Assembly (NCBI GenBank): GCA_014239365.1
Contig: JAAZZB010000049.1
Span: forward strand, 32,641-96,640
DNA length: 64,000 nt
DNA from: Verrucomicrobiia bacterium
GTDB taxonomy: Bacteria; Verrucomicrobiota; Verrucomicrobiia; Limisphaerales; UBA1100
Direction: 5' to 3'
How positions within the stretch are numbered: position 1 is the first letter of the stretch; every line of letters begins with the position of its first letter. Of this stretch, positions 1-64,000 are shown one piece after another. The notes beneath the pieces are model-generated. The model saw only the letters and a program-made list of their open reading frames with translations, was not told the origin of the DNA and searched no databases. A program made the translations under genes and the position numbers.

Positions 1-89
1 CTCTTCGCCGGTGCGAAAGTAATAAAGCATTTGCACCACAAAAAACGGCACCAATATGATGCGGCCAATCGTGACTTTGTTGGCGGTGG

Positions 90-1448
90 TCATCCTTCTA
101 TTGATTCACCTGATTCGTCCATCCGTGCCAATGCGCGATCGAACCGCGCCAGCACGCAATCGCGGCCGAGCACGGCCATTAGATCGTACAGGCTCGGGCC
201 GATTTTCACGCCGGTGCAAGCGCAGCGTGCGGGCATTACCAGCGCGCGGATTTTTACGTCGAGTTTCTCTGCTAATGCTTTGAGCTCGGTTTCCATCGGC
301 TCGGGCTCGAAAGATTCGAGGTTGGCAAAAAGTTCGCGGAGTTTGGCAAAGCCCTCTTTATTTTCCGGCGCAAAGGCTTTTGCGGCCATTGCTTCGTCGT
401 ACTCAAACGTGTCAGTGAAATAGAATGCGCAATACTCAGCCAAGTCGCCGACTTGTTTCACTTTGTTTTGGCAAGTGAGCAAGGCCGCCTCGATGTAATC
501 CTCGGCGGCATCGCCAAAGTCCACGCCGGCCTCGGTGGCGAGTTGGCGGTAGCGGGGCATCGGCAAGTTGCGCAGGTGCTCGTAATTCATCCACTGCATT
601 TTCTCCACATCGAAGCGGGCATTCGCGCGGTTGATTTGCGGGAGGTCAAAGCGCTCGATGAGCTCGGCCACGGGCATCATCTGCGAATCATCCTTGGGCG
701 ACCATCCGAGGAGGCTGAGATAATTGACCACCGCCTCGGGCACGCAATGGGTTTGCTGCCAGGCATCGAGCGATGCGCCGTCGTCGCGCTTGCTCATTTT
801 GCTGCCGTCGCTGTTTAAGATCAACGGGATGTGCGCGAAGGCGGGCGGCTCCGCGCCCAACGCGCGGAAGAGCGCGATGTGCTTGGCGGTATTGGACAAA
901 TGATCCTCGCCGCGAATAACGTGCGTGATGCCCATCTCGAGGTCGTCGATGACGTTGACCAAATGGAACACCGGCTTGCCGTCCGAACGCACGATGACGA
1001 AGTCCGGCTGTTCCTCTTCACGATCAGTCAGCTCGCGCACGACATCGCCACAAACCAAATCCGGAATCGTAATCGCCTCGCGCTGCATGCGAAAGCGGAT
1101 GGCACCTTCGTGCTCGTACGCCAATCCCTTTTCCTTGAGCGCCTCAATGTGGCGCGCATAAATTTCGCCACGTTGCGATTGGAAGTACGGCCCGCGATCG
1201 CCTTTGCTTTCGCCGCCGGGAGTATTGCTCGCGGGGCCTTCGTCCCAATCGAGCCCCAGCCAACGAAGGCCTTCGAGGATGACATTGATGGCTTCGGGCG
1301 TGTTGCGTTCCTCGTCAGTATCTTCAATGCGCAGCACAAACTGGCCGCCGGTGTGGCGCGCGTAAAGCCAGTTGAAGAGCGCCGTGCGCGCGCCGCCAAT
1401 GTGAAGGTGACCAGTGGGACTGGGGGCGAATCGAACGCGGGTACTCAT
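90..1448 (-). CDS. gltX: glutamate--tRNA ligase (GluRS)
   Basis: 452-aa ORF. The N-terminus RFAPSPTGHLHIGGARTALFNWLYAR carries the class-I HIGH motif and a KMSKS-type loop is present (DGSKMSKRD). Length and motif order match bacterial GluRS. Confidence 0.9.
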   Translation of the reverse strand: MSTRVRFAPSPTGHLHIGGARTALFNWLYARHTGGQFVLRIEDTDEERNTPEAINVILEGLRWLGLDWDEGPASNTPGGESKGDRGPYFQSQRGEIYARHIEALKEKGLAYEHEGAIRFRMQREAITIPDLVCGDVVRELTDREEEQPDFVIVRSDGKPVFHLVNVIDDLEMGITHVIRGEDHLSNTAKHIALFRALGAEPPAFAHIPLILNSDGSKMSKRDDGASLDAWQQTHCVPEAVVNYLSLLGWSPKDDSQMMPVAELIERFDLPQINRANARFDVEKMQWMNYEHLRNLPMPRYRQLATEAGVDFGDAAEDYIEAALLTCQNKVKQVGDLAEYCAFYFTDTFEYDEAMAAKAFAPENKEGFAKLRELFANLESFEPEPMETELKALAEKLDVKIRALVMPARCACTGVKIGPSLYDLMAVLGRDCVLARFDRALARMDESGESIEG

Positions 1449-1487
1449 TGATTGGTTGATGATATTGGGTTGAGGGTTGATGGAATT

Positions 1488-1871
1488 TTACCAGCCATGG
1501 CGTTTTACTTTTTTAACTTTATCAAAATGGACATCGCGGCTGACGACCGGCAGATGATGCTGCCGCGCCAAAGCGGCGATCCATAAATCATTTTGTGGTA
1601 TGGGCCGACCCTCCTGCCGCAGTTCCTCGCGGATGTCGGCGTAATGTTGAGCGGTTTCGCCGTCAATGGAAAGAATTTCAAATTCCTGCATTCGTTCAGC
1701 CAGCCACGCCTCATAAGCTTCACGATGACGTGAGGCCAAAATTCCATAACTGAATTCACCCAAAACAATCACTGGCAATTGATGACCTGGCGCGCCTTCA
1801 AGCACGCGGCACACCTCCTCATTACCATCCGCAAAAGCCGACAGTGCGTTGGTATCAAGGATCACTCCCAA
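1488..1871 (-). CDS. vapC: PIN-domain toxin (VapC-like)
   Basis: 127-aa ORF starting MGVILDTNALSAFADG (PIN N-terminal Asp), with later acidic positions (NDLWIAA, SRDVHF). It overlaps the upstream small ORF by 10 nt, as in type II TA pairs. Confidence 0.75.
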   Translation of the reverse strand: MGVILDTNALSAFADGNEEVCRVLEGAPGHQLPVIVLGEFSYGILASRHREAYEAWLAERMQEFEILSIDGETAQHYADIREELRQEGRPIPQNDLWIAALARQHHLPVVSRDVHFDKVKKVKRHGW

Positions 1872-2122
1872 TCCTCCTTTTCAATGGGACGGAAATCAGG
1901 CGCATCAAAAACAGCATCCAATTCCTCGCGCGCGCCGGGATACTTTTTCATCACTCCAAAACCCTTCATCCATTTCGGCTTCTCTTTCGAACCCTCCGGA
2001 CTCTTTTCAACCTGTTGCTGTACGGCTTCATTGACAAACTGCTTCATAGATTTGCCCTGAAGCGCGGCCTTAGCTTTTGCTTGGCGGAAGAGGGCGTCGG
2101 GCATTTCGACTGTGGTTTTCAT
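1862..2122 (-). CDS. putative antitoxin partner of VapC (family unassigned)
   Basis: 86-aa charged ORF directly upstream of and overlapping vapC. The call rests on position and size only. Confidence 0.5.
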   Translation of the reverse strand: MKTTVEMPDALFRQAKAKAALQGKSMKQFVNEAVQQQVEKSPEGSKEKPKWMKGFGVMKKYPGAREELDAVFDAPDFRPIEKEDWE

Positions 2123-2140
2123 AGACCCATTTTTACGGTT

Positions 2141-3133
2141 TTACGGGTTTGAGTCAAGTTTTCTGTTTTTTGTGCAGGTTTTGTGGGTTATTTTGCTTAT
2201 TAAATTTACCAGTGCCTCAAGCCGCGGAACGGGCACGCCGATGGCTTGGGCTTGGCGGAGGGGTTCGTGGAACATCGTTTCCATTTCTAAGGGCTGGCCG
2301 TTTTCAAAATCGATCAATGTAGACGCGCGATACTCGCCCATGGCGCGGGTGCGTTCGATCATTGCATTCGCCAGCGCGGGATCGAGGGCGAGGCCTTTGG
2401 CGTTGGCGGCGGTGATGATTTCGTCCATCAACGCGCGCACCCAGTTTTCCCATTTTGGATCGGCCAGTAATTGGTCGGTGGGCCAAACAGAGCCGAGGGA
2501 TTCGGGAATGGGCGCGCCTTCGAGGGCGGGCAAACCGGCGGCGGCAGCAACGCCGAGGCCGTTGAAGGGGATGTTCCAAACGAGTTTTTCCCAGAGGCCT
2601 TGTTCGAGATTGTCGACTACCGCGCAAGGCACGCCGGATTCCTTGAAGAGTGCGGCAAAGGCGCGGGTGCGTTTTTGGGGTGGGCGGGTGTGTTCGCCCA
2701 TAATGATTTTGCCAAAGGCGAGGTGCTGGATCACACCGGGCGCGGTTCGGTTGAGGCAAACGAAGCACAGTCCACCGAGGATTTTTTCCGCGCCAAAAAG
2801 TTCGGCGAGCTGTTCACAATTACCTAGGCCATTTTGCAGGCAAAGGATGGCGGTGCGTTTCCCCACGAGTGGGCTGATGAGTTTGGCGTAGTGTTCGTTG
2901 GCAGTGCTCTTGAGCGCGACGAGCACGAGATCGCATGGGCCGATGGCTTCGGGGGTGTCGTGCGCGGGCGGGTTCACGGTGAAATCGCCCTCGGGACTTT
3001 GAATGCGGAGGCCGTTGGATTTGACCGCCTCGTAATCGCCGCGCAGCAAAAAGTGTACGTCCTCGCCCGTGCGACAGAGTTTGCCGCCATAAAAGCCGCC
3101 CACCGCGCCCGCGCCGATCACCCCGATTTTCAT
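2141..3133 (-). CDS. panE: 2-dehydropantoate 2-reductase (ApbA/PanE family)
   Basis: 330-aa ORF with an N-terminal Rossmann motif MKIGVIGAGAVGGFYGG. Overall length and layout match ketopantoate reductases. Confidence 0.75.
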   Translation of the reverse strand: MKIGVIGAGAVGGFYGGKLCRTGEDVHFLLRGDYEAVKSNGLRIQSPEGDFTVNPPAHDTPEAIGPCDLVLVALKSTANEHYAKLISPLVGKRTAILCLQNGLGNCEQLAELFGAEKILGGLCFVCLNRTAPGVIQHLAFGKIIMGEHTRPPQKRTRAFAALFKESGVPCAVVDNLEQGLWEKLVWNIPFNGLGVAAAAGLPALEGAPIPESLGSVWPTDQLLADPKWENWVRALMDEIITAANAKGLALDPALANAMIERTRAMGEYRASTLIDFENGQPLEMETMFHEPLRQAQAIGVPVPRLEALVNLISKITHKTCTKNRKLDSNP

Positions 3134-3158
3134 TCCAAAAACCTCTGGAATTTTCCCA

Positions 3159-3188
3159 ATAAAAAAGGCGCCCCCGTGGGAGCGCCTT
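3159..3188 (-). terminator. rho-independent terminator after HU gene
   Basis: The minus strand reads AAGGCGCTCCCACGGGGGCGCCTTTTTTATT, a GC stem-loop followed by a T-run. It lies about 17 nt downstream of the HU stop. Confidence 0.55.
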
Positions 3189-3205
3189 GATTAGAAAGGA
3201 GCTGG

Positions 3206-3493
3206 TTAGCCGAGGATTTCCTCTTTAGCCGCCTTGAGGAAGGTGAACTTCAGCTTGGTTTTGGCAGCCACGTTGATCGTTTCACCTTTTTTCGGGCCGA
3301 AAGCCATCACCATTGTGCGGGCTTTGGTTTGCCGGACAGACACTTTGCCGATGCCGGGGATGACAAAGCCATCGTTGGCATTGGCATACGCCAAGCTGGC
3401 AATTGCGTCCATGGCCGCCTTGGCCTGAACTTTTGAGATATCGGCCGCTTCTGCGACTGCTGCAATGGTTGCGGTTTTAGTAATTTTCGCCAT
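3206..3493 (-). CDS. hup: HU-family DNA-binding protein
   Basis: 95-aa ORF with the typical HU layout (AKAAMDAI..., beta-arm GKVSVRQTKARTMVMAFGPKKGETINVAAKTKLKF). Confidence 0.85.
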   Translation of the reverse strand: MAKITKTATIAAVAEAADISKVQAKAAMDAIASLAYANANDGFVIPGIGKVSVRQTKARTMVMAFGPKKGETINVAAKTKLKFTFLKAAKEEILG

Positions 3494-3690
3494 ATGTATT
3501 TCTCCTTAGGTTAAGTTGTTGCCGCGTTGTTGTCGCGCTGCGAACTGCGGGGAGTAAAAGGACACCGAGCGCCATTCCGCAAGGGAAAAACAACGTTGAG
3601 GCCGAAAAGATATTCGCAATTATCCCTGTTTTCTAAGCACAAGCTTGACTTGACAGCCCGTTTCAACACCATCGCCCTCGTCTGCGCCCT

Positions 3691-4599
3691 GTGAAAAACA
3701 CCCCAAAAACCGTGACCCTCGGCCTGCTACAACACGCTTGTGGCACTGATCCGAAGGCCAATCTGGCCGCCACGCTGGAGACCGCCCGCGCCGCGGCCCG
3801 CAATGGCGCGCAGATCATTTGCACCCAAGAACTCTTCGCCACGCAGTACTTTTGCCAGAGCGAAAACCACGGTAATTTCGGGCTCGCAGAGCCTATTCCG
3901 GGGCCAACCACCGAGGCGTTCCAAACGCTCGCGCGCGAGGAAAAGGTGGTGGTCATCGCCTCACTTTTCGAGCAACGCGCGCCGGGGATCTTCCACAATA
4001 CCGCCGCCATCATCGATGCCGACGGCGCGCTGCTGGGCACTTACCGCAAAATGCACATTCCGGACGACCCACTGTATTACGAGAAATTTTACTTCACGCC
4101 CGGCGATGCCTGTGAAAATGGCTTCCACGCATGGGAAACCGCGTTTGGCAAAATCGGCGTGTTGATTTGCTGGGACCAATGGTACCCCGAGGCCGCGCGA
4201 TTGACGGCACTGGCAGGCGCGGAAATCATCCTCATCCCCACCGCCATCGGTTGGCATCCCGCCGAGAAAGCCGCCGAAGGCGTCGCCCAGCACGATGCGT
4301 GGCAAACCATACAGCGCAGCCACGCCATCGCCAACGGCTGTTTTGTGGCGGCAGTGAATCGCATCGGGCACGAGGCTCCCGCTGGCGGCACGAGCGAGGA
4401 AGGCATTGAGTTTTGGGGGCAAAGTTTTGTGGCCGCGCCCAGTGGCGAAGTCATCGCCCAAGCCCCCGCCGATCAACCCGAAACGCTGCTCGTGCAGGCG
4501 AACCTCGCGCAAGTGCACGAAGCGCGTACACACTGGCCTTTCCTGCGCGACCGCCGCATCGACGCCTACGGCGGCATCACGGAACGCTTTCTGGACTGA
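3691..4599 (+). CDS. aguB: carbon-nitrogen hydrolase, N-carbamoylputrescine amidase-like
   Basis: 302-aa ORF with a GTG start. Nitrilase-superfamily motifs are present: TQELF (Glu), YRKMHIPD (Lys), GVLICWDQWYPE (Cys). The C-terminus WPFLRDRRIDAYGGI is typical of AguB-type enzymes. Confidence 0.7.
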   Translation: MKNTPKTVTLGLLQHACGTDPKANLAATLETARAAARNGAQIICTQELFATQYFCQSENHGNFGLAEPIPGPTTEAFQTLAREEKVVVIASLFEQRAPGIFHNTAAIIDADGALLGTYRKMHIPDDPLYYEKFYFTPGDACENGFHAWETAFGKIGVLICWDQWYPEAARLTALAGAEIILIPTAIGWHPAEKAAEGVAQHDAWQTIQRSHAIANGCFVAAVNRIGHEAPAGGTSEEGIEFWGQSFVAAPSGEVIAQAPADQPETLLVQANLAQVHEARTHWPFLRDRRIDAYGGITERFLD

Positions 4600-5408
4600 T
4601 GAACTACCGCGGACGCATCGCCCCCACGCCCACCGGCTATTTGCATTTGGGCCACGCGCGCACATTTTGGACCGCGCAAGAACGCGCGCGCGCACACAAC
4701 GGCACCCTGCTCTATCGCAACGAAGACCTCGACCCCGCGCGCTGCAAACCCGAATTCCGCGAAACCACTCTGGAAGACCTCCGCTGGCTCGGCCTCGAAT
4801 GGCAAGGCGAACCCATCGACCAATCCAAACGCATGCCCGAATACCGCGCCGCCTTTGAACAACTCCGCGCCAGCGGCCAACTCTTCCCCTGCGCCTGTTC
4901 CCGCAAAGACATCCGCGAAGCCACCACCGCCCCACACAGTGAAGACGGCGAACCCATCTACCCCGGCATCTGCCGTTCCAATCCATCAACCCTCAACCCT
5001 CAACCCTCAACCAACCACAACTGGCGTTTCCGTGTACCCGAAAACGAGCCCATCAAATTCACGGACGCCCATTTCGGCCCGCAACAATTCATCGCCGGAA
5101 AAGATTTTGGTGACTTCCCCGTTTGGCAAAAAAACGGACTGCCCTCCTATCAACTCGCCGTGGTGGTGGATGACGCCGCAATGGAAATTACCGAAGTGGT
5201 TCGTGGCGCAGATTTGCTCGTCTCCACCGCGCGACAGCTTTTGCTGTACCGCGCGCTGGGCCTCACGCCGCCGGCGTTTTACCACTGTGAATTGATGTGC
5301 GACGAACACGGCAACCGCCTCGCCAAACGCAATGACGCGCTCAGTTTGCGTGAGTTAAGAGCCAACGGAAACACGCCGGAAGCGTTGCGGGCGCGTTGGA
5401 AAAAATGA
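4599..5408 (+). CDS. gluQ: tRNA glutamyl-Q(34) synthetase (GluQ-RS)
   Basis: 269 aa from ATG 4599, which overlaps the amidase stop (TGATG). RIAPTPTGYLHLGHARTF is a HIGH-type motif. It is a GluRS-like catalytic core without an anticodon-binding domain. The 4413-4598 part of the tracked ORF overlaps aguB and is not used. Confidence 0.8.
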   Translation: MNYRGRIAPTPTGYLHLGHARTFWTAQERARAHNGTLLYRNEDLDPARCKPEFRETTLEDLRWLGLEWQGEPIDQSKRMPEYRAAFEQLRASGQLFPCACSRKDIREATTAPHSEDGEPIYPGICRSNPSTLNPQPSTNHNWRFRVPENEPIKFTDAHFGPQQFIAGKDFGDFPVWQKNGLPSYQLAVVVDDAAMEITEVVRGADLLVSTARQLLLYRALGLTPPAFYHCELMCDEHGNRLAKRNDALSLRELRANGNTPEALRARWKK

Positions 5409-5759
5409 CTACTCCTCATTGACCAATGCATGACCGGGGATCGTGCAATTGGGCGGATTGGTGAGGCCAGTTACAATGTACTTTCCCTCAGACGGGCACA
5501 CGAGTGCGTTGCCGTCTTTTAAATACGGAATGATTTCCTCCAGCGTGACAGCGGACAAAGTATCCTTACCATTATCGAGCTGCCAAATGCGCATGGCCGT
5601 ATCAATCTCACGGAGATTTTTTACGCAGATCAGAATACTGCGATCCTGTTTATCGCCCACCGTGTACGGGAAAAACACCGCCAAAGCCAGCCCCAGCACG
5701 GCTCCCCCCAGCAGCCATTCCGCCAAACCGAATCCGCGCGTTTCGTTTGACGCGGCCAA
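5409..5759 (-). CDS. prepilin-like (pseudopilin) protein, paralog of the next gene
   Basis: 116 aa with a TTG start. The N-terminus TRG/FGLAEWLLGGAVLGLALAV has Gly at -1 and Glu at +5. The C-terminal half aligns by eye with the neighbour (C..NL..I..A......N.K...VT.E.I..Y......CP..G.Y.V). Confidence 0.5.
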   Translation of the reverse strand: MAASNETRGFGLAEWLLGGAVLGLALAVFFPYTVGDKQDRSILICVKNLREIDTAMRIWQLDNGKDTLSAVTLEEIIPYLKDGNALVCPSEGKYIVTGLTNPPNCTIPGHALVNEE

Positions 5760-5762
5760 GGA

Positions 5763-6122
5763 TTATCGCCCCTCCTCTTCTTCCTCGTCTTCGTTCAACG
5801 TGTGAGCATTGATGGAGCAAACCGGATCCTCACCCACGGTGCTGACTTCGTATGTGCCCCCCGCAGGACACTTCGGCTCACGCGTCATATACTTTACGAT
5901 ATCCTCCATCGTCACCTCGTGATCTTCAGTTTTATTTTCCCGCAAAGCAAACATCGCAATCGCTCCGCGAATATTTGTGAGATTAGTTTTGCAACCGGTG
6001 ATTTGCCCCTGCTTGCGAGCCTCGACAAGATTGGGAATCGCCACCGCAGCCAACAGACCGATGATGGCCACCACAATCATAATTTCCACCAAAGTGAAAC
6101 CGCGTGAATTTGTTTTTTTCAT
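5763..6122 (-). CDS. prepilin-type N-terminal cleavage/methylation domain protein (type IV pilin/pseudopilin)
   Basis: The internal start gives MKKTNSRG/FTLVEIMIVVAIIGLLAAVAIPN, the canonical class III signal. It has a C-terminal acidic tail NEDEEEEEGR. The upstream 17 codons of the tracked ORF are probably not translated. Confidence 0.7.
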   Translation of the reverse strand: MKKTNSRGFTLVEIMIVVAIIGLLAAVAIPNLVEARKQGQITGCKTNLTNIRGAIAMFALRENKTEDHEVTMEDIVKYMTREPKCPAGGTYEVSTVGEDPVCSINAHTLNEDEEEEEGR

Positions 6123-6197
6123 TTTAATAACCCCTCTGCGAAGGTGTGTAGCATAGACGCCAATTTGTGGCAATACGTTACCGCGCGCAGCGCGTCA

Positions 6198-7184
6198 CTA
6201 CCGGCTCGTGCAAACCGGGCACGCTTCCACCCAATGGCCGGGGGAAATTTCCTTAAACGGCGACAGCGTTTCGATCAACTCCGGTGGGTGTTCGGATCCG
6301 CTTCGGGGGGCGAAGCGGCAACCGTCCGGCGGGTCAATCGGCGTGGGCACATCGCCCTCCAGGATCACACGGTCGGGCACGTGGGTGGGGTCCGGCACGG
6401 GAATGGCTGAGATCAGCGCTTTGGTGTAGGCGTGCACGGGGTTGTTGTAAATTTCCTCAGCCGGCGCCAGCTCCACGATGCGGCCGAGGTACATCACCGC
6501 GATGCGATCGCTAATGTGTTTCACCACCGCCAAATCGTGCGAGATGAACAAATAGCTCAAACCCATTTCGCGTTGCAACTCCATCAACAAGTTTAACACC
6601 TGACTTTGGATGGAAACATCCAGCGCGCTCACCGGTTCATCGCAAATCAACAGGCGCGGCTTCAGCGCCAGCGCGCGCGCGATGCCGATGCGCTGCCGTT
6701 GCCCGCCGGAAAATTCAAAGGGATAACGCCCCGCCGCCGATTCCGGCAAGCCCACCTTGGCCAACAGCTCACCCACCCACTGCCGCCGCTCCGCGCGCGT
6801 GCCCATTTTGTGAATCACAAACGGCTCCTCCACGATGGCCCCCACCGTGTGACGCGGGTTGAGGCTCTCATACGGATCCTGAAAAATCATTTGGATCTCG
6901 CGCCGGAAAGGCTTCAGTTGGCCGCGCGAAAGGTTCGCCAATTCGTTCCCTTCAAATTCGATGCCGCCGCTCGTGGGTTCGTAAAGCCGCGCAATCGTCT
7001 TGCCGAGCGTGCTCTTGCCGCAACCACTCTCGCCAACGAGCCCCAGCGTTTCGCCCGGCTCAATGCTGAGGCTCACCCCATCCACCGCCTTACACGCCGC
7101 CACCGCGCGTTGGAACACGCCGCCCTTTACAGGAAAATGCATCCGCAATTCGTCCGTCGATAAAATGGGCGTGCCGTTGTTCAT
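6198..7184 (-). CDS. ABC transporter ATP-binding protein (OppF/DppF type)
   Basis: Walker [10 protein letters not shown], signature [15 protein letters not shown] and Walker [13 protein letters not shown] are present, plus the C-terminal oligopeptide-type extension. The start is chosen at [17 protein letters not shown]. Confidence 0.85.
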
Positions 7185-7196
7185 ACGCGTAATGTG

Positions 7197-7336
7197 CTGT
7201 CGGCATCCTGCCGGCAGGCCAAAGATTTCCAAAACACCAAATCAGGTAGGGCGTGCTCTTCGATCGCGCTGCGGAGGTTTTGGGGAAACTGCCCTACCGT
7301 TCGAAAGTCAATGATCTGCCGGCAAGATGCCGGCAG
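7197..7336. repeat. cluster of REP-like palindromes between the two ATPase genes
   Basis: Hairpins CTGTCGGCATCCTGCCGGCAG (7197-7217) and CTGCCGGCAAGATGCCGGCAG (7316-7336) flank GGTAGGGCGTGCTC...GCCCTACC (7245-7298). The latter recurs at 49782-49835. Confidence 0.6.
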
Positions 7337-7368
7337 CACGTGGACGCCACAGATGTTCGTTGGTATTT

Positions 7369-8364
7369 TCATCCTCGTGTACAAACCGGACACGCCTCCA
7401 CCCAATGATCCGAAGCGATTTCTTTTAACGACTGGCGTTCCACCAACAACTCCGGTGCGTGCTCGCGGCCGCTGCGGGGGGCGAAGCGACAGCCGGGTTT
7501 TAATTCGCTCAGCGCGGGCACCATTCCATCAATAGTTTGTAGCTCGCTCTTGGGCGTGCCGTTGAGGCGCGGGATGGAGCTGAGCAAACCCTGCGTGTAG
7601 GCGTGGCGCGGGTTGGCGAAAAGCTCCCGCACCGGCGCGCGCTCCACCACGCGTCCGGCGTACATCACGCACACCTCGTCGCACGTCTCGGCGATGACGC
7701 CGAGGTCATGCGTGATAAGCACCACGGACATCCCGAGATCGCGCTGGAGATGATTGATGAGCTCCAAAATCTGCGCTTGAATGGTGACGTCCAGCGCGGT
7801 GGTTGGTTCATCGGCGATGACCAATTCCGGCCCGCACGCGAGCGCGATGGCGATGACCACCCGCTGGCGCATCCCGCCCGAAAGTTGATGCGGATATTCC
7901 GTGGCGCGAATTTCCGGCGAAGGGATGCCCACTTTGTCGAGCATCTCCACCGCCTTTTGCCACGCATCATCCGGTGACATTTCATTATGTTGCGTGAGCA
8001 CTTCGCAAATCTGTTTACCAATGCGATGCACCGGATTGAGCGCAGTCATCGGCTCCTGAAAAATCATCGAGATCCGATTGCCGCGAATGGCGCGCATATC
8101 TTCCGCCGTAACCGTGGCCAGATTACGCCCATCAAAGAGCACCTCGCCCTTCAGAATTTTCCCCATCGGCTGCGGCAGCAGCCGCATAATTGACATCGCG
8201 GTGACGCTCTTGCCGCAGCCGCTCTCACCCACGATGCCCAGCGTTCGGCCTTTGCGCACGTCAAAGCTCACGCCATCCACGGCAGTGAGCTGACCGGCAT
8301 CGGTGTCGAACGCCGTGGTGAGATCGCTCACCCGCAGGAGAATGTCGGAATCAAGCTCGGCCAC
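7369..8364 (-). CDS. ABC transporter ATP-binding protein (OppD/DppD type)
   Basis: Walker [10 protein letters not shown], signature [15 protein letters not shown] and Walker [13 protein letters not shown] are present. The start is chosen at GTG 8364, 1 nt after the SBP stop, because the longer tracked ORF overlaps the SBP gene by 100 nt. Confidence 0.85.
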
Positions 8365-8365
8365 G

Positions 8366-10534
8366 TTAGTCGGTTTTGTATTGGTCGAAAACTTGGATGG
8401 TCGGCGCGCCGGATTTGCGTCCGGCAGAAATATCCTGAAGAGTTTTGGCTTTGATATCCGAATCAATCCAATGAATGTGAAACTCGTATGGCTCGCGACT
8501 TTCCTTCACGTTATAGCCTTCGGGCCACTCCACCCAACGCCAATGCCCGGCGCGATACCACGGCCGCACCCAGCCGGGAATGAAGCTGCCGTGGTCGTGG
8601 ATCATTTCCATCAAACGCTTCGCTTGTCCGGTGAGTTCATCCAAGTCCTCGCTCACGCGATATTTTTCGATGAGATCATCAATATCTTTGTCGGCAAGCA
8701 TACAAAAGTTATTGGTCACCGGCTTGGGCTTCAAACCTTCGCGGAGCTTGCCGTTGGCGTCGTAGCGTTTTTCCTTGGGCTCCTCGTAGGCGTTGTCCGA
8801 ATGGTACGGCTCCCAAAAGCGCGGGGCGATTTCCACGGAAACATTTAGTGCGCCGAGCATAATCTCGTGGTTTTTTTCGCTGATCTTTTTCCACGCGGCA
8901 GTGCGTTCCATAATTTCCACCTCCAACTCCACGCCAGCTTTTTTGGCTTCCTCCTTCAGCACCGTCATCACGTCCTCCAACCGCTTGTACGGAGTGGTGA
9001 AAGTGAAGGACAACCGCTTGCCACCGGCGTTCATCAGAATGCCATCCGCGCCGGTGCGGGTGTAGCCGGCCTTGGCGAAATGTTCCTTGGCCTTTTCCAC
9101 CGAGAACGGCCGCGCTTTGAGGGTCGGATGACTGCGCGGGCCGTAGCCATCGGCCACGGTATTCATTCGCACGTAATCGCCACGAAATACTTTGGCAATC
9201 ACCACGTCAAAATTCATCGCGTAGTTGAGGCCCACGCGCACGTCGGGATTGCGCAGCACCGAGTGACTTGAATTAACCCGCAACGCCCACGTGGGCCGCG
9301 GAACGTCATTGTAAAACTGCACCTTGTGCACGTAGCCATTGGTCACCAGCTTGTGGTCGTTGGGCAGTTTCTCGTACCAAAATTCGGGCAACCCCAGCCC
9401 GTGCCAGTCCAGCTCGCCCTTCAGAAACAGCTCAAACACTTTGGCCGGATCGCGCACTACACTCACCTTCACCGCTTCCGGGTTGAAACGATTTCGATAG
9501 AATTTCTTTTTATCCGCCCACCAATCCGGCACGCGGGTGAGCGTGATGGACTTGCCTTTCTCCACGTTTTCCGTGCGCACTTCGTATGGGCCGGTGTTGG
9601 GCTCGAACTTGAACTGGAAATCCTCCACAAACTGCTCGTCCAATTCGCTGTAAAAATGTTCCGGAATAGGCCGCACCCCGGCGATGCGCTCGATCACATC
9701 CGGTTTGGCTTTGTAATAAGTAATCGAAATCGTGTGCTCATCGTAAAGGGTGATGTTCGGAAATTTTTCTTTGCTGAAAAAGTCGTTGTACCACGGCCCT
9801 TTGATGTGCTCGCTGCGGAAAAAATACAGCGAGAAAAAATAATCCGTGGCTCGCACCGGCTCGCCATCCGAATAGCGCGCGTCCGGATCCAACCGGAAAT
9901 ACACCGTCTTGCGATCCGCGCTGTACGCCCATTCCTTGGCCAAGCCGGGGTGATAGCCATCGCCATTGGGATGAGCCATCACGAGGTAAACCGAATTGTA
10001 ATCCAGCATTCGGCTGCGAAACGAACCGCTGGCGTCCGGCCCCACCAACCGCAACGTGCGCGGGAAATCAGCCATATATTCATGAAACGTGCCGCCGCGC
10101 TTGGCCTTGGGACTGGCGAATTCTTTCAGTTCACTGCCGTGTTCCCACTGCAAATTCGCGGGCAAATCCGCCGGAGTCGCCACCACGAACGCCTTCGGAT
10201 TCGCATCGTAAAAGTCCTGCACTTCCTCCGCGCTATTCAACTCCACCGCCGCGCCGGCTGGCGGTGCGGGATTGACCGGATTAGTTCCGCCTCCGCCCGC
10301 GGGCAAGGTGATGTTTTGCTTGGCCAGTTCGCGGGCGAATTCGCGGGCAAACTCCCGGGCCAATTCGCGCGCGAATGCTTTGTCCACCCCGCCAGCGGGT
10401 GCGGCGGGTTGCGTGCCGGTGCCGGCATCAGCGGGGCGCTTGAGTTTTTTCTCGTTGCAACCGGTGAGGGCCAGCAGCGCGACGGCCAAAAATAGGCCGG
10501 TCCTTTTGAATAGTGTTTTGGATAGTGTTTTCAT
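8366..10534 (-). CDS. ABC transporter substrate-binding lipoprotein, family 5 (peptide/YejA-like)
   Basis: 722 aa with a lipobox LLALTG/C. SBP_bac_5-type stretch [41 protein letters not shown]. It sits between the permease and ATPase genes. Confidence 0.85.
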
Positions 10535-10536
10535 AA

Positions 10537-11895
10537 TTATTCGTAGGTTGTAAATTTCTTGGGATCAAACGCTTCGCGCACGCCTTCGCCGATGAAGGTG
10601 ACCAACGTGAGCACCAGCACCATCGCCGCAAAAGCCGAGAGCACGATCCACGGCGCGTGCAGATTCGCCACGCCCTGCTGCAGCAGCTCGCCCCAACTCG
10701 GCGTGGGCTTGGGCAAACCGAAGTTCAAATAATCCAGCGCAGTGATGGATATAATCGCCGTGGCCACGGTGAATGGCATAAAGGTGACCATCGTGGAAAT
10801 GGTGTTGGGCAGCAAGTGATTAAACAAAATGCGCGGCGTGCTCGCACCCAATAACTGCGCCGCCGCCACGTAGTCGCGCGCCTTTTCGCGGTACACCGCC
10901 GTGCGCATATAATAGGTCATACTCGTCCAGCTAAACACCACCATGATGGCCAGAAGCACAAGAATTTTGAACCACGCCGGCAACGTAAACGGCAAGTCGC
11001 TCACTGCCGCCACCACGATGATGACCATATAAAGAAACGGAATGTTCTGCCACACCTCCACCGCGCGCTGCCCCGCGAGATCCACCCAACCCCCGAAGTA
11101 ACCCATCAGACATCCGACCACCACGCCGATCAAATACACCATCAGCATAAACACCAGCGCGAAAATCATCGTAATGCGGAAGCCATAAAACAGCCGCGCC
11201 AACACATCGCGCCCCGTGCGATCGGTGCCGAGGTAATGTTGCATCCCCGCATCGGGCGCGGCCGGATGCAACAGGCCCTCGCGAAAATCATTTTCGTATT
11301 CGTTGAAAGGCACGAGCGGCATCAGCACCCAGTTGCCTTTTTTTTGTTTGGCAAAGTCTTCTTTCAATTCGCGGTAGTTTACCTCGAACGTATAATCCTG
11401 CCCCGAGCGATCTTTTTGAAAACCAAATTCCTTGCCCGTGTGCGTTCGCGCAAAGGGCGAGACGGGGCAATACAGTTTCCCCTCATAGCTCACCAACAAT
11501 GCGCGGTTGTTGACCAGCAACTCGCCGAGCAACGAACAGCCAAACGCCCCGAGCAACAGCAGAAATGAAATGTACCCGCGCTTGATGGAATAAAACCGCT
11601 TGAGCTTGCGGCGGGTCTGCGGATTGAACCGCGACCGCGCACCCCAAACCAATCCGGCCACCGCGCCGAGGGCGCCCAAAATCATGAAGCCCTTCTTGAC
11701 GCCGGCAATCACGCCCGCGCCCGGCTCGGCGGACTCCATCAGCCATCCCCCCAACGGCGCGCCCAACACCCCTCCGAGAAATCCGCCCACGGCAAACCCC
11801 GAGGCCAGCCCCACCAACAACAACACGGCAATCTCCCAGCGCGCGCGGGGCGATTGAGCGGATTCGGGTTGGTCAGTCGCCGGTTGCATCATCAA
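10537..11895 (-). CDS. ABC transporter permease (OppC/YejE-like)
   Basis: 452 aa and polytopic. The EAA-loop region reads AAAQLLGASTPRILFNHLLPNTISTMVTFMPF. It has a long N-terminal extension with a G-rich TM segment. Confidence 0.85.
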   Translation of the reverse strand: MMMQPATDQPESAQSPRARWEIAVLLLVGLASGFAVGGFLGGVLGAPLGGWLMESAEPGAGVIAGVKKGFMILGALGAVAGLVWGARSRFNPQTRRKLKRFYSIKRGYISFLLLLGAFGCSLLGELLVNNRALLVSYEGKLYCPVSPFARTHTGKEFGFQKDRSGQDYTFEVNYRELKEDFAKQKKGNWVLMPLVPFNEYENDFREGLLHPAAPDAGMQHYLGTDRTGRDVLARLFYGFRITMIFALVFMLMVYLIGVVVGCLMGYFGGWVDLAGQRAVEVWQNIPFLYMVIIVVAAVSDLPFTLPAWFKILVLLAIMVVFSWTSMTYYMRTAVYREKARDYVAAAQLLGASTPRILFNHLLPNTISTMVTFMPFTVATAIISITALDYLNFGLPKPTPSWGELLQQGVANLHAPWIVLSAFAAMVLVLTLVTFIGEGVREAFDPKKFTTYE

Positions 11896-13565
11896 TTAAA
11901 CCGCACGCGCGGATCCACCAACGCCACGAGGATATCCGAAATAATATTGCCGATGAGCATCAACGTGGCCGAAAGCAAAAAGATGCCCATCACCACAGGG
12001 ATGTCGCGATCCAGCACGGACTTGAACCCGAGCAGCCCAAACCCATCGATGTCAAAAATAGTTTCAATCAAAAAACTGCCCGCCACGAAGATGGTAATTT
12101 GGTGCCCAAGATTGGTGGCCAACGGAATCAGTGAATTGCGCAACGCGTGCCGCCGCACCGCCTGACTAAACGGAACCCCTTTGGCAATCGCCGTGCGCAT
12201 GTAATCGGCCGAGAGATTATCCATCAAATGATTTTTCATCAGCATCGTCACAAACGCAAAGCTGCCCACCAAATAACAACACAACGGCAACACCGCGTGC
12301 CACGCGAGATCCTTCACTTGCGTCCAGCGCGGCGTGTGGCGTTTCATGCGAATTTCCGTGGCCGCCGCCTCTGCCCGAAAAGGCGCCGCGCCTTCGCTCC
12401 AAACAGGCAACAAGCGAAACGAATTTGCATCCACCACCTCCGCGTAATAAGCCGTATCCACCGCCAACACCGGCGTGGCTTTGGGCAGCTGGCCTTCCAG
12501 CCAAACTTCCTCGCCATTGCTCAGCCCGTGATTGGGCGCGTGCCATTCGCTGGAGCCGGCCGACACGTTAAGTTGTTTCACCGGCGTGTCGTGAAAATTT
12601 TCGCTGGTGAATCCACTCGTGGGAAACACCTCCCAACGCGCCGCAAGAAACACCATCATCAACGCCCCCAACACATACCCCGGAATGGCGTAGCCCATAA
12701 AAATGAAGACCGACGTGCCGTTGTCGAACCACGTGTTATGCCGCATCGCCTTGGCGATGCCGAGCGGTACGCACACCAAAAAGGTAATCAGAAAAGTCAG
12801 CAGCCCATAGAAAGTGGAAACCGGCAACCGCTCGAGCATCACCGTGGACACCGGCTCGCCGTGGCGAAAGGATTTGCCGAGGTCGCCCTGCAACACGCCC
12901 GCGTAGCGCGTGCGATAAATTTCCGCTTTGGGCAGGGCATCCGGATCATCCGAAGGCGGCTCGCGCATCCGCACTTTCCAATTCACCATCAACGCATCGG
13001 GATTGGTGATGCGCACGCCACCTGCACCATCGCGCGCCAGATGCACCCGCTCGCGGGCACGTTCGATTTCCGCTTCGGGACGGTCCGCCTCCAGCCCGTC
13101 AATTTGCCCGTCGCGATTAGTATCCAGTTGATCGAACTTCACGTACGACGCCAACCCGTCCGGCACCTCCGCGCGTTGCACATAGCCATCGCCATCCCAA
13201 TCCAGTTCAGCCACGTGAAAGGGCGGAATCCGCATCCGCGCATTGGCCTTCGTTTCTCCATCCTTGAATTCCACATTGCGGCGATTCAACTCGCGCGGCT
13301 TGAGCCCCAGCCAAATCACGTACGCCTCAAGAATGGGTTTGTCGTAGCCGTACAACTCCTTCATTTGCTGAAGCTGTTCCTCGCTCATCGCCAGCCCGCC
13401 CTCGGTGGAGCCGCCGCCGCCTTCCAGCGAAACCTGCTGCATCTCCATCATCGCCTGTTCCAACGGCCCGCCGGGAGCGATGCGGGTGATGCAAAAAACA
13501 ATCACCGTAATCACCAACAACGTGGGGAAAAGCAGTAACAGTCGTCTGAGGAAATATTCGCGCAT
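11892..13565 (-). CDS. ABC transporter permease (OppB/YejB-like) with large loop insertions
   Basis: 557 aa. EAA-loop region YMRTAIAKGVPFSQAVRRHALRNSLIPLATNLG, and a 4-nt overlap with the next permease. About 190 extra residues sit after TM1, including two canonical EF-hand loops. Confidence 0.85.
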   Translation of the reverse strand: MREYFLRRLLLLFPTLLVITVIVFCITRIAPGGPLEQAMMEMQQVSLEGGGGSTEGGLAMSEEQLQQMKELYGYDKPILEAYVIWLGLKPRELNRRNVEFKDGETKANARMRIPPFHVAELDWDGDGYVQRAEVPDGLASYVKFDQLDTNRDGQIDGLEADRPEAEIERARERVHLARDGAGGVRITNPDALMVNWKVRMREPPSDDPDALPKAEIYRTRYAGVLQGDLGKSFRHGEPVSTVMLERLPVSTFYGLLTFLITFLVCVPLGIAKAMRHNTWFDNGTSVFIFMGYAIPGYVLGALMMVFLAARWEVFPTSGFTSENFHDTPVKQLNVSAGSSEWHAPNHGLSNGEEVWLEGQLPKATPVLAVDTAYYAEVVDANSFRLLPVWSEGAAPFRAEAAATEIRMKRHTPRWTQVKDLAWHAVLPLCCYLVGSFAFVTMLMKNHLMDNLSADYMRTAIAKGVPFSQAVRRHALRNSLIPLATNLGHQITIFVAGSFLIETIFDIDGFGLLGFKSVLDRDIPVVMGIFLLSATLMLIGNIISDILVALVDPRVRFN

Positions 13566-13670
13566 AGGCCGGATCGTGCGGGCGGCCAGATTGCCAGAGC
13601 CGCGCCGGATTGCCAGTCAAATCTAAGCAATGGATGGACAGAGCGCGGGCATTCGGCCACATTCGCGGCG

Positions 13671-14516
13671 ATGACGAAGTTGACCCTCGGCCATTCGCCC
13701 GATCCGGACGATGCCTTTATGTTTTACGCCCTCGCGGAAGGGCTCATTGATACGCGCGGGTACGCGTTTGAGCACATCCTGCAGGACATCCAAACGCTCA
13801 ACGAACGCGCCACGCGCGGCGAGCTGGACATCACCGCCATCAGCATCCACGCCTATCCCTCGGTGTGCGTCGATTACGCCCTCCTCCCCAGCGGCGCGAG
13901 TATGGGCGATGGCTACGGGCCGATGCTGGTGGCCAAAGAAAAAATTCCGCGCGATGAGATTGCCACCAAAAAAGTCGCCATCCCCGGCGAGATGACCAGC
14001 GCCTTCCTCGCATTGCAATTGTGGCTGGGGAAATCGAAGGCCGAGATTGATTACCTTGTCGTGCCCTTTGATGAAATTTTCCAAACCGTCAAAGCCGGCA
14101 CCGCCGATGTCGGCCTCATCATTCACGAAGGCCAGCTCACTTACGAAAATGAAGGACTCGTTTGCTGCCAGGATTTCGGCGTGTGGTGGGGCGAAGAAAA
14201 CGATGGCCTGCCGATGCCGCTCGGCGGCAATGTGATTCACAAACGCATCCCCGCCGACGAACGCAAAGTCATCAGCGATCTGCTCACCGAAAGCATCCAG
14301 TACAGCCTCGACCATCGCCCCGAAGCCGTCGCCCACGCGCTGCAATACGCCCGCGATATGGGCATGGAATTGGCCGATCAATTCGTGGGGATGTACGTCA
14401 ACCATTGGACGCTCGATTACGGCGACAAAGGCCGCGACACCATCACACGTTTCCTCGCCCAAGCCCACGAAGCAGGGCTGATCGATCACCGACCAGAATT
14501 AGAATTCGTGGAGTAA
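13671..14516 (+). CDS. MqnA/MqnD/SBP-family protein (futalosine-pathway-like periplasmic-binding fold)
   Basis: 281 aa. The N-terminus LTLGHSPDPDDAFMFYALAEG...GELDITAISIHAY resembles the VitK2-biosynthesis (MqnA/MqnD) family. The exact member is not resolved. Confidence 0.55.
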   Translation: MTKLTLGHSPDPDDAFMFYALAEGLIDTRGYAFEHILQDIQTLNERATRGELDITAISIHAYPSVCVDYALLPSGASMGDGYGPMLVAKEKIPRDEIATKKVAIPGEMTSAFLALQLWLGKSKAEIDYLVVPFDEIFQTVKAGTADVGLIIHEGQLTYENEGLVCCQDFGVWWGEENDGLPMPLGGNVIHKRIPADERKVISDLLTESIQYSLDHRPEAVAHALQYARDMGMELADQFVGMYVNHWTLDYGDKGRDTITRFLAQAHEAGLIDHRPELEFVE

Positions 14517-14517
14517 G

Positions 14518-14546
14518 GCAGGGACGCACACAGCGTGTCCCTACCA
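14518..14546. repeat. REP-like element (GGGACGC...GCGTGTCCCTACC family)
   Basis: GGCAGGGACGCACACAGCGTGTCCCTACC. A longer copy at 53833-53882 shares the right end GCGTGTCCCTACCAAAACC. Confidence 0.5.
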
Positions 14547-14555
14547 AAACCAAAA

Positions 14556-15740
14556 ATGAACTACCGGCGCTTTGGCAAAACGGATTTGGAGATGCCGGTG
14601 TTCTCCTGTGGGGGGATGCGGTATCAGCATAAGTGGAGCGACATCGAATGGAGCGAGGTGCCGGAGGACGGACAGAAAAATCTTGAGGCCACCATTCATC
14701 GCGCGGTTGAAGTCGGCATTAACCACATCGAAACCGCGCGCGGGTATGGCTCATCCGAAATGCAACTCGGGCCGGTGCTCAAAAAATTTCCGCGCGAACA
14801 ACTCATCGTCCAAACCAAAGTCGCGCCCTCGGCCAACCCTCGCGAGTTTCTCGATACCTTCAATCAATCGATGGATTATCTCCAACTCGATTACGTGGAT
14901 TTACTTTCACTGCACGGCATCAACAATCGGGAAATCCTCGATCAGTCGCTTGGCCCCACCGGCTGCGCGGCCGCAGCACGTTGGCTGCAAAAGGAAGGCC
15001 GCGTGCGGCACGTCGGTTTTTCGACGCACGCCACCACCGATTTGATTTTGAAAGCCATCGAGAGCGATGCCTTCGATTACATCAACCTCCATTGGTATTT
15101 TGTAAACGACCTCAACTGGCCCCCCATCGAAGCCGCCGCCGCGCGCGATATGGGCGTCTTCATCATCAGCCCCAACGACAAAGGCGGCAAACTCTACGCC
15201 CCGCCGCCCAAGCTCACTAAACTCTGCGCGCCATTGCATCCGATGCAGTTTAATGACCTCTATTGTTTGAACCGACCCGAAGTGCACACTTTAAGCTGCG
15301 GCGCGGCCAAGCCTTCGGATTTCAACTGCCATCTCGCCGCGTTGGAACATTATGACGCAATGGAATCCGCAATCGATCCCATTGAAACCAAACTGCGCGC
15401 GGCACTGGAAGAAGCCCACGGCGCAGACTGGTGCGCCCGTTGGCCCGAAGGCTTGCCGCATTATGTAGACGTGCCGGGCGAGGTAAACCTCACGGAAATT
15501 CTTCGCCTGTGGACGTACGCCAAAGGGCTGGATTTAGTCGATTGGGGCAAAATGCGCTACAATCTGCTGGGCCAAGCCGACCATTGGTTTCCGGGCGAAC
15601 ACGTTGGAAAACTAAACAAAAACGGACTGACCGAGGCCATCCAAAAAAGCCCCTTTGCCGATCGCATCCCCGGCATACTCGCCGAAACTCACGCGCTGTT
15701 GCACGATGCGGAGCAGAAACGACAAAGCGAATCAGAATAA
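14556..15740 (+). CDS. aldo/keto reductase family oxidoreductase
   Basis: Start chosen at MNYRRFGKTDLEMPVFSCGGMRY. Typical AKR stretches are INHIETARGYGSSE and DYVDLLSLHG. Confidence 0.8.
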   Translation: MNYRRFGKTDLEMPVFSCGGMRYQHKWSDIEWSEVPEDGQKNLEATIHRAVEVGINHIETARGYGSSEMQLGPVLKKFPREQLIVQTKVAPSANPREFLDTFNQSMDYLQLDYVDLLSLHGINNREILDQSLGPTGCAAAARWLQKEGRVRHVGFSTHATTDLILKAIESDAFDYINLHWYFVNDLNWPPIEAAAARDMGVFIISPNDKGGKLYAPPPKLTKLCAPLHPMQFNDLYCLNRPEVHTLSCGAAKPSDFNCHLAALEHYDAMESAIDPIETKLRAALEEAHGADWCARWPEGLPHYVDVPGEVNLTEILRLWTYAKGLDLVDWGKMRYNLLGQADHWFPGEHVGKLNKNGLTEAIQKSPFADRIPGILAETHALLHDAEQKRQSESE

Positions 15741-15792
15741 ATATAGGCTAAAAATGGTTGAATTTAGAAACGGTTTGGGTAGTTTTGCCGAT

Positions 15793-16665
15793 ATGAAAAT
15801 TTCCGGAATTGCACTTTGCCTGTCCTCGTTGCTGCTAATTGGCTGTGGCGGGGACGACGGGGATTCGGATATCAGCACCACCAAATTTGGCAAAGGCAAA
15901 GGAGGCCCTGCCGTCACTCAAACGAACGTGACCCAAACGGTCACCAACGCCCCAACGGATCTCAGCACACTGAAATTTGTGCGACGCACTAATACCACCA
16001 CCGTCGTGACTTCCGAAGCCACCTTTGTGGCCACCAACGTGGTACTGGTTTTTTTTAAGGATAAAGCGCACTTTCAAAAAAAAGAAGGATTCACCGGCCC
16101 CACAGTGATGCACTCGACCAACGGCGCCCAATCCTTTCTCTCAATGAAAAACGGTTTGCGGGATGGGCTTTGCCGGTTCACTTATCCATCCGGAAAAACA
16201 AAATTCCGGGTAAACTATTCGAAGGGGTTGAAAAACGGTTGGGCGCTGGGTTTGTATGAAACGGGCAAGCGCCGAAGCCGTGCCTATTACACCAATAATT
16301 TTCGCGCCGGCCCGTGGTTCACATATCACCCGAATGGAATGACCAATACGGTGGTGGTGTACTCGCCCAAGAAGCTTGGCACGGTGCTGCGGCGGGCGGC
16401 CTTTGATCCGAACGGCAAGCCGCTGGTTGGCCGAACATTCCCCTGGCAAGTGGGCGGCACGGATGCCAGCAAACAGATCACGAGTTATCGCAGCCAACCG
16501 GCGCGGGTATTGATCACGGTGTTTGGCGATCCGGATCGAAAGACCGGCAATCTTTGGATTTATAACAAGCTGCGGATTCGGGATATGAAAGCGCGGATGA
16601 TCCGGCACACGGTGCAATTCACGGTGGTGAATACCGTGGTGACCGCAGTGGAAGTGTTGCCCTAA
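15793..16665 (+). CDS. lipoprotein with MORN-variant (YwqK-like) repeats
   Basis: Signal and lipobox MKISGIALCLSSLLLIG/CGG. Repeated G-x-x-x-G-x-W-x-x-Y units are present (NGLRDGLCRFTYPSGK, KGLKNGWALGLYETGK, FRAGPWFTYHPNG). An alternative start lies at 15754. Confidence 0.55.
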   Translation: MKISGIALCLSSLLLIGCGGDDGDSDISTTKFGKGKGGPAVTQTNVTQTVTNAPTDLSTLKFVRRTNTTTVVTSEATFVATNVVLVFFKDKAHFQKKEGFTGPTVMHSTNGAQSFLSMKNGLRDGLCRFTYPSGKTKFRVNYSKGLKNGWALGLYETGKRRSRAYYTNNFRAGPWFTYHPNGMTNTVVVYSPKKLGTVLRRAAFDPNGKPLVGRTFPWQVGGTDASKQITSYRSQPARVLITVFGDPDRKTGNLWIYNKLRIRDMKARMIRHTVQFTVVNTVVTAVEVLP

Positions 16666-16675
16666 AAAGGCCGCG

Positions 16676-17251
16676 CTACTTTTTCTTGGGAGCGACCTTG
16701 CCCGGGTCGTTAACGTTCAATTGCGCCAGCACTTGGTTGGTGATATCCAGATCGGCGTCGGAAAATAAAAGGGCCTTGGAATCGACCACCACAGTAAAGC
16801 CACCCTTCTTGGCTTGAGCAGAGATGACCGCCAAAATTTCTTCGCGGATTTTAGAAGTAGCTATGCGATCTTTCTCCATCAGATCTTTTTCCTGCGAAGC
16901 TTTCCACATTTTCAGCGTTTTCCCGCTTTGTTCGAACACCTTTCTTTTGGCCTCGAATTGCTGCCGATGGCGCGCCAGTGCGGCCTGATTCAGATTGGGG
17001 TTCTGCAAAACCTTTTGCATATTTTGCAATTCAGTTAACAAATCCGTCTGTTTTTTCTCCTGAGCGGCCACGCGTTTTTTCACATCGTTCACGGCTTCCT
17101 TCAGGCGCTTGTCTTCCACGGTGGTGCGCCAGTAGCCTTTGAAGATTTTCTCGACGTTGACGGTTGCCATTTTTTGCTCCACGGCGGCGGAGGCGCGGGC
17201 GGGCGAGAGGATTGCGGTGGCCAGTAAAAGTGCGATGAGTGTTTGTTTCAT
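16676..17251 (-). CDS. skp: OmpH/Skp-family periplasmic chaperone
   Basis: 191 aa with a signal peptide and a long K/E/Q-rich coiled region. It lies immediately downstream of bamA, as in the conserved bamA-skp arrangement. Confidence 0.75.
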   Translation of the reverse strand: MKQTLIALLLATAILSPARASAAVEQKMATVNVEKIFKGYWRTTVEDKRLKEAVNDVKKRVAAQEKKQTDLLTELQNMQKVLQNPNLNQAALARHRQQFEAKRKVFEQSGKTLKMWKASQEKDLMEKDRIATSKIREEILAVISAQAKKGGFTVVVDSKALLFSDADLDITNQVLAQLNVNDPGKVAPKKK

Positions 17252-17292
17252 AATACTAAGTTGTTTTTTTTATTAGAATAAATCGGAATATA

Positions 17293-20007
17293 TTAGAATC
17301 GGGTGGTGTACCCAAAATTCACATTGATGTTGCCGCCGCTGCCGTTGTAGCCATCGTTGGTGATGGGGAAGGCATAGTCGAGGCGCAGTGGGCCGAGGAA
17401 TGGAATTTGCAAACGAAGGCCGATGCCCCAGTCATCGTTGTAATTGCCAAAGTCAAAATCATACGCGCCCTTGTTCACCGAGCCGATGTCGTAAAATGTC
17501 GCCACCCGAAGGATTTCCCACGGAGTGGGCACGCTATATTCGATTGAAGCGTGGGCCATTGTTTCGCCTCGGAGATAATCGTTTTGGTCGCCGCGCGGGC
17601 CTACTTCATTGAAGTCGAAGCCGCGCAGATTGCGTGAGCCGCCGAGGTGATGGCGGTATAAGTAAGGCACTTTTTTGCCGCTTTCAAAGCTATCGACCAC
17701 GGCGTTCTGCGCGCGTAATTCGAGGACGTGCCCTTCGCGCAGGCCTTTGAAATACCAGGAGCTTTTGAGGTGGTAGCCGTAAAATGGCTTATCGCTGCCG
17801 ATCACGCTGGGAGAAATCAGGAGGTCGAAGGAGGTGATTTGGCCGTGCGTGGGAAGGTCGCCGCCGCCGCGGGTATCGTAAGCGAGACGACCCCCCAACA
17901 GTCCAACAAAGTCAGTCCCGGCTTCATTTTTCAATTCAGTGGAGGTCGTGGTTTTCATATCGGTGAGGCCGACTTCTTCCAGCGTGAAATAAATTTTGCC
18001 GCGCAAAAAGTCGTTGCCCAACAGGGTGCGTTCCAGCCCAACGGTGAAGCCGGTTTGATCCACATCAAACTTGGTACTGTAATAGGACATTTCCTCGATA
18101 TAGAAGGAAGTGGTCAGCTTCAGCTTCCGATCGAGCAGCCACGGCTCTTCGAAGTCCAAACGGTAATTATCGTACTTACCCCCGGCCACAGCTTTGAGGC
18201 GGATTTTTTGGCCGGCGCCTTGCAGGAGATGGGGGCGACGCCAGCGTTTGATGTCAAAATTTTCCTGCCCCATCACCACGTTTGCGAATGCGCCCGAATC
18301 GGTGCTGAACCCGCCGCCGACCATAAAGGTGCCGGTGTTCTTTTCGCGCACGGCGACTACGAGATCGTCGTTGAGCGTCTCGCCCGGGTTTGCGCCCTGA
18401 CGGGCATCGGGGCCGCGCCGGGCAAACGCACGCACGCTTTCGAAGATGCGCATCCCTTCGATGCGCCGGCGGCTGCGTTCCACACGGCCCATATCAAAAC
18501 GCTCGCCCGAGGCAATGGCGAGCTCACGGCGGATGACGAAGTCTTTGGTTTTTTCGTTGCCCTCGATTTGCACCAGATCGAGGTTAAACGGATTGCCTTC
18601 GAAGATTCGGAAGACGAGATTGATTTTATCGGTGCCGGTCACCGGCTTGCGAACCACGCGCAGCACACGGGCGTTGATGTGCGATTTGCGGCCGTAATAA
18701 TTTTGGATAGCGCGCAAATCAGATTTTGGGCCGCCGCGGAGCAGCCGTTCCGGGGCGTAAATTTCGCCTTCGCGCATTTGGATGAGCGACATCAGCGTGA
18801 GCTTGGGGATCACTGGTTTGAAATCCGGATTGGCTTTACCTTCGAGATCGGCATCGAGCCGCGTGGTTTCGCCATCGCGAACATTTTGCCAGTAGTACTC
18901 GAAATCCACCGTGCCCACGTGATACAGGCGGCCCTCGGTAATCTTGAAAGTGAGGTCCACGTACGAGGCGTCATCGAGGAAATCTTCCAGTTCATCCTCG
19001 GCATCTTCCACCACGTCTTCCTGATCGTCCACTTGGTCTTCCAACAAATCCAGGCGGTCTTCATCGGCGGCATCGCCTTTATCTTCTTCATCAGCCAGGG
19101 AAGTTTCCAAAACCTCCAAATCGGCGCGCGCTTTGTTGAGGGTATTTACGCGTTGCTGATAAGCATCGCCGGTGAGCACGGCGTCGGCGGTGTGAACCAC
19201 TTCCGCCTTGGCATCGAGATAACCGCGATTGCGATAATAGGTTTCGAGGCGCTCGATGTCCGCCTGTAATTCCAACGGACGAATGCGGCCGTCGTTGGTG
19301 AACCAACTGATGGGATTGTACCAACGCCGCCGCTCGCGGGCTTTCACGTAATCCATCAGATCATCGGTATCAAAATTTTCATTGCCTTCGAAACGCATCG
19401 TTTCAATTTGAAACTGCTCGCCTTCGGTGATGAGGTATTTCACGTTGCCCGTCATCTTGCCATCCACCATACCCACCTCGCTGGTTACGCTGACCCGATA
19501 ATATCCTTTATCCTCATAATGTTCCCGCAACGCTTTGGCATCGGCTTGGCGTTGGATGTCGCTGTAGCGAATGCCCCGGCGAAGGGTGATTTTTTTTAGC
19601 AGATCTTTTTCTTTAACCTGCAATGACGCCGCCGTGAGGGTGGTGCCATCGGGCCTACGCAACAGCAAATCCACCGCGGACACTTTGGGATAAACCACGG
19701 CGATAAATTCGAGCGTGAGTTTGCCTTCTTCCTGCGATGCCTCCACGCGCACATCATAGAACCGACCGGTTTTCATCAACGCGTGCACGTCGGGATTGGT
19801 CATCCCGGGGCGAAATTCATCACCGGGGCGAATTCGGATGTGATTGCGCACATACGCTTCGGTGATATCAGGATCGCCACTGCCGAAGCTTGTCAGCGTA
19901 ACTTTGATTTCGCCCACCTTGGGAGGGCCGGCAGCCGGCTGGGCAATGAGCAGGGGCGTGGCCAACAGCAGGGCCAGAGCGGTGGTCTTCAAAATGTTAG
20001 TCTTCAT
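17293..20007 (-). CDS. bamA: outer membrane protein assembly factor BamA
   Basis: Start chosen at MKTNILKTTALALLL. It has POTRA-like repeats and a C-terminal beta-barrel ending NINVNFGYTTRF (terminal aromatic). An acidic insert reads LADEEDKGDAADEDRLDLLEDQVDDQEDVVEDAEDELEDFLDD. Confidence 0.85.
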   Translation of the reverse strand: MKTNILKTTALALLLATPLLIAQPAAGPPKVGEIKVTLTSFGSGDPDITEAYVRNHIRIRPGDEFRPGMTNPDVHALMKTGRFYDVRVEASQEEGKLTLEFIAVVYPKVSAVDLLLRRPDGTTLTAASLQVKEKDLLKKITLRRGIRYSDIQRQADAKALREHYEDKGYYRVSVTSEVGMVDGKMTGNVKYLITEGEQFQIETMRFEGNENFDTDDLMDYVKARERRRWYNPISWFTNDGRIRPLELQADIERLETYYRNRGYLDAKAEVVHTADAVLTGDAYQQRVNTLNKARADLEVLETSLADEEDKGDAADEDRLDLLEDQVDDQEDVVEDAEDELEDFLDDASYVDLTFKITEGRLYHVGTVDFEYYWQNVRDGETTRLDADLEGKANPDFKPVIPKLTLMSLIQMREGEIYAPERLLRGGPKSDLRAIQNYYGRKSHINARVLRVVRKPVTGTDKINLVFRIFEGNPFNLDLVQIEGNEKTKDFVIRRELAIASGERFDMGRVERSRRRIEGMRIFESVRAFARRGPDARQGANPGETLNDDLVVAVREKNTGTFMVGGGFSTDSGAFANVVMGQENFDIKRWRRPHLLQGAGQKIRLKAVAGGKYDNYRLDFEEPWLLDRKLKLTTSFYIEEMSYYSTKFDVDQTGFTVGLERTLLGNDFLRGKIYFTLEEVGLTDMKTTTSTELKNEAGTDFVGLLGGRLAYDTRGGGDLPTHGQITSFDLLISPSVIGSDKPFYGYHLKSSWYFKGLREGHVLELRAQNAVVDSFESGKKVPYLYRHHLGGSRNLRGFDFNEVGPRGDQNDYLRGETMAHASIEYSVPTPWEILRVATFYDIGSVNKGAYDFDFGNYNDDWGIGLRLQIPFLGPLRLDYAFPITNDGYNGSGGNINVNFGYTTRF

Positions 20008-21538
20008 GCGGCACATCGTTGTCACTAATTCCCGCGGCGGGCTCAAAGCGCGTGTAGGGCTTGAGGAACGTGAAGGGCACGTCCCCGGTGGGTCCGTTGC
20101 GTTGCTTGGCGATTAATAAGTTTACTGGCAACCCTTCGCTTTCATCCCCGCCTTCGGCGTCCTCGTCCTGCGCGACTTTGTAAAGCAGTCCCACCAAGTC
20201 GGCGTCCTGCTCGATCGCACCGGATTCACGGAGATCCGACAAGCGCGGCTTGCGGTTTTTATCCCGCTCCATTTCACGGTTCAACTGGCAAAGCACAATC
20301 ACCGGCACCTTCAATTCTTTGGCCAACGCCTTGATGCCGCTGGAGATTTCCGAAACCTCCTGTTGCCGATTGTCCATCGCCCGTCGCGAAGTAGAGTGAA
20401 GCAGCTGGAGATAGTCAATGACAATGAGTTTTATGCCATGCTGCGTGTGCATGCGGCGGGCCTTGGCGCGCAGCTGCAGGATGGAGAGGCCGGGGGTGTC
20501 GTCGATGTACAGCGGTGCGTTGTGGAGTTTACCGGCCGCGGCGTTGATGCGCGGAAAGTCGCGGTCATTCATTTTCCCTTCGCGCAGTTTGCTGGAATTT
20601 AAGCGGGCGTTGGAGAAAATCATTCGGGTGACCAATGCCTCAGCGGTCATTTCCAGGCTAAACACCCCCACGGGAATTTTTTCGTCCAGTGTGATGTTCT
20701 CCACAATGTTCATCGCCAAACTGGTTTTACCCATCGAAGGCCGTGCGGCGATCACGATCATCTCGCCGGCGTGCATGCCATCGGTCAACCGATCAAGCAC
20801 TTTGTAGCCGGAAGGCACCCCGGAAATTTTCCCCTTACGCTCGTGATATTCTTCGATGCGATCGATGGCGGCGTGCACGAGTTTTTTCATGTCCGTGCTG
20901 ACGTCGCCGGCACGTTCGTCGTTGATGCCGTGGATGCGGGTTTCCACCTCATCGAGCAGGCGATTCACTTCGCCCTCGTGCTCGTAGGCTTGGGTGACGA
21001 TCTCGGTGCAAGTGCGCACGGTTTTGCGCAGTAGATATTTATCCCAAACAATGTTGAAATAATATTCAAGATTGGCCGCCGAAGGCACGCTGTCCATCAG
21101 CGTGTTGAGGTACGCCACGCCGCCGACCGCTTCGAGCTGTTTGCGATCGGAGAGGAATTGCTTCACGGTGATGATATCCACCGCCTGCCGCGACTCCACA
21201 ATATCGATCATCGACTCAAAAAGCAGCTGATGTTTCAGCTCATAAAAAAACGTGTCGCCCGGCGGACGGCGTTTGCCGCGCGGGCCTTTATCGGAGGGAG
21301 GATCACTGAGCTGTCGCGGCTCGCGAATGCGTTCGAGGCAGAAGTCTAATCCGGAGGCGGCATCGAGCATCAAGCAACCGAGGATGCCCTGCTCCGCCTC
21401 GATGGAATGCGGCGGCGTGCGGCCCGCGGGCGTGGATTTGGCTTCAGGAGAATTGGGGGCGCGGCGCGGCGCGTTCACCAAATCCTCCATCGGCGGTTCC
21501 GGAATGGGCCCTTCGGGCGTGTCAATCATGCGCGCCAA
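19997..21538 (-). CDS. dnaB: replicative DNA helicase DnaB
   Basis: 513 aa. Walker A ARPSMGKTSLAMN, then IVIDYLQLL and a RecA-like C-terminal domain. It has an N-terminal extension of about 45 aa and a basic insert (KGPRGKRRPPGD). Confidence 0.9.
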   Translation of the reverse strand: MARMIDTPEGPIPEPPMEDLVNAPRRAPNSPEAKSTPAGRTPPHSIEAEQGILGCLMLDAASGLDFCLERIREPRQLSDPPSDKGPRGKRRPPGDTFFYELKHQLLFESMIDIVESRQAVDIITVKQFLSDRKQLEAVGGVAYLNTLMDSVPSAANLEYYFNIVWDKYLLRKTVRTCTEIVTQAYEHEGEVNRLLDEVETRIHGINDERAGDVSTDMKKLVHAAIDRIEEYHERKGKISGVPSGYKVLDRLTDGMHAGEMIVIAARPSMGKTSLAMNIVENITLDEKIPVGVFSLEMTAEALVTRMIFSNARLNSSKLREGKMNDRDFPRINAAAGKLHNAPLYIDDTPGLSILQLRAKARRMHTQHGIKLIVIDYLQLLHSTSRRAMDNRQQEVSEISSGIKALAKELKVPVIVLCQLNREMERDKNRKPRLSDLRESGAIEQDADLVGLLYKVAQDEDAEGGDESEGLPVNLLIAKQRNGPTGDVPFTFLKPYTRFEPAAGISDNDVPHED

Positions 21539-21616
21539 GGAAACACGATTGCTCCCTGCAAAGGCAACGCGAAGTTGCTGGCGTTACACCCCTGCTTGTT
21601 CACAGCGGGCTGGGCA

Positions 21617-21650
21617 TAAAAAATCCGCCCCGGTTTGATGCGGGACGGCG
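21617..21650 (-). terminator. rho-independent terminator after rplI
   Basis: The minus strand reads CCGTCCCGCATCAAACCGGGGCGGATTTTTTAT, an 8-bp stem (one G-T pair) followed by a T-run. It lies about 17 nt downstream of the rplI stop. Confidence 0.55.
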
Positions 21651-21666
21651 ATGGAAAAATATCCGA

Positions 21667-22206
21667 TTATTCGGCGGCTTTTTCCGCAGCCGCTTTTTTG
21701 GCGGCTTCTTCGTCAGCCACGGACTGCGGGGTGGGCAGCGGATTTTCGCTTTCCACGAACACTTTCAGTTCGCCTTCCAAATCGGTGTGCAGCTTGAGCT
21801 TCACATCAAACTCGCCCAGCTCGCGCAGAGGTTTGGCGAGCGCCACTTTTTTGCGGTCCAGCTCGAGATCAAACTGATTGTGCAATTCATCACAAATGGT
21901 GCCGGCGGTAACGGAGCCGAACATTTTGCCGCCTTCGCCAGTCTTCACTTTCACGTGCAAACGCAGGCTCTTGAGGCTGTCGCGCAGTTCCTCCATATGC
22001 TGGCGCTCGGTGGCTTCGCGCTCGGCGCGGCGGGATTGCAGCGATTCGATGTACCGCTGGTTGCCGGCAGATGCGGGGATCGCCTTGCCGTGCGGCAACA
22101 GAAAATTACGCGCGTAGCCGGGCTTCACCTTCACCACATCGCCCTCGGCGGCACGCAGACTCACCACGTTTTCGGTGAGGATGATTTCGATTTCTTTTTT
22201 GGACAT
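21667..22206 (-). CDS. rplI: 50S ribosomal protein L9
   Basis: N-terminus KKEIEIILTENVVSLRAAEGDVVKVKPGYARNFLLPHGKA is the conserved L9 N-domain. It has a C-terminal alanine/lysine-rich extension. Confidence 0.9.
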   Translation of the reverse strand: MSKKEIEIILTENVVSLRAAEGDVVKVKPGYARNFLLPHGKAIPASAGNQRYIESLQSRRAEREATERQHMEELRDSLKSLRLHVKVKTGEGGKMFGSVTAGTICDELHNQFDLELDRKKVALAKPLRELGEFDVKLKLHTDLEGELKVFVESENPLPTPQSVADEEAAKKAAAEKAAE

Positions 22207-22235
22207 AATCTTTTCGGTTTAAAAATGGTTAAACA

Positions 22236-22676
22236 TTAAAACGGCACATCGTCGTCTTCAGGCAAACTTGCCGCGGGTGCACTGGAAGCGCCGGAAGCCG
22301 CCGGAGCGTTGCTTTGGGCTTGGCCGCCACCACCGCCGCCGCCGCCGGAATCGAGAAATTGAAATCCTTCCAGCGTCACGCCGAGCTTGCTGCGCTTTGC
22401 GCCGGTTTGTTTGTCGTCCCATTGGTCGAGCTTCAAGCGACCTTCAACCATCACCGGACGACCTTTTTTGAGATACTGACCGATGACCTCCGCTTGGCGG
22501 CCGAAAGCATCCACATCCACGAACGTCGTTTCCTCCTGCTTCTGGCCTTCTTTATTCGTCCAGTTACGGTTGACCGCCATCGAGAGCTTGGCGATGGCGG
22601 TTCCGCCGGAGGTGTATTTCACCTCGGGATCGCGGGTGAGGTTGCCCATCAAAATAACTTTGTTGTAATTCGGCAT
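22236..22676 (-). CDS. ssb: single-stranded DNA-binding protein
   Basis: OB-fold N-terminus NKVILMGNLTRDPEVKYTSGGTAIAKLSMAVNR, a Gly-rich linker and an acidic tip EDDDVPF. Confidence 0.9.
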   Translation of the reverse strand: MPNYNKVILMGNLTRDPEVKYTSGGTAIAKLSMAVNRNWTNKEGQKQEETTFVDVDAFGRQAEVIGQYLKKGRPVMVEGRLKLDQWDDKQTGAKRSKLGVTLEGFQFLDSGGGGGGGGQAQSNAPAASGASSAPAASLPEDDDVPF

Positions 22677-22699
22677 AGCGGGAGAAGTTCGGGGTTGGG

Positions 22700-23014
22700 T
22701 TAACTGGCGGCCAGCTCGAGCGTGGCGCCGGTGGAGTGGGTGATTTGGGCGCGGAAAAATTCCGGGCGTTTGTCCAGTTCCTTGCGCAGCCCTTCAAGAG
22801 CGCCGCCTTCCAACTCGAACTGGAGGTTTACATAAAAGCCGCCTTTATGGCGTTTGTTGGCGATACGGACAAAGCCGCGTCGGCCGATTTTTTGTTCGTT
22901 AGTCACCTTGCCGCCGGCGTCGCTGATGAGGCCGTTGAGCTTGGTGATATGTTCGTCCACACTGTCGGACTGGCCGGTGGTGTCGATAATGAATAATCCG
23001 TCGTAGCGTTTCAC
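22700..23014 (-). CDS. rpsF: 30S ribosomal protein S6
   Basis: 104 aa. MKRYDGLFIID and the length are typical of S6, and it is the first gene of the rpsF-ssb-rplI group. Confidence 0.85.
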   Translation of the reverse strand: MKRYDGLFIIDTTGQSDSVDEHITKLNGLISDAGGKVTNEQKIGRRGFVRIANKRHKGGFYVNLQFELEGGALEGLRKELDKRPEFFRAQITHSTGATLELAAS

Positions 23015-23661
23015 GATTCTGTTTCTTCTTTCTTGTCGCTGTTGTTGTCGTCTTTTACGTCTGCCTTGGGAGGAAACACCTTCCCGTTAAATTCATTCAT
23101 TGCCCGCGACGGCCCGTGGGCCAGCCAGCAATCCACTTGTGCGGCCACTTTTTCCAGCACCGGTTTCAGTGCTTCCGCTTCGCTTTCGCCAAACTTGCCC
23201 AACACGTGGCTGGCCAGTTCCTGCCGGTCATCGGCGGGTCGTCCCACGCCGATGCGCAGGCGCGGATAGTCCGGCGTGGCCAAGTGCTGCTCAATCGAGC
23301 GCAGCCCGTTGTGGCCTCCGGCGCTGCCGCCTTTGCGCAGCCGGATTTCGCCAAACTCAATGTTGGCATCATCCACAATCGCCAGCACGCGGATGGCTTC
23401 GTCGATTTTAAAAAAATCGCAAATCGCTCCCACTGCCTCGCCGCTGAGGTTCATAAACGTCAACGGCTCGCACAGTAGCACGGTGCGCCCGGCCACTTCC
23501 GCCCGGGCCAGCCGCGCGGAAAATTTTTTCTCTTCGTCGGTCCATCCGGCACCCCATTGGGCGGCCAAATGTTCCACCGCTTGGAAGCCGGCGTTGTGGC
23601 GCGTGCGTTCGTACTTCGCGCCCGGATTGCCGAGCCCCACGATGAGGTGTGCTGCCTCCAT
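23011..23661 (-). CDS. pth: peptidyl-tRNA hydrolase
   Basis: LIVGLGNPGAKYERTRHNAGF and GGHNGLRSI are the Pth signature regions. It has a C-terminal K/D/E-rich tail. Confidence 0.9.
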   Translation of the reverse strand: MEAAHLIVGLGNPGAKYERTRHNAGFQAVEHLAAQWGAGWTDEEKKFSARLARAEVAGRTVLLCEPLTFMNLSGEAVGAICDFFKIDEAIRVLAIVDDANIEFGEIRLRKGGSAGGHNGLRSIEQHLATPDYPRLRIGVGRPADDRQELASHVLGKFGESEAEALKPVLEKVAAQVDCWLAHGPSRAMNEFNGKVFPPKADVKDDNNSDKKEETES

Positions 23662-23688
23662 TGGCGTAGGCGCACCGCTCGCGGCGGG

Positions 23689-24360
23689 TTACTTTTTGTC
23701 GCCCCCGCCTTCCTCGGGTTTGGCTTCGCCTTCGGCCGCTTCGCCCTCTTCGCCTTCGGCGCCTTCTTCGCCTTCGCCTTCTTCGGGAGTGACTTCCACT
23801 TCCACGCGCGGACGCGATACGGAGAAGACCGGGTTGCCGGCGTTTTCCAAAAATTCAACGCCCTCGGGCTTTTCAATGTCGCTGATGTGCAGGGTGTGGC
23901 CAATGTCCAGCTCGGTGATATCCACCTCAATCATTTCGGGCAAAGCATCGGGGGTGCCGCTCACGTGCACTTGACGCATCACGTGCTCCAAGTTGCCGCC
24001 GCTGACTTTCACGCCAACCGCTTCGCCAACGGGCACGACCGGCACGGTGACGTGCACTTGCTGGTCCTTGCGCACTTCGCGGAAATCCACGTGCAACGGC
24101 TGACGGCTCAGCGGGTGGTGCTGCACTTCCTGAATCAATGCCAACCGGCTGTTGCCGTCGAGGTTGAGATCCACCAAAACCGCCGTGGCGGAGGTGGAAG
24201 CCATCATCCGCTGGAAAGTTTTCTTGTCCAATTCCAGTTGTTCCGCGCCGTTGCCGCTGCCATAAATGACGGCAGGCAAGCTGCCGGTATGCCGGAGGGC
24301 TCTGACTTGGTTGCGTTTCTTTGCGGTGCGCGCGTTGGCGGCTAGTTCAATTGCTTTCAT
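23689..24360 (-). CDS. rplY: 50S ribosomal protein L25/general stress protein Ctc
   Basis: N-terminus LAANARTAKKRNQVRALRHTGSLPAVIYG is the L25 fold. The long Ctc-type C-domain carries an E/G-rich tail. It sits between prs and pth, as is usual. Confidence 0.85.
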   Translation of the reverse strand: MKAIELAANARTAKKRNQVRALRHTGSLPAVIYGSGNGAEQLELDKKTFQRMMASTSATAVLVDLNLDGNSRLALIQEVQHHPLSRQPLHVDFREVRKDQQVHVTVPVVPVGEAVGVKVSGGNLEHVMRQVHVSGTPDALPEMIEVDITELDIGHTLHISDIEKPEGVEFLENAGNPVFSVSRPRVEVEVTPEEGEGEEGAEGEEGEAAEGEAKPEEGGGDKK

Positions 24361-24368
24361 CGTCTAAA

Positions 24369-25316
24369 TTATCCTATCCTCACTCCATCAAATTCAAACA
24401 GCGAGGTGACCGATGAATTCGTGTGAATCCGTTTAATCGCCTCGCCGAGCAAGCCGGCCACCGACAAAGTGGTCAGCTTTAAGCCCTTGATTTCGGGGCG
24501 GGGAACAGTATCAGTCGAGATAAGTTCGTCAATGTTTGATTTTCGCATTCTTTTTGCGCCCAAATCATTCAAAACACAGTGGGAAACCGCCGCAATAATC
24601 TTTTTCGCCCCACGCCGCCGCAGTAAGCGCGCCGCCGAAACCAGCGTTCCAGCCGTTTCTGTGAGGTCATCCACCAGTAAAACGGTCTTCCCGCGCACTT
24701 TGCCGATGACCGAAACGGTCTCGGTTTCCGTATCCGAAACCCGCCGCTTGGCCACGATCGCGAGGCTCGCGTGCAGCATTTGCGAGTACGCGTGGGCCAT
24801 TTTGATGCCGCCGGTGTCCGGACTCACCACCGCCAGTTCATCGCCCAAATCGAGGGTTTTGAGGTATTCAAAAATCACCGGCGCCGCATACAAATGATCC
24901 ACCGGAATATCGAAAAATCCTTGAATCTGCTGCGCGTGCAAATCGCACGTGAGCACGCGGTTCACGCCCGAAGCCACCAACAAGTTCGCCACCAACTTCG
25001 CGCTAATGGGCACACGCGGTTGATCTTTGCGATCCTGCCGCGCATAGCCATAAAAGGGCAGCACGGCGGTAATGCGATTGGCACTCGCCCGACGAAGCGC
25101 ATCAATCATAATGAACAGCTCCATCAAATTTTGGTTCGCCGGCGGGCACGTGCTTTGGATGACATACGCATCCTCGCCCCGCACATTTTCCTCAATCTTC
25201 ACGAACGTCTCGCCATTGGGGAAATCGCGGATGATTGCCTTGCCGATTGGCATATTGATGCTGTCCGCAATCGCCTCGGCGAGTGGACGGTTGGATCTGC
25301 CGGAAAATATTTTCAC
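24369..25316 (-). CDS. prs: ribose-phosphate pyrophosphokinase
   Basis: Start chosen at GTG (VKIFSGRSNRPLAEAIA). YARQDRK and the PRPP-binding loop LLVDDLTETAGT are present. The tracked ORF extends 20 codons further upstream with no Prs-like sequence. Confidence 0.85.
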   Translation of the reverse strand: MKIFSGRSNRPLAEAIADSINMPIGKAIIRDFPNGETFVKIEENVRGEDAYVIQSTCPPANQNLMELFIMIDALRRASANRITAVLPFYGYARQDRKDQPRVPISAKLVANLLVASGVNRVLTCDLHAQQIQGFFDIPVDHLYAAPVIFEYLKTLDLGDELAVVSPDTGGIKMAHAYSQMLHASLAIVAKRRVSDTETETVSVIGKVRGKTVLLVDDLTETAGTLVSAARLLRRRGAKKIIAAVSHCVLNDLGAKRMRKSNIDELISTDTVPRPEIKGLKLTTLSVAGLLGEAIKRIHTNSSVTSLFEFDGVRIG

Positions 25317-25427
25317 TGTATTATATAGGGAACTGCGCTTATGCCAAAAGAGTGCGCCCGTATCTACCCACCCCACCCCTGCGCGGCGAGCAAAAAAACA
25401 AGATGACAGAAAAAAATTAGGTTGAAC

Positions 25428-25952
25428 TCAAACCGAAGGCAAATCCTGCTTCGCCTCGCCATCGGCCGTCTGCTGCGCGCGGAAGCCTTCGTACGCCTTT
25501 TTGTACTCCGGATACTTGTTCCCGAGAATAGCCGTGGCCAGCAACGCCGCGTTCTTCGCGCCCGGCTTACCGACCGCCAAAGTGCCCACCGGCACGCCGC
25601 CGGGCATTTGCACCATCGAGAGCAATGAATCCATCCCCTCCGTACTCCAAGCCTTCATCGGCACGCCCAGCACCGGCACCGACGTGATCGCCGCCGTCAC
25701 CCCCGCCAAATGCGCCGCGCCACCGGCCGCTGCGATGATGACTTCCATCCCGTTCTCCGTGGAAGCGGTCACCCAACGCTGCAACAACTCCGGCGTCCGA
25801 TGCGCCGAAATCACTTTCGCCTCGAATGGCACCCCAAGGTCTTTGAGTTGCTTCGCACAATTCTCCATCACCGACCAGTCAGAATGACTGCCCATGATGA
25901 CGCCTACCAATGGTTTTGAATGTTTTGAATTCTCGCTCATAAAGCGCGGCAA
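25428..25952 (-). CDS. purE: 5-(carboxyamino)imidazole ribonucleotide mutase
   Basis: VGVIMGSHSDWSVM, SAHRTP and AGGAAHLAGVTAA are PurE class I hallmarks. The start may be the second Met (25940). Confidence 0.9.
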   Translation of the reverse strand: MPRFMSENSKHSKPLVGVIMGSHSDWSVMENCAKQLKDLGVPFEAKVISAHRTPELLQRWVTASTENGMEVIIAAAGGAAHLAGVTAAITSVPVLGVPMKAWSTEGMDSLLSMVQMPGGVPVGTLAVGKPGAKNAALLATAILGNKYPEYKKAYEGFRAQQTADGEAKQDLPSV

Positions 25953-25987
25953 CCTACTCCCTCAACCGGCAACGCTCAACCCTCAAC

Positions 25988-27088
25988 TTATCCACCGACC
26001 CCAATCGTCAACGCCGGCGCCACGGTCTTGATCTGGCCCGCCTGTAAATTGAACAACTGCGTGAGCAACATAAACGTGCTTTTGCTCTCCAAATCATTGT
26101 CCGCGAGGTAAAACCATTTACCGCGATAGGCCACGCTCACAAACGCATTGGCCGGACGCGCGTCGGCGGATTTCACGCGGAAGAGGCCGCCGGTCACTTT
26201 GTTCCAATCAAACGCCGTGCCATCCGCCGCCTTGGTGCGGGTCACCAATCCCGCCTCGTGATGCGCCGCGGGCACTTCAGCGTTGTGCGACAGGTAAAAC
26301 AAAATCCCCATCATCGACCGCGTGCGGACGGCCAATCCGTTTTCCGGCCGATTGAAAAAATTATTCGTCAACCGCAATTCGTTTCCCGCATTGGGCACGC
26401 CCAGCAATGCTTTCAATCGCGTCACCCGCGGCGCCAGTGCGCCCTCCGAACGCACGCGCAGCACCAAACCATTTCCCGCCTGCATCTTTCCGTCCGCATC
26501 CGGCACGCCCGGCGCAGCGCCCAAATCCAGCGCATCCGCCAGCTGCAGCTCGCGCAGGATGCCGACCATTTCCTGAAATTTCTCAAACCGCGGCTCACGC
26601 GATGGCGTCGGCCCCGAGGCGTTGCTCGCGTTGTCCAATCCATTCACGCGCTCCACGCAAATGCTTACCACCCGTTCCACGCTCCAACCGCTTTGCGTAA
26701 GAATCAGCACCGCCTCCAATGGCACCGGCGAAAGGATTTGTTTCAAAAACTGATCACCACGCAACGGCGCGTATGAAATAGTGGGCGTCTCTTTATAAGT
26801 CATCCCCGCCGAAGGCGTGAGCGTGTCGCCGCCGCGCAGGAATTTCACGCTCGCGCTCATTTCGCTTTCCACCGTTTGCTGCGTCGTCACGCTGCTTACC
26901 TCCAGGAAAAACGGGTTGTCGCGATACTTGAGCCGCACGAGGTTCAGCAAAAACTGCTCGTCCAGTGTGCGCGAGATGGCGTGGTTATATTGCGGATGCG
27001 TCGATTGCAGCGTGCGCGGCCCAATCGTTTGGCAGCCCACGGCGGCACACAACACAGTCGCCGCGAAAACGGTTTTTAGATTTTTCAT
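25988..27088 (-). CDS. hypothetical lipoprotein
   Basis: 366 aa with signal and lipobox VLCAAVG/C. I recognise no family. Coding is supported by length, codon style and non-overlap. Confidence 0.5.
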   Translation of the reverse strand: MKNLKTVFAATVLCAAVGCQTIGPRTLQSTHPQYNHAISRTLDEQFLLNLVRLKYRDNPFFLEVSSVTTQQTVESEMSASVKFLRGGDTLTPSAGMTYKETPTISYAPLRGDQFLKQILSPVPLEAVLILTQSGWSVERVVSICVERVNGLDNASNASGPTPSREPRFEKFQEMVGILRELQLADALDLGAAPGVPDADGKMQAGNGLVLRVRSEGALAPRVTRLKALLGVPNAGNELRLTNNFFNRPENGLAVRTRSMMGILFYLSHNAEVPAAHHEAGLVTRTKAADGTAFDWNKVTGGLFRVKSADARPANAFVSVAYRGKWFYLADNDLESKSTFMLLTQLFNLQAGQIKTVAPALTIGVGG

Positions 27089-27120
27089 TGGTTAAAACAA
27101 GTTTGCCGTCCCTGACAAAT

Positions 27121-29784
27121 TCAGGGCGAAGCGTTACCAGCTTTGTCCAATGCATCCAAGACCTTTTCCGGCCCGTTCATCACCGGCGGCAAAATAATCG
27201 CCTCCCCTTCCGGCGGATACACCAAAACCAACGGCACCCCCGCGCGTTTGTGTTGGTGCAGCACTTTGGTGATGACTTCATCCTTGTTAGTCCAATCCGC
27301 GATGAAAGCCACCCCATCCAGCTCGGCCAATTTTTCGATCACTGAATCCACCTCAATCGCGCGGCCTTTGGTGTATTTGCAGGTCATGCACCAATCCGCC
27401 GTGAAATCCACTAGCACCGGATGCCCCGCCGCGCGGGCTTCGGCCACGGCTTCGGGGTTCCATTTCCGCCACTGCACGCCGTCCGCTTTCACTTCGATGC
27501 CGCCGCCCACGGTCGTCCGGTTTTCCGGATGTCGCCAGTCCAGCCCCCATTCCAACGCCATCGCATAACCCGCCGCCAACAATAATGCGCAAGCCACTAA
27601 CGGCTTGGAACTTTTGGCCACCGTGCGCTGCATAAATTCGCCAAACACCCAAGCCGTTAAGCCCACAAACACCAGCAACACGCCCAGCCACATCACGCCG
27701 CTTTCGCCAAACATCGGCCCGGTGAACGACAGCACCCACACCGCCGCCGCCAGCATCGGGAAGCCCATTATTTGTTTGAACTGCACCATCCAGCTTCCCG
27801 GCTTCGGCAAAAATTTCAGCCACGCCGGATTGAAGCTCAGCAAAATATATGGAAACGCCAACCCCGCCGCCACCGCGCCCATCGCCGCGATGATCACGCC
27901 GTTGGATTGCGAAAGCGCCGCGCCCATTCCGCTCGCCAAAAACGGTGCCGTGCAAGGCGTGGCCAATGCCGTGGCGAGGATGCCATTAAAGAATGCGCCA
28001 AGATACCCTTCGCGACTCGCCAACGCGTTGGCCTTCGTCATCGCGCTGCCGCCGCCCAGCGATACTTCGAACACGCCGAACAAATTCAACGCCACCAAAG
28101 TGACCACCAACATCAAAACTAAATTGAAATTCGGGCTTTGCATTTGCATCCCCCACGACGCCATTCCGGTGGCTTGCTTGGCCCCAATCATCACCCCCGC
28201 CAGCACCATAAACGAAAAGAAAACTCCCATCCCATAAGTAAGCCCAAGATTCCGCAAACGCCCCGGCGCCTCCTGACTCTGCTGAACGAAGCCCAAAATC
28301 TTCATCGAAATCACCGGCAACACGCACGGCATCACGTTGAGAATCAATCCCCCCAAAAACGCGAAGCTCAAAATATACCAAATGGATTTGGGGGCATCAT
28401 CCGCCAAGCCGCCGCCACCCTCGCCACCGTTTTTGCCACTTTCCCCCGGCACCTTGGCCAGCCACGCTTTGAATTCCATCGGTGCATTTGCCAGCTTAGC
28501 CTCGCTGCCGATTTTTAATGTGAGTTGAATTTCCTTCTCCTGAGGCACGCAAGTTTTGTCATCGCATTCCTGCCACAAAACGTTCAGGCCAATTTCATAA
28601 TCGCCCGCCGCCACGCCCTTCGCCACCGTCAGCGGCGCGAGCAACATCACTTGGTGTTCGTACACGTTGGCCGTCTCGCCAAATAATTCCAGTTGCGTGT
28701 GTTGCGGCCATTTGATTTCGCCCGCAGTGATGCCCTCGGGCAACGTCCATTCAAACTTCGGCGGTTCGCCCGGCGCGCCCGGTTCTTTCCAAAAAATATG
28801 CCAATGCTTCGGAATGCTGAACGACACGCCCGCCAACACCTCACCGCCGGGCACGGCTTGAACATGATCCAGCCGCGCACTCACTTGGCACTGGGCGTCG
28901 CCAAACAAACCGCCGCCAAAGCTGCCCGAACCAAACGGTTCCTCCTCTTCCTTTGCGCCAATTTGAAATGCCGTTTCGTGACTGGTGACTTTGCCGTTTT
29001 CCTCAAACCGAACCACGCCGCGCACTTCGTCGGGCCATTGGCCGGTTTTGCTGGTGATTTTTTTGGTGAGGATGAATTCGCTTTCGCTTTTGGCCAGCGA
29101 GGTGGCGTGGGCGATTTCCCATTTCTTGCCCGATGTGCTGAAGGGCAGAAATTGCACGATGGTATCTTTGCTACCCACCGGCACGATCAGTTTCAAAATG
29201 CGCTCGCCATCGGCATTCGCCGTCCCGACCCAATGGGAGGGGAGTTGGGGCAACTCATTTTTTGCCGGCCATTGAGCGCGAGCTTCTTGAAAGAAATTCG
29301 CGTGTGGGCCGGGCTTGGGTTCCGCACCGACTATCAACTTTGCGCTCACTTCGGCTTCGCCGGGGATGCACGTTTCCTCGCACTCCAGCCAATCGACTTT
29401 TGCTTTTAGCAGATGCTCGCCCGCGGGCAAATCCGCCGCCAACGTGAGTGGCACGATCAAGAGTACTTCGCCGTGGTAGGCGTAAGTGAACATTTCCAAC
29501 CACTCGACTTTCTCCGGCACGGGCCATTGGATTTCGCCGGCGGTGATGCCTTTGGGGAGAGTCCACTTGATCGTCGTGGGCGTGCCGTTCTCGCCGGCGT
29601 TGCGCCAGTACGTGTGCCAACCGTCGGGCATTTCCAGCCGCATCCCCACCTCAATGGCGCTGCCCGCTTTGGCCACGGCGGGGTTTACCAGCAGGGTGAC
29701 TTTTGTTTTGGCACCGAAATCAAAATCCTGCGCCGATGCAATGCCCGCGCTTAATATCAATAAAATGGAAAACAACCGCCTCAT
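27121..29784 (-). CDS. dsbD: DsbD-family thiol:disulfide reductase with duplicated N-terminal domain
   Basis: 887 aa. It has two DsbD-N-like domains with Cys pairs (WLECEETC, WQECDDKTC), a CcdA/DsbD membrane core (NVMPCVLPVISMKILGF, ALATPCTAPFL) and a C-terminal thioredoxin fold with DWCMTCK. Confidence 0.8.
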   Translation of the reverse strand: MRRLFSILLILSAGIASAQDFDFGAKTKVTLLVNPAVAKAGSAIEVGMRLEMPDGWHTYWRNAGENGTPTTIKWTLPKGITAGEIQWPVPEKVEWLEMFTYAYHGEVLLIVPLTLAADLPAGEHLLKAKVDWLECEETCIPGEAEVSAKLIVGAEPKPGPHANFFQEARAQWPAKNELPQLPSHWVGTANADGERILKLIVPVGSKDTIVQFLPFSTSGKKWEIAHATSLAKSESEFILTKKITSKTGQWPDEVRGVVRFEENGKVTSHETAFQIGAKEEEEPFGSGSFGGGLFGDAQCQVSARLDHVQAVPGGEVLAGVSFSIPKHWHIFWKEPGAPGEPPKFEWTLPEGITAGEIKWPQHTQLELFGETANVYEHQVMLLAPLTVAKGVAAGDYEIGLNVLWQECDDKTCVPQEKEIQLTLKIGSEAKLANAPMEFKAWLAKVPGESGKNGGEGGGGLADDAPKSIWYILSFAFLGGLILNVMPCVLPVISMKILGFVQQSQEAPGRLRNLGLTYGMGVFFSFMVLAGVMIGAKQATGMASWGMQMQSPNFNLVLMLVVTLVALNLFGVFEVSLGGGSAMTKANALASREGYLGAFFNGILATALATPCTAPFLASGMGAALSQSNGVIIAAMGAVAAGLAFPYILLSFNPAWLKFLPKPGSWMVQFKQIMGFPMLAAAVWVLSFTGPMFGESGVMWLGVLLVFVGLTAWVFGEFMQRTVAKSSKPLVACALLLAAGYAMALEWGLDWRHPENRTTVGGGIEVKADGVQWRKWNPEAVAEARAAGHPVLVDFTADWCMTCKYTKGRAIEVDSVIEKLAELDGVAFIADWTNKDEVITKVLHQHKRAGVPLVLVYPPEGEAIILPPVMNGPEKVLDALDKAGNASP

Positions 29785-29861
29785 CCTGAAAAAAGCCTCT
29801 CAAAAAAGACGCCCCATTGAAATGCTTTATTCGCGCGCCAGCTTGTCATACACTCCCCGCA

Positions 29862-30260
29862 ATGCTCGCGAGCAAACGCAAATCTGAATCGGCCACCGCC
29901 GGAAGCGAAGTCAACTATCGCACCGGCGATGAACGCCTGGTGAAGCTCACCGACGCCGCCGCAGAGAAAGTCTCCGGACTCCTCCAACGCCAAGGCCGTC
30001 CGCAGGGCGTGTTGCGCGTGGCCGTCACTGGCGGCGGCTGCAGCGGCTTGCAGTACAAAATGGATTTGCAGGACACCCCCGCCAACCGTGATATCCTTGT
30101 GGAAAGCTGCGGCATCCGCGTCGTGGTCGATCCCAAAAGCGCACTGTACGTCACAGGCAGCGAGCTGGACTACAAAACCGGCTTCGAAGATTCCGGCTTC
30201 AAAGTCAACAACCCCAATGCCGCCACCACCTGTTCCTGCGGCGAAAGCTTCAGCGCGTGA
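29862..30260 (+). CDS. iron-sulfur cluster insertion protein (HesB/IscA/ErpA family)
   Basis: VAVTGGGCSGLQY and the C-terminal CSCGESF are the three conserved Cys of A-type carriers. The start is chosen at the internal Met (MLASKRK...). Confidence 0.8.
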   Translation: MLASKRKSESATAGSEVNYRTGDERLVKLTDAAAEKVSGLLQRQGRPQGVLRVAVTGGGCSGLQYKMDLQDTPANRDILVESCGIRVVVDPKSALYVTGSELDYKTGFEDSGFKVNNPNAATTCSCGESFSA

Positions 30261-30362
30261 GTGTTGCACTGCTCATTCTCATTGCGATTGGAGTCATCGC
30301 CCTTGGCGTCATCGCCGGAGCCATCGGCCTCGGCATTTGGCTTTGGCAACGGGAAAATAAAG

Positions 30363-30932
30363 ATGACTGACGCCTTCGCGCTGCTCGATGAACCGCGCCA
30401 ACCGTGGCTGGATCCCGCCGCGCTCAAGGAAAAATTCCTCGCTCGCTCAGCCACCACGCATCCGGATAAATTCACCGACCCCACCGAAAAGTCCGCCGCC
30501 CAAACCCGCTTCGCCGAACTCAACACCGCCCACGAAACCCTGCGCAACTCCAAGCGCCGCCTCCAACACCTCCTTACCCTCGAACGCGGCCGCAAGCCCG
30601 ACGAAGTCCACGACATCCTCCCCGCCACCGCCGAGCTCTTCCAACAAGTCGGCCAACTCCTCCGCGACATCGACCCCTTCCTCGCCCAACGCGAAGCCGA
30701 AACCTCCCCCCTCCTCAAAGCCCAAACCTACCCCCAAGCCCTCGACTGGCTCGACCAAGTCAACACCCTCCAAAACACCCTCACCCAAACCCTCCAAACC
30801 CACGACACCCAACTCCTTTCCCTAAACAAAAACTGGACCCCCGAAACCCTCGAACCCCTCTACCACCAATACAGCTACCTCCAAAAATGGCAGGAACAGC
30901 TGACCGACCGCGCCGTGCGATTGGGGTTTTGA
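30363..30932 (+). CDS. hscB: J-domain co-chaperone, HscB-like
   Basis: Start chosen at MTDAFALLDEP. An HPD motif is present (ATTHPDKF), followed by a helical C-domain. It is adjacent to the A-type Fe-S carrier. Confidence 0.55.
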   Translation: MTDAFALLDEPRQPWLDPAALKEKFLARSATTHPDKFTDPTEKSAAQTRFAELNTAHETLRNSKRRLQHLLTLERGRKPDEVHDILPATAELFQQVGQLLRDIDPFLAQREAETSPLLKAQTYPQALDWLDQVNTLQNTLTQTLQTHDTQLLSLNKNWTPETLEPLYHQYSYLQKWQEQLTDRAVRLGF

Positions 30933-31000
30933 ATTTACGAATGACGATTGGGGATTGACGAATGGGTTTCCATTCGCAAACCCAAATGAAAGTGCCCTCC

Positions 31001-31128
31001 AATGTAGCCCGGGCCGGTGGCCCGGGGCCCGGACCACCGGTCCGGGCTACAACCCAACCAATCGTAATTTTTCAATCGCAATTCAAAAATTCATTTACAC
31101 CCGCGCCTCAGCGCGTACTCTTTCACCT
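31001..31128 (+). repeat. composite repeat copy 1 (GC-rich palindrome plus AT-rich promoter-like tail)
   Basis: The core GTAGCCCGGGCCGGTGGCCCGGGGCCCGGACCACCGGTCCGGGCTAC lies at 31004-31050. The tail ends at the ATG of the 31129 gene. Confidence 0.85.
31094..31121 (+). promoter_or_regulatory. candidate promoter for a leaderless transcript (inside repeat copy 1)
   Basis: TTTACA, 16 nt, TACTCT, with the ATG 7 nt after the -10-like hexamer and no Shine-Dalgarno sequence. The same geometry occurs in copy 3. Confidence 0.35.
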
Positions 31129-31560
31129 ATGAAACAAACCTTTGTTTTTCTCATTGCGATGATTGGGTTTTGTCAAACATCGTTTGCCTCTCGACTAGTT
31201 CGCATTGAAGTTTCACTTGGAGATGTGGTCATTCTAGAGGGCTCGACCGGCGACAATGGGCGTCCAAACGCGGATGAAGTTTGGAAGTATCTTGCCAAAG
31301 TCCACCTTCGCCCAACAAAAGATTTCGAGCACCTTGTGCCGAAAAATGCCATCATCGCTAATAAACTTTTCTTGAACGCCAAAGGAAAATTGGTTGTCCA
31401 ATATGGCGGACAAATGGAATTCAAATCAGTTACATTCATCAAAGTGGAACATCGGGGGAAACCGTATTGGCAGTTGGAGCCGGTCTACATTAGTCGATGG
31501 ACCAATAGCCGATTAATCAGACGGTCTGATGCAGGAGGACTAAAAGGCTTCGGCAAGTAA
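31129..31560 (+). CDS. secreted hypothetical protein
   Basis: 143 aa with signal peptide MKQTFVFLIAMIGFCQTSFA. No family recognised. A sampled line in this gene counted 43% GC. Confidence 0.5.
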   Translation: MKQTFVFLIAMIGFCQTSFASRLVRIEVSLGDVVILEGSTGDNGRPNADEVWKYLAKVHLRPTKDFEHLVPKNAIIANKLFLNAKGKLVVQYGGQMEFKSVTFIKVEHRGKPYWQLEPVYISRWTNSRLIRRSDAGGLKGFGK

Positions 31561-31563
31561 GTT

Positions 31564-31691
31564 GCTGTAGCCCGGGCCGGTGGCCCGGGGCCCGGACCAC
31601 CGGTCCGGGCTACAATCCAACCAATCATAAATCTTCAATCATCATTCAAAAATTCATTTACACCCGCGCCGCTGCGGGCATCCTTTTGCCT
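31564..31691 (+). repeat. composite repeat copy 2
   Basis: Core at 31567-31613 and a tail ending at ATG 31692. Only a 39-codon dead-end ORF follows (MKLSKMRTEPF...). Confidence 0.85.
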
Positions 31692-31722
31692 ATGAAGTTG
31701 TCAAAAATGAGAACTGAACCGT

Positions 31723-32073
31723 TTATGATTCCAACTCATTTTTCAGGCTTGGCCCCATCAATGGAATCAATTGACCCACCACATTCTTATGCCCCGTCAA
31801 GTTTTCAATAAATGACACTGAAATAAGTTCGCGCACACATTCATCGGAATTGCACATCGAATGCTCAAAATAGTTTAGAATGCGACACACAGAATCCTCG
31901 GAGCCAATCGCCCCTTCGCCGGATGCTTCAATAACAAATCGTGTCACGTCACCAAGGAATATGTGCGGCAGAATTTCATCGTTAGCACTGATATGTTCAT
32001 CATATCGTTGCTTAAGTTCCGGCACCTGATTCAGAAGCCCCTCGATAAATTCAATTGAAGAGAGGTCTCTCAA
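31723..32073 (-). CDS. hypothetical protein, candidate orphan immunity protein
   Basis: 116 aa, acidic, with no signal peptide and a TTG start directly after the upstream stop in the same frame. It is the last gene of the toxin/immunity train, in a low-GC segment (38% in a sampled line). Confidence 0.4.
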   Translation of the reverse strand: MRDLSSIEFIEGLLNQVPELKQRYDEHISANDEILPHIFLGDVTRFVIEASGEGAIGSEDSVCRILNYFEHSMCNSDECVRELISVSFIENLTGHKNVVGQLIPLMGPSLKNELES

Positions 32074-32106
32074 ATCATTTTCCTTCCAAGGTGGATTGAA
32101 GGTCTT

Positions 32107-32340
32107 TTAAGATTTCTTTGGGAATTGCCTCAATTGTTCAATTGTCATTTCAAATTCAAAGCCTTCTTCCATAACGATCACCTTCATCATTTGTTTTTGT
32201 AAATCCGAATCATCAATATCATAACCGCAACCCAAATCGGAATATTCTGTAAATGCCCAACGCGCCAGCTTGGCTGGATCGTATCCCCCTCCCAATTGTC
32301 GCCTTAATCGCCGTGCGAATTCTTTTTTCGTATAACTCAT
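32107..32340 (-). CDS. hypothetical small protein, candidate orphan immunity protein
   Basis: 77 aa (MSYTKKEFARRLRRQLGGGYDPAKLARWAFTEY...MEEGFEFEMTIEQLRQF). The call rests on context and size only. Confidence 0.4.
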   Translation of the reverse strand: MSYTKKEFARRLRRQLGGGYDPAKLARWAFTEYSDLGCGYDIDDSDLQKQMMKVIVMEEGFEFEMTIEQLRQFPKKS

Positions 32341-32382
32341 CGCCCCATTTCAGTTCCAGTTGGATTCTTAGTTTTCACAGCT

Positions 32383-32844
32383 TCACATAAATTTCAACAC
32401 GTCGAAACTCCCAATGCTTTCAGCTAAATCCTTCGGGGATACTTCATAAGCATTTTTAAGATTTCTGTCTGCTCCTGAAGTAAGTAACAATGTGATTAAT
32501 TCCCCGTGCCCATCTGAGTTGAATACGGCATTTGATAAAGGTGTGTTTCCGTCGTCATCCTGCGGATCAATATTCGCACCATTTTCCAGAAGTAATTTAG
32601 CCAAATCGGTTTCGAATCCCGCAGACGCGTAATGAAGCGGAGCACAGTGATGATTGTCTAATAAATTGGGATCAGCCCCTCCTTTCAAAAGGATCAATGC
32701 CATTTCCTTCCGCCCATCGATGATTGAATGAAATAATGCAGTTCGATTATCACCATCAACTGCGTCAACATCCGTAGAAGGCTCTTCAAGTGCCAATCGA
32801 AGCTGATCGGATTTCCCTTTAAAAACTAACTCAATTAAATCCAA
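32383..32844 (-). CDS. ankyrin-repeat protein (candidate immunity protein)
   Basis: 153 aa with three to four ANK units (NRTALFHSIIDGRKEMALILLKGGADPN, HCAPLHYASAGFETDLAKLLLENGANID, GNTPLSNAV...LLLTSGADRN). It starts 3 nt after the GH-E-like fragment. Confidence 0.85.
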   Translation of the reverse strand: MDLIELVFKGKSDQLRLALEEPSTDVDAVDGDNRTALFHSIIDGRKEMALILLKGGADPNLLDNHHCAPLHYASAGFETDLAKLLLENGANIDPQDDDGNTPLSNAVFNSDGHGELITLLLTSGADRNLKNAYEVSPKDLAESIGSFDVLKFM

Positions 32845-32847
32845 CAG

Positions 32848-33075
32848 TTAATCTTTCATCTCGAACCGATGGCTCCGGTTTGAACTTGGATCTTCTAGCT
32901 GATAAAGATCGGGATTATTCATTCTATCATTGAACTCCTTCTGAGTTAACCCCTCAACCTCAGCCTTTGCTTTTTCTCTTCGAAACACGGGGGACCCTAG
33001 CCCCGCCACTTCAGTTCTCAAAAACATCCACCCCATTTTTCCGAACCGAGACATTCCCGTCACCTGGCCAAACAC
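32848..33075 (-). CDS. orphan toxin-tip fragment, GH-E (HNH/EndoVII) nuclease-like
   Basis: The 75-aa ORF ends ...GLTQKEFNDRMNNPDLYQLEDPSSNRSHRFEMKD, which matches my recollection of the C-terminal half of GH-E nuclease tips. It has no secretion or N-terminal toxin body and overlaps the upstream ORF by 65 nt. Confidence 0.4.
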   Translation of the reverse strand: MFGQVTGMSRFGKMGWMFLRTEVAGLGSPVFRREKAKAEVEGLTQKEFNDRMNNPDLYQLEDPSSNRSHRFEMKD

Positions 33076-33259
33076 TCAGCACCAAATGAGATTTTGATTC
33101 CTTTTCTACACTCACTGTCGCCGGCTCCATAGTGAATGCATCATACACAGCAACGCTTTCATTCTCCTGAAGAGTTATTATCACAGCTTCCGGCTCAATA
33201 TGTATTTCAAGCGGAATTTGCATTCCGTTTTTGATATTGAAAACATTTTGAGCAGTCAT
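33011..33259 (-). CDS. hypothetical small protein, candidate cognate immunity of the 425-aa protein
   Basis: 82 aa, starting 11 nt downstream of the 425-aa gene, with no signal peptide. The call rests on position only. Confidence 0.4.
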   Translation of the reverse strand: MTAQNVFNIKNGMQIPLEIHIEPEAVIITLQENESVAVYDAFTMEPATVSVEKESKSHLVLSVWPGDGNVSVRKNGVDVFEN

Positions 33260-33270
33260 TTCTAGTTCTT

Positions 33271-34548
33271 TTATTTAAACACATTCAAGGCAATTGCTCG
33301 CAATTGGGCCGCCCGACCTGCGGCACTTGGGTTTTGCGGGGTAATTCGGGCAACATCTTCGTACGCTCTGGCCACATCGAGCAATTCCTCGCGTGTCCAG
33401 CCTCTTTCCAAAAGAGCTTCCTGCGAAAAACTCTCTGGGGTCTTCGAAACTCGCCTTGGTTTCCACCCGAAAAATTCACCAACTTCGCGCAAGCTAGATC
33501 GGCCGACAGCTCTAATCCTTTGCTTTAACCCCACTTCAGCCAATGTGTTCACCGGGGTATTGGCGGCCCCTCCTGCTCTTGCTGTTCCAATGACGGGTGG
33601 CCCGATCACTGGCGGTGGGGTTGGCGGAATGACTCCGTATCTGGTTAGTGCGCTCCACCCGCCAGCGGCGACTCCTGCCGTAGCCGCCACACCGCCTCCT
33701 ATTCGGGCACCACGTTGGTACCAATTCCCCACTGGCTCACCGGTCATTAAATCGATATTACTGGCTCCGGACCAAACCTCCCCTACATTCCAGCTTGTGA
33801 GTGCGTAGCTCCCAGCATCCACAAAACCATCTTCATTATATATGGTATCAATATTTCTCCCAAATCGTGCCAAGCCTGCGGCTAAATGTCGTGGAGAAGC
33901 CATTCCCGCCATCGATTCATTGAGGCTCGCGCCTGCCGCAGCCAATCCGCCCAAGGTGGGCGAATCCGTTCTATTGCTCAAATCATCCCATCCTCTGCTA
34001 GAATACTGGAACAACTCGGAAAGCAACTCCCGATTGCTCGCGTAGATGAGCCTGTTGATTAGAAGTTCATTCGCCCGGGCAGCTTCCTGACATTCTTCCC
34101 AATCCCAAAAGTCGCTTTCATCGGCTAATCCTCCTCCGGCCCGAATCCATTCCGCCTCAGTCCAGCACCCGATCGCTTTATCAATCATTAAGGCAATGTC
34201 TGCCGAATTTTCTTTGTAGGCCCAATCCACAAAATGCCCAATGGGCAACAGCACCCAATCCGGATCGCTCAAATCTGGCACCCAATCTCCTTCGGGAATT
34301 GCGACCCTTCCATCCTTTGGTGGCCCTCCGTGGCGCTGCCAATATGCGTGGATAGCTTCCATTGCCACAGCGTCCGTCCAGCGTGGCAAACCCAAATCTC
34401 CCATAATGCCATCCCAAATCTCTAAGCGCACCTCCTCCAAAACGCCCTCAAATAAACTATCGCCGCCTTCGTCAGCAGCATTAGTGAATGAGGGAAACAG
34501 AAACAGAACTGTCAGGAATGCTCTTGAGATTATTTGCTTCATTTTCAT
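33271..34548 (-). CDS. secreted polymorphic-toxin-like protein (signal peptide, PT-TG-like module, unassigned C-terminal domain)
   Basis: 425 aa. Signal MKMKQIISRAFLTVLFLFPSFTNA/ADEGG. NIDLMTGEPVGNWYQRGARIGGGVAATAGVAAGGW resembles the pre-toxin TG module. A Pro-rich linker IPPTPPPVIGPPVIG precedes a C-terminal domain of about 95 aa. Confidence 0.5.
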   Translation of the reverse strand: MKMKQIISRAFLTVLFLFPSFTNAADEGGDSLFEGVLEEVRLEIWDGIMGDLGLPRWTDAVAMEAIHAYWQRHGGPPKDGRVAIPEGDWVPDLSDPDWVLLPIGHFVDWAYKENSADIALMIDKAIGCWTEAEWIRAGGGLADESDFWDWEECQEAARANELLINRLIYASNRELLSELFQYSSRGWDDLSNRTDSPTLGGLAAAGASLNESMAGMASPRHLAAGLARFGRNIDTIYNEDGFVDAGSYALTSWNVGEVWSGASNIDLMTGEPVGNWYQRGARIGGGVAATAGVAAGGWSALTRYGVIPPTPPPVIGPPVIGTARAGGAANTPVNTLAEVGLKQRIRAVGRSSLREVGEFFGWKPRRVSKTPESFSQEALLERGWTREELLDVARAYEDVARITPQNPSAAGRAAQLRAIALNVFK

Positions 34549-34656
34549 AAGAGGCTCAATTCAGCACCTCGGTTCTCTGCTTGTCAATATTTATGAAAAA
34601 AACTGCCTGCCCACAACTTATTGGAATTCATTCCCATTATCGACCACCGACACCCC

Positions 34657-34784
34657 AATGTAGCCCGGGCCGGTGGCCCGGGGCCCGGACCACCGGTCCG
34701 GGCTACAACCCAACCAATCGTAAATCTTCAATCGCAATTCAAAAACTCATTTACACCGCCTCCCCATCGCGTACTCTTTCGCGC
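34657..34784 (+). repeat. composite repeat copy 3
   Basis: Core at 34660-34706. The tail holds TTTACA (34750-34755) and TACTCT (34772-34777) and ends at the ATG of the DUF1080 gene. Confidence 0.85.
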
Positions 34785-35435
34785 ATGAAGCACACCTTTG
34801 TTTTTCTCATCACGTTGTTTAGCCTTTCCACTTTTGACTCGTTGCAGGCGGGGCCGCCGAAGGGGTTTGTGGCTTTGTTCAATGGAAAAAATCTCGATGG
34901 CTGGAATGCCAAACCAAATGGATGGACGGTGGTCGATGGCGTGCTCACGCGTATGCCGAGGAGTGGATACATTTGGACGAAGGAGAGTTATGGCGATTTT
35001 GTTTTGGATGTGGAGGTGAAGGTTTCGCGTCGGTGCAATAGCGGCATCTTTTTTCGCACGGACCCGAAAAACGCGGTGCAAGGTGGATTTGAAATTCAGG
35101 TGTTCGATACCACGGGAAAAACGAAGCTCGGCAAGCACGATCACGGCGCGTTGTACGATGCCCTCGCTCCGAGCGCCAACCCCGCCAAACCGGCCGGCGA
35201 ATGGGATCGCTTTATCATCACCTGCAAAGGCCCGAAGATCACGGTGAGCATCAATGGCAAACAAGTCGTGAACGCCAACCTCGATGACTGGAAGACCGGC
35301 AACAAAAACCCCGACGGCAGCCGCAACAAATTCAAAACCGCCCTCAAGGATCTCCCCCGCACCGGCCACATCGGTTTCCAGGATCACGGGCAGAATGTGT
35401 GGTTCCGGAATGTGTATTTGAAAAAGTTGGATTGA
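34785..35435 (+). CDS. DUF1080 (3-keto-disaccharide hydrolase-like) domain protein, secreted
   Basis: Signal MKHTFVFLITLFSLSTFDSLQA. FVALFNGKNLDGWNAKPNGWTVVDGVL...GDFVLDVEVKVSRRCNSGIFFR...GHIGFQDHGQNVWFRNVYLKKL is the typical DUF1080 pattern. Confidence 0.75.
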   Translation: MKHTFVFLITLFSLSTFDSLQAGPPKGFVALFNGKNLDGWNAKPNGWTVVDGVLTRMPRSGYIWTKESYGDFVLDVEVKVSRRCNSGIFFRTDPKNAVQGGFEIQVFDTTGKTKLGKHDHGALYDALAPSANPAKPAGEWDRFIITCKGPKITVSINGKQVVNANLDDWKTGNKNPDGSRNKFKTALKDLPRTGHIGFQDHGQNVWFRNVYLKKLD

Positions 35436-35519
35436 GTAGATTTTTGGTTTTCGATTGAAGAATGGTTGGGTTGTAGCCCGGACCGGTGGTCCGGGCCCCG
35501 GGCCACCGGCCCGGGCTAC
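35436..35519 (-). repeat. composite repeat copy 4 (inverted, tail truncated)
   Basis: The core is read in reverse orientation at 35473-35519. The partial tail runs leftward and abuts the DUF1080 stop. Confidence 0.75.
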
Positions 35520-35635
35520 AATTCCAACGCTGCTTCCAATAAGCTTGCATTCGAAAACTTTGGCGTCTTTCCGATTTACTTGTTCCCCCATCAAATAAGT
35601 TGAATCTCTAGCCCATCCGCAGTATCCAACTACCA

Positions 35636-37129
35636 ATGCGCACGACCTTTACCCTCCTTGTGCTGGCCTTCGGCTGGCAGTCCGCCCTCGCACTCGATTG
35701 GCCGCAATGGCGCGGCCCAAACCGCACCGGCATCAGCGCCGAGAAGGGCCTCCTCAAACAATGGCCCCAAGGCGGCCCCAAACGCCTGTGGATCAACAGC
35801 CAAATGGGCAACGGCTATTCCAGCTTCGCCATTGCCAAAGGCAAACTTTACACCCTCGGCTCGCGGCGCGGAACGGAGCAATTGATTTGCCTCGATGCAA
35901 ACTCTGGGCGCGAACAATGGGCGGCCAATCTTGGCCCCGAATTATCCAATAGCTGGGGCGGCGGCCCGCGCGGCACGCCCACCGTTGATGGCAATCGCAT
36001 CTACGCGATGAGCGGCAAAGGCAATTTGGTGTGCACCGATCTCGCCGGTAAAATCCAATGGCAAGCGAGTATGGCACGCCTCGGCGGCGGCGTGCCGCAA
36101 TGGGGCTACACCGAAAGCATCACCGTGGATGGCAACCTCGCACTGGCCACGCCGGGCGGAGGACAAGGCGCGGTGGTTGCGTTCAACAAACTTTCCGGCC
36201 AAGTGGTTTGGCAAAGCAAACAATTCACCGATGGCGCGCAGTACGCCTCGGTGTTGCCGGTGACGCACAACGGCGGCCGCCAATACATTCAGCTCACGCA
36301 AAAAAGTTTGGTGGGCCTCGACGCGCGCACGGGCAATGTCCTCTGGAAATCCGGGTGGGGCGGCAAAACGGCGGTGATCCCCACGCCGATTTTTAGCAAC
36401 GGCAAAGTGTACATCGCCAGCGGCTACGGCGCGGGCAGCAAATTAGTCAACGTCGGAGCGGGCAATCGCGCCAGTGATGTGTGGTCAAACAAGGTGATGA
36501 AAAATCATCACGGCGGGGTGATTTTGTTCGGCCAACATTTGTACGGCTACAGCGATGGCGCGGGTTGGGTGTGCCAGGATTTCGCCAGCGGCCGCGAAGT
36601 GTGGAGCGAAAAACGCGCGCTCGGCAAAGGCTGCCTCACCATCGCCGATGGGATGATGTATTGCGTGGACGAAAGCCGCGGCGACATCGTGCTTGCGGCG
36701 GCCAACCCGCGCGGCTGGCGTGAGAGCGGTCGCTTCCGCCTCGCACCGCAATCGCGCATCCGCAGTAGTCGCGGCAAAATCTGGAGCCATCCCGTGGTGG
36801 CCAACGGCAAACTATATCTGCGCGATCAAGAACACCTTTACTGCCACCAAATCAGCGGCGGCGGCGCAGCGGTCACCCCCACCCCTGCGGGCCCTCCCGG
36901 AAAAGCCATCGCGTGGACCGCCAGCGTGGACAACAAATCCATCGACGCTATCTATAAAGGCAAAACGCAGGCCGTCGTCACCACCGTCTTCGGCCAACCC
37001 TCCAAAACCCAAGGCACGTGGAAGGCCTATTCCGGCTTGAACATCACCGATCGCCAAGGCAAAAAGTACGGAACCGTTTGGTTCAACCTCGCCGGCGGCA
37101 CAGTCCAGCAAGTGCGTTTTGATAAATGA
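35636..37129 (+). CDS. PQQ-like beta-propeller repeat protein (BamB-family fold)
   Basis: 497 aa with a signal peptide, then DWPQWRGPNRTG and repeated propeller blades (G.LY....G.L.C.D...G...W). An extra C-terminal domain of about 90 aa is present. Confidence 0.75.
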   Translation: MRTTFTLLVLAFGWQSALALDWPQWRGPNRTGISAEKGLLKQWPQGGPKRLWINSQMGNGYSSFAIAKGKLYTLGSRRGTEQLICLDANSGREQWAANLGPELSNSWGGGPRGTPTVDGNRIYAMSGKGNLVCTDLAGKIQWQASMARLGGGVPQWGYTESITVDGNLALATPGGGQGAVVAFNKLSGQVVWQSKQFTDGAQYASVLPVTHNGGRQYIQLTQKSLVGLDARTGNVLWKSGWGGKTAVIPTPIFSNGKVYIASGYGAGSKLVNVGAGNRASDVWSNKVMKNHHGGVILFGQHLYGYSDGAGWVCQDFASGREVWSEKRALGKGCLTIADGMMYCVDESRGDIVLAAANPRGWRESGRFRLAPQSRIRSSRGKIWSHPVVANGKLYLRDQEHLYCHQISGGGAAVTPTPAGPPGKAIAWTASVDNKSIDAIYKGKTQAVVTTVFGQPSKTQGTWKAYSGLNITDRQGKKYGTVWFNLAGGTVQQVRFDK

Positions 37130-37167
37130 ACATTTGAAACTTGAAAATTAAACACACCCTTAATCCT

Positions 37168-38388
37168 ATGCGTATCCTAACATCCCTCATCCTCTTGAGC
37201 CTCGCGCTCCAATCCTTCGCTGCAAACTGGTCGCAATGGCGCGGCCCCAATCGCGACGGTGTAAACCCCGAAAAAGGCCTCGCCAATCAATGGCCCGAGG
37301 CCGGCCCCAAGTTACTCTACAAAGCCACCGGCGTGGGCGTTGGATTTTCCAGCGTGGTCATCGCCGATGGCACCGTGTACACGCTCGGCGATTTGGATGA
37401 TGCCTGCTATCTCTTCGCGCTCGATCTCAAGGGCAAACAAAAATGGAAAGCCCGCGTGGGCGATCCCAAAGGCCACCGTGGTTACCCCGGCCCGCGCTCC
37501 ACGCCCACAGTGGCCAACGGCCTCGTCTATTGCCTCGGCCAACACGCCGATCTGGTTTGCATCAGCACTGCCGGCAAAGAAGTGTGGCGCGTGAATTTGC
37601 AAAATGATTTCGGCGGCAAAATGATGAGCGGCTGGCGCTGGAGCGAATCGCCATTGGTCGATGACGGCAACGTGATCGTCACCCCCGGCGGACGCGATGG
37701 TGCCGTGATTGCCCTCAACGCCAAGACCGGCAAACAAGCGTGGCGCTGCGAAGATTGGCAGGACTCCGCCGGTTATTCCTCACTCATCATCCGCGAGATT
37801 GGCGGCATCAAACAATACCTCCAGCTCACCGGCAACAGCGTGGCGGGCATCGACGCGAGCAACGGCAAACTGTTGTGGAGCGCTCCACGCAAAGGACGCA
37901 CCGCGGTGGTTAGCACGCCGGTGTTTCATAAAGGCACGCTGTTTGTCACCAGCGCGTACAACGTGGGCTGCAACGGGTTCACCGTGGAATACAAAGACAA
38001 TAAGTTTAACACGAAAGAAATTTATAAACACGCCGGCGGCGTGGGAATGGCCAACCACCACGGCGGCGCCATTCGCGTGGGCGATTATGTGTACGGCTCC
38101 AACGGCGGCTCAATGTCCTGCATTGAACTGGCCACCGGCAAAGTGATGTGGAACGAACGCAGCGCCGGCAAAGGCGCGATCGTGGTGGCCGATAATAAAA
38201 TCATCCTCCGCACCGAACGCGGCCCCGTGTCGCTCGTGAAGCTCACCCCCAAAGCCTACGAAGAAGTCAGCCGCTTCAACCAACCGGAACGCACCCGAGC
38301 CAAAGCCTGGGCGCATCCGGTGGTGCTCGATGGGAAATTATACCTGCGCGATCAGGATAGCTTGTTTGTCTTTGATGTGAGCGAGTAG
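37168..38388 (+). CDS. PQQ-like beta-propeller repeat protein, paralog of the preceding gene
   Basis: Start chosen at MRILTSLILLSLALQSFA. It has the same NWSQWRGPNRDG entry motif and blade pattern. Confidence 0.75.
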   Translation: MRILTSLILLSLALQSFAANWSQWRGPNRDGVNPEKGLANQWPEAGPKLLYKATGVGVGFSSVVIADGTVYTLGDLDDACYLFALDLKGKQKWKARVGDPKGHRGYPGPRSTPTVANGLVYCLGQHADLVCISTAGKEVWRVNLQNDFGGKMMSGWRWSESPLVDDGNVIVTPGGRDGAVIALNAKTGKQAWRCEDWQDSAGYSSLIIREIGGIKQYLQLTGNSVAGIDASNGKLLWSAPRKGRTAVVSTPVFHKGTLFVTSAYNVGCNGFTVEYKDNKFNTKEIYKHAGGVGMANHHGGAIRVGDYVYGSNGGSMSCIELATGKVMWNERSAGKGAIVVADNKIILRTERGPVSLVKLTPKAYEEVSRFNQPERTRAKAWAHPVVLDGKLYLRDQDSLFVFDVSE

Positions 38389-38394
38389 CGCTGA

Positions 38395-38532
38395 AATTCC
38401 CAAGGCCCAAGAACCAAACCCCCAAGGAAATCCCAATGACCAATTCCCAAAGGGGAACGTCATCGAAATTGGGCTTTTAGTTTTTGGGGATTGGGTATTC
38501 CTTGGAATTTGGGCATTGGGAATTTGGGCATT
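38395..38532. repeat. long imperfect palindrome of CCAAGG/ATTGGG-type short motifs (family D)
   Basis: AAATTCCCAAGGCCCAAGAACC...GGGATTGGGTATTCCTTGGAATTTGGGCATTGGGAATTTGGGCATT, lying between convergent genes. Related copies lie at 40669-40792 and 45822-45908. Confidence 0.7.
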
Positions 38533-38540
38533 ACCCAGCA

Positions 38541-40607
<2,067 letters not shown>

Positions 40608-40668
40608 TGGGGGAGGGAGTTAAGCGAAGAGTGTCGCCCAAGCCAATCGGAAGTTAGTCACAGGGGGG

Positions 40669-40792
40669 AAATGACCAATGACCAAGTTTCAATGCCCAAG
40701 GAAATCCCAATCACCAAATCCCAATAAACCAAACTTGCCCTTATTGGGGCTTGGGTATTCCTTGGAATTTGGTCATTGGGCCTTGGTCATTT
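40669..40792. repeat. family D long imperfect palindrome
   Basis: The arms AAATGACCAATGACCAAGTTTCAATGCCCAAGGAAATCCCAAT... and ...ATTGGGGCTTGGGTATTCCTTGGAATTTGGTCATTGGGCCTTGGTCATTT are about 55 nt each. The right arm contains the STAS gene stop. Confidence 0.7.
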
Positions 40793-41266
40793 ATTAAGGT
40801 CTTCCTCCAAAAACTTTGCAACATCCTTAAACTTCGGAACGTTTTCTGGATTAATTTCCATTAGCAATTTATGCGCTTCGAGGCTGGCTTCGGTGAGGGC
40901 GCGTTTATCGGCGTTGGTGGATTCGGTTTCTTCGAGTTTGGCGCCGCTCATTTCGAATGGGTTTTCGCCGGTGCCGACGGTGAGGAGTTCCATCACGCCG
41001 AGGCTGTCGAGAAGATCGATGATGCGTTCGCTGGGGTTGAGCAGTTCGATGCGGTCGAGGCGATTGGTCATACTCATTAGGATGCCGAGGAAGGTGCTGT
41101 CCATATTCACGCACTCGGTGAGATCGAGCAACAGCACGCGGCCGCCTTGTTCGCAGGATTGATTGACCACGGTTTTGAAATCCACACCGGCGGCAAAATT
41201 GGCGGGGCCGCCGACTTTGATGCAGGCGATGCCTTCGGTGACGGCGACTTGGAGGCGGGCGCTCAT
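40787..41266 (-). CDS. STAS-domain protein (anti-sigma-factor-antagonist-like)
   Basis: 159 aa. The pattern IKVGGPANFAAGVDFKTVV...LLLDLTECVNMDSTFLGILM...RIIDLLDSLG fits the STAS fold. It has an additional C-terminal tail of about 50 aa. Confidence 0.6.
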   Translation of the reverse strand: MSARLQVAVTEGIACIKVGGPANFAAGVDFKTVVNQSCEQGGRVLLLDLTECVNMDSTFLGILMSMTNRLDRIELLNPSERIIDLLDSLGVMELLTVGTGENPFEMSGAKLEETESTNADKRALTEASLEAHKLLMEINPENVPKFKDVAKFLEEDLNK

Positions 41267-42429
41267 TAGGCGGCGGCGGCTTCAGGGCGCGCGGCGATTT
41301 GGGTGAGGGTGGATTGCAAAATAAATGAGTCGTCCAGCGAACTGGAAACGAGTTTGAGGTTGGCTTGCATTAAAAGATCGAGCGCGTGGACGAGTTCGGC
41401 GCTGGTATAATTGCGCGCCTGTTTGGTGGCGCTAAATAATACATAGGGATGAAGCCCAAGCGGGCTGATGCGGCGGTCATCGGGGAACTCGCCCGCGGGC
41501 AAGTCATCGAGCTGCGACTTAAATTGCGGGTACGCGTTGGCGGGGCGAATCATATTCGCATCGAGCAATTCCCGCGCGAAGAGCAGCGAGCGCACTTTGC
41601 TAATGAGCCCGGAGCACAGGCCGATGGTGGATTTTTTGCGATCGGTTTTTGCCGCCCACAAATCCTCGTCTAATCGTTTTAAGAGGCGCGGCAGATTGCG
41701 ATCGCCCAACGCGTCGCCCAGCGCAAAGGCCTTCGCGTGCTTGCCCGGCGTGACAATGGCACGCACGTCGTCGCGGTTTACCTCCGCGCGCTCGCCCACA
41801 TAGAGCGCCGCTTTTTCGCATTCGCTCATTAACGCGCGGCTGTTCGGGCCGACCATTTGCACGAGCTCCGTGGCCGCGCCGTAGTCCGCCTTCACGCCGA
41901 GCTTTCGGAGCTTGGCGGTGACGAGTTGCTCGGCTTTGGCTTGCCACTCGCGGTCGTCGGTGGAGAGCGCCTTGAATTCCTCATCGTGGCCCTGCTTGGC
42001 GATGGCTTTGTAAAACACTTTTCGCTTGTCGCATTTGCTGGCGCTGATGAGTAGGCGCACGCCTTGCCAATCGAATGCCTTCAACCACGCCGTGAGATCG
42101 GCAATGCCGCTGGTGACGTCTTTGGTTTTGGACGTGCGATCGTCGCCCAGAAAATTACAGTCCTTAAACCACACCACTTTTTCGCCACCAAAAAACGGAA
42201 GCGTATCCAGCGCCAACCGCAGGCGGCCCAGAATTTTGGAAGCCTCGCCGCCACTGGCCGCGTGGGCCTCGACGATTTCGTGATCCTCACCGCCGACGTC
42301 CGCGCACCAGCCTTGGAAAATCTGGCGCGCGCGCTGGCTCACCGCGAAGTCATCATCGCCGTGCACCAACACCAACGGCACCTCCGGAAGCGAGGGCGCC
42401 TTATTCGTCTTCTGATTCTTCGCTGGCAC
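41266..42429 (-). CDS. holA: DNA polymerase III subunit delta
   Basis: 387 aa. The N-terminus LVLVHGDDDFAVSQRARQI and overall helical C-domains resemble HolA. The assignment is by pattern only. Confidence 0.6.
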   Translation of the reverse strand: MPAKNQKTNKAPSLPEVPLVLVHGDDDFAVSQRARQIFQGWCADVGGEDHEIVEAHAASGGEASKILGRLRLALDTLPFFGGEKVVWFKDCNFLGDDRTSKTKDVTSGIADLTAWLKAFDWQGVRLLISASKCDKRKVFYKAIAKQGHDEEFKALSTDDREWQAKAEQLVTAKLRKLGVKADYGAATELVQMVGPNSRALMSECEKAALYVGERAEVNRDDVRAIVTPGKHAKAFALGDALGDRNLPRLLKRLDEDLWAAKTDRKKSTIGLCSGLISKVRSLLFARELLDANMIRPANAYPQFKSQLDDLPAGEFPDDRRISPLGLHPYVLFSATKQARNYTSAELVHALDLLMQANLKLVSSSLDDSFILQSTLTQIAARPEAAAA

Positions 42430-42862
42430 CTTCGTTTATTTGCTCAAGAAATTCGCTCATATCCTCCACCTCTTCAAACAGACTGGCCGACACGTACACC
42501 GGAATTTTCTGCGCCGTCGCAATCGCAAGGCAATCACTCGGACGGGCGTCCAGCTCCACAATCTTGGAGCCCAGTTCATTTTCCATTTTCAAAATCGCCC
42601 GCGCGAAATACGTCGAATGCTTCAGCTCCGTAATCACCACTCGCTCCACCGCAATGCCGAACCCTTGAAACACATTACTCAGCAAATCGTGCGTCAACGG
42701 CCGTTCCTTCGGCGCATCCCGCAGGAAATTTCCAATCACCGCCGCCATATTGGTTTCCACTTGGATAATAAAAACCTTCTCCTCATTCCCCAAAAAAATC
42801 GCAGCCCCGCTATTGGCGGGAAGAATCCCACGAATCTGTACCAAAATGACGTCCGCGTTCAC
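42401..42862 (-). CDS. bifunctional nuclease (BFN/DUF151) family protein
   Basis: 153 aa. AIFLGNEEKVFIIQVE...ERPLTHDLL...ITELKHSTYFARAIL...ELDARPSDCLAIA is the conserved BFN pattern. Confidence 0.75.
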   Translation of the reverse strand: MNADVILVQIRGILPANSGAAIFLGNEEKVFIIQVETNMAAVIGNFLRDAPKERPLTHDLLSNVFQGFGIAVERVVITELKHSTYFARAILKMENELGSKIVELDARPSDCLAIATAQKIPVYVSASLFEEVEDMSEFLEQINEGASEESEDE

Positions 42863-42927
42863 GGCCCCAACCTACGCCCCGCGAGCCCGATTGACAAGCC
42901 CTTGCCGTCTGCGGCAGGATTCGGCCC

Positions 42928-43413
42928 TTGGATTTTTATAAAAAAATACTAACCGCCGACACGCTACCCGCCTGGCGCGAAGCCCTCCGTGCCGAAGGCC
43001 GCACCCTTGCCGCCACCAACGGCTGCTTCGATATTTTGCACGCCGGCCACGTCAACTACCTTCAATCCGCCCGCAACGAAGCCGATGCCCTCATCGTGGG
43101 CCTCAACAGCGATCGCTCCATCACCGAGCTCAAAGGCCCCGACCGCCCCATCCACACCGAGGCCGACCGCGCCGCCGTCATCGCCGCACTCGAATCCGTT
43201 GACGCCGTTTATATCTTCGACGACCTCCGCGCCACAAACTTCCTGCACATCACCCACCCCGATGTCTACATCAAAGGCGGCGATTACACCATCGACCAAC
43301 TCCCCGCCGAAGAACTCGCCATCATCCGAGCCCAAGGCGGCGACATCCTCGTCATCGGCCACCTCCCCGGCAAATCCAGCACCCAAATCGCCAAACGCAT
43401 TTTGGAGGGTTGA
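42928..43413 (+). CDS. D-glycero-beta-D-manno-heptose 1-phosphate adenylyltransferase (RfaE domain II type cytidylyltransferase)
   Basis: TNGCFDILHAGHVNYLQSAR...LIVGLNSDRSITELKGPDRPI...RAAVIAALESVD is the nucleotidyltransferase HxGH motif and layout. TTG start. Confidence 0.8.
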   Translation: MDFYKKILTADTLPAWREALRAEGRTLAATNGCFDILHAGHVNYLQSARNEADALIVGLNSDRSITELKGPDRPIHTEADRAAVIAALESVDAVYIFDDLRATNFLHITHPDVYIKGGDYTIDQLPAEELAIIRAQGGDILVIGHLPGKSSTQIAKRILEG

Positions 43414-43497
43414 TCCACAATCCCTCTCCACCAAGGCGGAGCGCGCAGAAGTGGTTGGCCCCTGCGGCTCGGGTTATGGTTTGGAATGGGCATGAGG

Positions 43498-43908
43498 CTA
43501 GGCCGCATCGTCCAAATCCACACCGTATTCCGCACCATCTTCATCGGGCGCGGGTGTCTCAGTGGGTACACTGGTTTTACGGATAAGCCCGCTCTTGCGT
43601 TCGGACTTGGTCTTAAAGCCAAGGAATCGGTAAAATTCCGAGTCTTCCCCAAAATCCTCATGCCCACGGATGCAGTGAACGATGCGCAAGCGGATATCCC
43701 GTAATTCCAATCCCACAGACTGGCGTGCGGCAATTTTGCCACGATACTCCAGCTTGAGAGCATCCATCGCCGCCAACAATTCCTTGAGCGAGGCAATGAG
43801 CGCCTTGAGTTGTTCCAGCGTGTATCCGCTGAATTTGTGGTCGAGGGCGTATTTTTCCCAGCCAGAGGCCAGTACTTCCAATTCTGTTTTCAATGAATTA
43901 ATTTTCAT
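43498..43908 (-). CDS. hypothetical protein
   Basis: 136 aa from the internal Met ([17 protein letters not shown]...). The upstream part of the tracked ORF runs through the palindromic repeat array and is not credible as coding. Confidence 0.4.
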
Positions 43909-44007
43909 TACGTACCATAATAGGAATCCGGCACGTGGAATTCTAATTTTTCTCAACTTTTTTTTATTTTTTTCTGCGTGCAAAAAATCCCTGAAAAACA
44001 GGGGGGT

Positions 44008-44103
44008 CCCGCCACTGGGCGGCCTTTGCCAACTACTTGGCGGGCGGTGCCAACTGGTTGGCGGGCCTCGCCAACTCCTTGGCAAAGGCCGCCCAGTGGC
44101 GGG
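44008..44103. promoter_or_regulatory. palindrome array in the divergent guaB promoter region
   Basis: The 14-bp palindromes GCCAACTACTTGGC (44028-44041), GCCAACTGGTTGGC (44049-44062) and GCCAACTCCTTGGC (44070-44083) are spaced exactly 21 bp apart. They are enclosed by a perfect 25-bp inverted repeat (44008-44032 and 44079-44103). Confidence 0.4.
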
Positions 44104-44248
44104 GAACAGATGCCCTAGGGTTGGCAACCCCAGCACCGTCATTGGCGCAAGGTGCCAACAGGCCGGAAGGACGTGCCACTGTGCCCGCCTTGCTTCGCCG
44201 ATCTATTTCCGGCTTGCCACGTGCCGCCTCTCTCGGGCAAGGTCGCCT

Positions 44249-45817
44249 ATGGCAGCCAAGTCCAATTCTGATGACACGGATTCGCAGTTTTATTTAAACG
44301 CGGATACCTTCTTCCCGCGCCACGCCAATACGGGCCTTACGTTTGACGACGTCACGCTGGCCACGCAGTTTTCACAAATCCTCCCGCGCGATACGGTTCT
44401 GGACACGCGGTTGGCGGAAAATCTGGAGCTGCATTTGCCGATTATTTCTGCCGATATGGATACGGTGACCGAGCACGCGATGGCCATCGCGATGGCGCTC
44501 AAGGGCGGGTTGGGGCTTGTGCATTATAATATGCCCGAGAAACAGCAGCTCAAGGAAGTGAGCCGCGTGAAGAATCACGTGCACGGGTTGATTCAGGAAC
44601 CGATCACCGTGACGGCCGATCTTTCGGTGGGCGATGTGCTGGAGCTGATCGAGGAACAGCGCTACACGTTTAGCACCTTTCCGGTGGTGGATGATGCGGG
44701 CAACCTCACCGGTTTGCTTTCCGGCAGTGTGGTGAAGCCGCGCTACGCCGACCGCCGCGTGGGCGATGCGGCCATCCCGCGCGAGAGCGTGCACGCGCTC
44801 ACGGAAAAAGAACTCGAGCCCGATCCCATCCACGTGGCCGACCAGTTTTTCACCGATCATCCGGGCATCAATAAATTATTGGTGGTGGATAATGATGATC
44901 ATTTGAAAGGGCTCTTCACCCTCAGTGATGTGGAACGCATCGCGCTTGAAAAAAGCGCGCAATTCAAACCGGCGCGCGATGGGGAATTTCGTTTGCTCTG
45001 CGGCGCAGCCGTTTCCGCCACGCGCACCAAAGCGGGCGAACTCGATCGCGACCGCATCACGGCTCACGTGGGCGGGTTGCTCGAACGCGGTGTGGATGCC
45101 GTCGCCGTCTCCACCGCGCACGGCCACACGCAAGGGGTCGGCGATTCGGTGAAGCTCATTCGCGATGCGTTTCCGGCATTACCCATTATCGCCGGCAACG
45201 TCACCAGCGCGGCGGGCGTGGAATACCTTGCCGACTGCGGTGCCAATTCTATCAAGGTCGGCCAAGGGCCCGGCTCCATTTGCACCACGCGCATCGTCGC
45301 CGGCGTGGGCATCCCGCAGCTCACGGCGCTTTATGTGGCAGCGCAAGGCGCGAGGGCCAAAGGCGTCACCGTCATCGCCGATGGCGGCGTGACCAAGAGC
45401 GGTGACATTGTCAAAGCGCTCACGCTTTCGGACGCGGTGATCTGCGGCGGGTTGCTCGCGGGCTGTCAGGAATCGCCCGGCGACATCGTGGAGATCAGCG
45501 GCAAACGCTACAAACAATATCGCGGGATGGGCAGCCTCGCCGCGATGAAAGCCGGCAGCGCCGCCCGCTACGGCCACAGCACCAAAGACACCACCCGCAA
45601 AATCGCCGCCGAAGGCGTGGAGGCGTTAAAGGAAGTTTCCGGTTCAGTCGATTCCGTGCTCACCCAACTCACCGGCGGAATCCAAAGCGGCCTCGGCTAC
45701 CTCGGCGCCGCCAACCTCGCCGAGCTACACGACAAAGCGCGCTACCTAAGAATCAGCGCCGCCAGTCAACACGAGTCCAAGCCGCACGATGTGATTGAAG
45801 TGAAGGCGGGACACTGA
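44249..45817 (+). CDS. guaB: IMP dehydrogenase
   Basis: 522 aa from ATG 44249. [24 protein letters not shown], tandem CBS domains, catalytic loop [16 protein letters not shown] and [13 protein letters not shown] are present. The upstream 189 codons of the tracked ORF are rejected. Confidence 0.9.
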
Positions 45818-45821
45818 GGGA

Positions 45822-45908
45822 AAATGACCAATGACCAAACCCCCAATGCCCAATTGGGATTTGGGATTTGGAGCTTCCTTGGAATTGGGTCATTGGTTCT
45901 TGGGCATT
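45822..45908. repeat. family D imperfect palindrome
   Basis: AAAATGACCAATGACCAAACCCCCAATGCCCAATTGGG...CCTTGGAATTGGGTCATTGGTTCTTGGGCATT, lying between convergent guaB and the small zinc-ribbon gene. Confidence 0.65.
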
Positions 45909-46131
45909 AAAAAACCACCGGCCCGTTCATCACGCCGCACTCCGGGCACCGCGAGCGTTCCACATCATCGTCATCGGTATAAACGTACTCGCAATCTTCG
46001 CAGCTGAACACGTTGTCGCGATTCGGATCCGGCACGAAATCCAATCCCCGCTGGCGGGCATAAAATGCAACTGCCGCCCAACCGCCGAGCAGCACAAACA
46101 GGAACAGGAAAATGGAATCGGATGCACTCAT
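45907..46131 (-). CDS. small membrane-anchored zinc-ribbon protein
   Basis: 74 aa from the internal Met. It has one TM helix (IFLFLFVLLGGWAAVAFY), then CEDC...17 aa...CPEC. Its ATG overlaps the upstream stop (ATGA). Confidence 0.45.
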   Translation of the reverse strand: MSASDSIFLFLFVLLGGWAAVAFYARQRGLDFVPDPNRDNVFSCEDCEYVYTDDDDVERSRCPECGVMNGPVVF

Positions 46132-46922
46132 TCGCGGCGCGGTTCCTCCACAAGATTGGTGACGGTCAATGGATTGGTGTGCCAATGAAAAATCAAATCG
46201 CCCGTGGCGAAGCTGGATAGATCCAGCGGCGCAGCAGGTGCGTTCGTCGTTTTTACAAACTGAATCGCTCGCCGCGCCAACGCGAGCGCCAGCGCATCCG
46301 CCGGCGCGTGGCCGGAGCCACCCAAGCGCACCACGCTGAACACCCGCCCGCTCGGATTCACCATCACCTGCACCCGCGTGGGCCGCAGCAGTGAAGTGTG
46401 GTTCCAAGTTTTTAATTTGGGCGGCGCGATCAAATTGCGTCCGGCCAAATCGCCCGCCACTTCCAGCCGACTTGCCTTTGGTAGATCCAGTGGCGGCACA
46501 TTCAAAACCATTATTTCCGGGTTCGGTTTGATAAACGCATTCGCGCTGTCGCCGAGGTTCGTTTTCAGAATACTGTCGATCGGGCCGGTGAGCAGATTGG
46601 TGGGATACGGAATTTCAATCTCCGGCGGCTGCCAACGATACGGCTGATGCGGCATCATTCCCGGCCGCAATGATGGGCCGGAAAACCCTCTCGGATTCGG
46701 CCGCGCAAACGCAGTCGGATCCTCCAAAGCCAATGCCTCGAGCAATCCGGCACTGTTGGTGTTCGCCAGCAAAAGGGGCGCGGGATTGGCCGACGGTTGG
46801 GGCGCGCTAGCCTTGCGCGATAGCCACCACAAGCCGGTGCCTTGCAGTGCGAAAATCACCGCCACCCACCAGCCCCAACGAAACCGCCCTGCAGAAAGCG
46901 TGCTGCCGGTGGGAGTGGTCAT
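46128..46922 (-). CDS. TonB-like energy-transducer candidate
   Basis: 264 aa with an N-terminal TM anchor, a Pro-rich middle and a C-terminus VNPSGRVFSVVRLGGSGHAPADALALALARRAIQF that resembles a TonB C-domain. It directly follows exbB-exbD with 4-nt overlaps. Confidence 0.4.
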   Translation of the reverse strand: MTTPTGSTLSAGRFRWGWWVAVIFALQGTGLWWLSRKASAPQPSANPAPLLLANTNSAGLLEALALEDPTAFARPNPRGFSGPSLRPGMMPHQPYRWQPPEIEIPYPTNLLTGPIDSILKTNLGDSANAFIKPNPEIMVLNVPPLDLPKASRLEVAGDLAGRNLIAPPKLKTWNHTSLLRPTRVQVMVNPSGRVFSVVRLGGSGHAPADALALALARRAIQFVKTTNAPAAPLDLSSFATGDLIFHWHTNPLTVTNLVEEPRRE

Positions 46923-47374
46923 TGCGATTTAGCCTTGTTGACCTTTCGGGCTTCATCGGGTTTTTCAAGCAACCCCGGCTGCGTGGCCAGCCACGTTTTG
47001 TGAATGCCCGCCGCGCGCGCGATGGCGGCCACACGGGTGATGGATTCCTGACTGGCGCGGCGGTCGGCCTGCAGCACGAGTAATAAATTGGTGCGACCCG
47101 CCGCCGCCCGCTGCAACTCGCCCGGCAAATCGTCCAACGTCACGGTCACATTGCGAAAAAATAAATTGCCCTTTCGATCCAACGCCACCACGAGCGAGCC
47201 CGAGTAGCCTTCCGGCAGTGCGCCAGCCACTTTGGGTAACTCCACCGGCACGCCGGGCGTGAGCAGCAGCGCCTTGTTTTGGATGAGATAAAACAGAAGC
47301 AAAAACATCATCGCCGCAATCGGCACCGCGCCGGGCAGTTCACAACGGAGTTGATGTTGGCGACGAAATTTCAC
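46919..47374 (-). CDS. exbD: biopolymer transport protein ExbD/TolR family
   Basis: 151 aa with a single N-terminal TM helix (PIAAMMFLLLFYLI) and a periplasmic domain of ExbD size. Operon context with the MotA/ExbB gene supports the call. Confidence 0.65.
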   Translation of the reverse strand: MKFRRQHQLRCELPGAVPIAAMMFLLLFYLIQNKALLLTPGVPVELPKVAGALPEGYSGSLVVALDRKGNLFFRNVTVTLDDLPGELQRAAAGRTNLLLVLQADRRASQESITRVAAIARAAGIHKTWLATQPGLLEKPDEARKVNKAKSQ

Positions 47375-48045
47375 GGCTGTTCAAATAAATCGGCGCCCTC
47401 AGTTGATGTAGTAGAAGCAGCAGGAGTCTCTTCGGTTTTCTTTTTGCGACGACCCGGTTTTTCCATTTCGCTGACCATTCGCAAGGCGTCGAGCGAGGTT
47501 TTTTCCATATCGAGAACAATATCACTCACCACCGTGACAAGGTGATTGTAGCCTACATAACACGGCACGCCTACCGCCAACCCGAGCGCCAACGGCATTA
47601 GCGATTGCGCAAAATGCGCGTGATGATCGGTGATCACCGCCTCGCCGGTTTTCATAAATCCGAGCACCGAGCCGAGCAGCCCGAGCAACGGCGCCACTTG
47701 CCCGAGCGTAGCCAGCACGCCGAGGCGTTGCTCGAGCCGCGCGGTTTCCATGCTGCCGGATTGTTGGAGCGCTTCCTTCACCTCCTCGCGCGGGCGGTTG
47801 TGTTGAGTGAGCACGGTCTTCACCAAACGCGCGGCGGGGCTGGGGGTGGCGTCGCAAATGTCAATCGCCTCCACCAAATTTTTCTGGCGCAGTACATTTT
47901 TCAGGCCACCGAGGAGCGCGGTGGTGTTGATCTGCACGCGATGGTACGTGAGGCGGCGCTCCACAAACACCACCACGCCCAGCGCGCTGGCGGCCAGCAA
48001 CACCCAAACCATCGAGCCTCCCTGTAGCAAAGTCACAGCAAACAT
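47371..48045 (-). CDS. exbB: MotA/TolQ/ExbB proton-channel family protein
   Basis: Start chosen at MFAVTLLQGGSMVW, which leaves an 85-bp divergent promoter region. The conserved LATLGQVAPLLGLLGSVLGF segment is present. Confidence 0.7.
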   Translation of the reverse strand: MFAVTLLQGGSMVWVLLAASALGVVVFVERRLTYHRVQINTTALLGGLKNVLRQKNLVEAIDICDATPSPAARLVKTVLTQHNRPREEVKEALQQSGSMETARLEQRLGVLATLGQVAPLLGLLGSVLGFMKTGEAVITDHHAHFAQSLMPLALGLAVGVPCYVGYNHLVTVVSDIVLDMEKTSLDALRMVSEMEKPGRRKKKTEETPAASTTSTEGADLFEQP

Positions 48046-48130
48046 AGCTGTTTGTAAATCAACCCCCCGCCCGAGGTCACGCCAATAACTTCGCCTTGCC
48101 GCCAACGCCCGCTCCGCGCCATCCTCACGC

Positions 48131-48511
48131 ATGGACCAGCCAGATCAACTCCGCGAACTGTTTCGCATGCAGAAATCTCTCAACGAACGCATCGGCGTGC
48201 AAACCGATGGCATGACCGATGAGCAGAAAACCGAATGGACCCTCAACTATTGCCGCGCGATGGGACAGGAACTTGCCGAACTCACCGACAGCGTGCCGTG
48301 GAAATGGTGGGCCAAATACCAAAAGCTCGACGAACAAAACGCACGCGTGGAAGTGGTGGATCTGTTTCACTTTCTCATCAGCCTCGCCCAAGTGCTCGGG
48401 ATGAGCGCCGATGATGTTTACGAAGCGTACCTGAAAAAGAACGAGGTCAATTTCCAACGCCAAGACAGCGGCTACACGGAAAAAGATCACGACGATTCAA
48501 AGCACATTTAA
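48131..48511 (+). CDS. dimeric dUTPase / MazG-like all-alpha NTP pyrophosphatase (dUTPase_2-like)
   Basis: 126 aa. The pattern MQKSLNERI...W.LNYCRAMGQELAEL.DS.PWKWW...NARVEVVDLFHFLISLA fits my recollection of the dimeric dUTPase family. Confidence 0.55.
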   Translation: MDQPDQLRELFRMQKSLNERIGVQTDGMTDEQKTEWTLNYCRAMGQELAELTDSVPWKWWAKYQKLDEQNARVEVVDLFHFLISLAQVLGMSADDVYEAYLKKNEVNFQRQDSGYTEKDHDDSKHI

Positions 48512-48522
48512 TCTCAATTAAT

Positions 48523-49092
48523 ATGGCCGCCACACCGCCACCGGAGCATTTGCGCGATGAAGTGGAAAGCGTGCTCATCGGCGAAGCCGAAATCGCCGCG
48601 CGCGTACGTGAACTTGCCGCCGACATTGAGCGCGACTTTGCCGGCAAAGATTTGCTCGTCGTCGCGTTGCTCACTGGCACCGTCCCCTTTCTCGCCGACC
48701 TCATCCGCCACATCGCGCTGCCCATGCGGCTGGATTTTATGGGCGTCTCCAGCTACGGCAGCAGCACCGCGCCGGGCGAATTGGTCTTCACCAAAGAACT
48801 CCGGCTCGAAGCGCGCGACCGCGATGTGCTACTCGTCGATGACATCCTCGACACCGGAAAAACCCTCCGCGCCGTCATCGACAAACTTAACGCCCTCCAA
48901 CCGCGCAGCCTCAAAACCTGCGTGTTGCTCGAAAAAAAATCCCGACGCACCGAAGCCATCCCCGCCGATTACATCGGATTCGAAGTCCCCGACGAATTCG
49001 TCATCGGCTACGGCCTCGACTACGCCGAGCGGTATCGCAACCTGCCGTTTATCGGCGTACTTAAGGAGTCAGCAGTAAGCGGTGAGCAGTGA
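48523..49092 (+). CDS. hpt: hypoxanthine phosphoribosyltransferase
   Basis: PRPP-binding loop VLLVDDILDTGKTL and the C-terminal FVIGYGLDYAERYRNLPFIGVL are present. Confidence 0.9.
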   Translation: MAATPPPEHLRDEVESVLIGEAEIAARVRELAADIERDFAGKDLLVVALLTGTVPFLADLIRHIALPMRLDFMGVSSYGSSTAPGELVFTKELRLEARDRDVLLVDDILDTGKTLRAVIDKLNALQPRSLKTCVLLEKKSRRTEAIPADYIGFEVPDEFVIGYGLDYAERYRNLPFIGVLKESAVSGEQ

Positions 49093-49101
49093 GCAGTTGT
49101 T

Positions 49102-49467
49102 ATGCAATCGAAACCTCATAAAAATTTGTTGTGCTGGCAGAAGGGGATGGATTTGGTGGTTTTGCTGTATCGATTGACCGCCTCTTTTCCAAAGGAGGAG
49201 CGGTTTGGTTTAACTTCTCAGATTCGGCGGGCGGCAGTTTCCGTTCCCGCAAATATTAGCGAAGGAGCTGCGGATCGTTCAACTGGTCAATTTACAAATT
49301 ATCTTGGAATCGCAATTGGCTCACTAAACGAGCTATCCACTTTAGTTGAAATTTCTCATCGCGTGGGACTTTTATCCGACGCTGACCAAGACACCGCCCA
49401 AAAACAAATCGACGAATGCCTCGCCCTCACTTTTGGCCTCAAGAAAAGTGTCCAAAAACAAAAATGA
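49102..49467 (+). CDS. four-helix-bundle protein (23S rRNA intervening-sequence protein / Avd-like family)
   Basis: 121 aa. LLCWQKGMDLVVLLYRLTASFPKEERFGLTSQIRRAAVSVPANISEG...GSLNEL is the family signature. It looks lower in GC than its neighbours (by eye, not counted) and is flanked by inverted repeats. Confidence 0.8.
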   Translation: MQSKPHKNLLCWQKGMDLVVLLYRLTASFPKEERFGLTSQIRRAAVSVPANISEGAADRSTGQFTNYLGIAIGSLNELSTLVEISHRVGLLSDADQDTAQKQIDECLALTFGLKKSVQKQK

Positions 49468-49513
49468 TTTCCGATTCCAAATTCTGCTCACCGCTCACTG
49501 CTCACCGCTCACG

Positions 49514-49759
49514 ATGAGAGTAACTGTTAAATTCTGGTCGTACTTTCGTAACTTAACTGAGTGCGATGAAACTTCACTCGAAGTTAACAAAGATGAAACA
49601 CTCGGTAATGTGCACGCGGCGGTGATGGAAAAATTTCCCAAGCTCGCCGAAATGAAGAACAGCACGCTCAAAGCCGTGGGTGTGGATTATCAAACGGATG
49701 AATTTGTGTTGAGCGATGGCGATGAAGTTTCGCTGTTCCCTCCGGTGCAAGGCGGATGA
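49514..49759 (+). CDS. moaD: molybdopterin synthase sulfur-carrier subunit MoaD
   Basis: 81 aa with a ubiquitin-like size and C-terminal DEVSLFPPVQGG (Gly-Gly end). moaE follows. Confidence 0.75.
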   Translation: MRVTVKFWSYFRNLTECDETSLEVNKDETLGNVHAAVMEKFPKLAEMKNSTLKAVGVDYQTDEFVLSDGDEVSLFPPVQGG

Positions 49760-49781
49760 AAAATTTCAACGCGACCCAATA

Positions 49782-49835
49782 GGTAGGGCGTGCTCTCCGA
49801 GCGCGCCAAGGCGGTTTCGGAGAAACCGCCCTACC
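49782..49835. repeat. REP-like palindrome between moaD and moaE
   Basis: GGTAGGGCGTGCTCTCCGAGCGCGCCAAGGCGGTTTCGGAGAAACCGCCCTACC, with inner perfect hairpin GGCGGTTTC-GGA-GAAACCGCC. It belongs to the same family as 7245-7298. Confidence 0.65.
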
Positions 49836-49850
49836 CGACCAAGGTGGAAA

Positions 49851-50228
49851 ATGAAAACCCAACTCACCCTCACCCCCAACCCTATCCCCGAAACTCCACC
49901 ATCGACGACCGATGGCATGGGCGCGGTGGTGACGTTCCACGGCGTGGTGCGCGGTACGGAAGATGGCGAACCTATCCGCGCCATCGACTACGAAGCGAAC
50001 GAGGCGATGGCGCGCCATCAGTTTGAATTAATTTTTGCAGCCATCGAAAACCAATGGCCGGTGGAATCCATCCGCCTCATCCATCGCGTCGGCGAGGTGA
50101 TGGTAAATGAAGCATCGCTGCAAGTGGAAGTCATCGCCCCCCACCGAGCCGAGGCCTTCGCGGCTTGCCAGTTTTTGATTGATGAAATGAAAGCGAAAGT
50201 GCCGATTTGGAAAAGGGCGGTTTTTTAG
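49851..50228 (+). CDS. moaE: molybdopterin synthase catalytic subunit MoaE
   Basis: 125 aa from ATG 49851, preceded by AAGGTGGA. GAVVTFHGVVRG...IDYEA...MA and the C-terminal KAKVPIWKR are MoaE hallmarks. Confidence 0.85.
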   Translation: MKTQLTLTPNPIPETPPSTTDGMGAVVTFHGVVRGTEDGEPIRAIDYEANEAMARHQFELIFAAIENQWPVESIRLIHRVGEVMVNEASLQVEVIAPHRAEAFAACQFLIDEMKAKVPIWKRAVF

Positions 50229-50290
50229 ACACGGATTTCACGGATTCACACAGATTTTTTAATCCGTGAAAATCAGTGAAATCCGTGTCT
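50227..50290. terminator. bidirectional hairpin between convergent moaE and xth (family E palindrome)
   Basis: AGACACGGATTTCAC...GTGAAATCCGTGTCT is a perfect 15-bp outer stem. An inner TCACGGATT/AATCCGTGA stem and T-runs on both sides are present. Confidence 0.6.
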
Positions 50291-51043
50291 TTATTTTAAC
50301 TCCACCCCCACCGGACAATGATCCGAACCCATCACCTCGGGCAAAATAAATGCCTTTTTCAATCGCGGTCGCAGGCTTTTTGAAATTAAAAAATAATCAA
50401 TCCGCCAACCAATGTTTCGGCCGCGAGCGTTAAGGCGGTTGCTCCACCACGTGTAATGGCCGCCGCCGGATTCGAATTCGCGAAAGGTATCAATGAAACC
50501 CGCTGCCACAAACGCGTCAAACCCGCCGCGTTCTTCCTCCGTGAAACCGGCGTTCTTTTTGTTGGCCTTGAAATTTTTCAAATCGATTTCTTTATGCGAC
50601 ACATTGAGGTCGCCACAAAAAATCACCGGCTTGCGGCGTTCGAGTTTTTTTAAGTATGCGAGAAAATCGCGATCCCATTGCTGGCGGTACGGCAGCCGCG
50701 CGAGGGTGCGCTGCGCGTTGGGGACGTAGACGTTTACCAAAAAGAAATCGTCGTGCTCGGTGGTCAACACGCGGCCTTCGTGATCGTGTTCGGCAATGCC
50801 GATGCCGCGCGTGATGTTGTTGGGCGGCGTTTTGGTGAAGGTGATTACGCCGGAATAGCCTTTTTTCTCGGCAGGATTCCAATGCGGCTCATACGCTTTT
50901 GGCCAATCGGGATCTACTTGTTCGGGCAGCGCGCGGCTTTCCTGAACGCAAAGGATATCCGGCCGGGCTTTGCGGAGCCAATCGGCGAAGCCTTTTTTCT
51001 GCGCGGCGCGCAGGCCGTTGACGTTCCACGAGAGGATTTTCAC
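50291..51043 (-). CDS. xth: exodeoxyribonuclease III
   Basis: Start chosen at GTG (VKILSWNVNGLRAA), overlapping the purU stop by 1 nt. DILCVQE and the C-terminal SDHCPV are ExoIII/AP-endonuclease motifs. Confidence 0.9.
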   Translation of the reverse strand: MKILSWNVNGLRAAQKKGFADWLRKARPDILCVQESRALPEQVDPDWPKAYEPHWNPAEKKGYSGVITFTKTPPNNITRGIGIAEHDHEGRVLTTEHDDFFLVNVYVPNAQRTLARLPYRQQWDRDFLAYLKKLERRKPVIFCGDLNVSHKEIDLKNFKANKKNAGFTEEERGGFDAFVAAGFIDTFREFESGGGHYTWWSNRLNARGRNIGWRIDYFLISKSLRPRLKKAFILPEVMGSDHCPVGVELK

Positions 51044-51891
51044 TAGACTTCTTTCACCACGCCCCAATGCACGTCGAGGCGTTTGGTGAGATAAATTTTC
51101 ACGGCTTTCACCAACGTCTTGGCTTCGCATTGTTGACCGGCGGCAACGATTTGTTTGAGGGTCATGCCGGATTTGATGGGGAAACTTTCCTGCGCGATGA
51201 CTGGGCCTTCATCGAGCTGCATGCTCACGAAATGCGCGGTGACGCCGGCGATTTTCACGCCGTGCTCGTACGCCTGCCGATACGCCTGCGGGCCGGGGAA
51301 ACTCGGCAGCAATGAGGGATGGATGTTGATGATTTTATTTTTGTAACGCCACACGAAATCGGGTGACAAAATTTTCATGAACCGCGCGAGCACCACGAAA
51401 TCCACTTCGTGCGTTTCCAAAACACGCAGCGCTTTTTTCTCAGCACGCGCGCGATCGTTCCACGGGATGTGCACGAAAGGTAGTTTGTGTTGATGCGCCA
51501 ACGTCTTGAGCTCGGGGCGATTGCCGAGCATCACCACCGGCTCGGCTTGGTTGAGCTGGCCTTTTTGGAACGCTCCAAGCAACGCCTCCGGACACGCCGA
51601 CTCGCGCGTGACCATCAGCGCCATCCGTTGTTTGCGGCCCGGCTCAGTGAGGCGCAGGCGCATTTCCATTCCCAATTCTTTGCCAAGCGCTTTGAGGCCG
51701 CGCTTGAGGGCGGCGGGTTTCAATTGCCCATCGCGCCACGAGGCTTGGATGACCATGCTGAATTGCCCGCGCGTGACCGCCTCTTCCAAGGCCTCGATAT
51801 TCGCCTTTTGTTCAAAAAGAAAATTTGTGACCCGCGCAATCACACCGGTCTTGTCCCGGCCAATGACAGTGATGGTGGCGTAACGCTGCAT
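51043..51891 (-). CDS. purU: formyltetrahydrofolate deformylase
   Basis: Start chosen at MQRYATITVIGRDKTGVIARVTNFL (ACT domain). A formyltransferase core with IINIHPSLLPSFPG follows. Confidence 0.85.
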   Translation of the reverse strand: MQRYATITVIGRDKTGVIARVTNFLFEQKANIEALEEAVTRGQFSMVIQASWRDGQLKPAALKRGLKALGKELGMEMRLRLTEPGRKQRMALMVTRESACPEALLGAFQKGQLNQAEPVVMLGNRPELKTLAHQHKLPFVHIPWNDRARAEKKALRVLETHEVDFVVLARFMKILSPDFVWRYKNKIINIHPSLLPSFPGPQAYRQAYEHGVKIAGVTAHFVSMQLDEGPVIAQESFPIKSGMTLKQIVAAGQQCEAKTLVKAVKIYLTKRLDVHWGVVKEV

Positions 51892-52003
51892 GCGCGGGAG
51901 CAAAACAAACCCCCGCGCGCAACGCAACCCTTTCGCACCCGACCGTACGCTCACGTACAATTGAGCTTGTTTTTAGCAACTGTAATTGTCATAAATCGCG
52001 GCC

Positions 52004-53818
52004 ATGAGTGCCGACTCTGCTTCTGGTTCCGAACCCAAACTGAAACTCACACGCACGCAATGGCTGATTTGCTTCATCGCGACTCTGGGGTTTCTGTTCG
52101 ATATTTACGAACTCCTGATGCTGCCGCTGATCGGCAAAGATGCGCTGATGGATTTGGCGAACGTGCGGCCGGGCACACCGGAGTTCACGCATTGGTTTCG
52201 AATCATCTTTTTTGTGCCGGCCATTTGCGGCGGTATTTTTGGTTTGCTCGGCGGTTATTTGACCGACCTGTTTGGCCGACGCCGCGTGCTGACTTACAGT
52301 ATTTTACTTTATGCGGTGGCGGCATTTTGCGCGGGGTTTTCTACCACGATGTATCAACTGCTCTTTTTTCGGTGCCTCGTGTTCATCGGCGTGTGCGTGG
52401 AATTTGTCGCGGCGGTGGCTTGGTTGTCGGAATTATTTCCGGACCGCGTCCAACGCGAAAAAGTATTGGGCTACACCCAAGCCTTCTCCTCGGTGGGCGG
52501 CCTCACGGTGGCCATCGTGTATGGCTACCTTTCGCAAATCGCCAGCACCGGCGGCGGGTTACCGGTGATGCCGGATTGGTTTGCCGGCGTGCTTGGTAAT
52601 ATTTCCGGCGATAGCGACACCGCCGTTTGGCGTTACACGTTGATGAGCGGATTGATCCCCGCCATCCCGCTCATTATCATCCGCCCATTCCTGCCGGAAT
52701 CGCCCCAATGGCAAAAGAAAAAGGACGCCGGTAAACTCAAGCGCCCGAGCCTGGGCGAATTGTTCGCGCCGCAATTCAAACGGGTTACCATCATCATCAC
52801 ACTGCTATTTGCTCTGGCCTATGGCGGGGCGTTTGGCGCATTGCAACATATGCGACTCATCCTGCCCAAAGCACCCGAGGTGGCTGCCGATTCCAATGCC
52901 GCCAAAGAAAAAGCTGTGGCTGCCGCCAAGGCCGGGAATAAGAATAAAAAGGAAACCACCATCGCCGGCAAACAAGCGTTCAAAGCAGCCGAAGGCGTGC
53001 ACGTGGCGCACGTCACCAAAGTGCAGGAAATCGGCGGGCTCTTTGGACGGGCGTTGATGGCGATGGTGATGGTGGTCGTCGTAGCGCGCGGCACGGCCAA
53101 TATTTTGCCCTTTGTGGGTTGGACCGTTTTGGCGGTATTTTTAATCTACGAATCGTTGATGGGCTTTGGCCTGAAATTCTCCGACCCCTCCAATCCGAAT
53201 GCCAGCGTGCTCACCGCGCATTTGATGTGCCTCGGCAAAGGCATTCTGTTCGGCGGCATCCTCGGCATCCCCGTTTGGTGGCTCACCACCCGACTCACGA
53301 ATTATCTCAAAGACGCTCCGTGCCGATCCGTCCTGCGCGCTGTCCAATTGCCTGGGATATTCTTAATGCCCCTCATCTTTGGCTTTCTCATTGCCAACAG
53401 CCTTTCCACCGCGTACATCGGCGTCTTCATTGCCGGACTGCTTGTCATCGGGCAATTCACATTTTGGGGCAATATGCTGCCGCGCTATTTCCCCGTGCAC
53501 TTACGCGGCACGGGCGAAAGCTTCGCCGCCAACATCGGCGGCCGCCTCATCGGCACCAGCTTTGCCTTCCTGGTTTTCACCGTCACTGATCAACGCTGGC
53601 AGGGCATCTTCCCTGAGTCCCTCCACGGCCCGGATGGCTTTGCAATGCGCGTAGCGTACACCACTGCTGCGATTGGATTTTTCGTCTTCGCCCTCGGCTG
53701 GTTCATCGCCGGCAAACTCCCCGACCCCCAATACAGCGATCACGAAAGCGAAAATGACGATGACCCAAAACCCATCCCCACTGAGGACGAAGAAGAAACC
53801 ACCGCACCCAAGGATTAG
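52004..53818 (+). CDS. MFS transporter
   Basis: 604 aa and polytopic. MFS motif A GGYLTDLFGRRRVL is present. It has a large central hydrophilic loop and an acidic C-terminal tail. Confidence 0.75.
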   Translation: MSADSASGSEPKLKLTRTQWLICFIATLGFLFDIYELLMLPLIGKDALMDLANVRPGTPEFTHWFRIIFFVPAICGGIFGLLGGYLTDLFGRRRVLTYSILLYAVAAFCAGFSTTMYQLLFFRCLVFIGVCVEFVAAVAWLSELFPDRVQREKVLGYTQAFSSVGGLTVAIVYGYLSQIASTGGGLPVMPDWFAGVLGNISGDSDTAVWRYTLMSGLIPAIPLIIIRPFLPESPQWQKKKDAGKLKRPSLGELFAPQFKRVTIIITLLFALAYGGAFGALQHMRLILPKAPEVAADSNAAKEKAVAAAKAGNKNKKETTIAGKQAFKAAEGVHVAHVTKVQEIGGLFGRALMAMVMVVVVARGTANILPFVGWTVLAVFLIYESLMGFGLKFSDPSNPNASVLTAHLMCLGKGILFGGILGIPVWWLTTRLTNYLKDAPCRSVLRAVQLPGIFLMPLIFGFLIANSLSTAYIGVFIAGLLVIGQFTFWGNMLPRYFPVHLRGTGESFAANIGGRLIGTSFAFLVFTVTDQRWQGIFPESLHGPDGFAMRVAYTTAAIGFFVFALGWFIAGKLPDPQYSDHESENDDDPKPIPTEDEEETTAPKD

Positions 53819-53832
53819 TGAAATGCTAATTC

Positions 53833-53882
53833 GGTAGGGACGCGCTGTGCGCGTCCGTGGACTCGCGCAGCGTGTCCCTACC
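53833..53882. repeat. REP-like palindrome (GGTAGGGACGCG...GTCCCTACC)
   Basis: Outer arms GGTAGGGAC/GTCCCTACC with inner hairpin GGACGCGC-TGT-GCGCGTCC. A shorter relative lies at 14518-14546. Confidence 0.6.
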
Positions 53883-53899
53883 AAAACCAATCCATCCCG

Positions 53900-54928
53900 T
53901 TAGTCCATCCCCGTGAGTTGGGGGAGATCCATCTTGGTTCCGGCGATGGCGGATTGGATTCCGGCTTCTAGAATTTCCTGGGCGTCGCGGCAGTGGCCGG
54001 GGCGGCAGAGGGGTTGGAAGGCGGTGTCGTTGTCGAGGCAATGCAGGAAATGGGCGATGGGGGTTTGTAAATGTGTTGGCGACTCGGGCACGTCCACTTC
54101 TTTGCCTTCAGGATTTTTGGGAGTGGCGAGGAGGAGGCGACCGTTGCCGGGTTCGGCGAGGAGGGTGCCTTCGGTTCCATAGATTTGCGTGTGGTAGTTG
54201 GTGGCTTTATCGATTTGCGTCCAACTCGCTTCGGCAATGCTGATGGCTTTGGGGTATTGCATCAGCAACACGGCGTTGTCTTCCGCATCAAGATCGGTCT
54301 TCACCAGATTGCCGGTGACGGCGGTGACGCTGTGCGGGCGACCGAGCAGCACACGGGAAAGCACGGCGCCGTAGCAGCAATAATCCATCAACGCGCCGCC
54401 GCCGTTGCGGTTGGGGTCGTAGAGCCAATCGCAAAAATATTCGCTCGCGCCCATTTCCTTCGGGCCTTGATGCGCGGCGCGGTAGCGGACTTGCCAGACC
54501 TCGCCGATTTCGCCGGACTGCGCGAGATCGAGCGCGTGTTGCACGCCGGGCCACCACGCGATGGGCCAGTTGACCATCAACCGCTTGCCGGTGGTATCGG
54601 CGGTTTGCAGAAGTTGATCGGCCCCGGCAAGATCGGCGGCGAGGGGTTTTTCGATGAGTACGTGCCAGGCGCGTTCGAGAGCTTTCACGCCTTCCTCCGC
54701 GCCGGCGCGGTTATCGCCAAACAGGCAAACGGCATCGATCGGATCGCCCGCGGCCATCTCGGCGGAATCGGTATACGTGGCTACGCCGAACTCCTTACCA
54801 ATGCGCTCGAGCAAAGGCGGCTTCGTGCTGGCGGCGGCGACCAATTCCACGTGTTCGTTGGCCGCCATATCCGGCAGCAAATCCCACACGTGATCGTGCG
54901 ACAACCCAATGAGCCCCATGCGTATCAT
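53900..54928 (-). CDS. Gfo/Idh/MocA family oxidoreductase
   Basis: N-terminal Rossmann region IRMGLIGLSHDHVW and the EKPLA motif (VLIEKPLAAD) are present. Confidence 0.8.
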   Translation of the reverse strand: MIRMGLIGLSHDHVWDLLPDMAANEHVELVAAASTKPPLLERIGKEFGVATYTDSAEMAAGDPIDAVCLFGDNRAGAEEGVKALERAWHVLIEKPLAADLAGADQLLQTADTTGKRLMVNWPIAWWPGVQHALDLAQSGEIGEVWQVRYRAAHQGPKEMGASEYFCDWLYDPNRNGGGALMDYCCYGAVLSRVLLGRPHSVTAVTGNLVKTDLDAEDNAVLLMQYPKAISIAEASWTQIDKATNYHTQIYGTEGTLLAEPGNGRLLLATPKNPEGKEVDVPESPTHLQTPIAHFLHCLDNDTAFQPLCRPGHCRDAQEILEAGIQSAIAGTKMDLPQLTGMD

Positions 54929-54993
54929 CCGGGCAAAGTGTGGAGCGAACTGGGGAGAGGCTCAACCTTTTCTTGTAAAATAGAATCCAACCG

Positions 54994-55887
54994 CTAGCGA
55001 ATTTTCATCACCCCGTCGGGATCGGGTCGCTGAGTGGGGCGCGTAAAATTTTCGTTCACGCCTAAGTACGCGCCGCCGTGGCTATTCGCGTGGGCCTTGA
55101 TGGCTTTGGCGAGGCCCGCATCAGTCGTCTGCTGCACGCTGCCATCGGCAAGCGTGATTTGGCCTTGGCTTGCGCTTAATCCGGCCATCGCGTGGCGTTG
55201 GAGCATCACAGAATCGGCGTGGTCGTTGCCGATAAATTTTTGCAGCAACGAATTTTGTTTTGAAAATTGCAGCGATCCGCCGAGAAACTCCGCGATGTCC
55301 GGCAGCGCTTTGCCGGCGGGATAATCAAATTCATAAGCCGGCTCGCCAATGAGATTGCGCGTGAAGGCAAGGATGCTCGCGGGGCGTTGCTCATCCGCGC
55401 CGAGGTGCACGCCGTAGCTCATCGAACGGCGATCCATGTGAATATGAATGCCATCGAAGCCCGCACCGAAGCCTTCCCATTTTCCGTTGGTGGCTTCCTC
55501 TTCATTGTAAACCGTCACCGACGGATCGCACGGCGAAGCAAGCACGCGTGCAGTCACCAACTCGCGCCGCGCCGGTTCGCTCAAAAACATAAACCGAATA
55601 TCCCACAAATGAATCCAGCCCGAGTGCGCCTGCCCATACATTCGTTTGAACATCGCGTCGCCTTGCTGCTGCGTGAGCAGCCACGGGTAGCGCGAGTCGT
55701 ACGTCATCGAAAACCCACGCAGCGCCGCGTTCACTTGGCGAAGGTTATTAACGCACTTGATGCGGTTCGCTTTCGCCTTGCCCTTAGCCAGCGTGGGCAG
55801 CAGCAAACTAGCCAGCATACTGATAATGGCAATCACCACCAACAACTCCACCAGCGTGAACGCGCGCTTGTTTGCCGCCAACTGCAT
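54994..55887 (-). CDS. DUF1559-type pilin-like protein with prepilin N-terminal methylation domain
   Basis: Start chosen at [51 protein letters not shown]. This is the typical PVC-group architecture. Ala replaces the usual Gly at -1. Confidence 0.75.
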
Positions 55888-55952
55888 GCACGCACCGTGC
55901 CTTAAATGTTGCGCAATTGCAATCCGCAGCGATTTGCCCAATCCTCCCGCCG

Positions 55953-57077
55953 ATGAAAACCACCGCCGCGGTGCTGCACAAAACAGAACGGCCACTGCCG
56001 TACGCCGACTCGCAACCGATGGTCATCGAGGAACTCAACCTCGACGGCCCCGGCGAAGGCGAAGTGTTGGTGGAGGTCAAAGGCGCGGGGCTATGCCACT
56101 CGGATTTATCGGTCATCCAAGGCGCGCGTCCGCGTCCGATGCCGATGGTGCTCGGCCACGAAGCCAGCGGTATCGTGCGCGAAGTGGGCAAAGGCGTTCG
56201 CGAATTTGCGCCGGATGACCACGTGATTTTTACATTCATCCCCAGCTGCGGCGCGTGCCGCTACTGCGCCGAAGGCCGCCCTTCCCTCTGCGAACCGGGC
56301 GCGGACGCCAACAACGCCGGCACGCTAATGAACGGCGCGCAACGATTCAGTCGCAACGGCAAATCGTATTTTCACCACTGCGGCGTTTCCGGTTACTCGC
56401 AATTCACCATCGCCCTGCCCAGTTCGTTGGTGAAGATTGATGACGACTTGCCTTTCGAACACGCCACACTTTTTGGCTGCGCGGTGATGACCGGTACCGG
56501 CGCGGTAATGAACACTGCCGATATTCGCCCCGGCCAGTCGATTGCAATTTTTGGGCTGGGAGGCGTGGGACTTGCCGCGTTGATGGGCGCGAAAGCATGC
56601 GATGCCGGAACGATCATCGCTGTCGATTTATTGGAATCCAAACTCGAAATGGCCCGCAACCTTGGCGCCACGCACACGATCAATGCCAGCGAATGCGATC
56701 CCGTCGAGGCCATCCGCGACCTCACCCACGGCGGCGTGGAAATCGCCCTCGAAAGCGCCGGCCACGCAAAGGTGCTCGCGCAAGCTTACGAATCCACCGC
56801 CCGCGGGGGAACGACCATTGCCATCAGCCTGCCGCATCCGGAACATCAATTTAGCATTGCCGCCGTGTCGCTTAGCGCGATGGAGAAAACGGTGAAAGGT
56901 TCGTACCAAGGCAGTTGCATTCCCGGCCGCGACATCCCGCGCTTCATCGAAATGTTCCGCGCCGGAAAACTTCCCGTGGACCAATTGCTTACCGACACCA
57001 TACCATTAGAAAAAATCAACGAAGGCTTCGACCGCCTACACAAAGGCGAAGTCGCGCGGCAGGTGATTTTGTTTTAA
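55953..57077 (+). CDS. zinc-dependent alcohol dehydrogenase family protein
   Basis: [11 protein letters not shown] (catalytic Zn Cys/His), GHEASGIV, a structural-Zn Cys cluster ([17 protein letters not shown]) and the NAD motif FGLGGVGLA are present. Confidence 0.85.
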
Positions 57078-57143
57078 TGAACACGGATGCGCAGGATGCA
57101 CAGGATGAAAAACCATCCTGAATATCGTGAACATCTGTGTTCA
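57078..57143. repeat. family E imperfect palindrome between convergent genes
   Basis: TGAACACGGATGCGCAGGATGCACAGGATG-AAAAAC-CATCCTGAATATCGTGAACATCTGTGTTCA. Confidence 0.6.
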
Positions 57144-57154
57144 ATTCACTTCAA

Positions 57155-57727
57155 TCAGCGCCCGATGACTTCTTTGATGCGCGCGGCTACGTTGATGGCG
57201 TCGTCGTGGCGCAGGCCGTGTTGGCCCATATCTTCCGCCGCGCCGCCGAAGGTTTCGAACACGAGACTGCTCCAAATCACGCCTTTGGTGTGACGCACAC
57301 TCGCCAAGCGCGTCATTTCAATTTCTGATTTATGCTCGCGAAGGGTTAAAAACGTCCAAACTGTTGTGTTGATTTTGCCGCCTCTCACCTCAATCACCGG
57401 TGGCCGGAACAGGCTTGTAAAATTCCAAGTAGAAAAGAACGCACCAAACGGGCTCGCCTGCACGGTGATTTGCAATTGCCCCGCTTGCGCCGCCAACAAC
57501 GCCGCGTTGGCCGTGTTGCAGTGCGGACATTTTTTGGCTTGAGCCGCAATCGGCTCACGACAGCCCTCGCACGAAACCGTGTCCCGAATCGGCCGCGTGC
57601 AGTGCGGGCAGAAATAACGCGGGTTGGAAATTCCATCCCCGCAATTGGGACAGATGGCGGATTGGGTTGGGGCCTCGGTTGACGTTTCCACGGGCGAAAG
57701 ATACCGCACCTCCACGTCTTTTTTCAA
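57155..57727 (-). CDS. zinc-ribbon protein with C-terminal PH-like (bPH) domain, function unknown
   Basis: 190 aa with three CxxC pairs (CPNCG...CPHCT, CEGC...CPHCN). The hydrophobic/beta C-terminal half resembles bacterial PH domains. The assignment is tentative. Confidence 0.45.
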   Translation of the reverse strand: MKKDVEVRYLSPVETSTEAPTQSAICPNCGDGISNPRYFCPHCTRPIRDTVSCEGCREPIAAQAKKCPHCNTANAALLAAQAGQLQITVQASPFGAFFSTWNFTSLFRPPVIEVRGGKINTTVWTFLTLREHKSEIEMTRLASVRHTKGVIWSSLVFETFGGAAEDMGQHGLRHDDAINVAARIKEVIGR

Positions 57728-57738
57728 TCAATTTGAAT

Positions 57739-58031
57739 GAACACAGATATTCACGATGGACAGGATTTGGTTTTTGTTTTTCGGGGTCGTTGGTTTCAGT
57801 GCCGGAGGGACGGCCGAAAATAGCCCGGCGTTTCAACGCTGGGATAACGACACTCGAAATGGAAAAGTCCCGGAGGGACGACTGAATCTGCACAACCTTT
57901 CAACCGTCCCTCCGGGACTAAAAATCTACTCGCGCCCCAAACCCAGTGCTAAAGCACTGGGCTATTTTCGGATGGCCCTCCGGGCCAAAAACCAATTCCC
58001 TAAATCCTGTCCATCGTGAATATCTTTGTTC
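57739..58031. repeat. nested palindromic (MITE-like) element
   Basis: 30-bp terminal inverted repeats lie at 57739-57768 and 58002-58031. They enclose CCGAAAATAGCCC/GGGCTATTTTCGG (57813-57826 and 57959-57971) and a perfect 15-bp hairpin (57866-57880 and 57905-57919). Confidence 0.7.
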
Positions 58032-58965
58032 AATTGTCTTCCTTCACCATCGTATTCATCAATGTACCAATCCCATCGATGCTCGCCTCGACCACGTCGC
58101 CGGGCTTTAGGTACACACCTTTGGCGTGGCCGACGCCGGCGGCGGTGCCCGTGGAAATGATGTCGCCCGGCTCCAACGTCACGAAGGCGGACACAAACTC
58201 GATCACCGCTGCCACCGGAAAAATCTGCATCGCCGTGCTGGCGTCCTGATGCACTTCGCCGTTGACCGTAAGTTTAAGCGGCAACGCCTGTGGATCGGGG
58301 ACAGTTTCCGGACACGCAATGCACGGGCCGACGGGACAACTGCCGTCGTGCCATTTGCCGTGTTGCCAATCGAAAAACTGATCGCGCTCGCGTTCTTCAC
58401 GATTCGGGTTCGGCCGAAAGCCGCGGTCGGAAATATCATTCACCACCGTGTAACCCGCCACAAACTCCAACGCTTCAGCCTCGCTCACCCCCTTGGCGCG
58501 TTTACCAATGACGATGCCCAGCTCGCATTCCCAATCAATGTTGTCCGGCGACACAGCCGGAATGGGAATGTCGCCACCGTGTCGATTCAGCGTGGTCGAC
58601 GGCGGTTTCATAAAGACATATGGAAACGTCCGCGCGCGCTCCACGGCGATGCCGCCGCTTTCCTCGATGTGTTTGGCGTAATTCCCCGCGAGCAGCAGCA
58701 ACTTGTTGGGGCGCGGAATCGGCGTGAGAATTTCCGCATCCACCACTGCCAAACCCGCCACCGCACCGGGGTTTGATCGCAGCCAAGCTTCCACTCGCAA
58801 GGCCGCTTGCCGTCCCTCGCCATTTGGCAAAAACGCCAGCAAATCTTCAGTGACCGCCAATGATTCGCCTGCCGCGCTGGCGGCGGCGTCTAATGGAATC
58901 ACCGTTTCGTCATCAAAAAAACCAGCGTGTGCTTGGCCGTTTTGTTCAAATCGACAGAGTTTCAT
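58030..58965 (-). CDS. fumarylacetoacetate hydrolase (FAH) family protein
   Basis: 311 aa. FMKPPSTTLNRHGGDIPIP, DWECELGIVIGK and GYTVVNDISDR are FAH-family metal-binding regions. Confidence 0.85.
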   Translation of the reverse strand: MKLCRFEQNGQAHAGFFDDETVIPLDAAASAAGESLAVTEDLLAFLPNGEGRQAALRVEAWLRSNPGAVAGLAVVDAEILTPIPRPNKLLLLAGNYAKHIEESGGIAVERARTFPYVFMKPPSTTLNRHGGDIPIPAVSPDNIDWECELGIVIGKRAKGVSEAEALEFVAGYTVVNDISDRGFRPNPNREERERDQFFDWQHGKWHDGSCPVGPCIACPETVPDPQALPLKLTVNGEVHQDASTAMQIFPVAAVIEFVSAFVTLEPGDIISTGTAAGVGHAKGVYLKPGDVVEASIDGIGTLMNTMVKEDN

Positions 58966-59657
58966 TTATTGATTTCCCCCAACACATCCGCCGTGGTTTT
59001 CAGGCGCGCGAATTTGGGCTGCCAGATTTTGAAACACGCCTCGTGCAAGTCGGGCCACGGCGAGGCGCAGCCGTCGGTGATGGCTGTCACGCGGTAGTTG
59101 CGTTGAGTGGCGGCGATGAGGGTGGCGTTCACGCACACGTCGGTGGTGATGCCGACCATAAACAAATGAGAAATATGTTGGCTGCGCAATGCGAGGTCCA
59201 GCGGCGTGCCGTAAAATTTATCGTACGTGTGGCCGCGGATGATGAGTTCCTCGGGGCGCGGTTGCAGCGCGGGAATGGTGTCAGCCGATTCCGCGCCGGT
59301 GCCGGCGTTGTGACCGATGAGGCAGTTGCTCGATTGACTTCCAAAACCGGGCGCGCCTTCCCCTCCTTCGGTGGGCAAATGCTCGATGCCAAAAGGATCG
59401 CCGCGCAAGCACGGCACGTTTTGGGCATAAACAAACTCGGTGAAAATCACCGGCGCTTCTGCGGCGCGGAAGGCATCGATAAGGCTCGCAAGATTGGGAA
59501 TGATGTCGCGCGCAGCGGCGACTTCCAACGATGCGCCTTCGTCGATAAACCCGTGCTGCATATCAATGACGAGCAGCGCGGTTTTGCCCGGCAAAAAACG
59601 GTGGGTGTCGTCGATGACCTTCAGCTTGGCTTCAAGAATGGCGTCGTGGGAACTCAC
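58962..59657 (-). CDS. isochorismatase-family cysteine hydrolase
   Basis: TALLVIDMQHGF (Asp) and MVGITTDVCVNAT (catalytic Cys) are present. It has a 4-nt overlap with the FAH gene. Confidence 0.8.
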   Translation of the reverse strand: MSSHDAILEAKLKVIDDTHRFLPGKTALLVIDMQHGFIDEGASLEVAAARDIIPNLASLIDAFRAAEAPVIFTEFVYAQNVPCLRGDPFGIEHLPTEGGEGAPGFGSQSSNCLIGHNAGTGAESADTIPALQPRPEELIIRGHTYDKFYGTPLDLALRSQHISHLFMVGITTDVCVNATLIAATQRNYRVTAITDGCASPWPDLHEACFKIWQPKFARLKTTADVLGEINK

Positions 59658-59737
59658 GGGAGGAAAGTATCAGGCAAAGGGTGAAAGTCAAAGGCCGATG
59701 AAGGCCCAAAGAATCTTCATTGAGTCTTGGGCATGGG

Positions 59738-59923
59738 TCATTCCCCACTGGCCTTGAGCCGTTCGATCTGCTCCGCCTCAATGCGGTTGAGTTCGTCGTT
59801 CAGGCCAAAGTTCGTTCGTTTGTTGGCCGAAGCGAACAGGGCCATCAAGGCAAGCATCAACATCACGATGATCATCGCACCGCCGCGTTGGCGTGCTCGA
59901 ATGGATGAACGAACAATTTTCAT
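59738..59923 (-). CDS. small membrane protein, GspK-like N-terminal stub
   Basis: 61 aa. RARQRGGAMIIVMLMLALMALFA resembles the non-cleavable pseudopilin-like N-terminus of GspK (no Glu at +5). Its ATG overlaps the upstream stop (ATGA). Confidence 0.35.
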   Translation of the reverse strand: MKIVRSSIRARQRGGAMIIVMLMLALMALFASANKRTNFGLNDELNRIEAEQIERLKASGE

Positions 59924-60435
59924 TGAATCGATTGCGAATTGGGCACGGCTAAAAAGGTGAACAGCGGTTGCGTCTGCGCCCGGCGACCGCTTTGAGTTTT
60001 GATTTCCAATTCCCAGCGCAATGCGGGAACGCTGCCTCGGGAGTCATCGATCATTTTGGAGGATTTCACATTGAACAAAATCTTTTCCTTGGGCGCGTCG
60101 CCGACCTTGCGCCAGACGCGGCTGCCTTCAAAAAAATAATCAATGTGGCCCGTCGGCGTGGTCAGACGCAAAACGGTTGCCTTGCGCCACGCGCTGGGAA
60201 TCCACTCGGGCGCGAGGGTGGCTTGGCGCACATCCGCCCGCCAACGTTCGCCCGCGCGCAGGGCGAGCGAAATTTCGCGCGATTGCCGCTGGATATCCGC
60301 GGACTGTTGTCTGGCGCGGTGAAAAGTTTGAAAGGCCAACGTGCTGAACATCAACAGCAGTGCCAAGTACATCAACAATTCCACAAGGAGAACGCCGCGC
60401 CTGCGCATTGGGGGAGTGGGGCTCAACGTGTTCAT
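59920..60435 (-). CDS. pseudopilin-like protein
   Basis: Start chosen at the ATG overlapping the upstream stop (ATGA). MRRRG/VLLVELLMYLALLLMF has Gly at -1 and Glu at +5. The body is about 140 aa. Confidence 0.5.
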   Translation of the reverse strand: MNTLSPTPPMRRRGVLLVELLMYLALLLMFSTLAFQTFHRARQQSADIQRQSREISLALRAGERWRADVRQATLAPEWIPSAWRKATVLRLTTPTGHIDYFFEGSRVWRKVGDAPKEKILFNVKSSKMIDDSRGSVPALRWELEIKTQSGRRAQTQPLFTFLAVPNSQSIQ

Positions 60436-60821
60436 TGCAGGCGCGCCTCCCGAGCCACGCGAATGTGCCGATGTGTGGCCGGATCGTCCGGCTGCCACTC
60501 GAGGCGGATGGTTTCTTGAGTGCGGGTTAAAATAAATTTTCCGGGCGGCAAATTGGCGGCGGCTTGGGCGGTGACGGCATACGTGTGTTGCCCCGGCTCA
60601 AAACCGTTGCCCGCACCGGCGGCGAGCACTTCCATTTCGCCGTCCACAATTTCCATCGCCACCGCGCGCAGGTACAGCTCGCGCGTGTGTTTTTGATCCT
60701 GCAATGACGAGGCCACCAGCGGGATCATCACCGCCGTGAGGATGGCAAGCGCCGCCATCACCTCCGCCGTCAACGAGCCGCGTTGGCGTTTCTTAACGTT
60801 TGATGGATGGTGCGTTACCAT
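60432..60821 (-). CDS. pseudopilin-like protein
   Basis: 129 aa. KKRQRG/SLTAEVMAALAILTAVMIPL has Gly at -1 and Glu at +5. It has a 7-nt overlap with the upstream gene. Confidence 0.5.
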   Translation of the reverse strand: MVTHHPSNVKKRQRGSLTAEVMAALAILTAVMIPLVASSLQDQKHTRELYLRAVAMEIVDGEMEVLAAGAGNGFEPGQHTYAVTAQAAANLPPGKFILTRTQETIRLEWQPDDPATHRHIRVAREARLQ

Positions 60822-62392
60822 AATGAGGTGGCTTCCAATACGCTGATGAGAAACTGAAACACTCCCAACATCACAAGGCCCACGACGGCGCCATTATAAA
60901 ACACCAAACCGGTGGTCGCCATTTGCGCGGCGGATTGTTCCTGCTGCGACGCGCGGGTATCAAGCGCTTCGTGCCACGTGCGCAAGGCCGGCAGAAATCC
61001 CTGTCCCGCGCGCGCCGCAGTGGTGAGGCGCCATTGGAATTCGCCCGAGCCGTCAATGCGACCCACGGCTTCGGGCAAGGGCATTCCGTTTGCCAAATCT
61101 GTGCCCACTCGCACCGCGCGGTTTTGATAAATCCAATTGCCCGTGCTTTCGGCAGCCAACTCCACCGCGCGCGCTTCCGGCAAGCCGGCATCGAGCAACA
61201 GCGCCAGCGACACAGAAAAATCGCGCTGCACCCGTTTGCGTCGCCACGGCAATGCGAGTGCCATCCGCGCGCTCAGCCCCGGCATGATGCGGGCAAAACA
61301 CTGTTCCAATCGCGGCCCTGCCAAAAACGCCAGCGTGAAAACCCACATAGCAAACAACACCAGCGCGTGAACGCCAACCACCCACCAGAGATTTACCATT
61401 AGCCAATCAAAGACCCCCGCCGATGTTCCGAGCTCGCCCATGTCGGAAATGATGTCTTGGAATCTTGGCAAAATATAGACGCCCAACATCGGCAAAATCA
61501 CCAGGCTCATCGGCATCACAACCAGTGCGAGAAGCACGAAATGATTCTGCGCCGTGCGGGCTTTGCCGGTGGCTTCACCCAACACCGCGCGACAAGCGGG
61601 CAGCACTTTTTGCAGGTCGCCCAGCTCGCGCCCCACCGCCAGCAGTGAAACGATCCGCGGCTCAATCAGCCCGGGCGCTTGGCGCAGGGCGGCCACTAAT
61701 TCCATTTCGCGCAGGCGCGTCACCAACAGCGACTCCTGTTTTCCCTTGCGCCCGCACACCGTCACCACCTCGGGTTTGGTGAGCAAATAAATAAACACGA
61801 CCGGAATAATAACTCCGCCATAGGTCAGAATCGCTCCGGCAAATTGACCGCCAAATACCAATGAGGCGGCGCTGGCGCTCGCCAATAAAATGTTTACCAA
61901 CGCTAAACCGATGCCGAGCCAACGACCCCACGCCCGATAGCGTACTAACTGCACGCCTGCCCAAATATGAAACGCATCCCAAATGAAGGCCCACAGAAAA
62001 ATGTGCATTGCCGCAAGATCGCTCCATCCCAAGCCGCCCGATCCGCCGAGTCCGTCTGTGGGGTAGCTGCGCAAAATCGTTGCCAAATAAATCAACGTGA
62101 AAGCCAAGCCAACCGCGCCAATTAAAATGTGTACTATCCCAAGCACAAACGGCGTGCGCGGGGTGGCCAGAAATTCCACCGAGCGATCCCCCGCGCGCGC
62201 GCAGGACAGAAAAATTTCCTCTGCACGCCGACCTTCGCGCAGGCCCATCTCGAGCAGGTTAAGAAACAACCGCGAGTTTTCCCGGCGCCGCAACGGCAGC
62301 CCCAGCATATATCCACCCAACCGCAGCATTGGAAACATCAACAGCACCAAGCCAACGATCACGAGCAACTGGATGAATTGTTCGTCATTCAT
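60815..62392 (-). CDS. GspF/PilC-like platform protein paralog with extra polytopic N-terminal region
   Basis: 525 aa. The C-terminal 300 aa show T2SS-F repeat features (VSLALLLDAGLPEARAVELAAESTGN...GMPLPEAV). The N-terminal 210 aa add about 5 predicted TM helices. Confidence 0.6.
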   Translation of the reverse strand: MNDEQFIQLLVIVGLVLLMFPMLRLGGYMLGLPLRRRENSRLFLNLLEMGLREGRRAEEIFLSCARAGDRSVEFLATPRTPFVLGIVHILIGAVGLAFTLIYLATILRSYPTDGLGGSGGLGWSDLAAMHIFLWAFIWDAFHIWAGVQLVRYRAWGRWLGIGLALVNILLASASAASLVFGGQFAGAILTYGGVIIPVVFIYLLTKPEVVTVCGRKGKQESLLVTRLREMELVAALRQAPGLIEPRIVSLLAVGRELGDLQKVLPACRAVLGEATGKARTAQNHFVLLALVVMPMSLVILPMLGVYILPRFQDIISDMGELGTSAGVFDWLMVNLWWVVGVHALVLFAMWVFTLAFLAGPRLEQCFARIMPGLSARMALALPWRRKRVQRDFSVSLALLLDAGLPEARAVELAAESTGNWIYQNRAVRVGTDLANGMPLPEAVGRIDGSGEFQWRLTTAARAGQGFLPALRTWHEALDTRASQQEQSAAQMATTGLVFYNGAVVGLVMLGVFQFLISVLEATSLW

Positions 62393-62401
62393 CGTGTGAA
62401 T

Positions 62402-63391
62402 TTACATACCCAACCAATCCATCATGCTTGTGATGGCCATCATCAGCGGAATCACCTGAATCATAATCAAAAGCCCCAACGCGAGAACGGCCATTGGGAG
62501 CGCGGCAAAAAGAAAGGCATCCGTCCGATGCGTTTGCCGGGCGTGATACAAATCCGCCGCGCGCTCAAAGCCGGCCGCCAAGTCTTCGCCGCCGCTGCGC
62601 AGCACCCACGTGAACAGCGGCGGAAATACTTTTCCCGGTTGAGCAAATTCCTCGGGCTTGCCTTCGCCGCGTTCGAGGCGTTCGTTCCATTCGGCCAATT
62701 CCGCGCCCGCTGCGTTGTCGCTTTCCAATTCACGCACTAACGCCAGCGATTCGCCCAGCGAACAGCCGCTGCGGAGCAGCATCGCCATCGCACCCGCCAC
62801 GCGCGCCAAGCCCGCTTCGCGAAAAGCCGGCAGTCGCCAAACCATTTTCCGCCGCATCCCGGGCGATGCCAGCAATCCCAACACAACTAAAGTCAACGAC
62901 ATCAAAGCCACCGGCGGCGCCCACTGATAAAAGCGATACATTGCAGGTTCTTCGCCTCTCCCATAAAAATCTTCCAGCGGCACCACCGTCAACACTTCCG
63001 CCATACACCACGCCACGCCGAACGACAACGCCGTGGCGGTGAGCAACACCAATAGCGGGTAAACCATCAGCCCCTTCAGCCGCAGCCAAGAGGTGTGGGC
63101 GCGCGCGTAGTGATCGGCCAACCACTGCAGCACGGCGGGCAGGTTGTTGGCTTCGGCGCCGACTTGCAGCATTTTTTTGTAAAGGCGCGGCAGGTCGCGG
63201 CGTTCCAGTGCATCGGCCAGCGATGTGCCGGAGGCGAGGTCATTTTCCAGCACCTCCAATTCCGCGCGCAATGGGCCGCGCTCCATCGAACCGGCCAACT
63301 CGCGCAAGCTGCCTTCCAGCGGCAGACCGCTCTTCAGCATCCCCGAGAGTTGTTCGTTGGCAAAGGCGAGTTCGTCGGATTTGATCGGCAT
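62402..63391 (-). CDS. gspF: type II secretion / type IV pilus platform protein GspF/PilC family
   Basis: Start chosen at MPIKSDELAFANEQLSGMLKSGLPLEGSLRELA. It has two T2SS-F repeats and three TM segments. Confidence 0.75.
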   Translation of the reverse strand: MPIKSDELAFANEQLSGMLKSGLPLEGSLRELAGSMERGPLRAELEVLENDLASGTSLADALERRDLPRLYKKMLQVGAEANNLPAVLQWLADHYARAHTSWLRLKGLMVYPLLVLLTATALSFGVAWCMAEVLTVVPLEDFYGRGEEPAMYRFYQWAPPVALMSLTLVVLGLLASPGMRRKMVWRLPAFREAGLARVAGAMAMLLRSGCSLGESLALVRELESDNAAGAELAEWNERLERGEGKPEEFAQPGKVFPPLFTWVLRSGGEDLAAGFERAADLYHARQTHRTDAFLFAALPMAVLALGLLIMIQVIPLMMAITSMMDWLGM

Positions 63392-63404
63392 TTTACAAAC
63401 TATT

Positions 63405-64000
63405 TTATGAACCCAAAACACGCTCGAGCTCGGCTGCGTTGGTGAGGTTTTCTTTGAGCAAAACTTTTCCGGATTCAGCTAATGGCTCCGCCGGTTGAAA
63501 AACGGATGCCCCGTGCTCGCGCACCTGCGCCCGCAATGCGTCATCCATCCGCGCCCACTCAGAAACGGGCAAGCGATTTTTATAACCCGTCTCCAAACAA
63601 TCCCCGCAACCTTCGCCCGCGCACGCAGCGCACAAACGGCGGACAAGTCGCTGATTAAACACCAACGCCAACGCGGCCGCGACGGCGTAGCGATCCGGGC
63701 ACATCGCCAGCAGACGTTCGAGCACGCCGGAGCACGAGCCTGCGTGCAGCGTGGAAATCACAAGATGGCCGGTGAGCGCCGCGCGCACGGCGATGCGGGC
63801 GGTTTCTTCATCGCGGATTTCGCCAATCGCCAGCACTTGCGGATCCTGCCGCATCAAGTGCCGCGCGGCGGTGGCGAAGGTCAACCCGCGCGCCTCGTTC
63901 ACTTCGGTTTGCATAATGCCCGGCAGCACTTGCTCCACGGGATCTTCCACGGTGATGATGTGGCGTCCGCCGCTTTGGGTTAAATGACGGAGGCAGGAAT
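63405..64000 (-). CDS. gspE: GspE/PilB-family secretion ATPase (partial; 5' end beyond the window)
   Basis: The frame is open to the window edge (...GGRHIITVEDPVEQ). GEIRDEETARIAVRAALTGHLVISTLHAGS (His box) and the tetracysteine motif RLCAACAGEGCGDC are present. Confidence 0.85.
   Translation of the reverse strand, partial: SCLRHLTQSGGRHIITVEDPVEQVLPGIMQTEVNEARGLTFATAARHLMRQDPQVLAIGEIRDEETARIAVRAALTGHLVISTLHAGSCSGVLERLLAMCPDRYAVAAALALVFNQRLVRRLCAACAGEGCGDCLETGYKNRLPVSEWARMDDALRAQVREHGASVFQPAEPLAESGKVLLKENLTNAAELERVLGS

Follow-up and report, generated by a model that had tools for sequence, protein, structure and literature searches.

The window analysed here, a 64,000-nt stretch of DNA from a Verrucomicrobiia bacterium, carries four copies of a 47-nt palindromic core around an island of toxin/immunity-type genes. 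Three of these copies are followed by a shared promoter-like tail, and the locus raises the question of whether the repeat is a portable module supplying genes with expression and secretion signals, as proposed in an earlier note on this DNA, or whether its copies arose by processes that are already known. The features of the locus are listed in Table 1.

Table 1. Genes and repeat copies along the locus (window coordinates).
Feature	Position	Strand	Remarks
R1 core, REP HH heterodimer	31004–31050	+	72 nt past the hscB-like stop (30930–30932)
Tail 1, paralogous copy of the DUF1080 promoter region	31051–31128	+	
143-aa secreted-protein gene	31129–31560	+	No Pfam match
R2 core, REP dimer	31567–31613	+	6 nt past the stop of the 143-aa gene
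Tail 2	31614–31697	+	−35 retained, −10 CATCCT; homology stops at ATGAAG
39-codon ORF from the ATG of copy 2	31692–31811	+	Antisense to the 3' end of the DUF7674 gene
Foreign gene train	31723–34548	−	GC 0.40–0.49; 425-aa secreted protein, 82-aa ORF, 75-aa GH-E nuclease fragment (PF14410), 153-aa ankyrin protein, 77-aa ORF, DUF7674 protein
DUF7674 gene, 116 aa	31723–32073	−	
R3 core, REP dimer	34660–34706	+	Between the divergent 425-aa and DUF1080 genes
Tail 3, orthologous (native) DUF1080 promoter region	34707–34784	+	
DUF1080/3-keto-disaccharide hydrolase family gene	34785–35435	+	PF06439, E = 1.5e-50; 216 aa; signal peptide
R4, ~150-nt insertion	35436–35585	−	Missing from all relatives; tail-like stretch without −35/−10 (35436–35472), inverted REP dimer (35473–35519) and 66 nt (35520–35585)

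The core is probably a dimer of GTAG-tagged REPs

The core is present without any mismatch at all four sites (n = 4), the fourth being inverted, as the earlier note had stated. No other match with up to 3 mismatches was found in the window (chance expectation 0), nor any copy of the core in its remaining 59 kb. The core had been described as an imperfect palindrome; a more fitting reading is a dimer of two perfect hairpins, namely, two inverted 23-nt GTAG-tagged REPs separated by a 1-nt spacer and with their tags facing outward, which corresponds to an HH heterodimer. Each half consists of the GTAG tag, an 8-bp stem and a GGT loop. In R1, REP-a (31004–31026) reads GTAG followed by CCCGGGCC-GGT-GGCCCGGG, and the inverted REP-b spans positions 31028 to 31050. 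On folding, each half yields its own hairpin, made of GTAG, 8 bp and a 3-nt loop, with −10.7 and −9.4 kcal/mol, respectively (as DNA). The dimer, as DNA or RNA, can also fold into one long hairpin, whose mismatches (positions 10 and 18) correspond to a G-C to A-T double change inside the short hairpin, and in the core variant of one relative (L004) the mismatch pair is a G-T wobble. This compensatory change is a single event and is not statistically significant (174 of 500 shuffles on three distinct rows).

The two halves occur together in all eight independent core occurrences (8/8), among which no solitary REP half was found, and between genomes the core varies only at the central spacer base (G, A, T or C). 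To the left of the core, the flanking sequences of the four copies show no mutual relationship. Since no T-run follows the long hairpin on either strand, it does not qualify as a canonical intrinsic terminator; between genes, the dimer probably serves as a 3'-end structure or insulates transcripts from one another.

Beyond this locus, the exact core was found in only 2 of 185,579 representative genomes, with two copies in one and a single copy in the other; classical REP families comprise more than 100 copies. The three loci concerned, in two other Verrucomicrobiae MAGs, harbour the dimer without the tail, 2 to 70 nt past a stop codon and between convergent ORFs, i.e., 3' of genes and not 5'. 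The window itself carries at least two further GTAG...CTAC dimer families with 2-nt spacers (49783–49834 and 53835–53881), against a chance expectation of 0.11 for their GTAG tags. The dispersed family to which the core belongs is small, occurs in marine subdivision-3 Verrucomicrobia (Limisphaerales) and normally lies just 3' of genes.

The tail probably belongs to the DUF1080 gene

In copies 1 to 3, the core is followed by a 78-nt tail which, in agreement with the earlier description, ends at an ATG (31129, 31692 and 34785). The −35 hexamer TTTACA (31094–31099, 31657–31662 and 34750–34755) is separated by 16 nt from the −10 position, which reads TACTCT in copies 1 and 3 (31116–31121 and 34772–34777) and CATCCT in copy 2 (31679–31684), and 7 nt lie between this position and the ATG in all three tails. 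No AGGAGG-like motif precedes the three ATGs. TACTCT is a weak −10, agreeing with TATAAT at T1, A2 and T6 only (3/6), and it was not flagged by a consensus promoter scan. The geometry to which the earlier note had drawn attention is real, and in five lineage classes it is kept ahead of the orthologous DUF1080 gene: the arrangement TTTACA-N16-TAC(T/C)CT-N7-ATG was found at every orthologous DUF1080 locus examined, with a spacer that varies in sequence. It is kept where the REP is present (L004 and L009–L013) and also where it is absent, at loci in which hscB and DUF1080 are separated by 540 nt (L014–L017), 49 nt (L018) or 36 nt (L019–L024). The adjoining PQQ gene displays the same −35/−10/ATG geometry, which is likewise conserved.

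Tail 3 is identical to the single tail of the relatives L004 and L009 at 76 of 78 positions, tail 2 is the most diverged (59–63 of 78 identical to the other tails), and two substitutions common to tail 3 and the tail of the relatives are missing from tails 1 and 2. Overall, the tails differ mutually by 14–24% while the four cores are identical (47/47), a combination that would need gene conversion or selection. The tail pattern gave a single match in 241 million metagenome records, at the orthologous locus; the tail was absent, save at orthologous loci, from the other ~190 kb of DNA compared, and ~250 kb of related DNA yielded no further instance. We regard the tail as the DUF1080 gene's own, native promoter region, the last 36 nt of which, from the hexamers to the ATG, form a putative promoter with a conserved leaderless-type geometry.

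The similarity between copies 1 and 3 enters the coding sequences, near-identical over about 26 nt (25 nt had been proposed) and 36/48 overall, and a repeat search delimited their common unit as 173 nt at 88%. The two encoded proteins are unrelated, as previously noted, one having no Pfam match and the other belonging to PF06439. Homologues of the 143-aa protein (35–39% identity) possess unrelated N-termini and signal peptides, which supports the proposal that promoter, start codon and signal-peptide start were copied: the 143-aa gene borrowed those of the DUF1080 gene, together with about 9–14 signal-peptide codons (the first ~26–41 nt). Copy 2 was correctly described as opening only a 39-codon ORF antisense to the last gene of the train, and the train indeed lies between copies 2 and 3, with margins of 31 and 111 nt. 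Copy 4, in contrast, is not the bare inverted core for which it had been taken, since it retains 20 nt of the tail without gaps (within a 68-nt inverted repeat, 96%) or about 45 nt when a 7-nt gap is allowed.

Comparison with related loci

Close relatives (about 91% DNA identity) carry hscB, one REP with its tail, DUF1080 and then PQQ, without the 143-aa gene, the toxin/immunity island and copy 4. L004 is collinear with positions 19272–37750 of the window except that it lacks 31152–34650 and 35436–35585, and a single 157-nt segment of it matches both 30995–31151 and 34651–34807; the 12 contigs carrying P0013 have the same structure. Because the relatives have a single unit and no insert, the window carries a 3.66-kb insertion between direct repeats of about 157 nt, as well as an inverted partial copy of about 150 nt. 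The GC content falls across the insert. Relatives lacking the 31.15–34.8 kb segment possess one copy of the unit and no more. The repeat thus borders the insertion in the way expected of a recombination site, which supports the earlier suggestion that it served as such for the island.

The R1/R3 duplication starts some 9 nt before the core and reaches into the coding sequence. The left edge of all four copies is the REP dimer, within 2–9 nt, and their right ends differ (ATG+26–45, ATG+6, and ~45 nt of tail). A search of the 50 ORFs of the 64-kb window and of the gene tables of the relatives found neither an integrase nor a transposase. Two independent assemblies of the same strain, L006 and L008, reproduce the order R1, 143-aa gene, R2, island and R3 with 99.95–99.97% identity, and L007 reproduces the junction of DUF1080 and R4. 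The same-strain contigs L006 and L007 show conflicting junctions at the core, which suggests a possible inversion across the inverted copies.

Origin of the four copies

With a probability of about 0.7, we consider the unit to be a GTAG-tagged REP dimer plus the native DUF1080 promoter region, reiterated locally as foreign genes entered. As to how these genes were joined to promoter copies, we infer the following scenario. A REP dimer would have inserted between hscB and the promoter in the common ancestor of the strain and its ~91%-identical relatives, and about 3.66 kb of low-GC foreign DNA, comprising the 143-aa gene and the toxin/immunity train, would later have entered the hscB–DUF1080 intergenic region. 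The recombination events, with the REP dimer as fixed left boundary and a variable right boundary, would each have reiterated REP and promoter. One copy may thereby have fused promoter, ATG and the first ~9–14 signal-peptide codons to the 143-aa gene, copy 2 would have decayed, and a partial inverted copy, copy 4, would have landed behind DUF1080. Since R1 and R3 are in direct orientation, the insert can be excised by homologous recombination, and the single-copy relatives resemble exactly the R1 × R3 excision product, or an empty site. Given the two substitutions missing from tails 1 and 2, the copies may be older than the split, the relatives having since lost the insert through an R1 × R3 deletion, or the insert may derive from another lineage.

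A plain segmental duplication by homologous recombination, in which the hairpin is a passive, terminator-like part of the hscB–DUF1080 intergenic region, is unlikely, although it accounts for several observations. Its route would be a Campbell-type single crossover of foreign DNA or an allelic replacement from a related donor, and it agrees with the R1/R3 repeat extending beyond the core on both sides, with the structure of the relatives, and with the lack of a nearby recombinase. It leaves unexplained why the REP dimer forms the left edge of every copy when the right ends vary, and why the cores are 100% identical next to diverged tails; moreover, the core also occurs in other genomes as a dispersed element, and no T-run follows the hairpin as in a canonical intrinsic terminator. 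Distinctly less probable is the portable module of the earlier note, in which hairpin, leaderless promoter and signal-peptide start would insert together before genes genome-wide and enable them to be expressed and their products exported. Within the locus, core and tail were copied jointly three to four times, one copy now precedes an unrelated secreted-protein gene, and copy 4 brought the core and part of the tail, inverted, to a new site. Hairpin and promoter nevertheless each occur alone, the former 3' of genes in other genomes and the latter at the orthologous loci L014–L024, beyond this locus the tail was found, in the metagenome records and related DNA searched, only at orthologous loci, and only two genes follow a copy, one of them being the promoter's original owner.

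That the 47-nt hairpin might be an attC-like single-strand site of an integron-like array, with the 143-aa gene and the toxin train as cassettes and no integrase, is very improbable. Direct structured repeats do separate gene units, only 6 nt lie between the 143-aa ORF and the following hairpin, and small uncharacterised proteins with toxin/immunity genes are typical cargo of chromosomal integrons; but the core ends in GTAGCCC/GGGCTAC instead of GTTRRRY/RYYYAAC boxes, its long hairpin has two mismatches and no extrahelical bases, the repeated unit also comprises 78 nt of promoter and a portion of a CDS, one copy lies in the opposite orientation, and the other core copies are single and lie between convergent housekeeping genes. 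Mis-assembly of this metagenome-assembled genome, to which the conflicting junctions of L006 and L007 might point, is the least credible explanation, as the separate assemblies reproduce both parts of the locus and the 14–24% differences between tails show that the copies are not collapsed or duplicated reads.

Comparison with known systems

The cargo resembles polymorphic toxin/immunity loci with orphan modules (GH-E HNH/EndoVII, ankyrin, DUF7674-type immunity), having a GH-E C-terminal fragment, an ankyrin protein and small genes. This likeness is limited to the cargo and does not extend to the repeat, and no recognised toxin domain was detected in the 425-aa lead protein. Integron cassettes, including integrase-less clusters, share with the locus direct palindromic repeats between small gene units and a similar cargo, but attC sites have an R'/R'' core-site consensus, extrahelical bases and an integrase, all absent here, and cassettes are typically promoterless, whereas the repeat described here carries a promoter. 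The 3.66-kb low-GC insert between direct repeats resembles genomic islets left by Campbell-type integration, which can be lost by repeat-mediated deletion; the relatives have one repeat copy and no insert. Unlike such islets, it has neither integrase nor att-tRNA, its repeat is an intergenic REP plus promoter, and a third, internal copy splits the insert.

In Actinobacteria, Deinococcus and archaea, promoters of leaderless mRNAs have their −10 element about 7 nt upstream of the start codon. The tail, read here from sequence alone, has this distance together with the 16-nt −35/−10 spacing and the lack of a Shine-Dalgarno sequence, and the arrangement is kept across orthologues and at the adjacent PQQ gene, but its −10, TACTCT, fits only the TAnnnT positions.

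For the core, related concepts are the REPIN (Bertels & Rainey 2011) and the BIME. The closest counterparts are the GTAG REPs described by Di Nocera, De Gregorio & Rocco (2013; PMC3733652), with stems of 6–13 bp and loops of 2–3 nt, located 3' of ORFs and forming clusters reiterated with flanking DNA; in Opitutus terrae, they form HH dimers with 1–2 bp spacers, e.g., GTAG-17 (PMC3733652). The core differs from these dimers in its 1–2 exact copies per matching searchable genome, in the lack of solitary monomers among its occurrences, and in that the flank reiterated here is a putative promoter and CDS start, with foreign genes between the copies. It shares with them the terminal GTAG, the GC-rich 8-bp stem and 3-nt loop of each half, the inverted units with outward tags and a 1-nt spacer, the heterodimer with complementary stem changes, the extragenic location near ORF 3' ends, often between convergent genes, the co-occurrence with further GTAG families within one genome, and local reiteration with flanking DNA. 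The four repeats are an example of known processes, not a new portable module.

Four copies of the core at one locus

The 47-nt core occurs four times in the window without a single mismatch, once in inverted orientation, and its three direct copies (R1-R3) are each followed by a tail of 78 nt, rich in A+T, that terminates at an ATG, which confirms the coordinates of the earlier note. No fifth copy was found in the 64-kb window at up to three mismatches, with 0 in 100 shuffles. The tails share the layout TTTACA, 16 nt, TACTCT (CATCCT in tail 2), 7 nt, ATG, and none of the three contains a Shine-Dalgarno-like motif. Copy 4 holds the exact inverted core but is not bare: 20 nt of tail are retained ungapped, or about 45 nt with one 7-nt gap. 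Between copies 1 and 3, the similarity runs about 26-41 nt into the coding sequences; the products are unlike, one being a 143-aa protein without Pfam match and the other a PF06439/DUF1080 protein. The ATG of copy 2 opens a 39-codon ORF, antisense into the final gene of the minus-strand toxin/immunity train located between R2 and R3. This train encodes a 425-aa secreted protein, an 82-aa ORF, a GH-E nuclease fragment, an ankyrin protein, a 77-aa ORF and a DUF7674 protein, and its G+C content, like that of the 143-aa gene between R1 and R2, is 0.40-0.49 versus 0.55-0.62 in the surroundings.

Because independent assemblies of the same strain (L006 and L008) reproduce the R1-gene-R2-train-R3 order, the four-copy arrangement is real; an assembly artefact is excluded both by these independent contigs and by the divergence of the tails. 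Within the train, the match to the GH-E domain is confined to its C-terminal 42 residues; the 75-aa ORF with this match shares 65 nt with the 82-aa ORF, is followed by the ankyrin immunity-type gene, and has the appearance of an orphan or truncated toxin module.

Positions of the repeats, genes and other features (window coordinates unless a locus is named)
Feature	Position	Strand	Remark
PIN-domain gene	1491-1871		adjoins glutamyl/glutaminyl-tRNA synthetase
Other GTAG...CTAC REP dimers	7247-7298; 49783-49834; 53835-53881; L001 7126-7181		2-nt spacers
Single GTAG-REP unit	14522-14545
Direct duplication around the insert	30995-31151; 34651-34807		each matches 157 nt of the relative
Core R1	31004-31050	+	0 mismatches
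ATG ending tails 1, 2 and 3	31129; 31692; 34785	+
143-aa gene	31129-31560	+
Core R2	31567-31613	+	0 mismatches
GH-E nuclease match	32848-33259	-
Core R3	34660-34706	+	0 mismatches
Second extra piece	35436-35585		about 150 nt, behind DUF1080
Core R4	35473-35519	-	0 mismatches
PQQ-gene promoter-like site	35590-35638
Substitution cluster, second PQQ gene	37611-37701		versus L007
G/T-rich low-complexity repeats	38484-38531; 40744-40791; 45861-45908		intergenic
TTGGAGGGACGAGCTTGCGAGTCCG palindrome	40320-40378; L001 ~7225-7307		25-nt arms, TTGGAGGGACGAGCTTGCGAGTCCG and complement
Near-perfect palindrome	44008-44103		47-nt arms, 83% complementary, 2 nt apart
Nested inverted repeat	57738-58032		~300 nt
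Acido-Lenti-1 RNA (RF01687)	57798-57843	-	47.5 and 42.9 bits for the two matches
Acido-Lenti-1 RNA (RF01687)	57942-57987	+
PQQ flank-tail 1 junction	L006 1-735 / 648-3991
PQQ flank-tail 3 junction	L007 1-2535 / 2468-3313
Segment with DUF2784 ORF	L014 5034-5575		~450 nt
AACCGCC...GGCGGTT palindrome	L014 6228-6296		~60 nt, DUF1080-PQQ spacer

The core as a dimer of GTAG-tagged REPs

When single-stranded, the 47-mer is predicted to form a long hairpin of 23 bp that has two imperfections (-45 kcal/mol as RNA, -25 as DNA). The imperfect palindrome of the earlier note is better taken as a dimer, each half being a perfect small palindrome of its own, preceded by GTAG. With the REP unit written as GTAGCCCGGRCCGGTGGYCCGGG, REP-a reads GTAG followed by CCCGGGCC-GGT-GGCCCGGG, and REP-b, on the opposite strand, GTAG followed by CCCGGACC-GGT-GGTCCGGG.

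Published GTAG-tagged REPs have stems of 6-13 bp, loops of 2-3 nt and a terminal unpaired GTAG; their dimers are frequent, named HH if the GTAGs face outward, and heterodimers with complementary stem changes are also frequent (PMC3733652). In the verrucomicrobium Opitutus terrae, just 1-2 bp separate the partners, and GTAG-REPs in general lie mostly directly 3' of ORFs, between convergent or unidirectional genes (PMC3733652). The core matches this description (PMC3733652). Each 23-nt half forms an 8-bp stem capped by a GGT loop; in all eight independent copies, both halves have GTAG ahead of the stem, unpaired in the monomer fold, and the order REP-a, 1 nt, inverted REP-b is that of an HH dimer with a spacer of the published length. 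R1, R2 and R4 are found 72, 6 and 37 nt 3' of stop codons, and the dimers at three loci of other genomes (L001-L003) at 70, 2 and 19 nt; R3 is the exception, since the duplication has placed it between divergent genes. The main departure from classical REPs, which are dispersed and of high copy number, is that the core family is low-copy in our searches. No solitary REP half was detected at up to four mismatches in 254 kb, and no RAYT (Y1 HUH transposase) among the 50 window ORFs scanned.

The two apparent mismatches of the long hairpin correspond to positions 10 and 18 of the halves, which pair together in the small hairpins (G-C in REP-a, A-T in REP-b), a pattern suggestive of a compensatory double change, seen as a single event. 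In this small stem, the L004/L009 lineage of close relatives shows the sole other variant, a G-T wobble, and covariation statistics on the half-units, which amount to three distinct rows, were not significant. More generally, apparent mismatches in a long hairpin of this type can be compensatory pairs within its constituent small hairpins.

Additional GTAG...CTAC dimer families and a single unit were noticed in the window and in the FRAM MAG (FRAM_RAS_EGC1617_bin25, which carries L001), one further GTAG-REP family being common to both, for a chance expectation of 0.11 GTAG tags adjoining perfect hairpins. This clade, in which REPs are barely described, carries several GTAG-REP families, to which an HH heterodimer family is now added; the family is new for uncultured Limisphaerales. 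Among the remaining features, the TTGGAGGGACGAGCTTGCGAGTCCG palindrome, present in the window and in the FRAM MAG, is another dispersed intergenic repeat. A near-perfect palindrome was also noticed, and both RF01687 matches, which are above the gathering score, lie in a nested inverted repeat. At the other end of the window, the PIN-domain gene is a probable toxin of a toxin-antitoxin pair.

Core and tail are separable

The core was searched as an exact pattern with N at five variable positions in one genome per species (185,579 species). The matches were confined to L001-L003, in two uncultured Verrucomicrobiae MAGs, where the dimer stands alone without tail, has a convergent ORF on its far side, and differs from the window core only at the central spacer base (A, T or C versus G); which of the two halves, a or b, faces the upstream gene varies among loci. 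The core is absent from the rest of the window and from about 190 kb of relatives, and the pattern had 0 matches in viral contigs. With three loci in two MAGs and the dimer alone each time, the family is dispersed but low-copy as far as an exact-pattern scan can search. Conversely, a 27-base tail pattern run against a metagenome collection returned one contig, L004 (JACKQG010000339.1), which is the orthologous locus. The earlier note had seen in the repeat a portable hairpin, promoter and signal-peptide module; a genome-wide element of this type is very improbable, since the core occurs elsewhere without the tail, and the tail pattern matched only the orthologous locus in the metagenome collection.

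Other identities were considered for the core. It is not a canonical intrinsic (Rho-independent) terminator, because no T-run follows the hairpin on either strand (the 3' sequence is AACCCAACC on the plus strand and ATTGG... on the minus strand); a terminator scan did not report the cores either. Within 30.9-35.7 kb, Rfam returned nothing at gathering thresholds and, with E-value thresholds, only sub-threshold miRNA-precursor models, which are generic hairpin matches; a tRNA search gave none. A MITE, i.e., a TIR element moved by a DDE transposase, was rejected as no direct repeat indicative of a target-site duplication abuts the core in R1-R4 or L001-L003.

The tail as native promoter of the DUF1080 gene

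L004 is collinear with window positions 19272-37750 at about 91% identity, with the order hscB, one REP dimer plus tail, DUF1080, PQQ. A graded series of loci was taken from the contexts of HscB and PQQ homologues. When HscB is 96% identical (L009-L013), the gap between the hscB stop and the DUF1080 ATG is as in L004, with one REP dimer and the tail; at 83% (L014-L017) it measures about 540 nt, including a DUF2784 ORF, with the tail at 84% identity and no REP; at 78% (L018) it is 49 nt; and in L019-L024, whose PQQ protein belongs to the window's 90%-identity cluster, it is 36 nt, TTTACA coming directly after the stop codon. The pattern TTTACA-N16-TAC(T/C)CT-N7-ATGAAGCA is in register at all orthologous loci (five lineage classes), while the spacer sequence drifts. 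Such a conserved register with a drifting spacer reads as the phylogenetic footprint of a promoter, and marks the tail as the predicted native promoter region of the DUF1080 gene.

The hexamers are 16 nt apart and conserved among orthologues, in agreement with sigma-70-type spacing. The ATG, 7 nt from the -10 and without Shine-Dalgarno sequence, stands where transcription would be expected to start, so that transcripts from this promoter would be leaderless. The geometry on which the earlier note based its leaderless promoter is thus real and conserved across orthologues, but the -10 agrees with TATAAT at T1, A2 and T6 only (3/6), and a consensus promoter scan did not call it. Our literature search found no report on transcription start sites or leaderless mRNAs in Verrucomicrobia. 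Since the adjacent PQQ gene displays the same geometry in all lineages (TTGAAT-N17-TATCCA-N6/7-ATG; sites in the window, L004, L014, L018 and L019), the leaderless-type layout looks like a habit of the clade rather than a property of the repeat. A regex count gave a handful of further candidates in the window, and the conserved geometry at two adjacent genes suggests that leaderless transcripts may be common in the clade. Of note, G/T-rich intergenic repeats with TTGGG/ATTGG motifs, whose complement resembles the CCCAACCAAT start of the tail, may be widespread between the genes of this genome.

Insertion, duplication and capture of a signal-peptide start

Synteny with relatives lacking the segment bears out an insertion: L004 and L009 have one REP dimer plus tail, and neither of the two extra pieces of the window. 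The first piece (3.66 kb) holds the 143-aa gene, copy 2 and the toxin/immunity train. In the relative, the 157 nt that begin 9 nt left of the core and end about 22-26 nt inside the coding sequence match both sides, and the insert is therefore flanked by a long direct duplication. The second piece contains the inverted dimer and a tail-like stretch without the hexamers; 66 nt of it had no match in the other sequences compared. The left edge of all four copies falls at the REP dimer (to within 2-9 nt), and the sequences flanking it on the left are unrelated save for one 13-nt match between those of R3 and R4, while the right ends differ (ATG+26 to +45 for R1/R3, ATG+6 for R2, about 45 nt of tail for R4). 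These boundaries support the proposal of the earlier note that the repeat may have served as a recombination site, an active role of the dimer being what they suggest.

With 76/78 positions identical, tail 3 is orthologous to the tail of the relatives; tail 1 is identical to both of these at 67/78, and tail 2 to the other tails at 59-63/78. Tails 1 and 2 have states in common, also with the outgroups L014/L019, and two substitutions that tail 3 and L004/L009 share are missing from them; the copies therefore split before the divergence of this strain from L004/L009, or tails 1 and 2 were brought in, along with the insert, from another lineage. In the relatives, the single copy could mark an empty site, or else what an R1 x R3 crossover within the 60-75-nt identical stretch would leave behind. 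The cores are identical over 47/47 positions in all four copies amid tails that differ by 14-24%, which would imply conversion of, or selection on, the dimer. The possibility that the insert is less diverged between strains than its flanks, as after a recent transfer, was rejected: L006-L008 come from the same strain as the window, and the differences seen in L006 come from the alignment running on into the tails.

Insertions seem to recur in the hscB-DUF1080-PQQ spacers. L014, from the lineage with HscB at 83% identity, carries a different insert between hscB and DUF1080, the segment with the DUF2784 ORF, and its DUF1080-PQQ spacer contains a palindrome resembling the REP-dimer flank in L001. 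Together, these uncultured marine Limisphaerales provide a clean, dated intergenic series, from 36 nt to 49 nt, then an added AT-rich stretch, a REP dimer, and finally triplication with captured genes.

The 143-aa protein belongs to a family of small secreted proteins (~140-165 aa; P0002-P0006) without Pfam model, in which LEGSTGDNGR is invariant and R(L/F)IRRSDA conserved. Its homologues are distant (35-39% identity), alignable from residue ~21 (SRLVRIEVSL... versus ARYVRAEISL...), and have longer, unrelated N-terminal signal peptides. For the first 9-14 residues of the 143-aa protein (MKQTFVFLI...), the coding sequence is the copied 5' end of the DUF1080 gene (MKHTFVFLI...), and the duplication would therefore have given a foreign gene its promoter, start codon and signal-peptide start. 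The transfer of expression and secretion signals advanced in the earlier note hence holds for this chimeric N-terminus, but as a local event only. It appears to document how a horizontally acquired gene becomes expressible and exportable through a resident promoter, start codon and signal-peptide start, by means of a repeat-associated duplication.

Inversion-type junctions in the same strain

In two contigs with negligible differences from the window, the PQQ flank appears in reverse complement and leads through the REP dimer into tail 1 (L006) or tail 3 (L007). These junctions are exactly those expected from R4 x R1 and R4 x R3 inversion, and may have arisen in this way, or could be chimeras at the 60-75-nt exact repeat. 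As DUF1080 keeps its promoter in either isomer, inversion would not act as a simple on/off switch. Separately, the window and L007, whose sequences are otherwise identical, differ by 13 substitutions clustered in a 90-nt stretch of the second PQQ gene, which may reflect gene conversion between the two PQQ paralogues.

Proposed origin and relation to known systems

We can propose, with a probability of about 0.7, that a REP HH heterodimer sat next to the native DUF1080 promoter, and that repeat-associated recombination or duplication accompanying a gain of foreign DNA copied the REP and promoter as a pair. The proposal builds on what is observed: how the locus is organised, that core and tail occur separately, that relatives have a single copy, that the promoter is conserved and that the N-terminus is chimeric. 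That the dimer was the active site we infer from the common left boundary, the perfect identity of the cores and the known behaviour of REP clusters, and the order of events and any enzyme involved have the same conditional standing. The main rival, in which the hairpin was passive in an ordinary homologous-recombination event, would dispense with such a role; we regard it as unlikely. Less likely still is that REP dimers form the fixed end or crossover site of a cassette-like gene capture, in which each event would copy the adjoining leaderless promoter and attach it, together with the first codons of the signal peptide, to a newly arriving foreign gene, the same dimers driving inversion isomers in natural populations; such isomers are hinted at by L006 and L007, which join the PQQ flank to tails 1 and 3.

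Under the favoured reading of a duplicated REP-promoter pair, the striking "module" resolves into a REP dimer and a native promoter, with a neat case of promoter and signal-peptide capture. The anatomy is largely explained by known kinds of element, namely a low-copy GTAG-REP dimer family and a conserved leaderless-type promoter, duplicated around a small horizontal insert, and the locus is not a new class of mobile expression module. An integron-like reading fails on both its attachment site and its enzyme. The attC sites of cassettes have an R''/L''-L'/R' organisation with a GTTRRRY core site and extrahelical bases, whereas the present core has neither: it ends in GTAGCCC...GGGCTAC and forms a long hairpin with two mismatches and no bulges. 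Neither the window ORFs nor the gene tables of the relatives contained an integrase or recombinase domain. Further, integron arrays consist of promoterless cassettes in one orientation, whereas the units described here carry a promoter and one copy is inverted. REP-anchored capture, if true, would rather resemble an integrase-less, REP/RAYT- or hairpin-driven analogue of the integron.

Follow-up and report, generated by a model that had tools for sequence, protein, structure and literature searches.

Polymorphic toxins carrying Rhs, PT-HINT or PT-TG modules, the immunity genes downstream of them and orphan cassettes were reportedly described by Zhang, de Souza, Anantharaman, Iyer and Aravind in 2012. 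The locus analyzed here resembles such systems in having a variable C-terminal tip behind a conserved pre-toxin module and an immunity gene directly downstream, in the occurrence of one tip on RHS, HINT and RTX carriers, in the presence of orphan or decayed tips, in immunity arrays that include SUKH genes, and in the leftover of a displaced older GH-E tip. SUKH immunity arrays have been described for such systems (PMC3113570). Short C-terminal domains that have no Pfam toxin annotation and are accompanied by syntenic immunity genes have been reported as PT1-PT9 (bioRxiv 10.1101/2021.10.19.465003) and, on W10XG/PT-TG carriers, as Tox1-Tox24 (PMC13483458), and for both sets cytoplasmic targets were proposed, as the immunity proteins have no signal peptide (bioRxiv 10.1101/2021.10.19.465003; PMC13483458). 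In contrast to PT1-PT9, which were selected for mapping to no Pfam family (bioRxiv 10.1101/2021.10.19.465003), the superfamily of the tip described here maps to DUF4951, and a profile search of PDB sequences, which should cover the solved PT1 and PT7 complexes, returned only 2MMB and a repeat-driven match to DotG (both discussed below). Tox1-Tox24 come from Firmicutes T7SS-type carriers (PMC13483458). No link was found between the present family and either set. A further parallel exists with the colicin/pyocin nuclease-immunity pairs and with barnase-barstar, in which a small basic toxin is likewise accompanied by a cytoplasmic inhibitor, small and acidic, whose gene comes directly after; however, the domain shows neither sequence or fold similarity to these toxins, nor a His-metal finger, nor the barnase/EndoU/colicin E5-D/RelE (BECR) fold, and the analogy concerns charge and gene order only.

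The locus lies in a stretch of 64,000 nucleotides from a Verrucomicrobiia bacterium (GCA_014239365.1, JAAZZB010000049.1:32641-96640), referred to as the window, and sequence comparison indicates that it is very probably a chromosomal polymorphic-toxin island with a swappable DUF4951-type tip and an 82-aa immunity protein. Its features are, from high to low coordinates:

34655-34827, plus strand: copy 3 of a 173-nt repeat, bounding the island on the high-coordinate side (repeat comparison).
33271-34548, minus strand: gene for a predicted 425-aa secreted polymorphic-toxin precursor, stop codon included (ORF listing).
34477-34548, minus strand: Sec-type signal peptide, residues 1-24 (MKMKQIISRAFLTVLFLFPSFTNA), inferred by eye from the sequence.
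33979-34476, minus strand: N-terminal region, residues 25-190, acidic and Trp-rich, without homologue except at the same locus.
33643-33978, minus strand: conserved pre-toxin module, residues 191-302, with an LMTGEPVG motif and a G/A-rich stretch (homology to proteins P0138-P0141).
33559-33642, minus strand: Pro-rich linker (PPTPPPVIGPPVIG...), residues 303-330 (sequence).
33274-33558, minus strand: putative toxin tip with six helices, covering residues 331-425 and assigned to the DUF4951 superfamily (profile, model and alignment).
33011-33259, minus strand: putative cognate immunity gene for an acidic 82-aa protein (pI 4.5) that is predicted to be all-beta and has no signal peptide (synteny and homology).
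32848-32985, minus strand: remnant of a GH-E (HNH/EndoVII) nuclease tip (PF14410, E 1e-14).
32383-32844, minus strand: ankyrin-repeat protein, 153 aa (Ank_2, E 5e-22).
32107-32340, minus strand: 77-aa ORF without family match (ORF listing; no Pfam or NCBIfam match).
31723-32073, minus strand: DUF7674 protein, 116 aa, probable orphan immunity gene (E 1e-14, and the array at locus L051).
31562-31734, plus strand: copy 2 of the 173-nt repeat, bounding the island on the low-coordinate side (repeat comparison).

The first-pass annotation of this DNA had described a 95-aa C-terminal domain behind a PPTPPPVIGPPVIG linker and a G/A-rich segment, paired with a downstream ORF of 82 aa, and all of these elements are found in the sequence as described: residue 331 begins at position 33558, the domain runs up to the stop codon of the 425-aa ORF (33271-34548, minus strand), and the 82-aa ORF (33011-33259, same strand) starts 11 nt past that stop codon. 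Both can be regarded as real genes rather than chance ORFs, as the domain has 128 profile hits and a confidently predicted fold and the 82-aa ORF has conserved, syntenic homologues (see below). Pfam and NCBIfam scans of the whole 425-aa protein gave nothing significant, residues 25-190 included, and in a homologue search only the identical protein P0029 covered this N-terminal region. Residues 191-302 recur with 44-55% identity in P0138-P0141, which continue into other C-terminal tips, namely Ntox10 in P0141, Stv in P0140 and unknown ones in the others. The segment had been called PT-TG-like, a label that was not confirmed: the 425-aa protein has no match to Pfam PT-TG (PF14449) at E<=1, and P0138-P0141 have none at E<=0.01. 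It does, however, belong to a conserved pre-toxin module that the protein shares with four other toxin proteins. A TG-containing motif in this segment is visible by eye only. The carrier differs from those of the described polymorphic toxin systems in being short, in having a Sec signal peptide and a unique N-terminus, and in having neither RHS repeats nor a recognizable T5SS, T6SS or T7SS trafficking domain.

Only eight relatives, each of 91-109 aa and with identities of 58-72%, came out of a word-indexed search with the 95-aa domain; a profile, A1, was built from them and searched against 1.84 billion representative proteins, giving hits to 128 proteins at E<=1e-3 and to 75 at E<=1e-10. In nearly all of the 128 the domain ends 0-4 residues from the C-terminus. 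The carriers comprise RHS/YD proteins (P0090, with 3841 aa, P0102, P0074, P0069, P0109, P0052, P0053 and the protein at locus L019), on which the domain is preceded by the RHS core motif together with a hydrophobic, G/A-rich stretch, as well as PT-HINT proteins (P0033, P0086) and an RTX protein (P0098). Since one tip is found on diverse carriers and one stem carries different tips, the domain occupies the variable-tip position of a polymorphic toxin.

The domain had been thought to belong to no known family, which has to be corrected: as judged by profile comparison, the Pfam DUF4951 / PDB 2MMB superfamily includes it as a divergent member. DUF4951 (PF16309) is matched by 19 of 41 diverse family members (best E 3.8e-15), and the window domain itself scores 12.9 bits (E 0.12), below the gathering score of 27.3, and was therefore overlooked by database annotation. 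Alignment of the window subfamily with four members above the Pfam threshold by hhalign gave a probability of 99.0% (E 2.4e-18) over all 95 columns, the family profile matches 2MMB, a 107-aa 'uncharacterized protein', with E 3e-6, and P0109 has a bona fide DUF4951 domain at the end of an RHS protein. The window subfamily and DUF4951/2MMB have an ITP-NPSAAGRA motif and the location at RHS C-termini in common, whereas the former has FFGW..TK where DUF4951 has KWGGG, and 2MMB is absent from the best 50 Foldseek matches of the window model. A literature search found no paper mentioning DUF4951 or PF16309 and nothing relevant on 2MMB, and tblastn with two family members against 72,556 plasmids gave no match. 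The remote-homology searches with residues 331-425 that had been suggested earlier returned no known non-toxic structural or adaptor fold and found DUF4951/2MMB instead. A profile hit to DotG/IcmE (E 1e-10) was rejected as repeat-driven, without any single significant stretch, since the repeated 'aGFTaaeLk' unit resembles the FT..L..GWT motif; matches of a few members to SAM_SMF, HTH_MCM7 and Colicin_E5 (E 0.008-0.1) were rejected as too weak. In contrast to tips of described polymorphic toxin systems, the window tip is outside the named Pfam toxin families, and the family of its partner is uncatalogued.

For that partner, the 82-aa protein, no match was found in Pfam, NCBIfam or PDB sequences, with SUKH, Imm and other immunity families included. 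A word-indexed search with the ORF returned only itself, and homologues were obtained via tblastn in loci that had been found through the toxin domain. In 11 of the 12 genome loci of this toxin-side scan, which are from Planctomycetota and Acidobacteriota, a homologue begins about 10-30 nt past the toxin stop codon (tblastn). At the twelfth, L019, the tip of an RHS protein is only 32% identical, and 2 nt behind it begins an 82-aa ORF that comparison with the immunity profile shows to be a remote homologue (hhalign 86.7%, E 4e-6); with this locus counted, a counterpart of the 82-aa family stands behind the domain in all 12 genome loci. The 82-aa family was likewise found behind the tip on an RHS protein at L064 (97.3%, E 2e-11), on a PT-HINT protein at L067 and on a second RHS protein at L066, and is weakly matched after an RTX protein at L065. 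Agreement with the immunity profile is only weak (E 0.011) for the ORF that follows a bona fide DUF4951 RHS protein at L062. A scan from the immunity side covered 42 metagenome loci, of which 30 have the toxin domain upstream in the same orientation, usually with a gap of 9-26 nt; at 5 of the other 12, less than 360 nt of sequence lies upstream. Over 29 distinct pairs, the identities of the toxin proteins and those of the immunity proteins are correlated (Mantel r 0.86), as would be expected from genetic linkage alone, and the mean identity is 51% for the immunity protein and 64% for the toxin, so that the immunity protein diverges faster.

Synteny and homology together strongly support the 82-aa protein as the cognate immunity partner of the 95-aa toxin tip. 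The co-occurrence on which the first-pass annotation had made its proposal of a pair depend is seen in other genomes, where domain and 82-aa family stand together on different N-terminal carriers (RHS, PT-HINT and RTX). The proposal of a new toxin-immunity pair has accordingly fared well in its comparative part, with regard to co-occurrence, carriers and the lack of a known non-toxic fold, but the tip is not family-less, belonging as it does with DUF4951. A single-sequence model of the 82-aa protein is all-beta with low confidence (pLDDT 63) and shows only Ig/filamin-like similarity (E 0.06); these matches were set aside, the model being too weak.

The AF2 model of residues 331-425 (pLDDT 87.7) is a compact, all-helical domain of six helices, for which Foldseek found no comparable structure, solved or viral (best E 1.2 in the PDB and 1.9 in BFVD). 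Invariant or near-invariant in the family are W362, K369, F374, G383, T385, Y396, N406, R412 and Q415, with K369, T385, Y396, N406, R412 and Q415 as the polar set. The earlier observation that no catalytic motif can be recognized was borne out, as the window domain contains neither His nor Cys, and the catalytic His/Cys motifs of HNH / His-Me, deaminase and His-dependent RNase toxins are absent; in addition, no acidic residue is invariant in the family. A reading as a HEPN domain was rejected, the domain having no Rx4-6H motif and no His. The toxin domain is basic, with a pI of 10.4 (family median 9.5, and above 8 in 58 of 64 members), and the immunity family is acidic, with pI values of 4.1-5.2 and 4.5 for the window protein; by analogy, a basic tip with an acidic partner is the pattern of nuclease-immunity pairs. 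The lack of both an invariant acidic residue and His argues against a metal- or His-dependent hydrolase, which would leave metal-independent RNase-type chemistry or a stoichiometric block of an essential target as the options for its activity. The best guess for the target, though less likely than not to be right, would be a polyanion of the cytoplasm (RNA or DNA) that is contacted by K369/Y396/N406/R412/Q415, with the tip as either a metal-independent nuclease or a binder that blocks. Tentatively, and with somewhat less doubt, DUF4951-type tips might represent a mechanistically new class of antibacterial effector, all-helical, of about 95 residues and without His, Cys or an invariant acidic residue, which would act through undescribed metal-independent Lys/Tyr/Asn/Arg/Gln chemistry or through stoichiometric blockade of an essential cytoplasmic machine and would be neutralized by an uncatalogued family of small beta-sandwich immunity proteins.

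A simple helical bundle without catalytic motif, His, Cys, invariant acidic residue or fold match to a known toxin would also fit a non-toxic role, that of a helical adaptor or of a module for docking or sorting, for instance in secretion or in attachment to the surface, with the 82-aa protein as its chaperone or receptor. However, a private and fast-diverging downstream partner gene would be abnormal for a sorting signal or adaptor, and the domain sits past the PT-HINT and RHS core, which is the place of released toxins. Orphan modules and lone partner copies in SUKH/DUF7674 arrays fit poorly with an adaptor as well, and alleles with a nonsense or frameshift mutation but an intact partner gene suit a toxin better (discussed below), so that this explanation is considered very improbable.

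Decay of the toxin side is seen repeatedly, with a frameshifted or truncated toxin module next to an intact immunity gene at L016, L017, L018, L041, L045, L049 and L061, where the immunity genes keep their own start codon. Toxin decay with an intact immunity gene is a pattern typical of toxins. The complementary situation, a lone copy of the immunity gene, is found at L051, L054 and L055 in an array of a PT-HINT remnant, a DUF7674 gene, a 118-aa ORF, the immunity homologue and SUKH-1, and such arrays are typical immunity islands. At L051 the DUF7674 gene lies directly 3' of the PT-HINT toxin remnant, and the presence of DUF7674 in these arrays suggests that the DUF7674 gene of the window is also an immunity gene.

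Most close relatives of the domain in Planctomycetota are stand-alone modules of about 100 aa (91-111 aa), each with a partner of about 89 aa behind it. Some have their own ATG, which in several (P0002-P0008) lies at the domain boundary. The frequency of such modules means that the family may also work outside large secreted carriers, and it is a point in favor of a self-contained toxin-antitoxin or addiction module with the toxin gene first, which would have been captured once or a few times by secreted carriers and would in most genomes play an intracellular role, for instance in stress response, plasmid or island stabilization, or phage defense. The location of L064 among other toxin-antitoxin pairs (UPF0175/DUF3368, PhdYeFM/PIN) points in the same direction. 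However, many stand-alone copies have no ATG and retain the final residues of PT-HINT (..VHNSSG / ..VPNSSG), a signature of orphan tips left by recombination, and several are frameshifted. Furthermore, the window copy and many others are on exported RHS, RTX or HINT carriers, the 82-aa partner matches none of the DNA-binding families, and NCBIfam and PADLOC scans of 41 family members gave no match. An origin and main role as a toxin-antitoxin module are therefore improbable, and the family is read below as a polymorphic-toxin tip.

In the window, the island between the two copies of the 173-nt repeat, which opens with a perfect 50-nt palindrome, stands out by its composition, with a GC content of 0.47 at 32-34 kb of the window vs about 0.57 in the flanks. 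The flanks encode housekeeping functions, namely DsbD, PRPP synthetase, Pth, an HscB-like J-domain protein, BamB-like propellers, UvrD, HolA and IMPDH. The strongest local clue to a toxin locus is the truncated GH-E tip with the ankyrin gene directly after the 82-aa ORF. The GH-E match is in a 75-aa ORF (32848-33075) and covers only positions 27-68 of the 68 of PF14410, so that the domain is truncated and a complete one is absent, and the break point is near the 82-aa gene's stop codon. Such a fragment followed by an ankyrin gene, both behind the 82-aa gene, is the layout of a new tip-immunity cassette that has recombined in before an older one. From its position, the ankyrin protein probably gave immunity to the displaced GH-E tip, and the 77-aa ORF is possibly, judged by position only, an orphan immunity gene.

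Four metagenome contigs of one study contain this locus with 99.9% identity. In one of these alleles, L003, a G to T change at 33360 turns Glu397 into a stop codon, with loss of the invariant NPSA..R..Q motif, and the other three contigs have an intact toxin-domain sequence that is identical over the covered stretch. A premature stop in the toxin domain of one of four metagenome alleles, a GH-E remnant and several immunity-like genes downstream, an N-terminal part of 165 residues without homologue, and the lack of any encoded secretion or delivery system near the 425-aa gene would all be compatible with a relic weapon, whose toxin gene is kept by linkage and whose immunity genes are selected against the toxins of neighbors. 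This is possible for some alleles, but for the window locus it is highly unlikely, as its allele is intact, with the signal peptide and every family-invariant residue kept, and the toxin-domain sequence is the same in the three other contigs over the covered stretch.

Under the reading as a polymorphic-toxin island, the 425-aa protein would be exported through its predicted signal peptide, carrying behind the pre-toxin module and the Pro-rich linker a small, basic and all-helical effector of 95 aa that can be swapped. The tip would most likely act in the cytoplasm of the target cell, and the 82-aa protein, which is most likely cytoplasmic since it has no signal peptide, would most likely neutralize it by 1:1 binding in the cytoplasm of the producer; toxicity, direct binding and the target are the steps that we infer here. 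The toxin-immunity cassette has apparently been inserted by recombination in front of an older tip, a GH-E nuclease, and the leftovers of the older cassette would be the truncated GH-E fragment, the ankyrin gene and then the further immunity-like genes. This sequence of events is built on gene architecture, homology, co-occurrence, orphan or decayed modules and the remnant of a cassette, all of which are established by the comparisons above.

The gene arrangement is ordinary, and the general understanding of polymorphic toxin systems is unchanged by it. The locus is nevertheless a clean example of cassette replacement, with a new tip and immunity gene before a truncated GH-E tip and ankyrin gene, and it shows a toxin-inactivating allele within one natural population. 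On the sequence evidence the toxin/immunity reading of the locus is well supported, by which DUF4951, a catalogued domain of unknown function with the solved structure 2MMB, would gain a testable role as an interbacterial toxin tip, and a matching immunity family is defined that is absent from all libraries searched. As the pair is small (95 aa and 82 aa) and its candidate functional residues are few and clearly conserved, experiments on toxicity, rescue and target would be straightforward.

Within the 425-aa precursor of the putative toxin, residues 25-190 (33979-34476, minus strand) form an acidic, Trp-rich N-terminal region, for which a search of 5.8 billion proteins returned homologues only from the same locus and no Pfam match was found; receptor binding or translocation, for example, are conceivable roles. 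In the profile of the family of the C-terminal tip (residues 331-425), positions 46-71 (window residues about 369-392) carry the motif 'dFT..L...GWT..L', which is similar to a unit of about 10 residues that is repeated in Legionella DotG/IcmE. The whole-sequence E of 1e-10 obtained against DotG/IcmE is misleading because of this resemblance, and the match was rejected, as no one stretch is significant.

The locus varies between metagenome contigs. In one metagenome sample (L003), position 1354, corresponding to window 33360, carries G to T, which converts Glu397 of the toxin to a stop codon, so that the most conserved toxin motif is lost, and the 82-aa immunity gene on this contig is unaltered. 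At window 33263, which is among the 11 nt separating the stop codon of the toxin gene from the start codon of the immunity gene, the window has A, whereas all four metagenome contigs have C. At two other loci encoding the tip (L016, 6001-6447; L017, 5800-6525), the toxin module is frameshifted directly past the NPSA motif and reading continues into the immunity-gene region in another frame, with the immunity ORF undamaged (6284-6553 in both). L051 (2451-4797) contains an immunity island, as do L054 and L055. The island comprises a PT-HINT remnant, whose tip has no assigned identity, a DUF7674 gene and a 118-aa ORF, together with an 82-aa-family homologue that stands alone and a SUKH-1 gene. 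L064 (485-3181) harbors an RHS fragment with a tip of the window-toxin family and its immunity gene, flanked by two classical toxin-antitoxin pairs, namely UPF0175/DUF3368 and PhdYeFM/PIN.

A further ORF of the island is flanked by the genes for the ankyrin and DUF7674 proteins:

32107-32340, minus strand, acidic 77-aa ORF

It matched no family, and on two metagenome contigs, L003 and L004, the corresponding region has a gene call of 62 aa.

Elsewhere in the window, two copies of the Acido-Lenti-1 sRNA (RF01687) are convergent, with about 100 nt between them:

57798-57843, minus strand, Acido-Lenti-1 sRNA, 47.5 bits
57942-57987, plus strand, Acido-Lenti-1 sRNA, 42.9 bits

A perfect, GC-rich 50-nt palindrome, TGTAGCCCGGGCCGGTGGCCCGGGGCCCGGACCACCGGTCCGGGCTACAA, occurs in four identical copies, all around the toxin island and none in the rest of the 64 kb; chance alone would predict no copy at all:

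31003-31052, plus strand, 50-nt palindrome
31566-31615, plus strand, 50-nt palindrome
34659-34708, plus strand, 50-nt palindrome
35471-35520, minus strand, 50-nt palindrome

The three plus-strand palindromes extend to a direct repeat of 173 nt:

30999-31171, plus strand, 173-nt direct repeat, copy 1
31562-31734, plus strand, 173-nt direct repeat, copy 2
34655-34827, plus strand, 173-nt direct repeat, copy 3

This repeat reaches into an ATGAAGCA start codon and the beginnings of two signal peptides, that of a 201-aa ORF (MKQTFVFLI) and that of a 3-keto-disaccharide hydrolase (MKHTFVFLI). Since copies 2 and 3 exactly bound the low-GC island, a hotspot of recombination or a MITE-like element is a possible explanation of the repeat.
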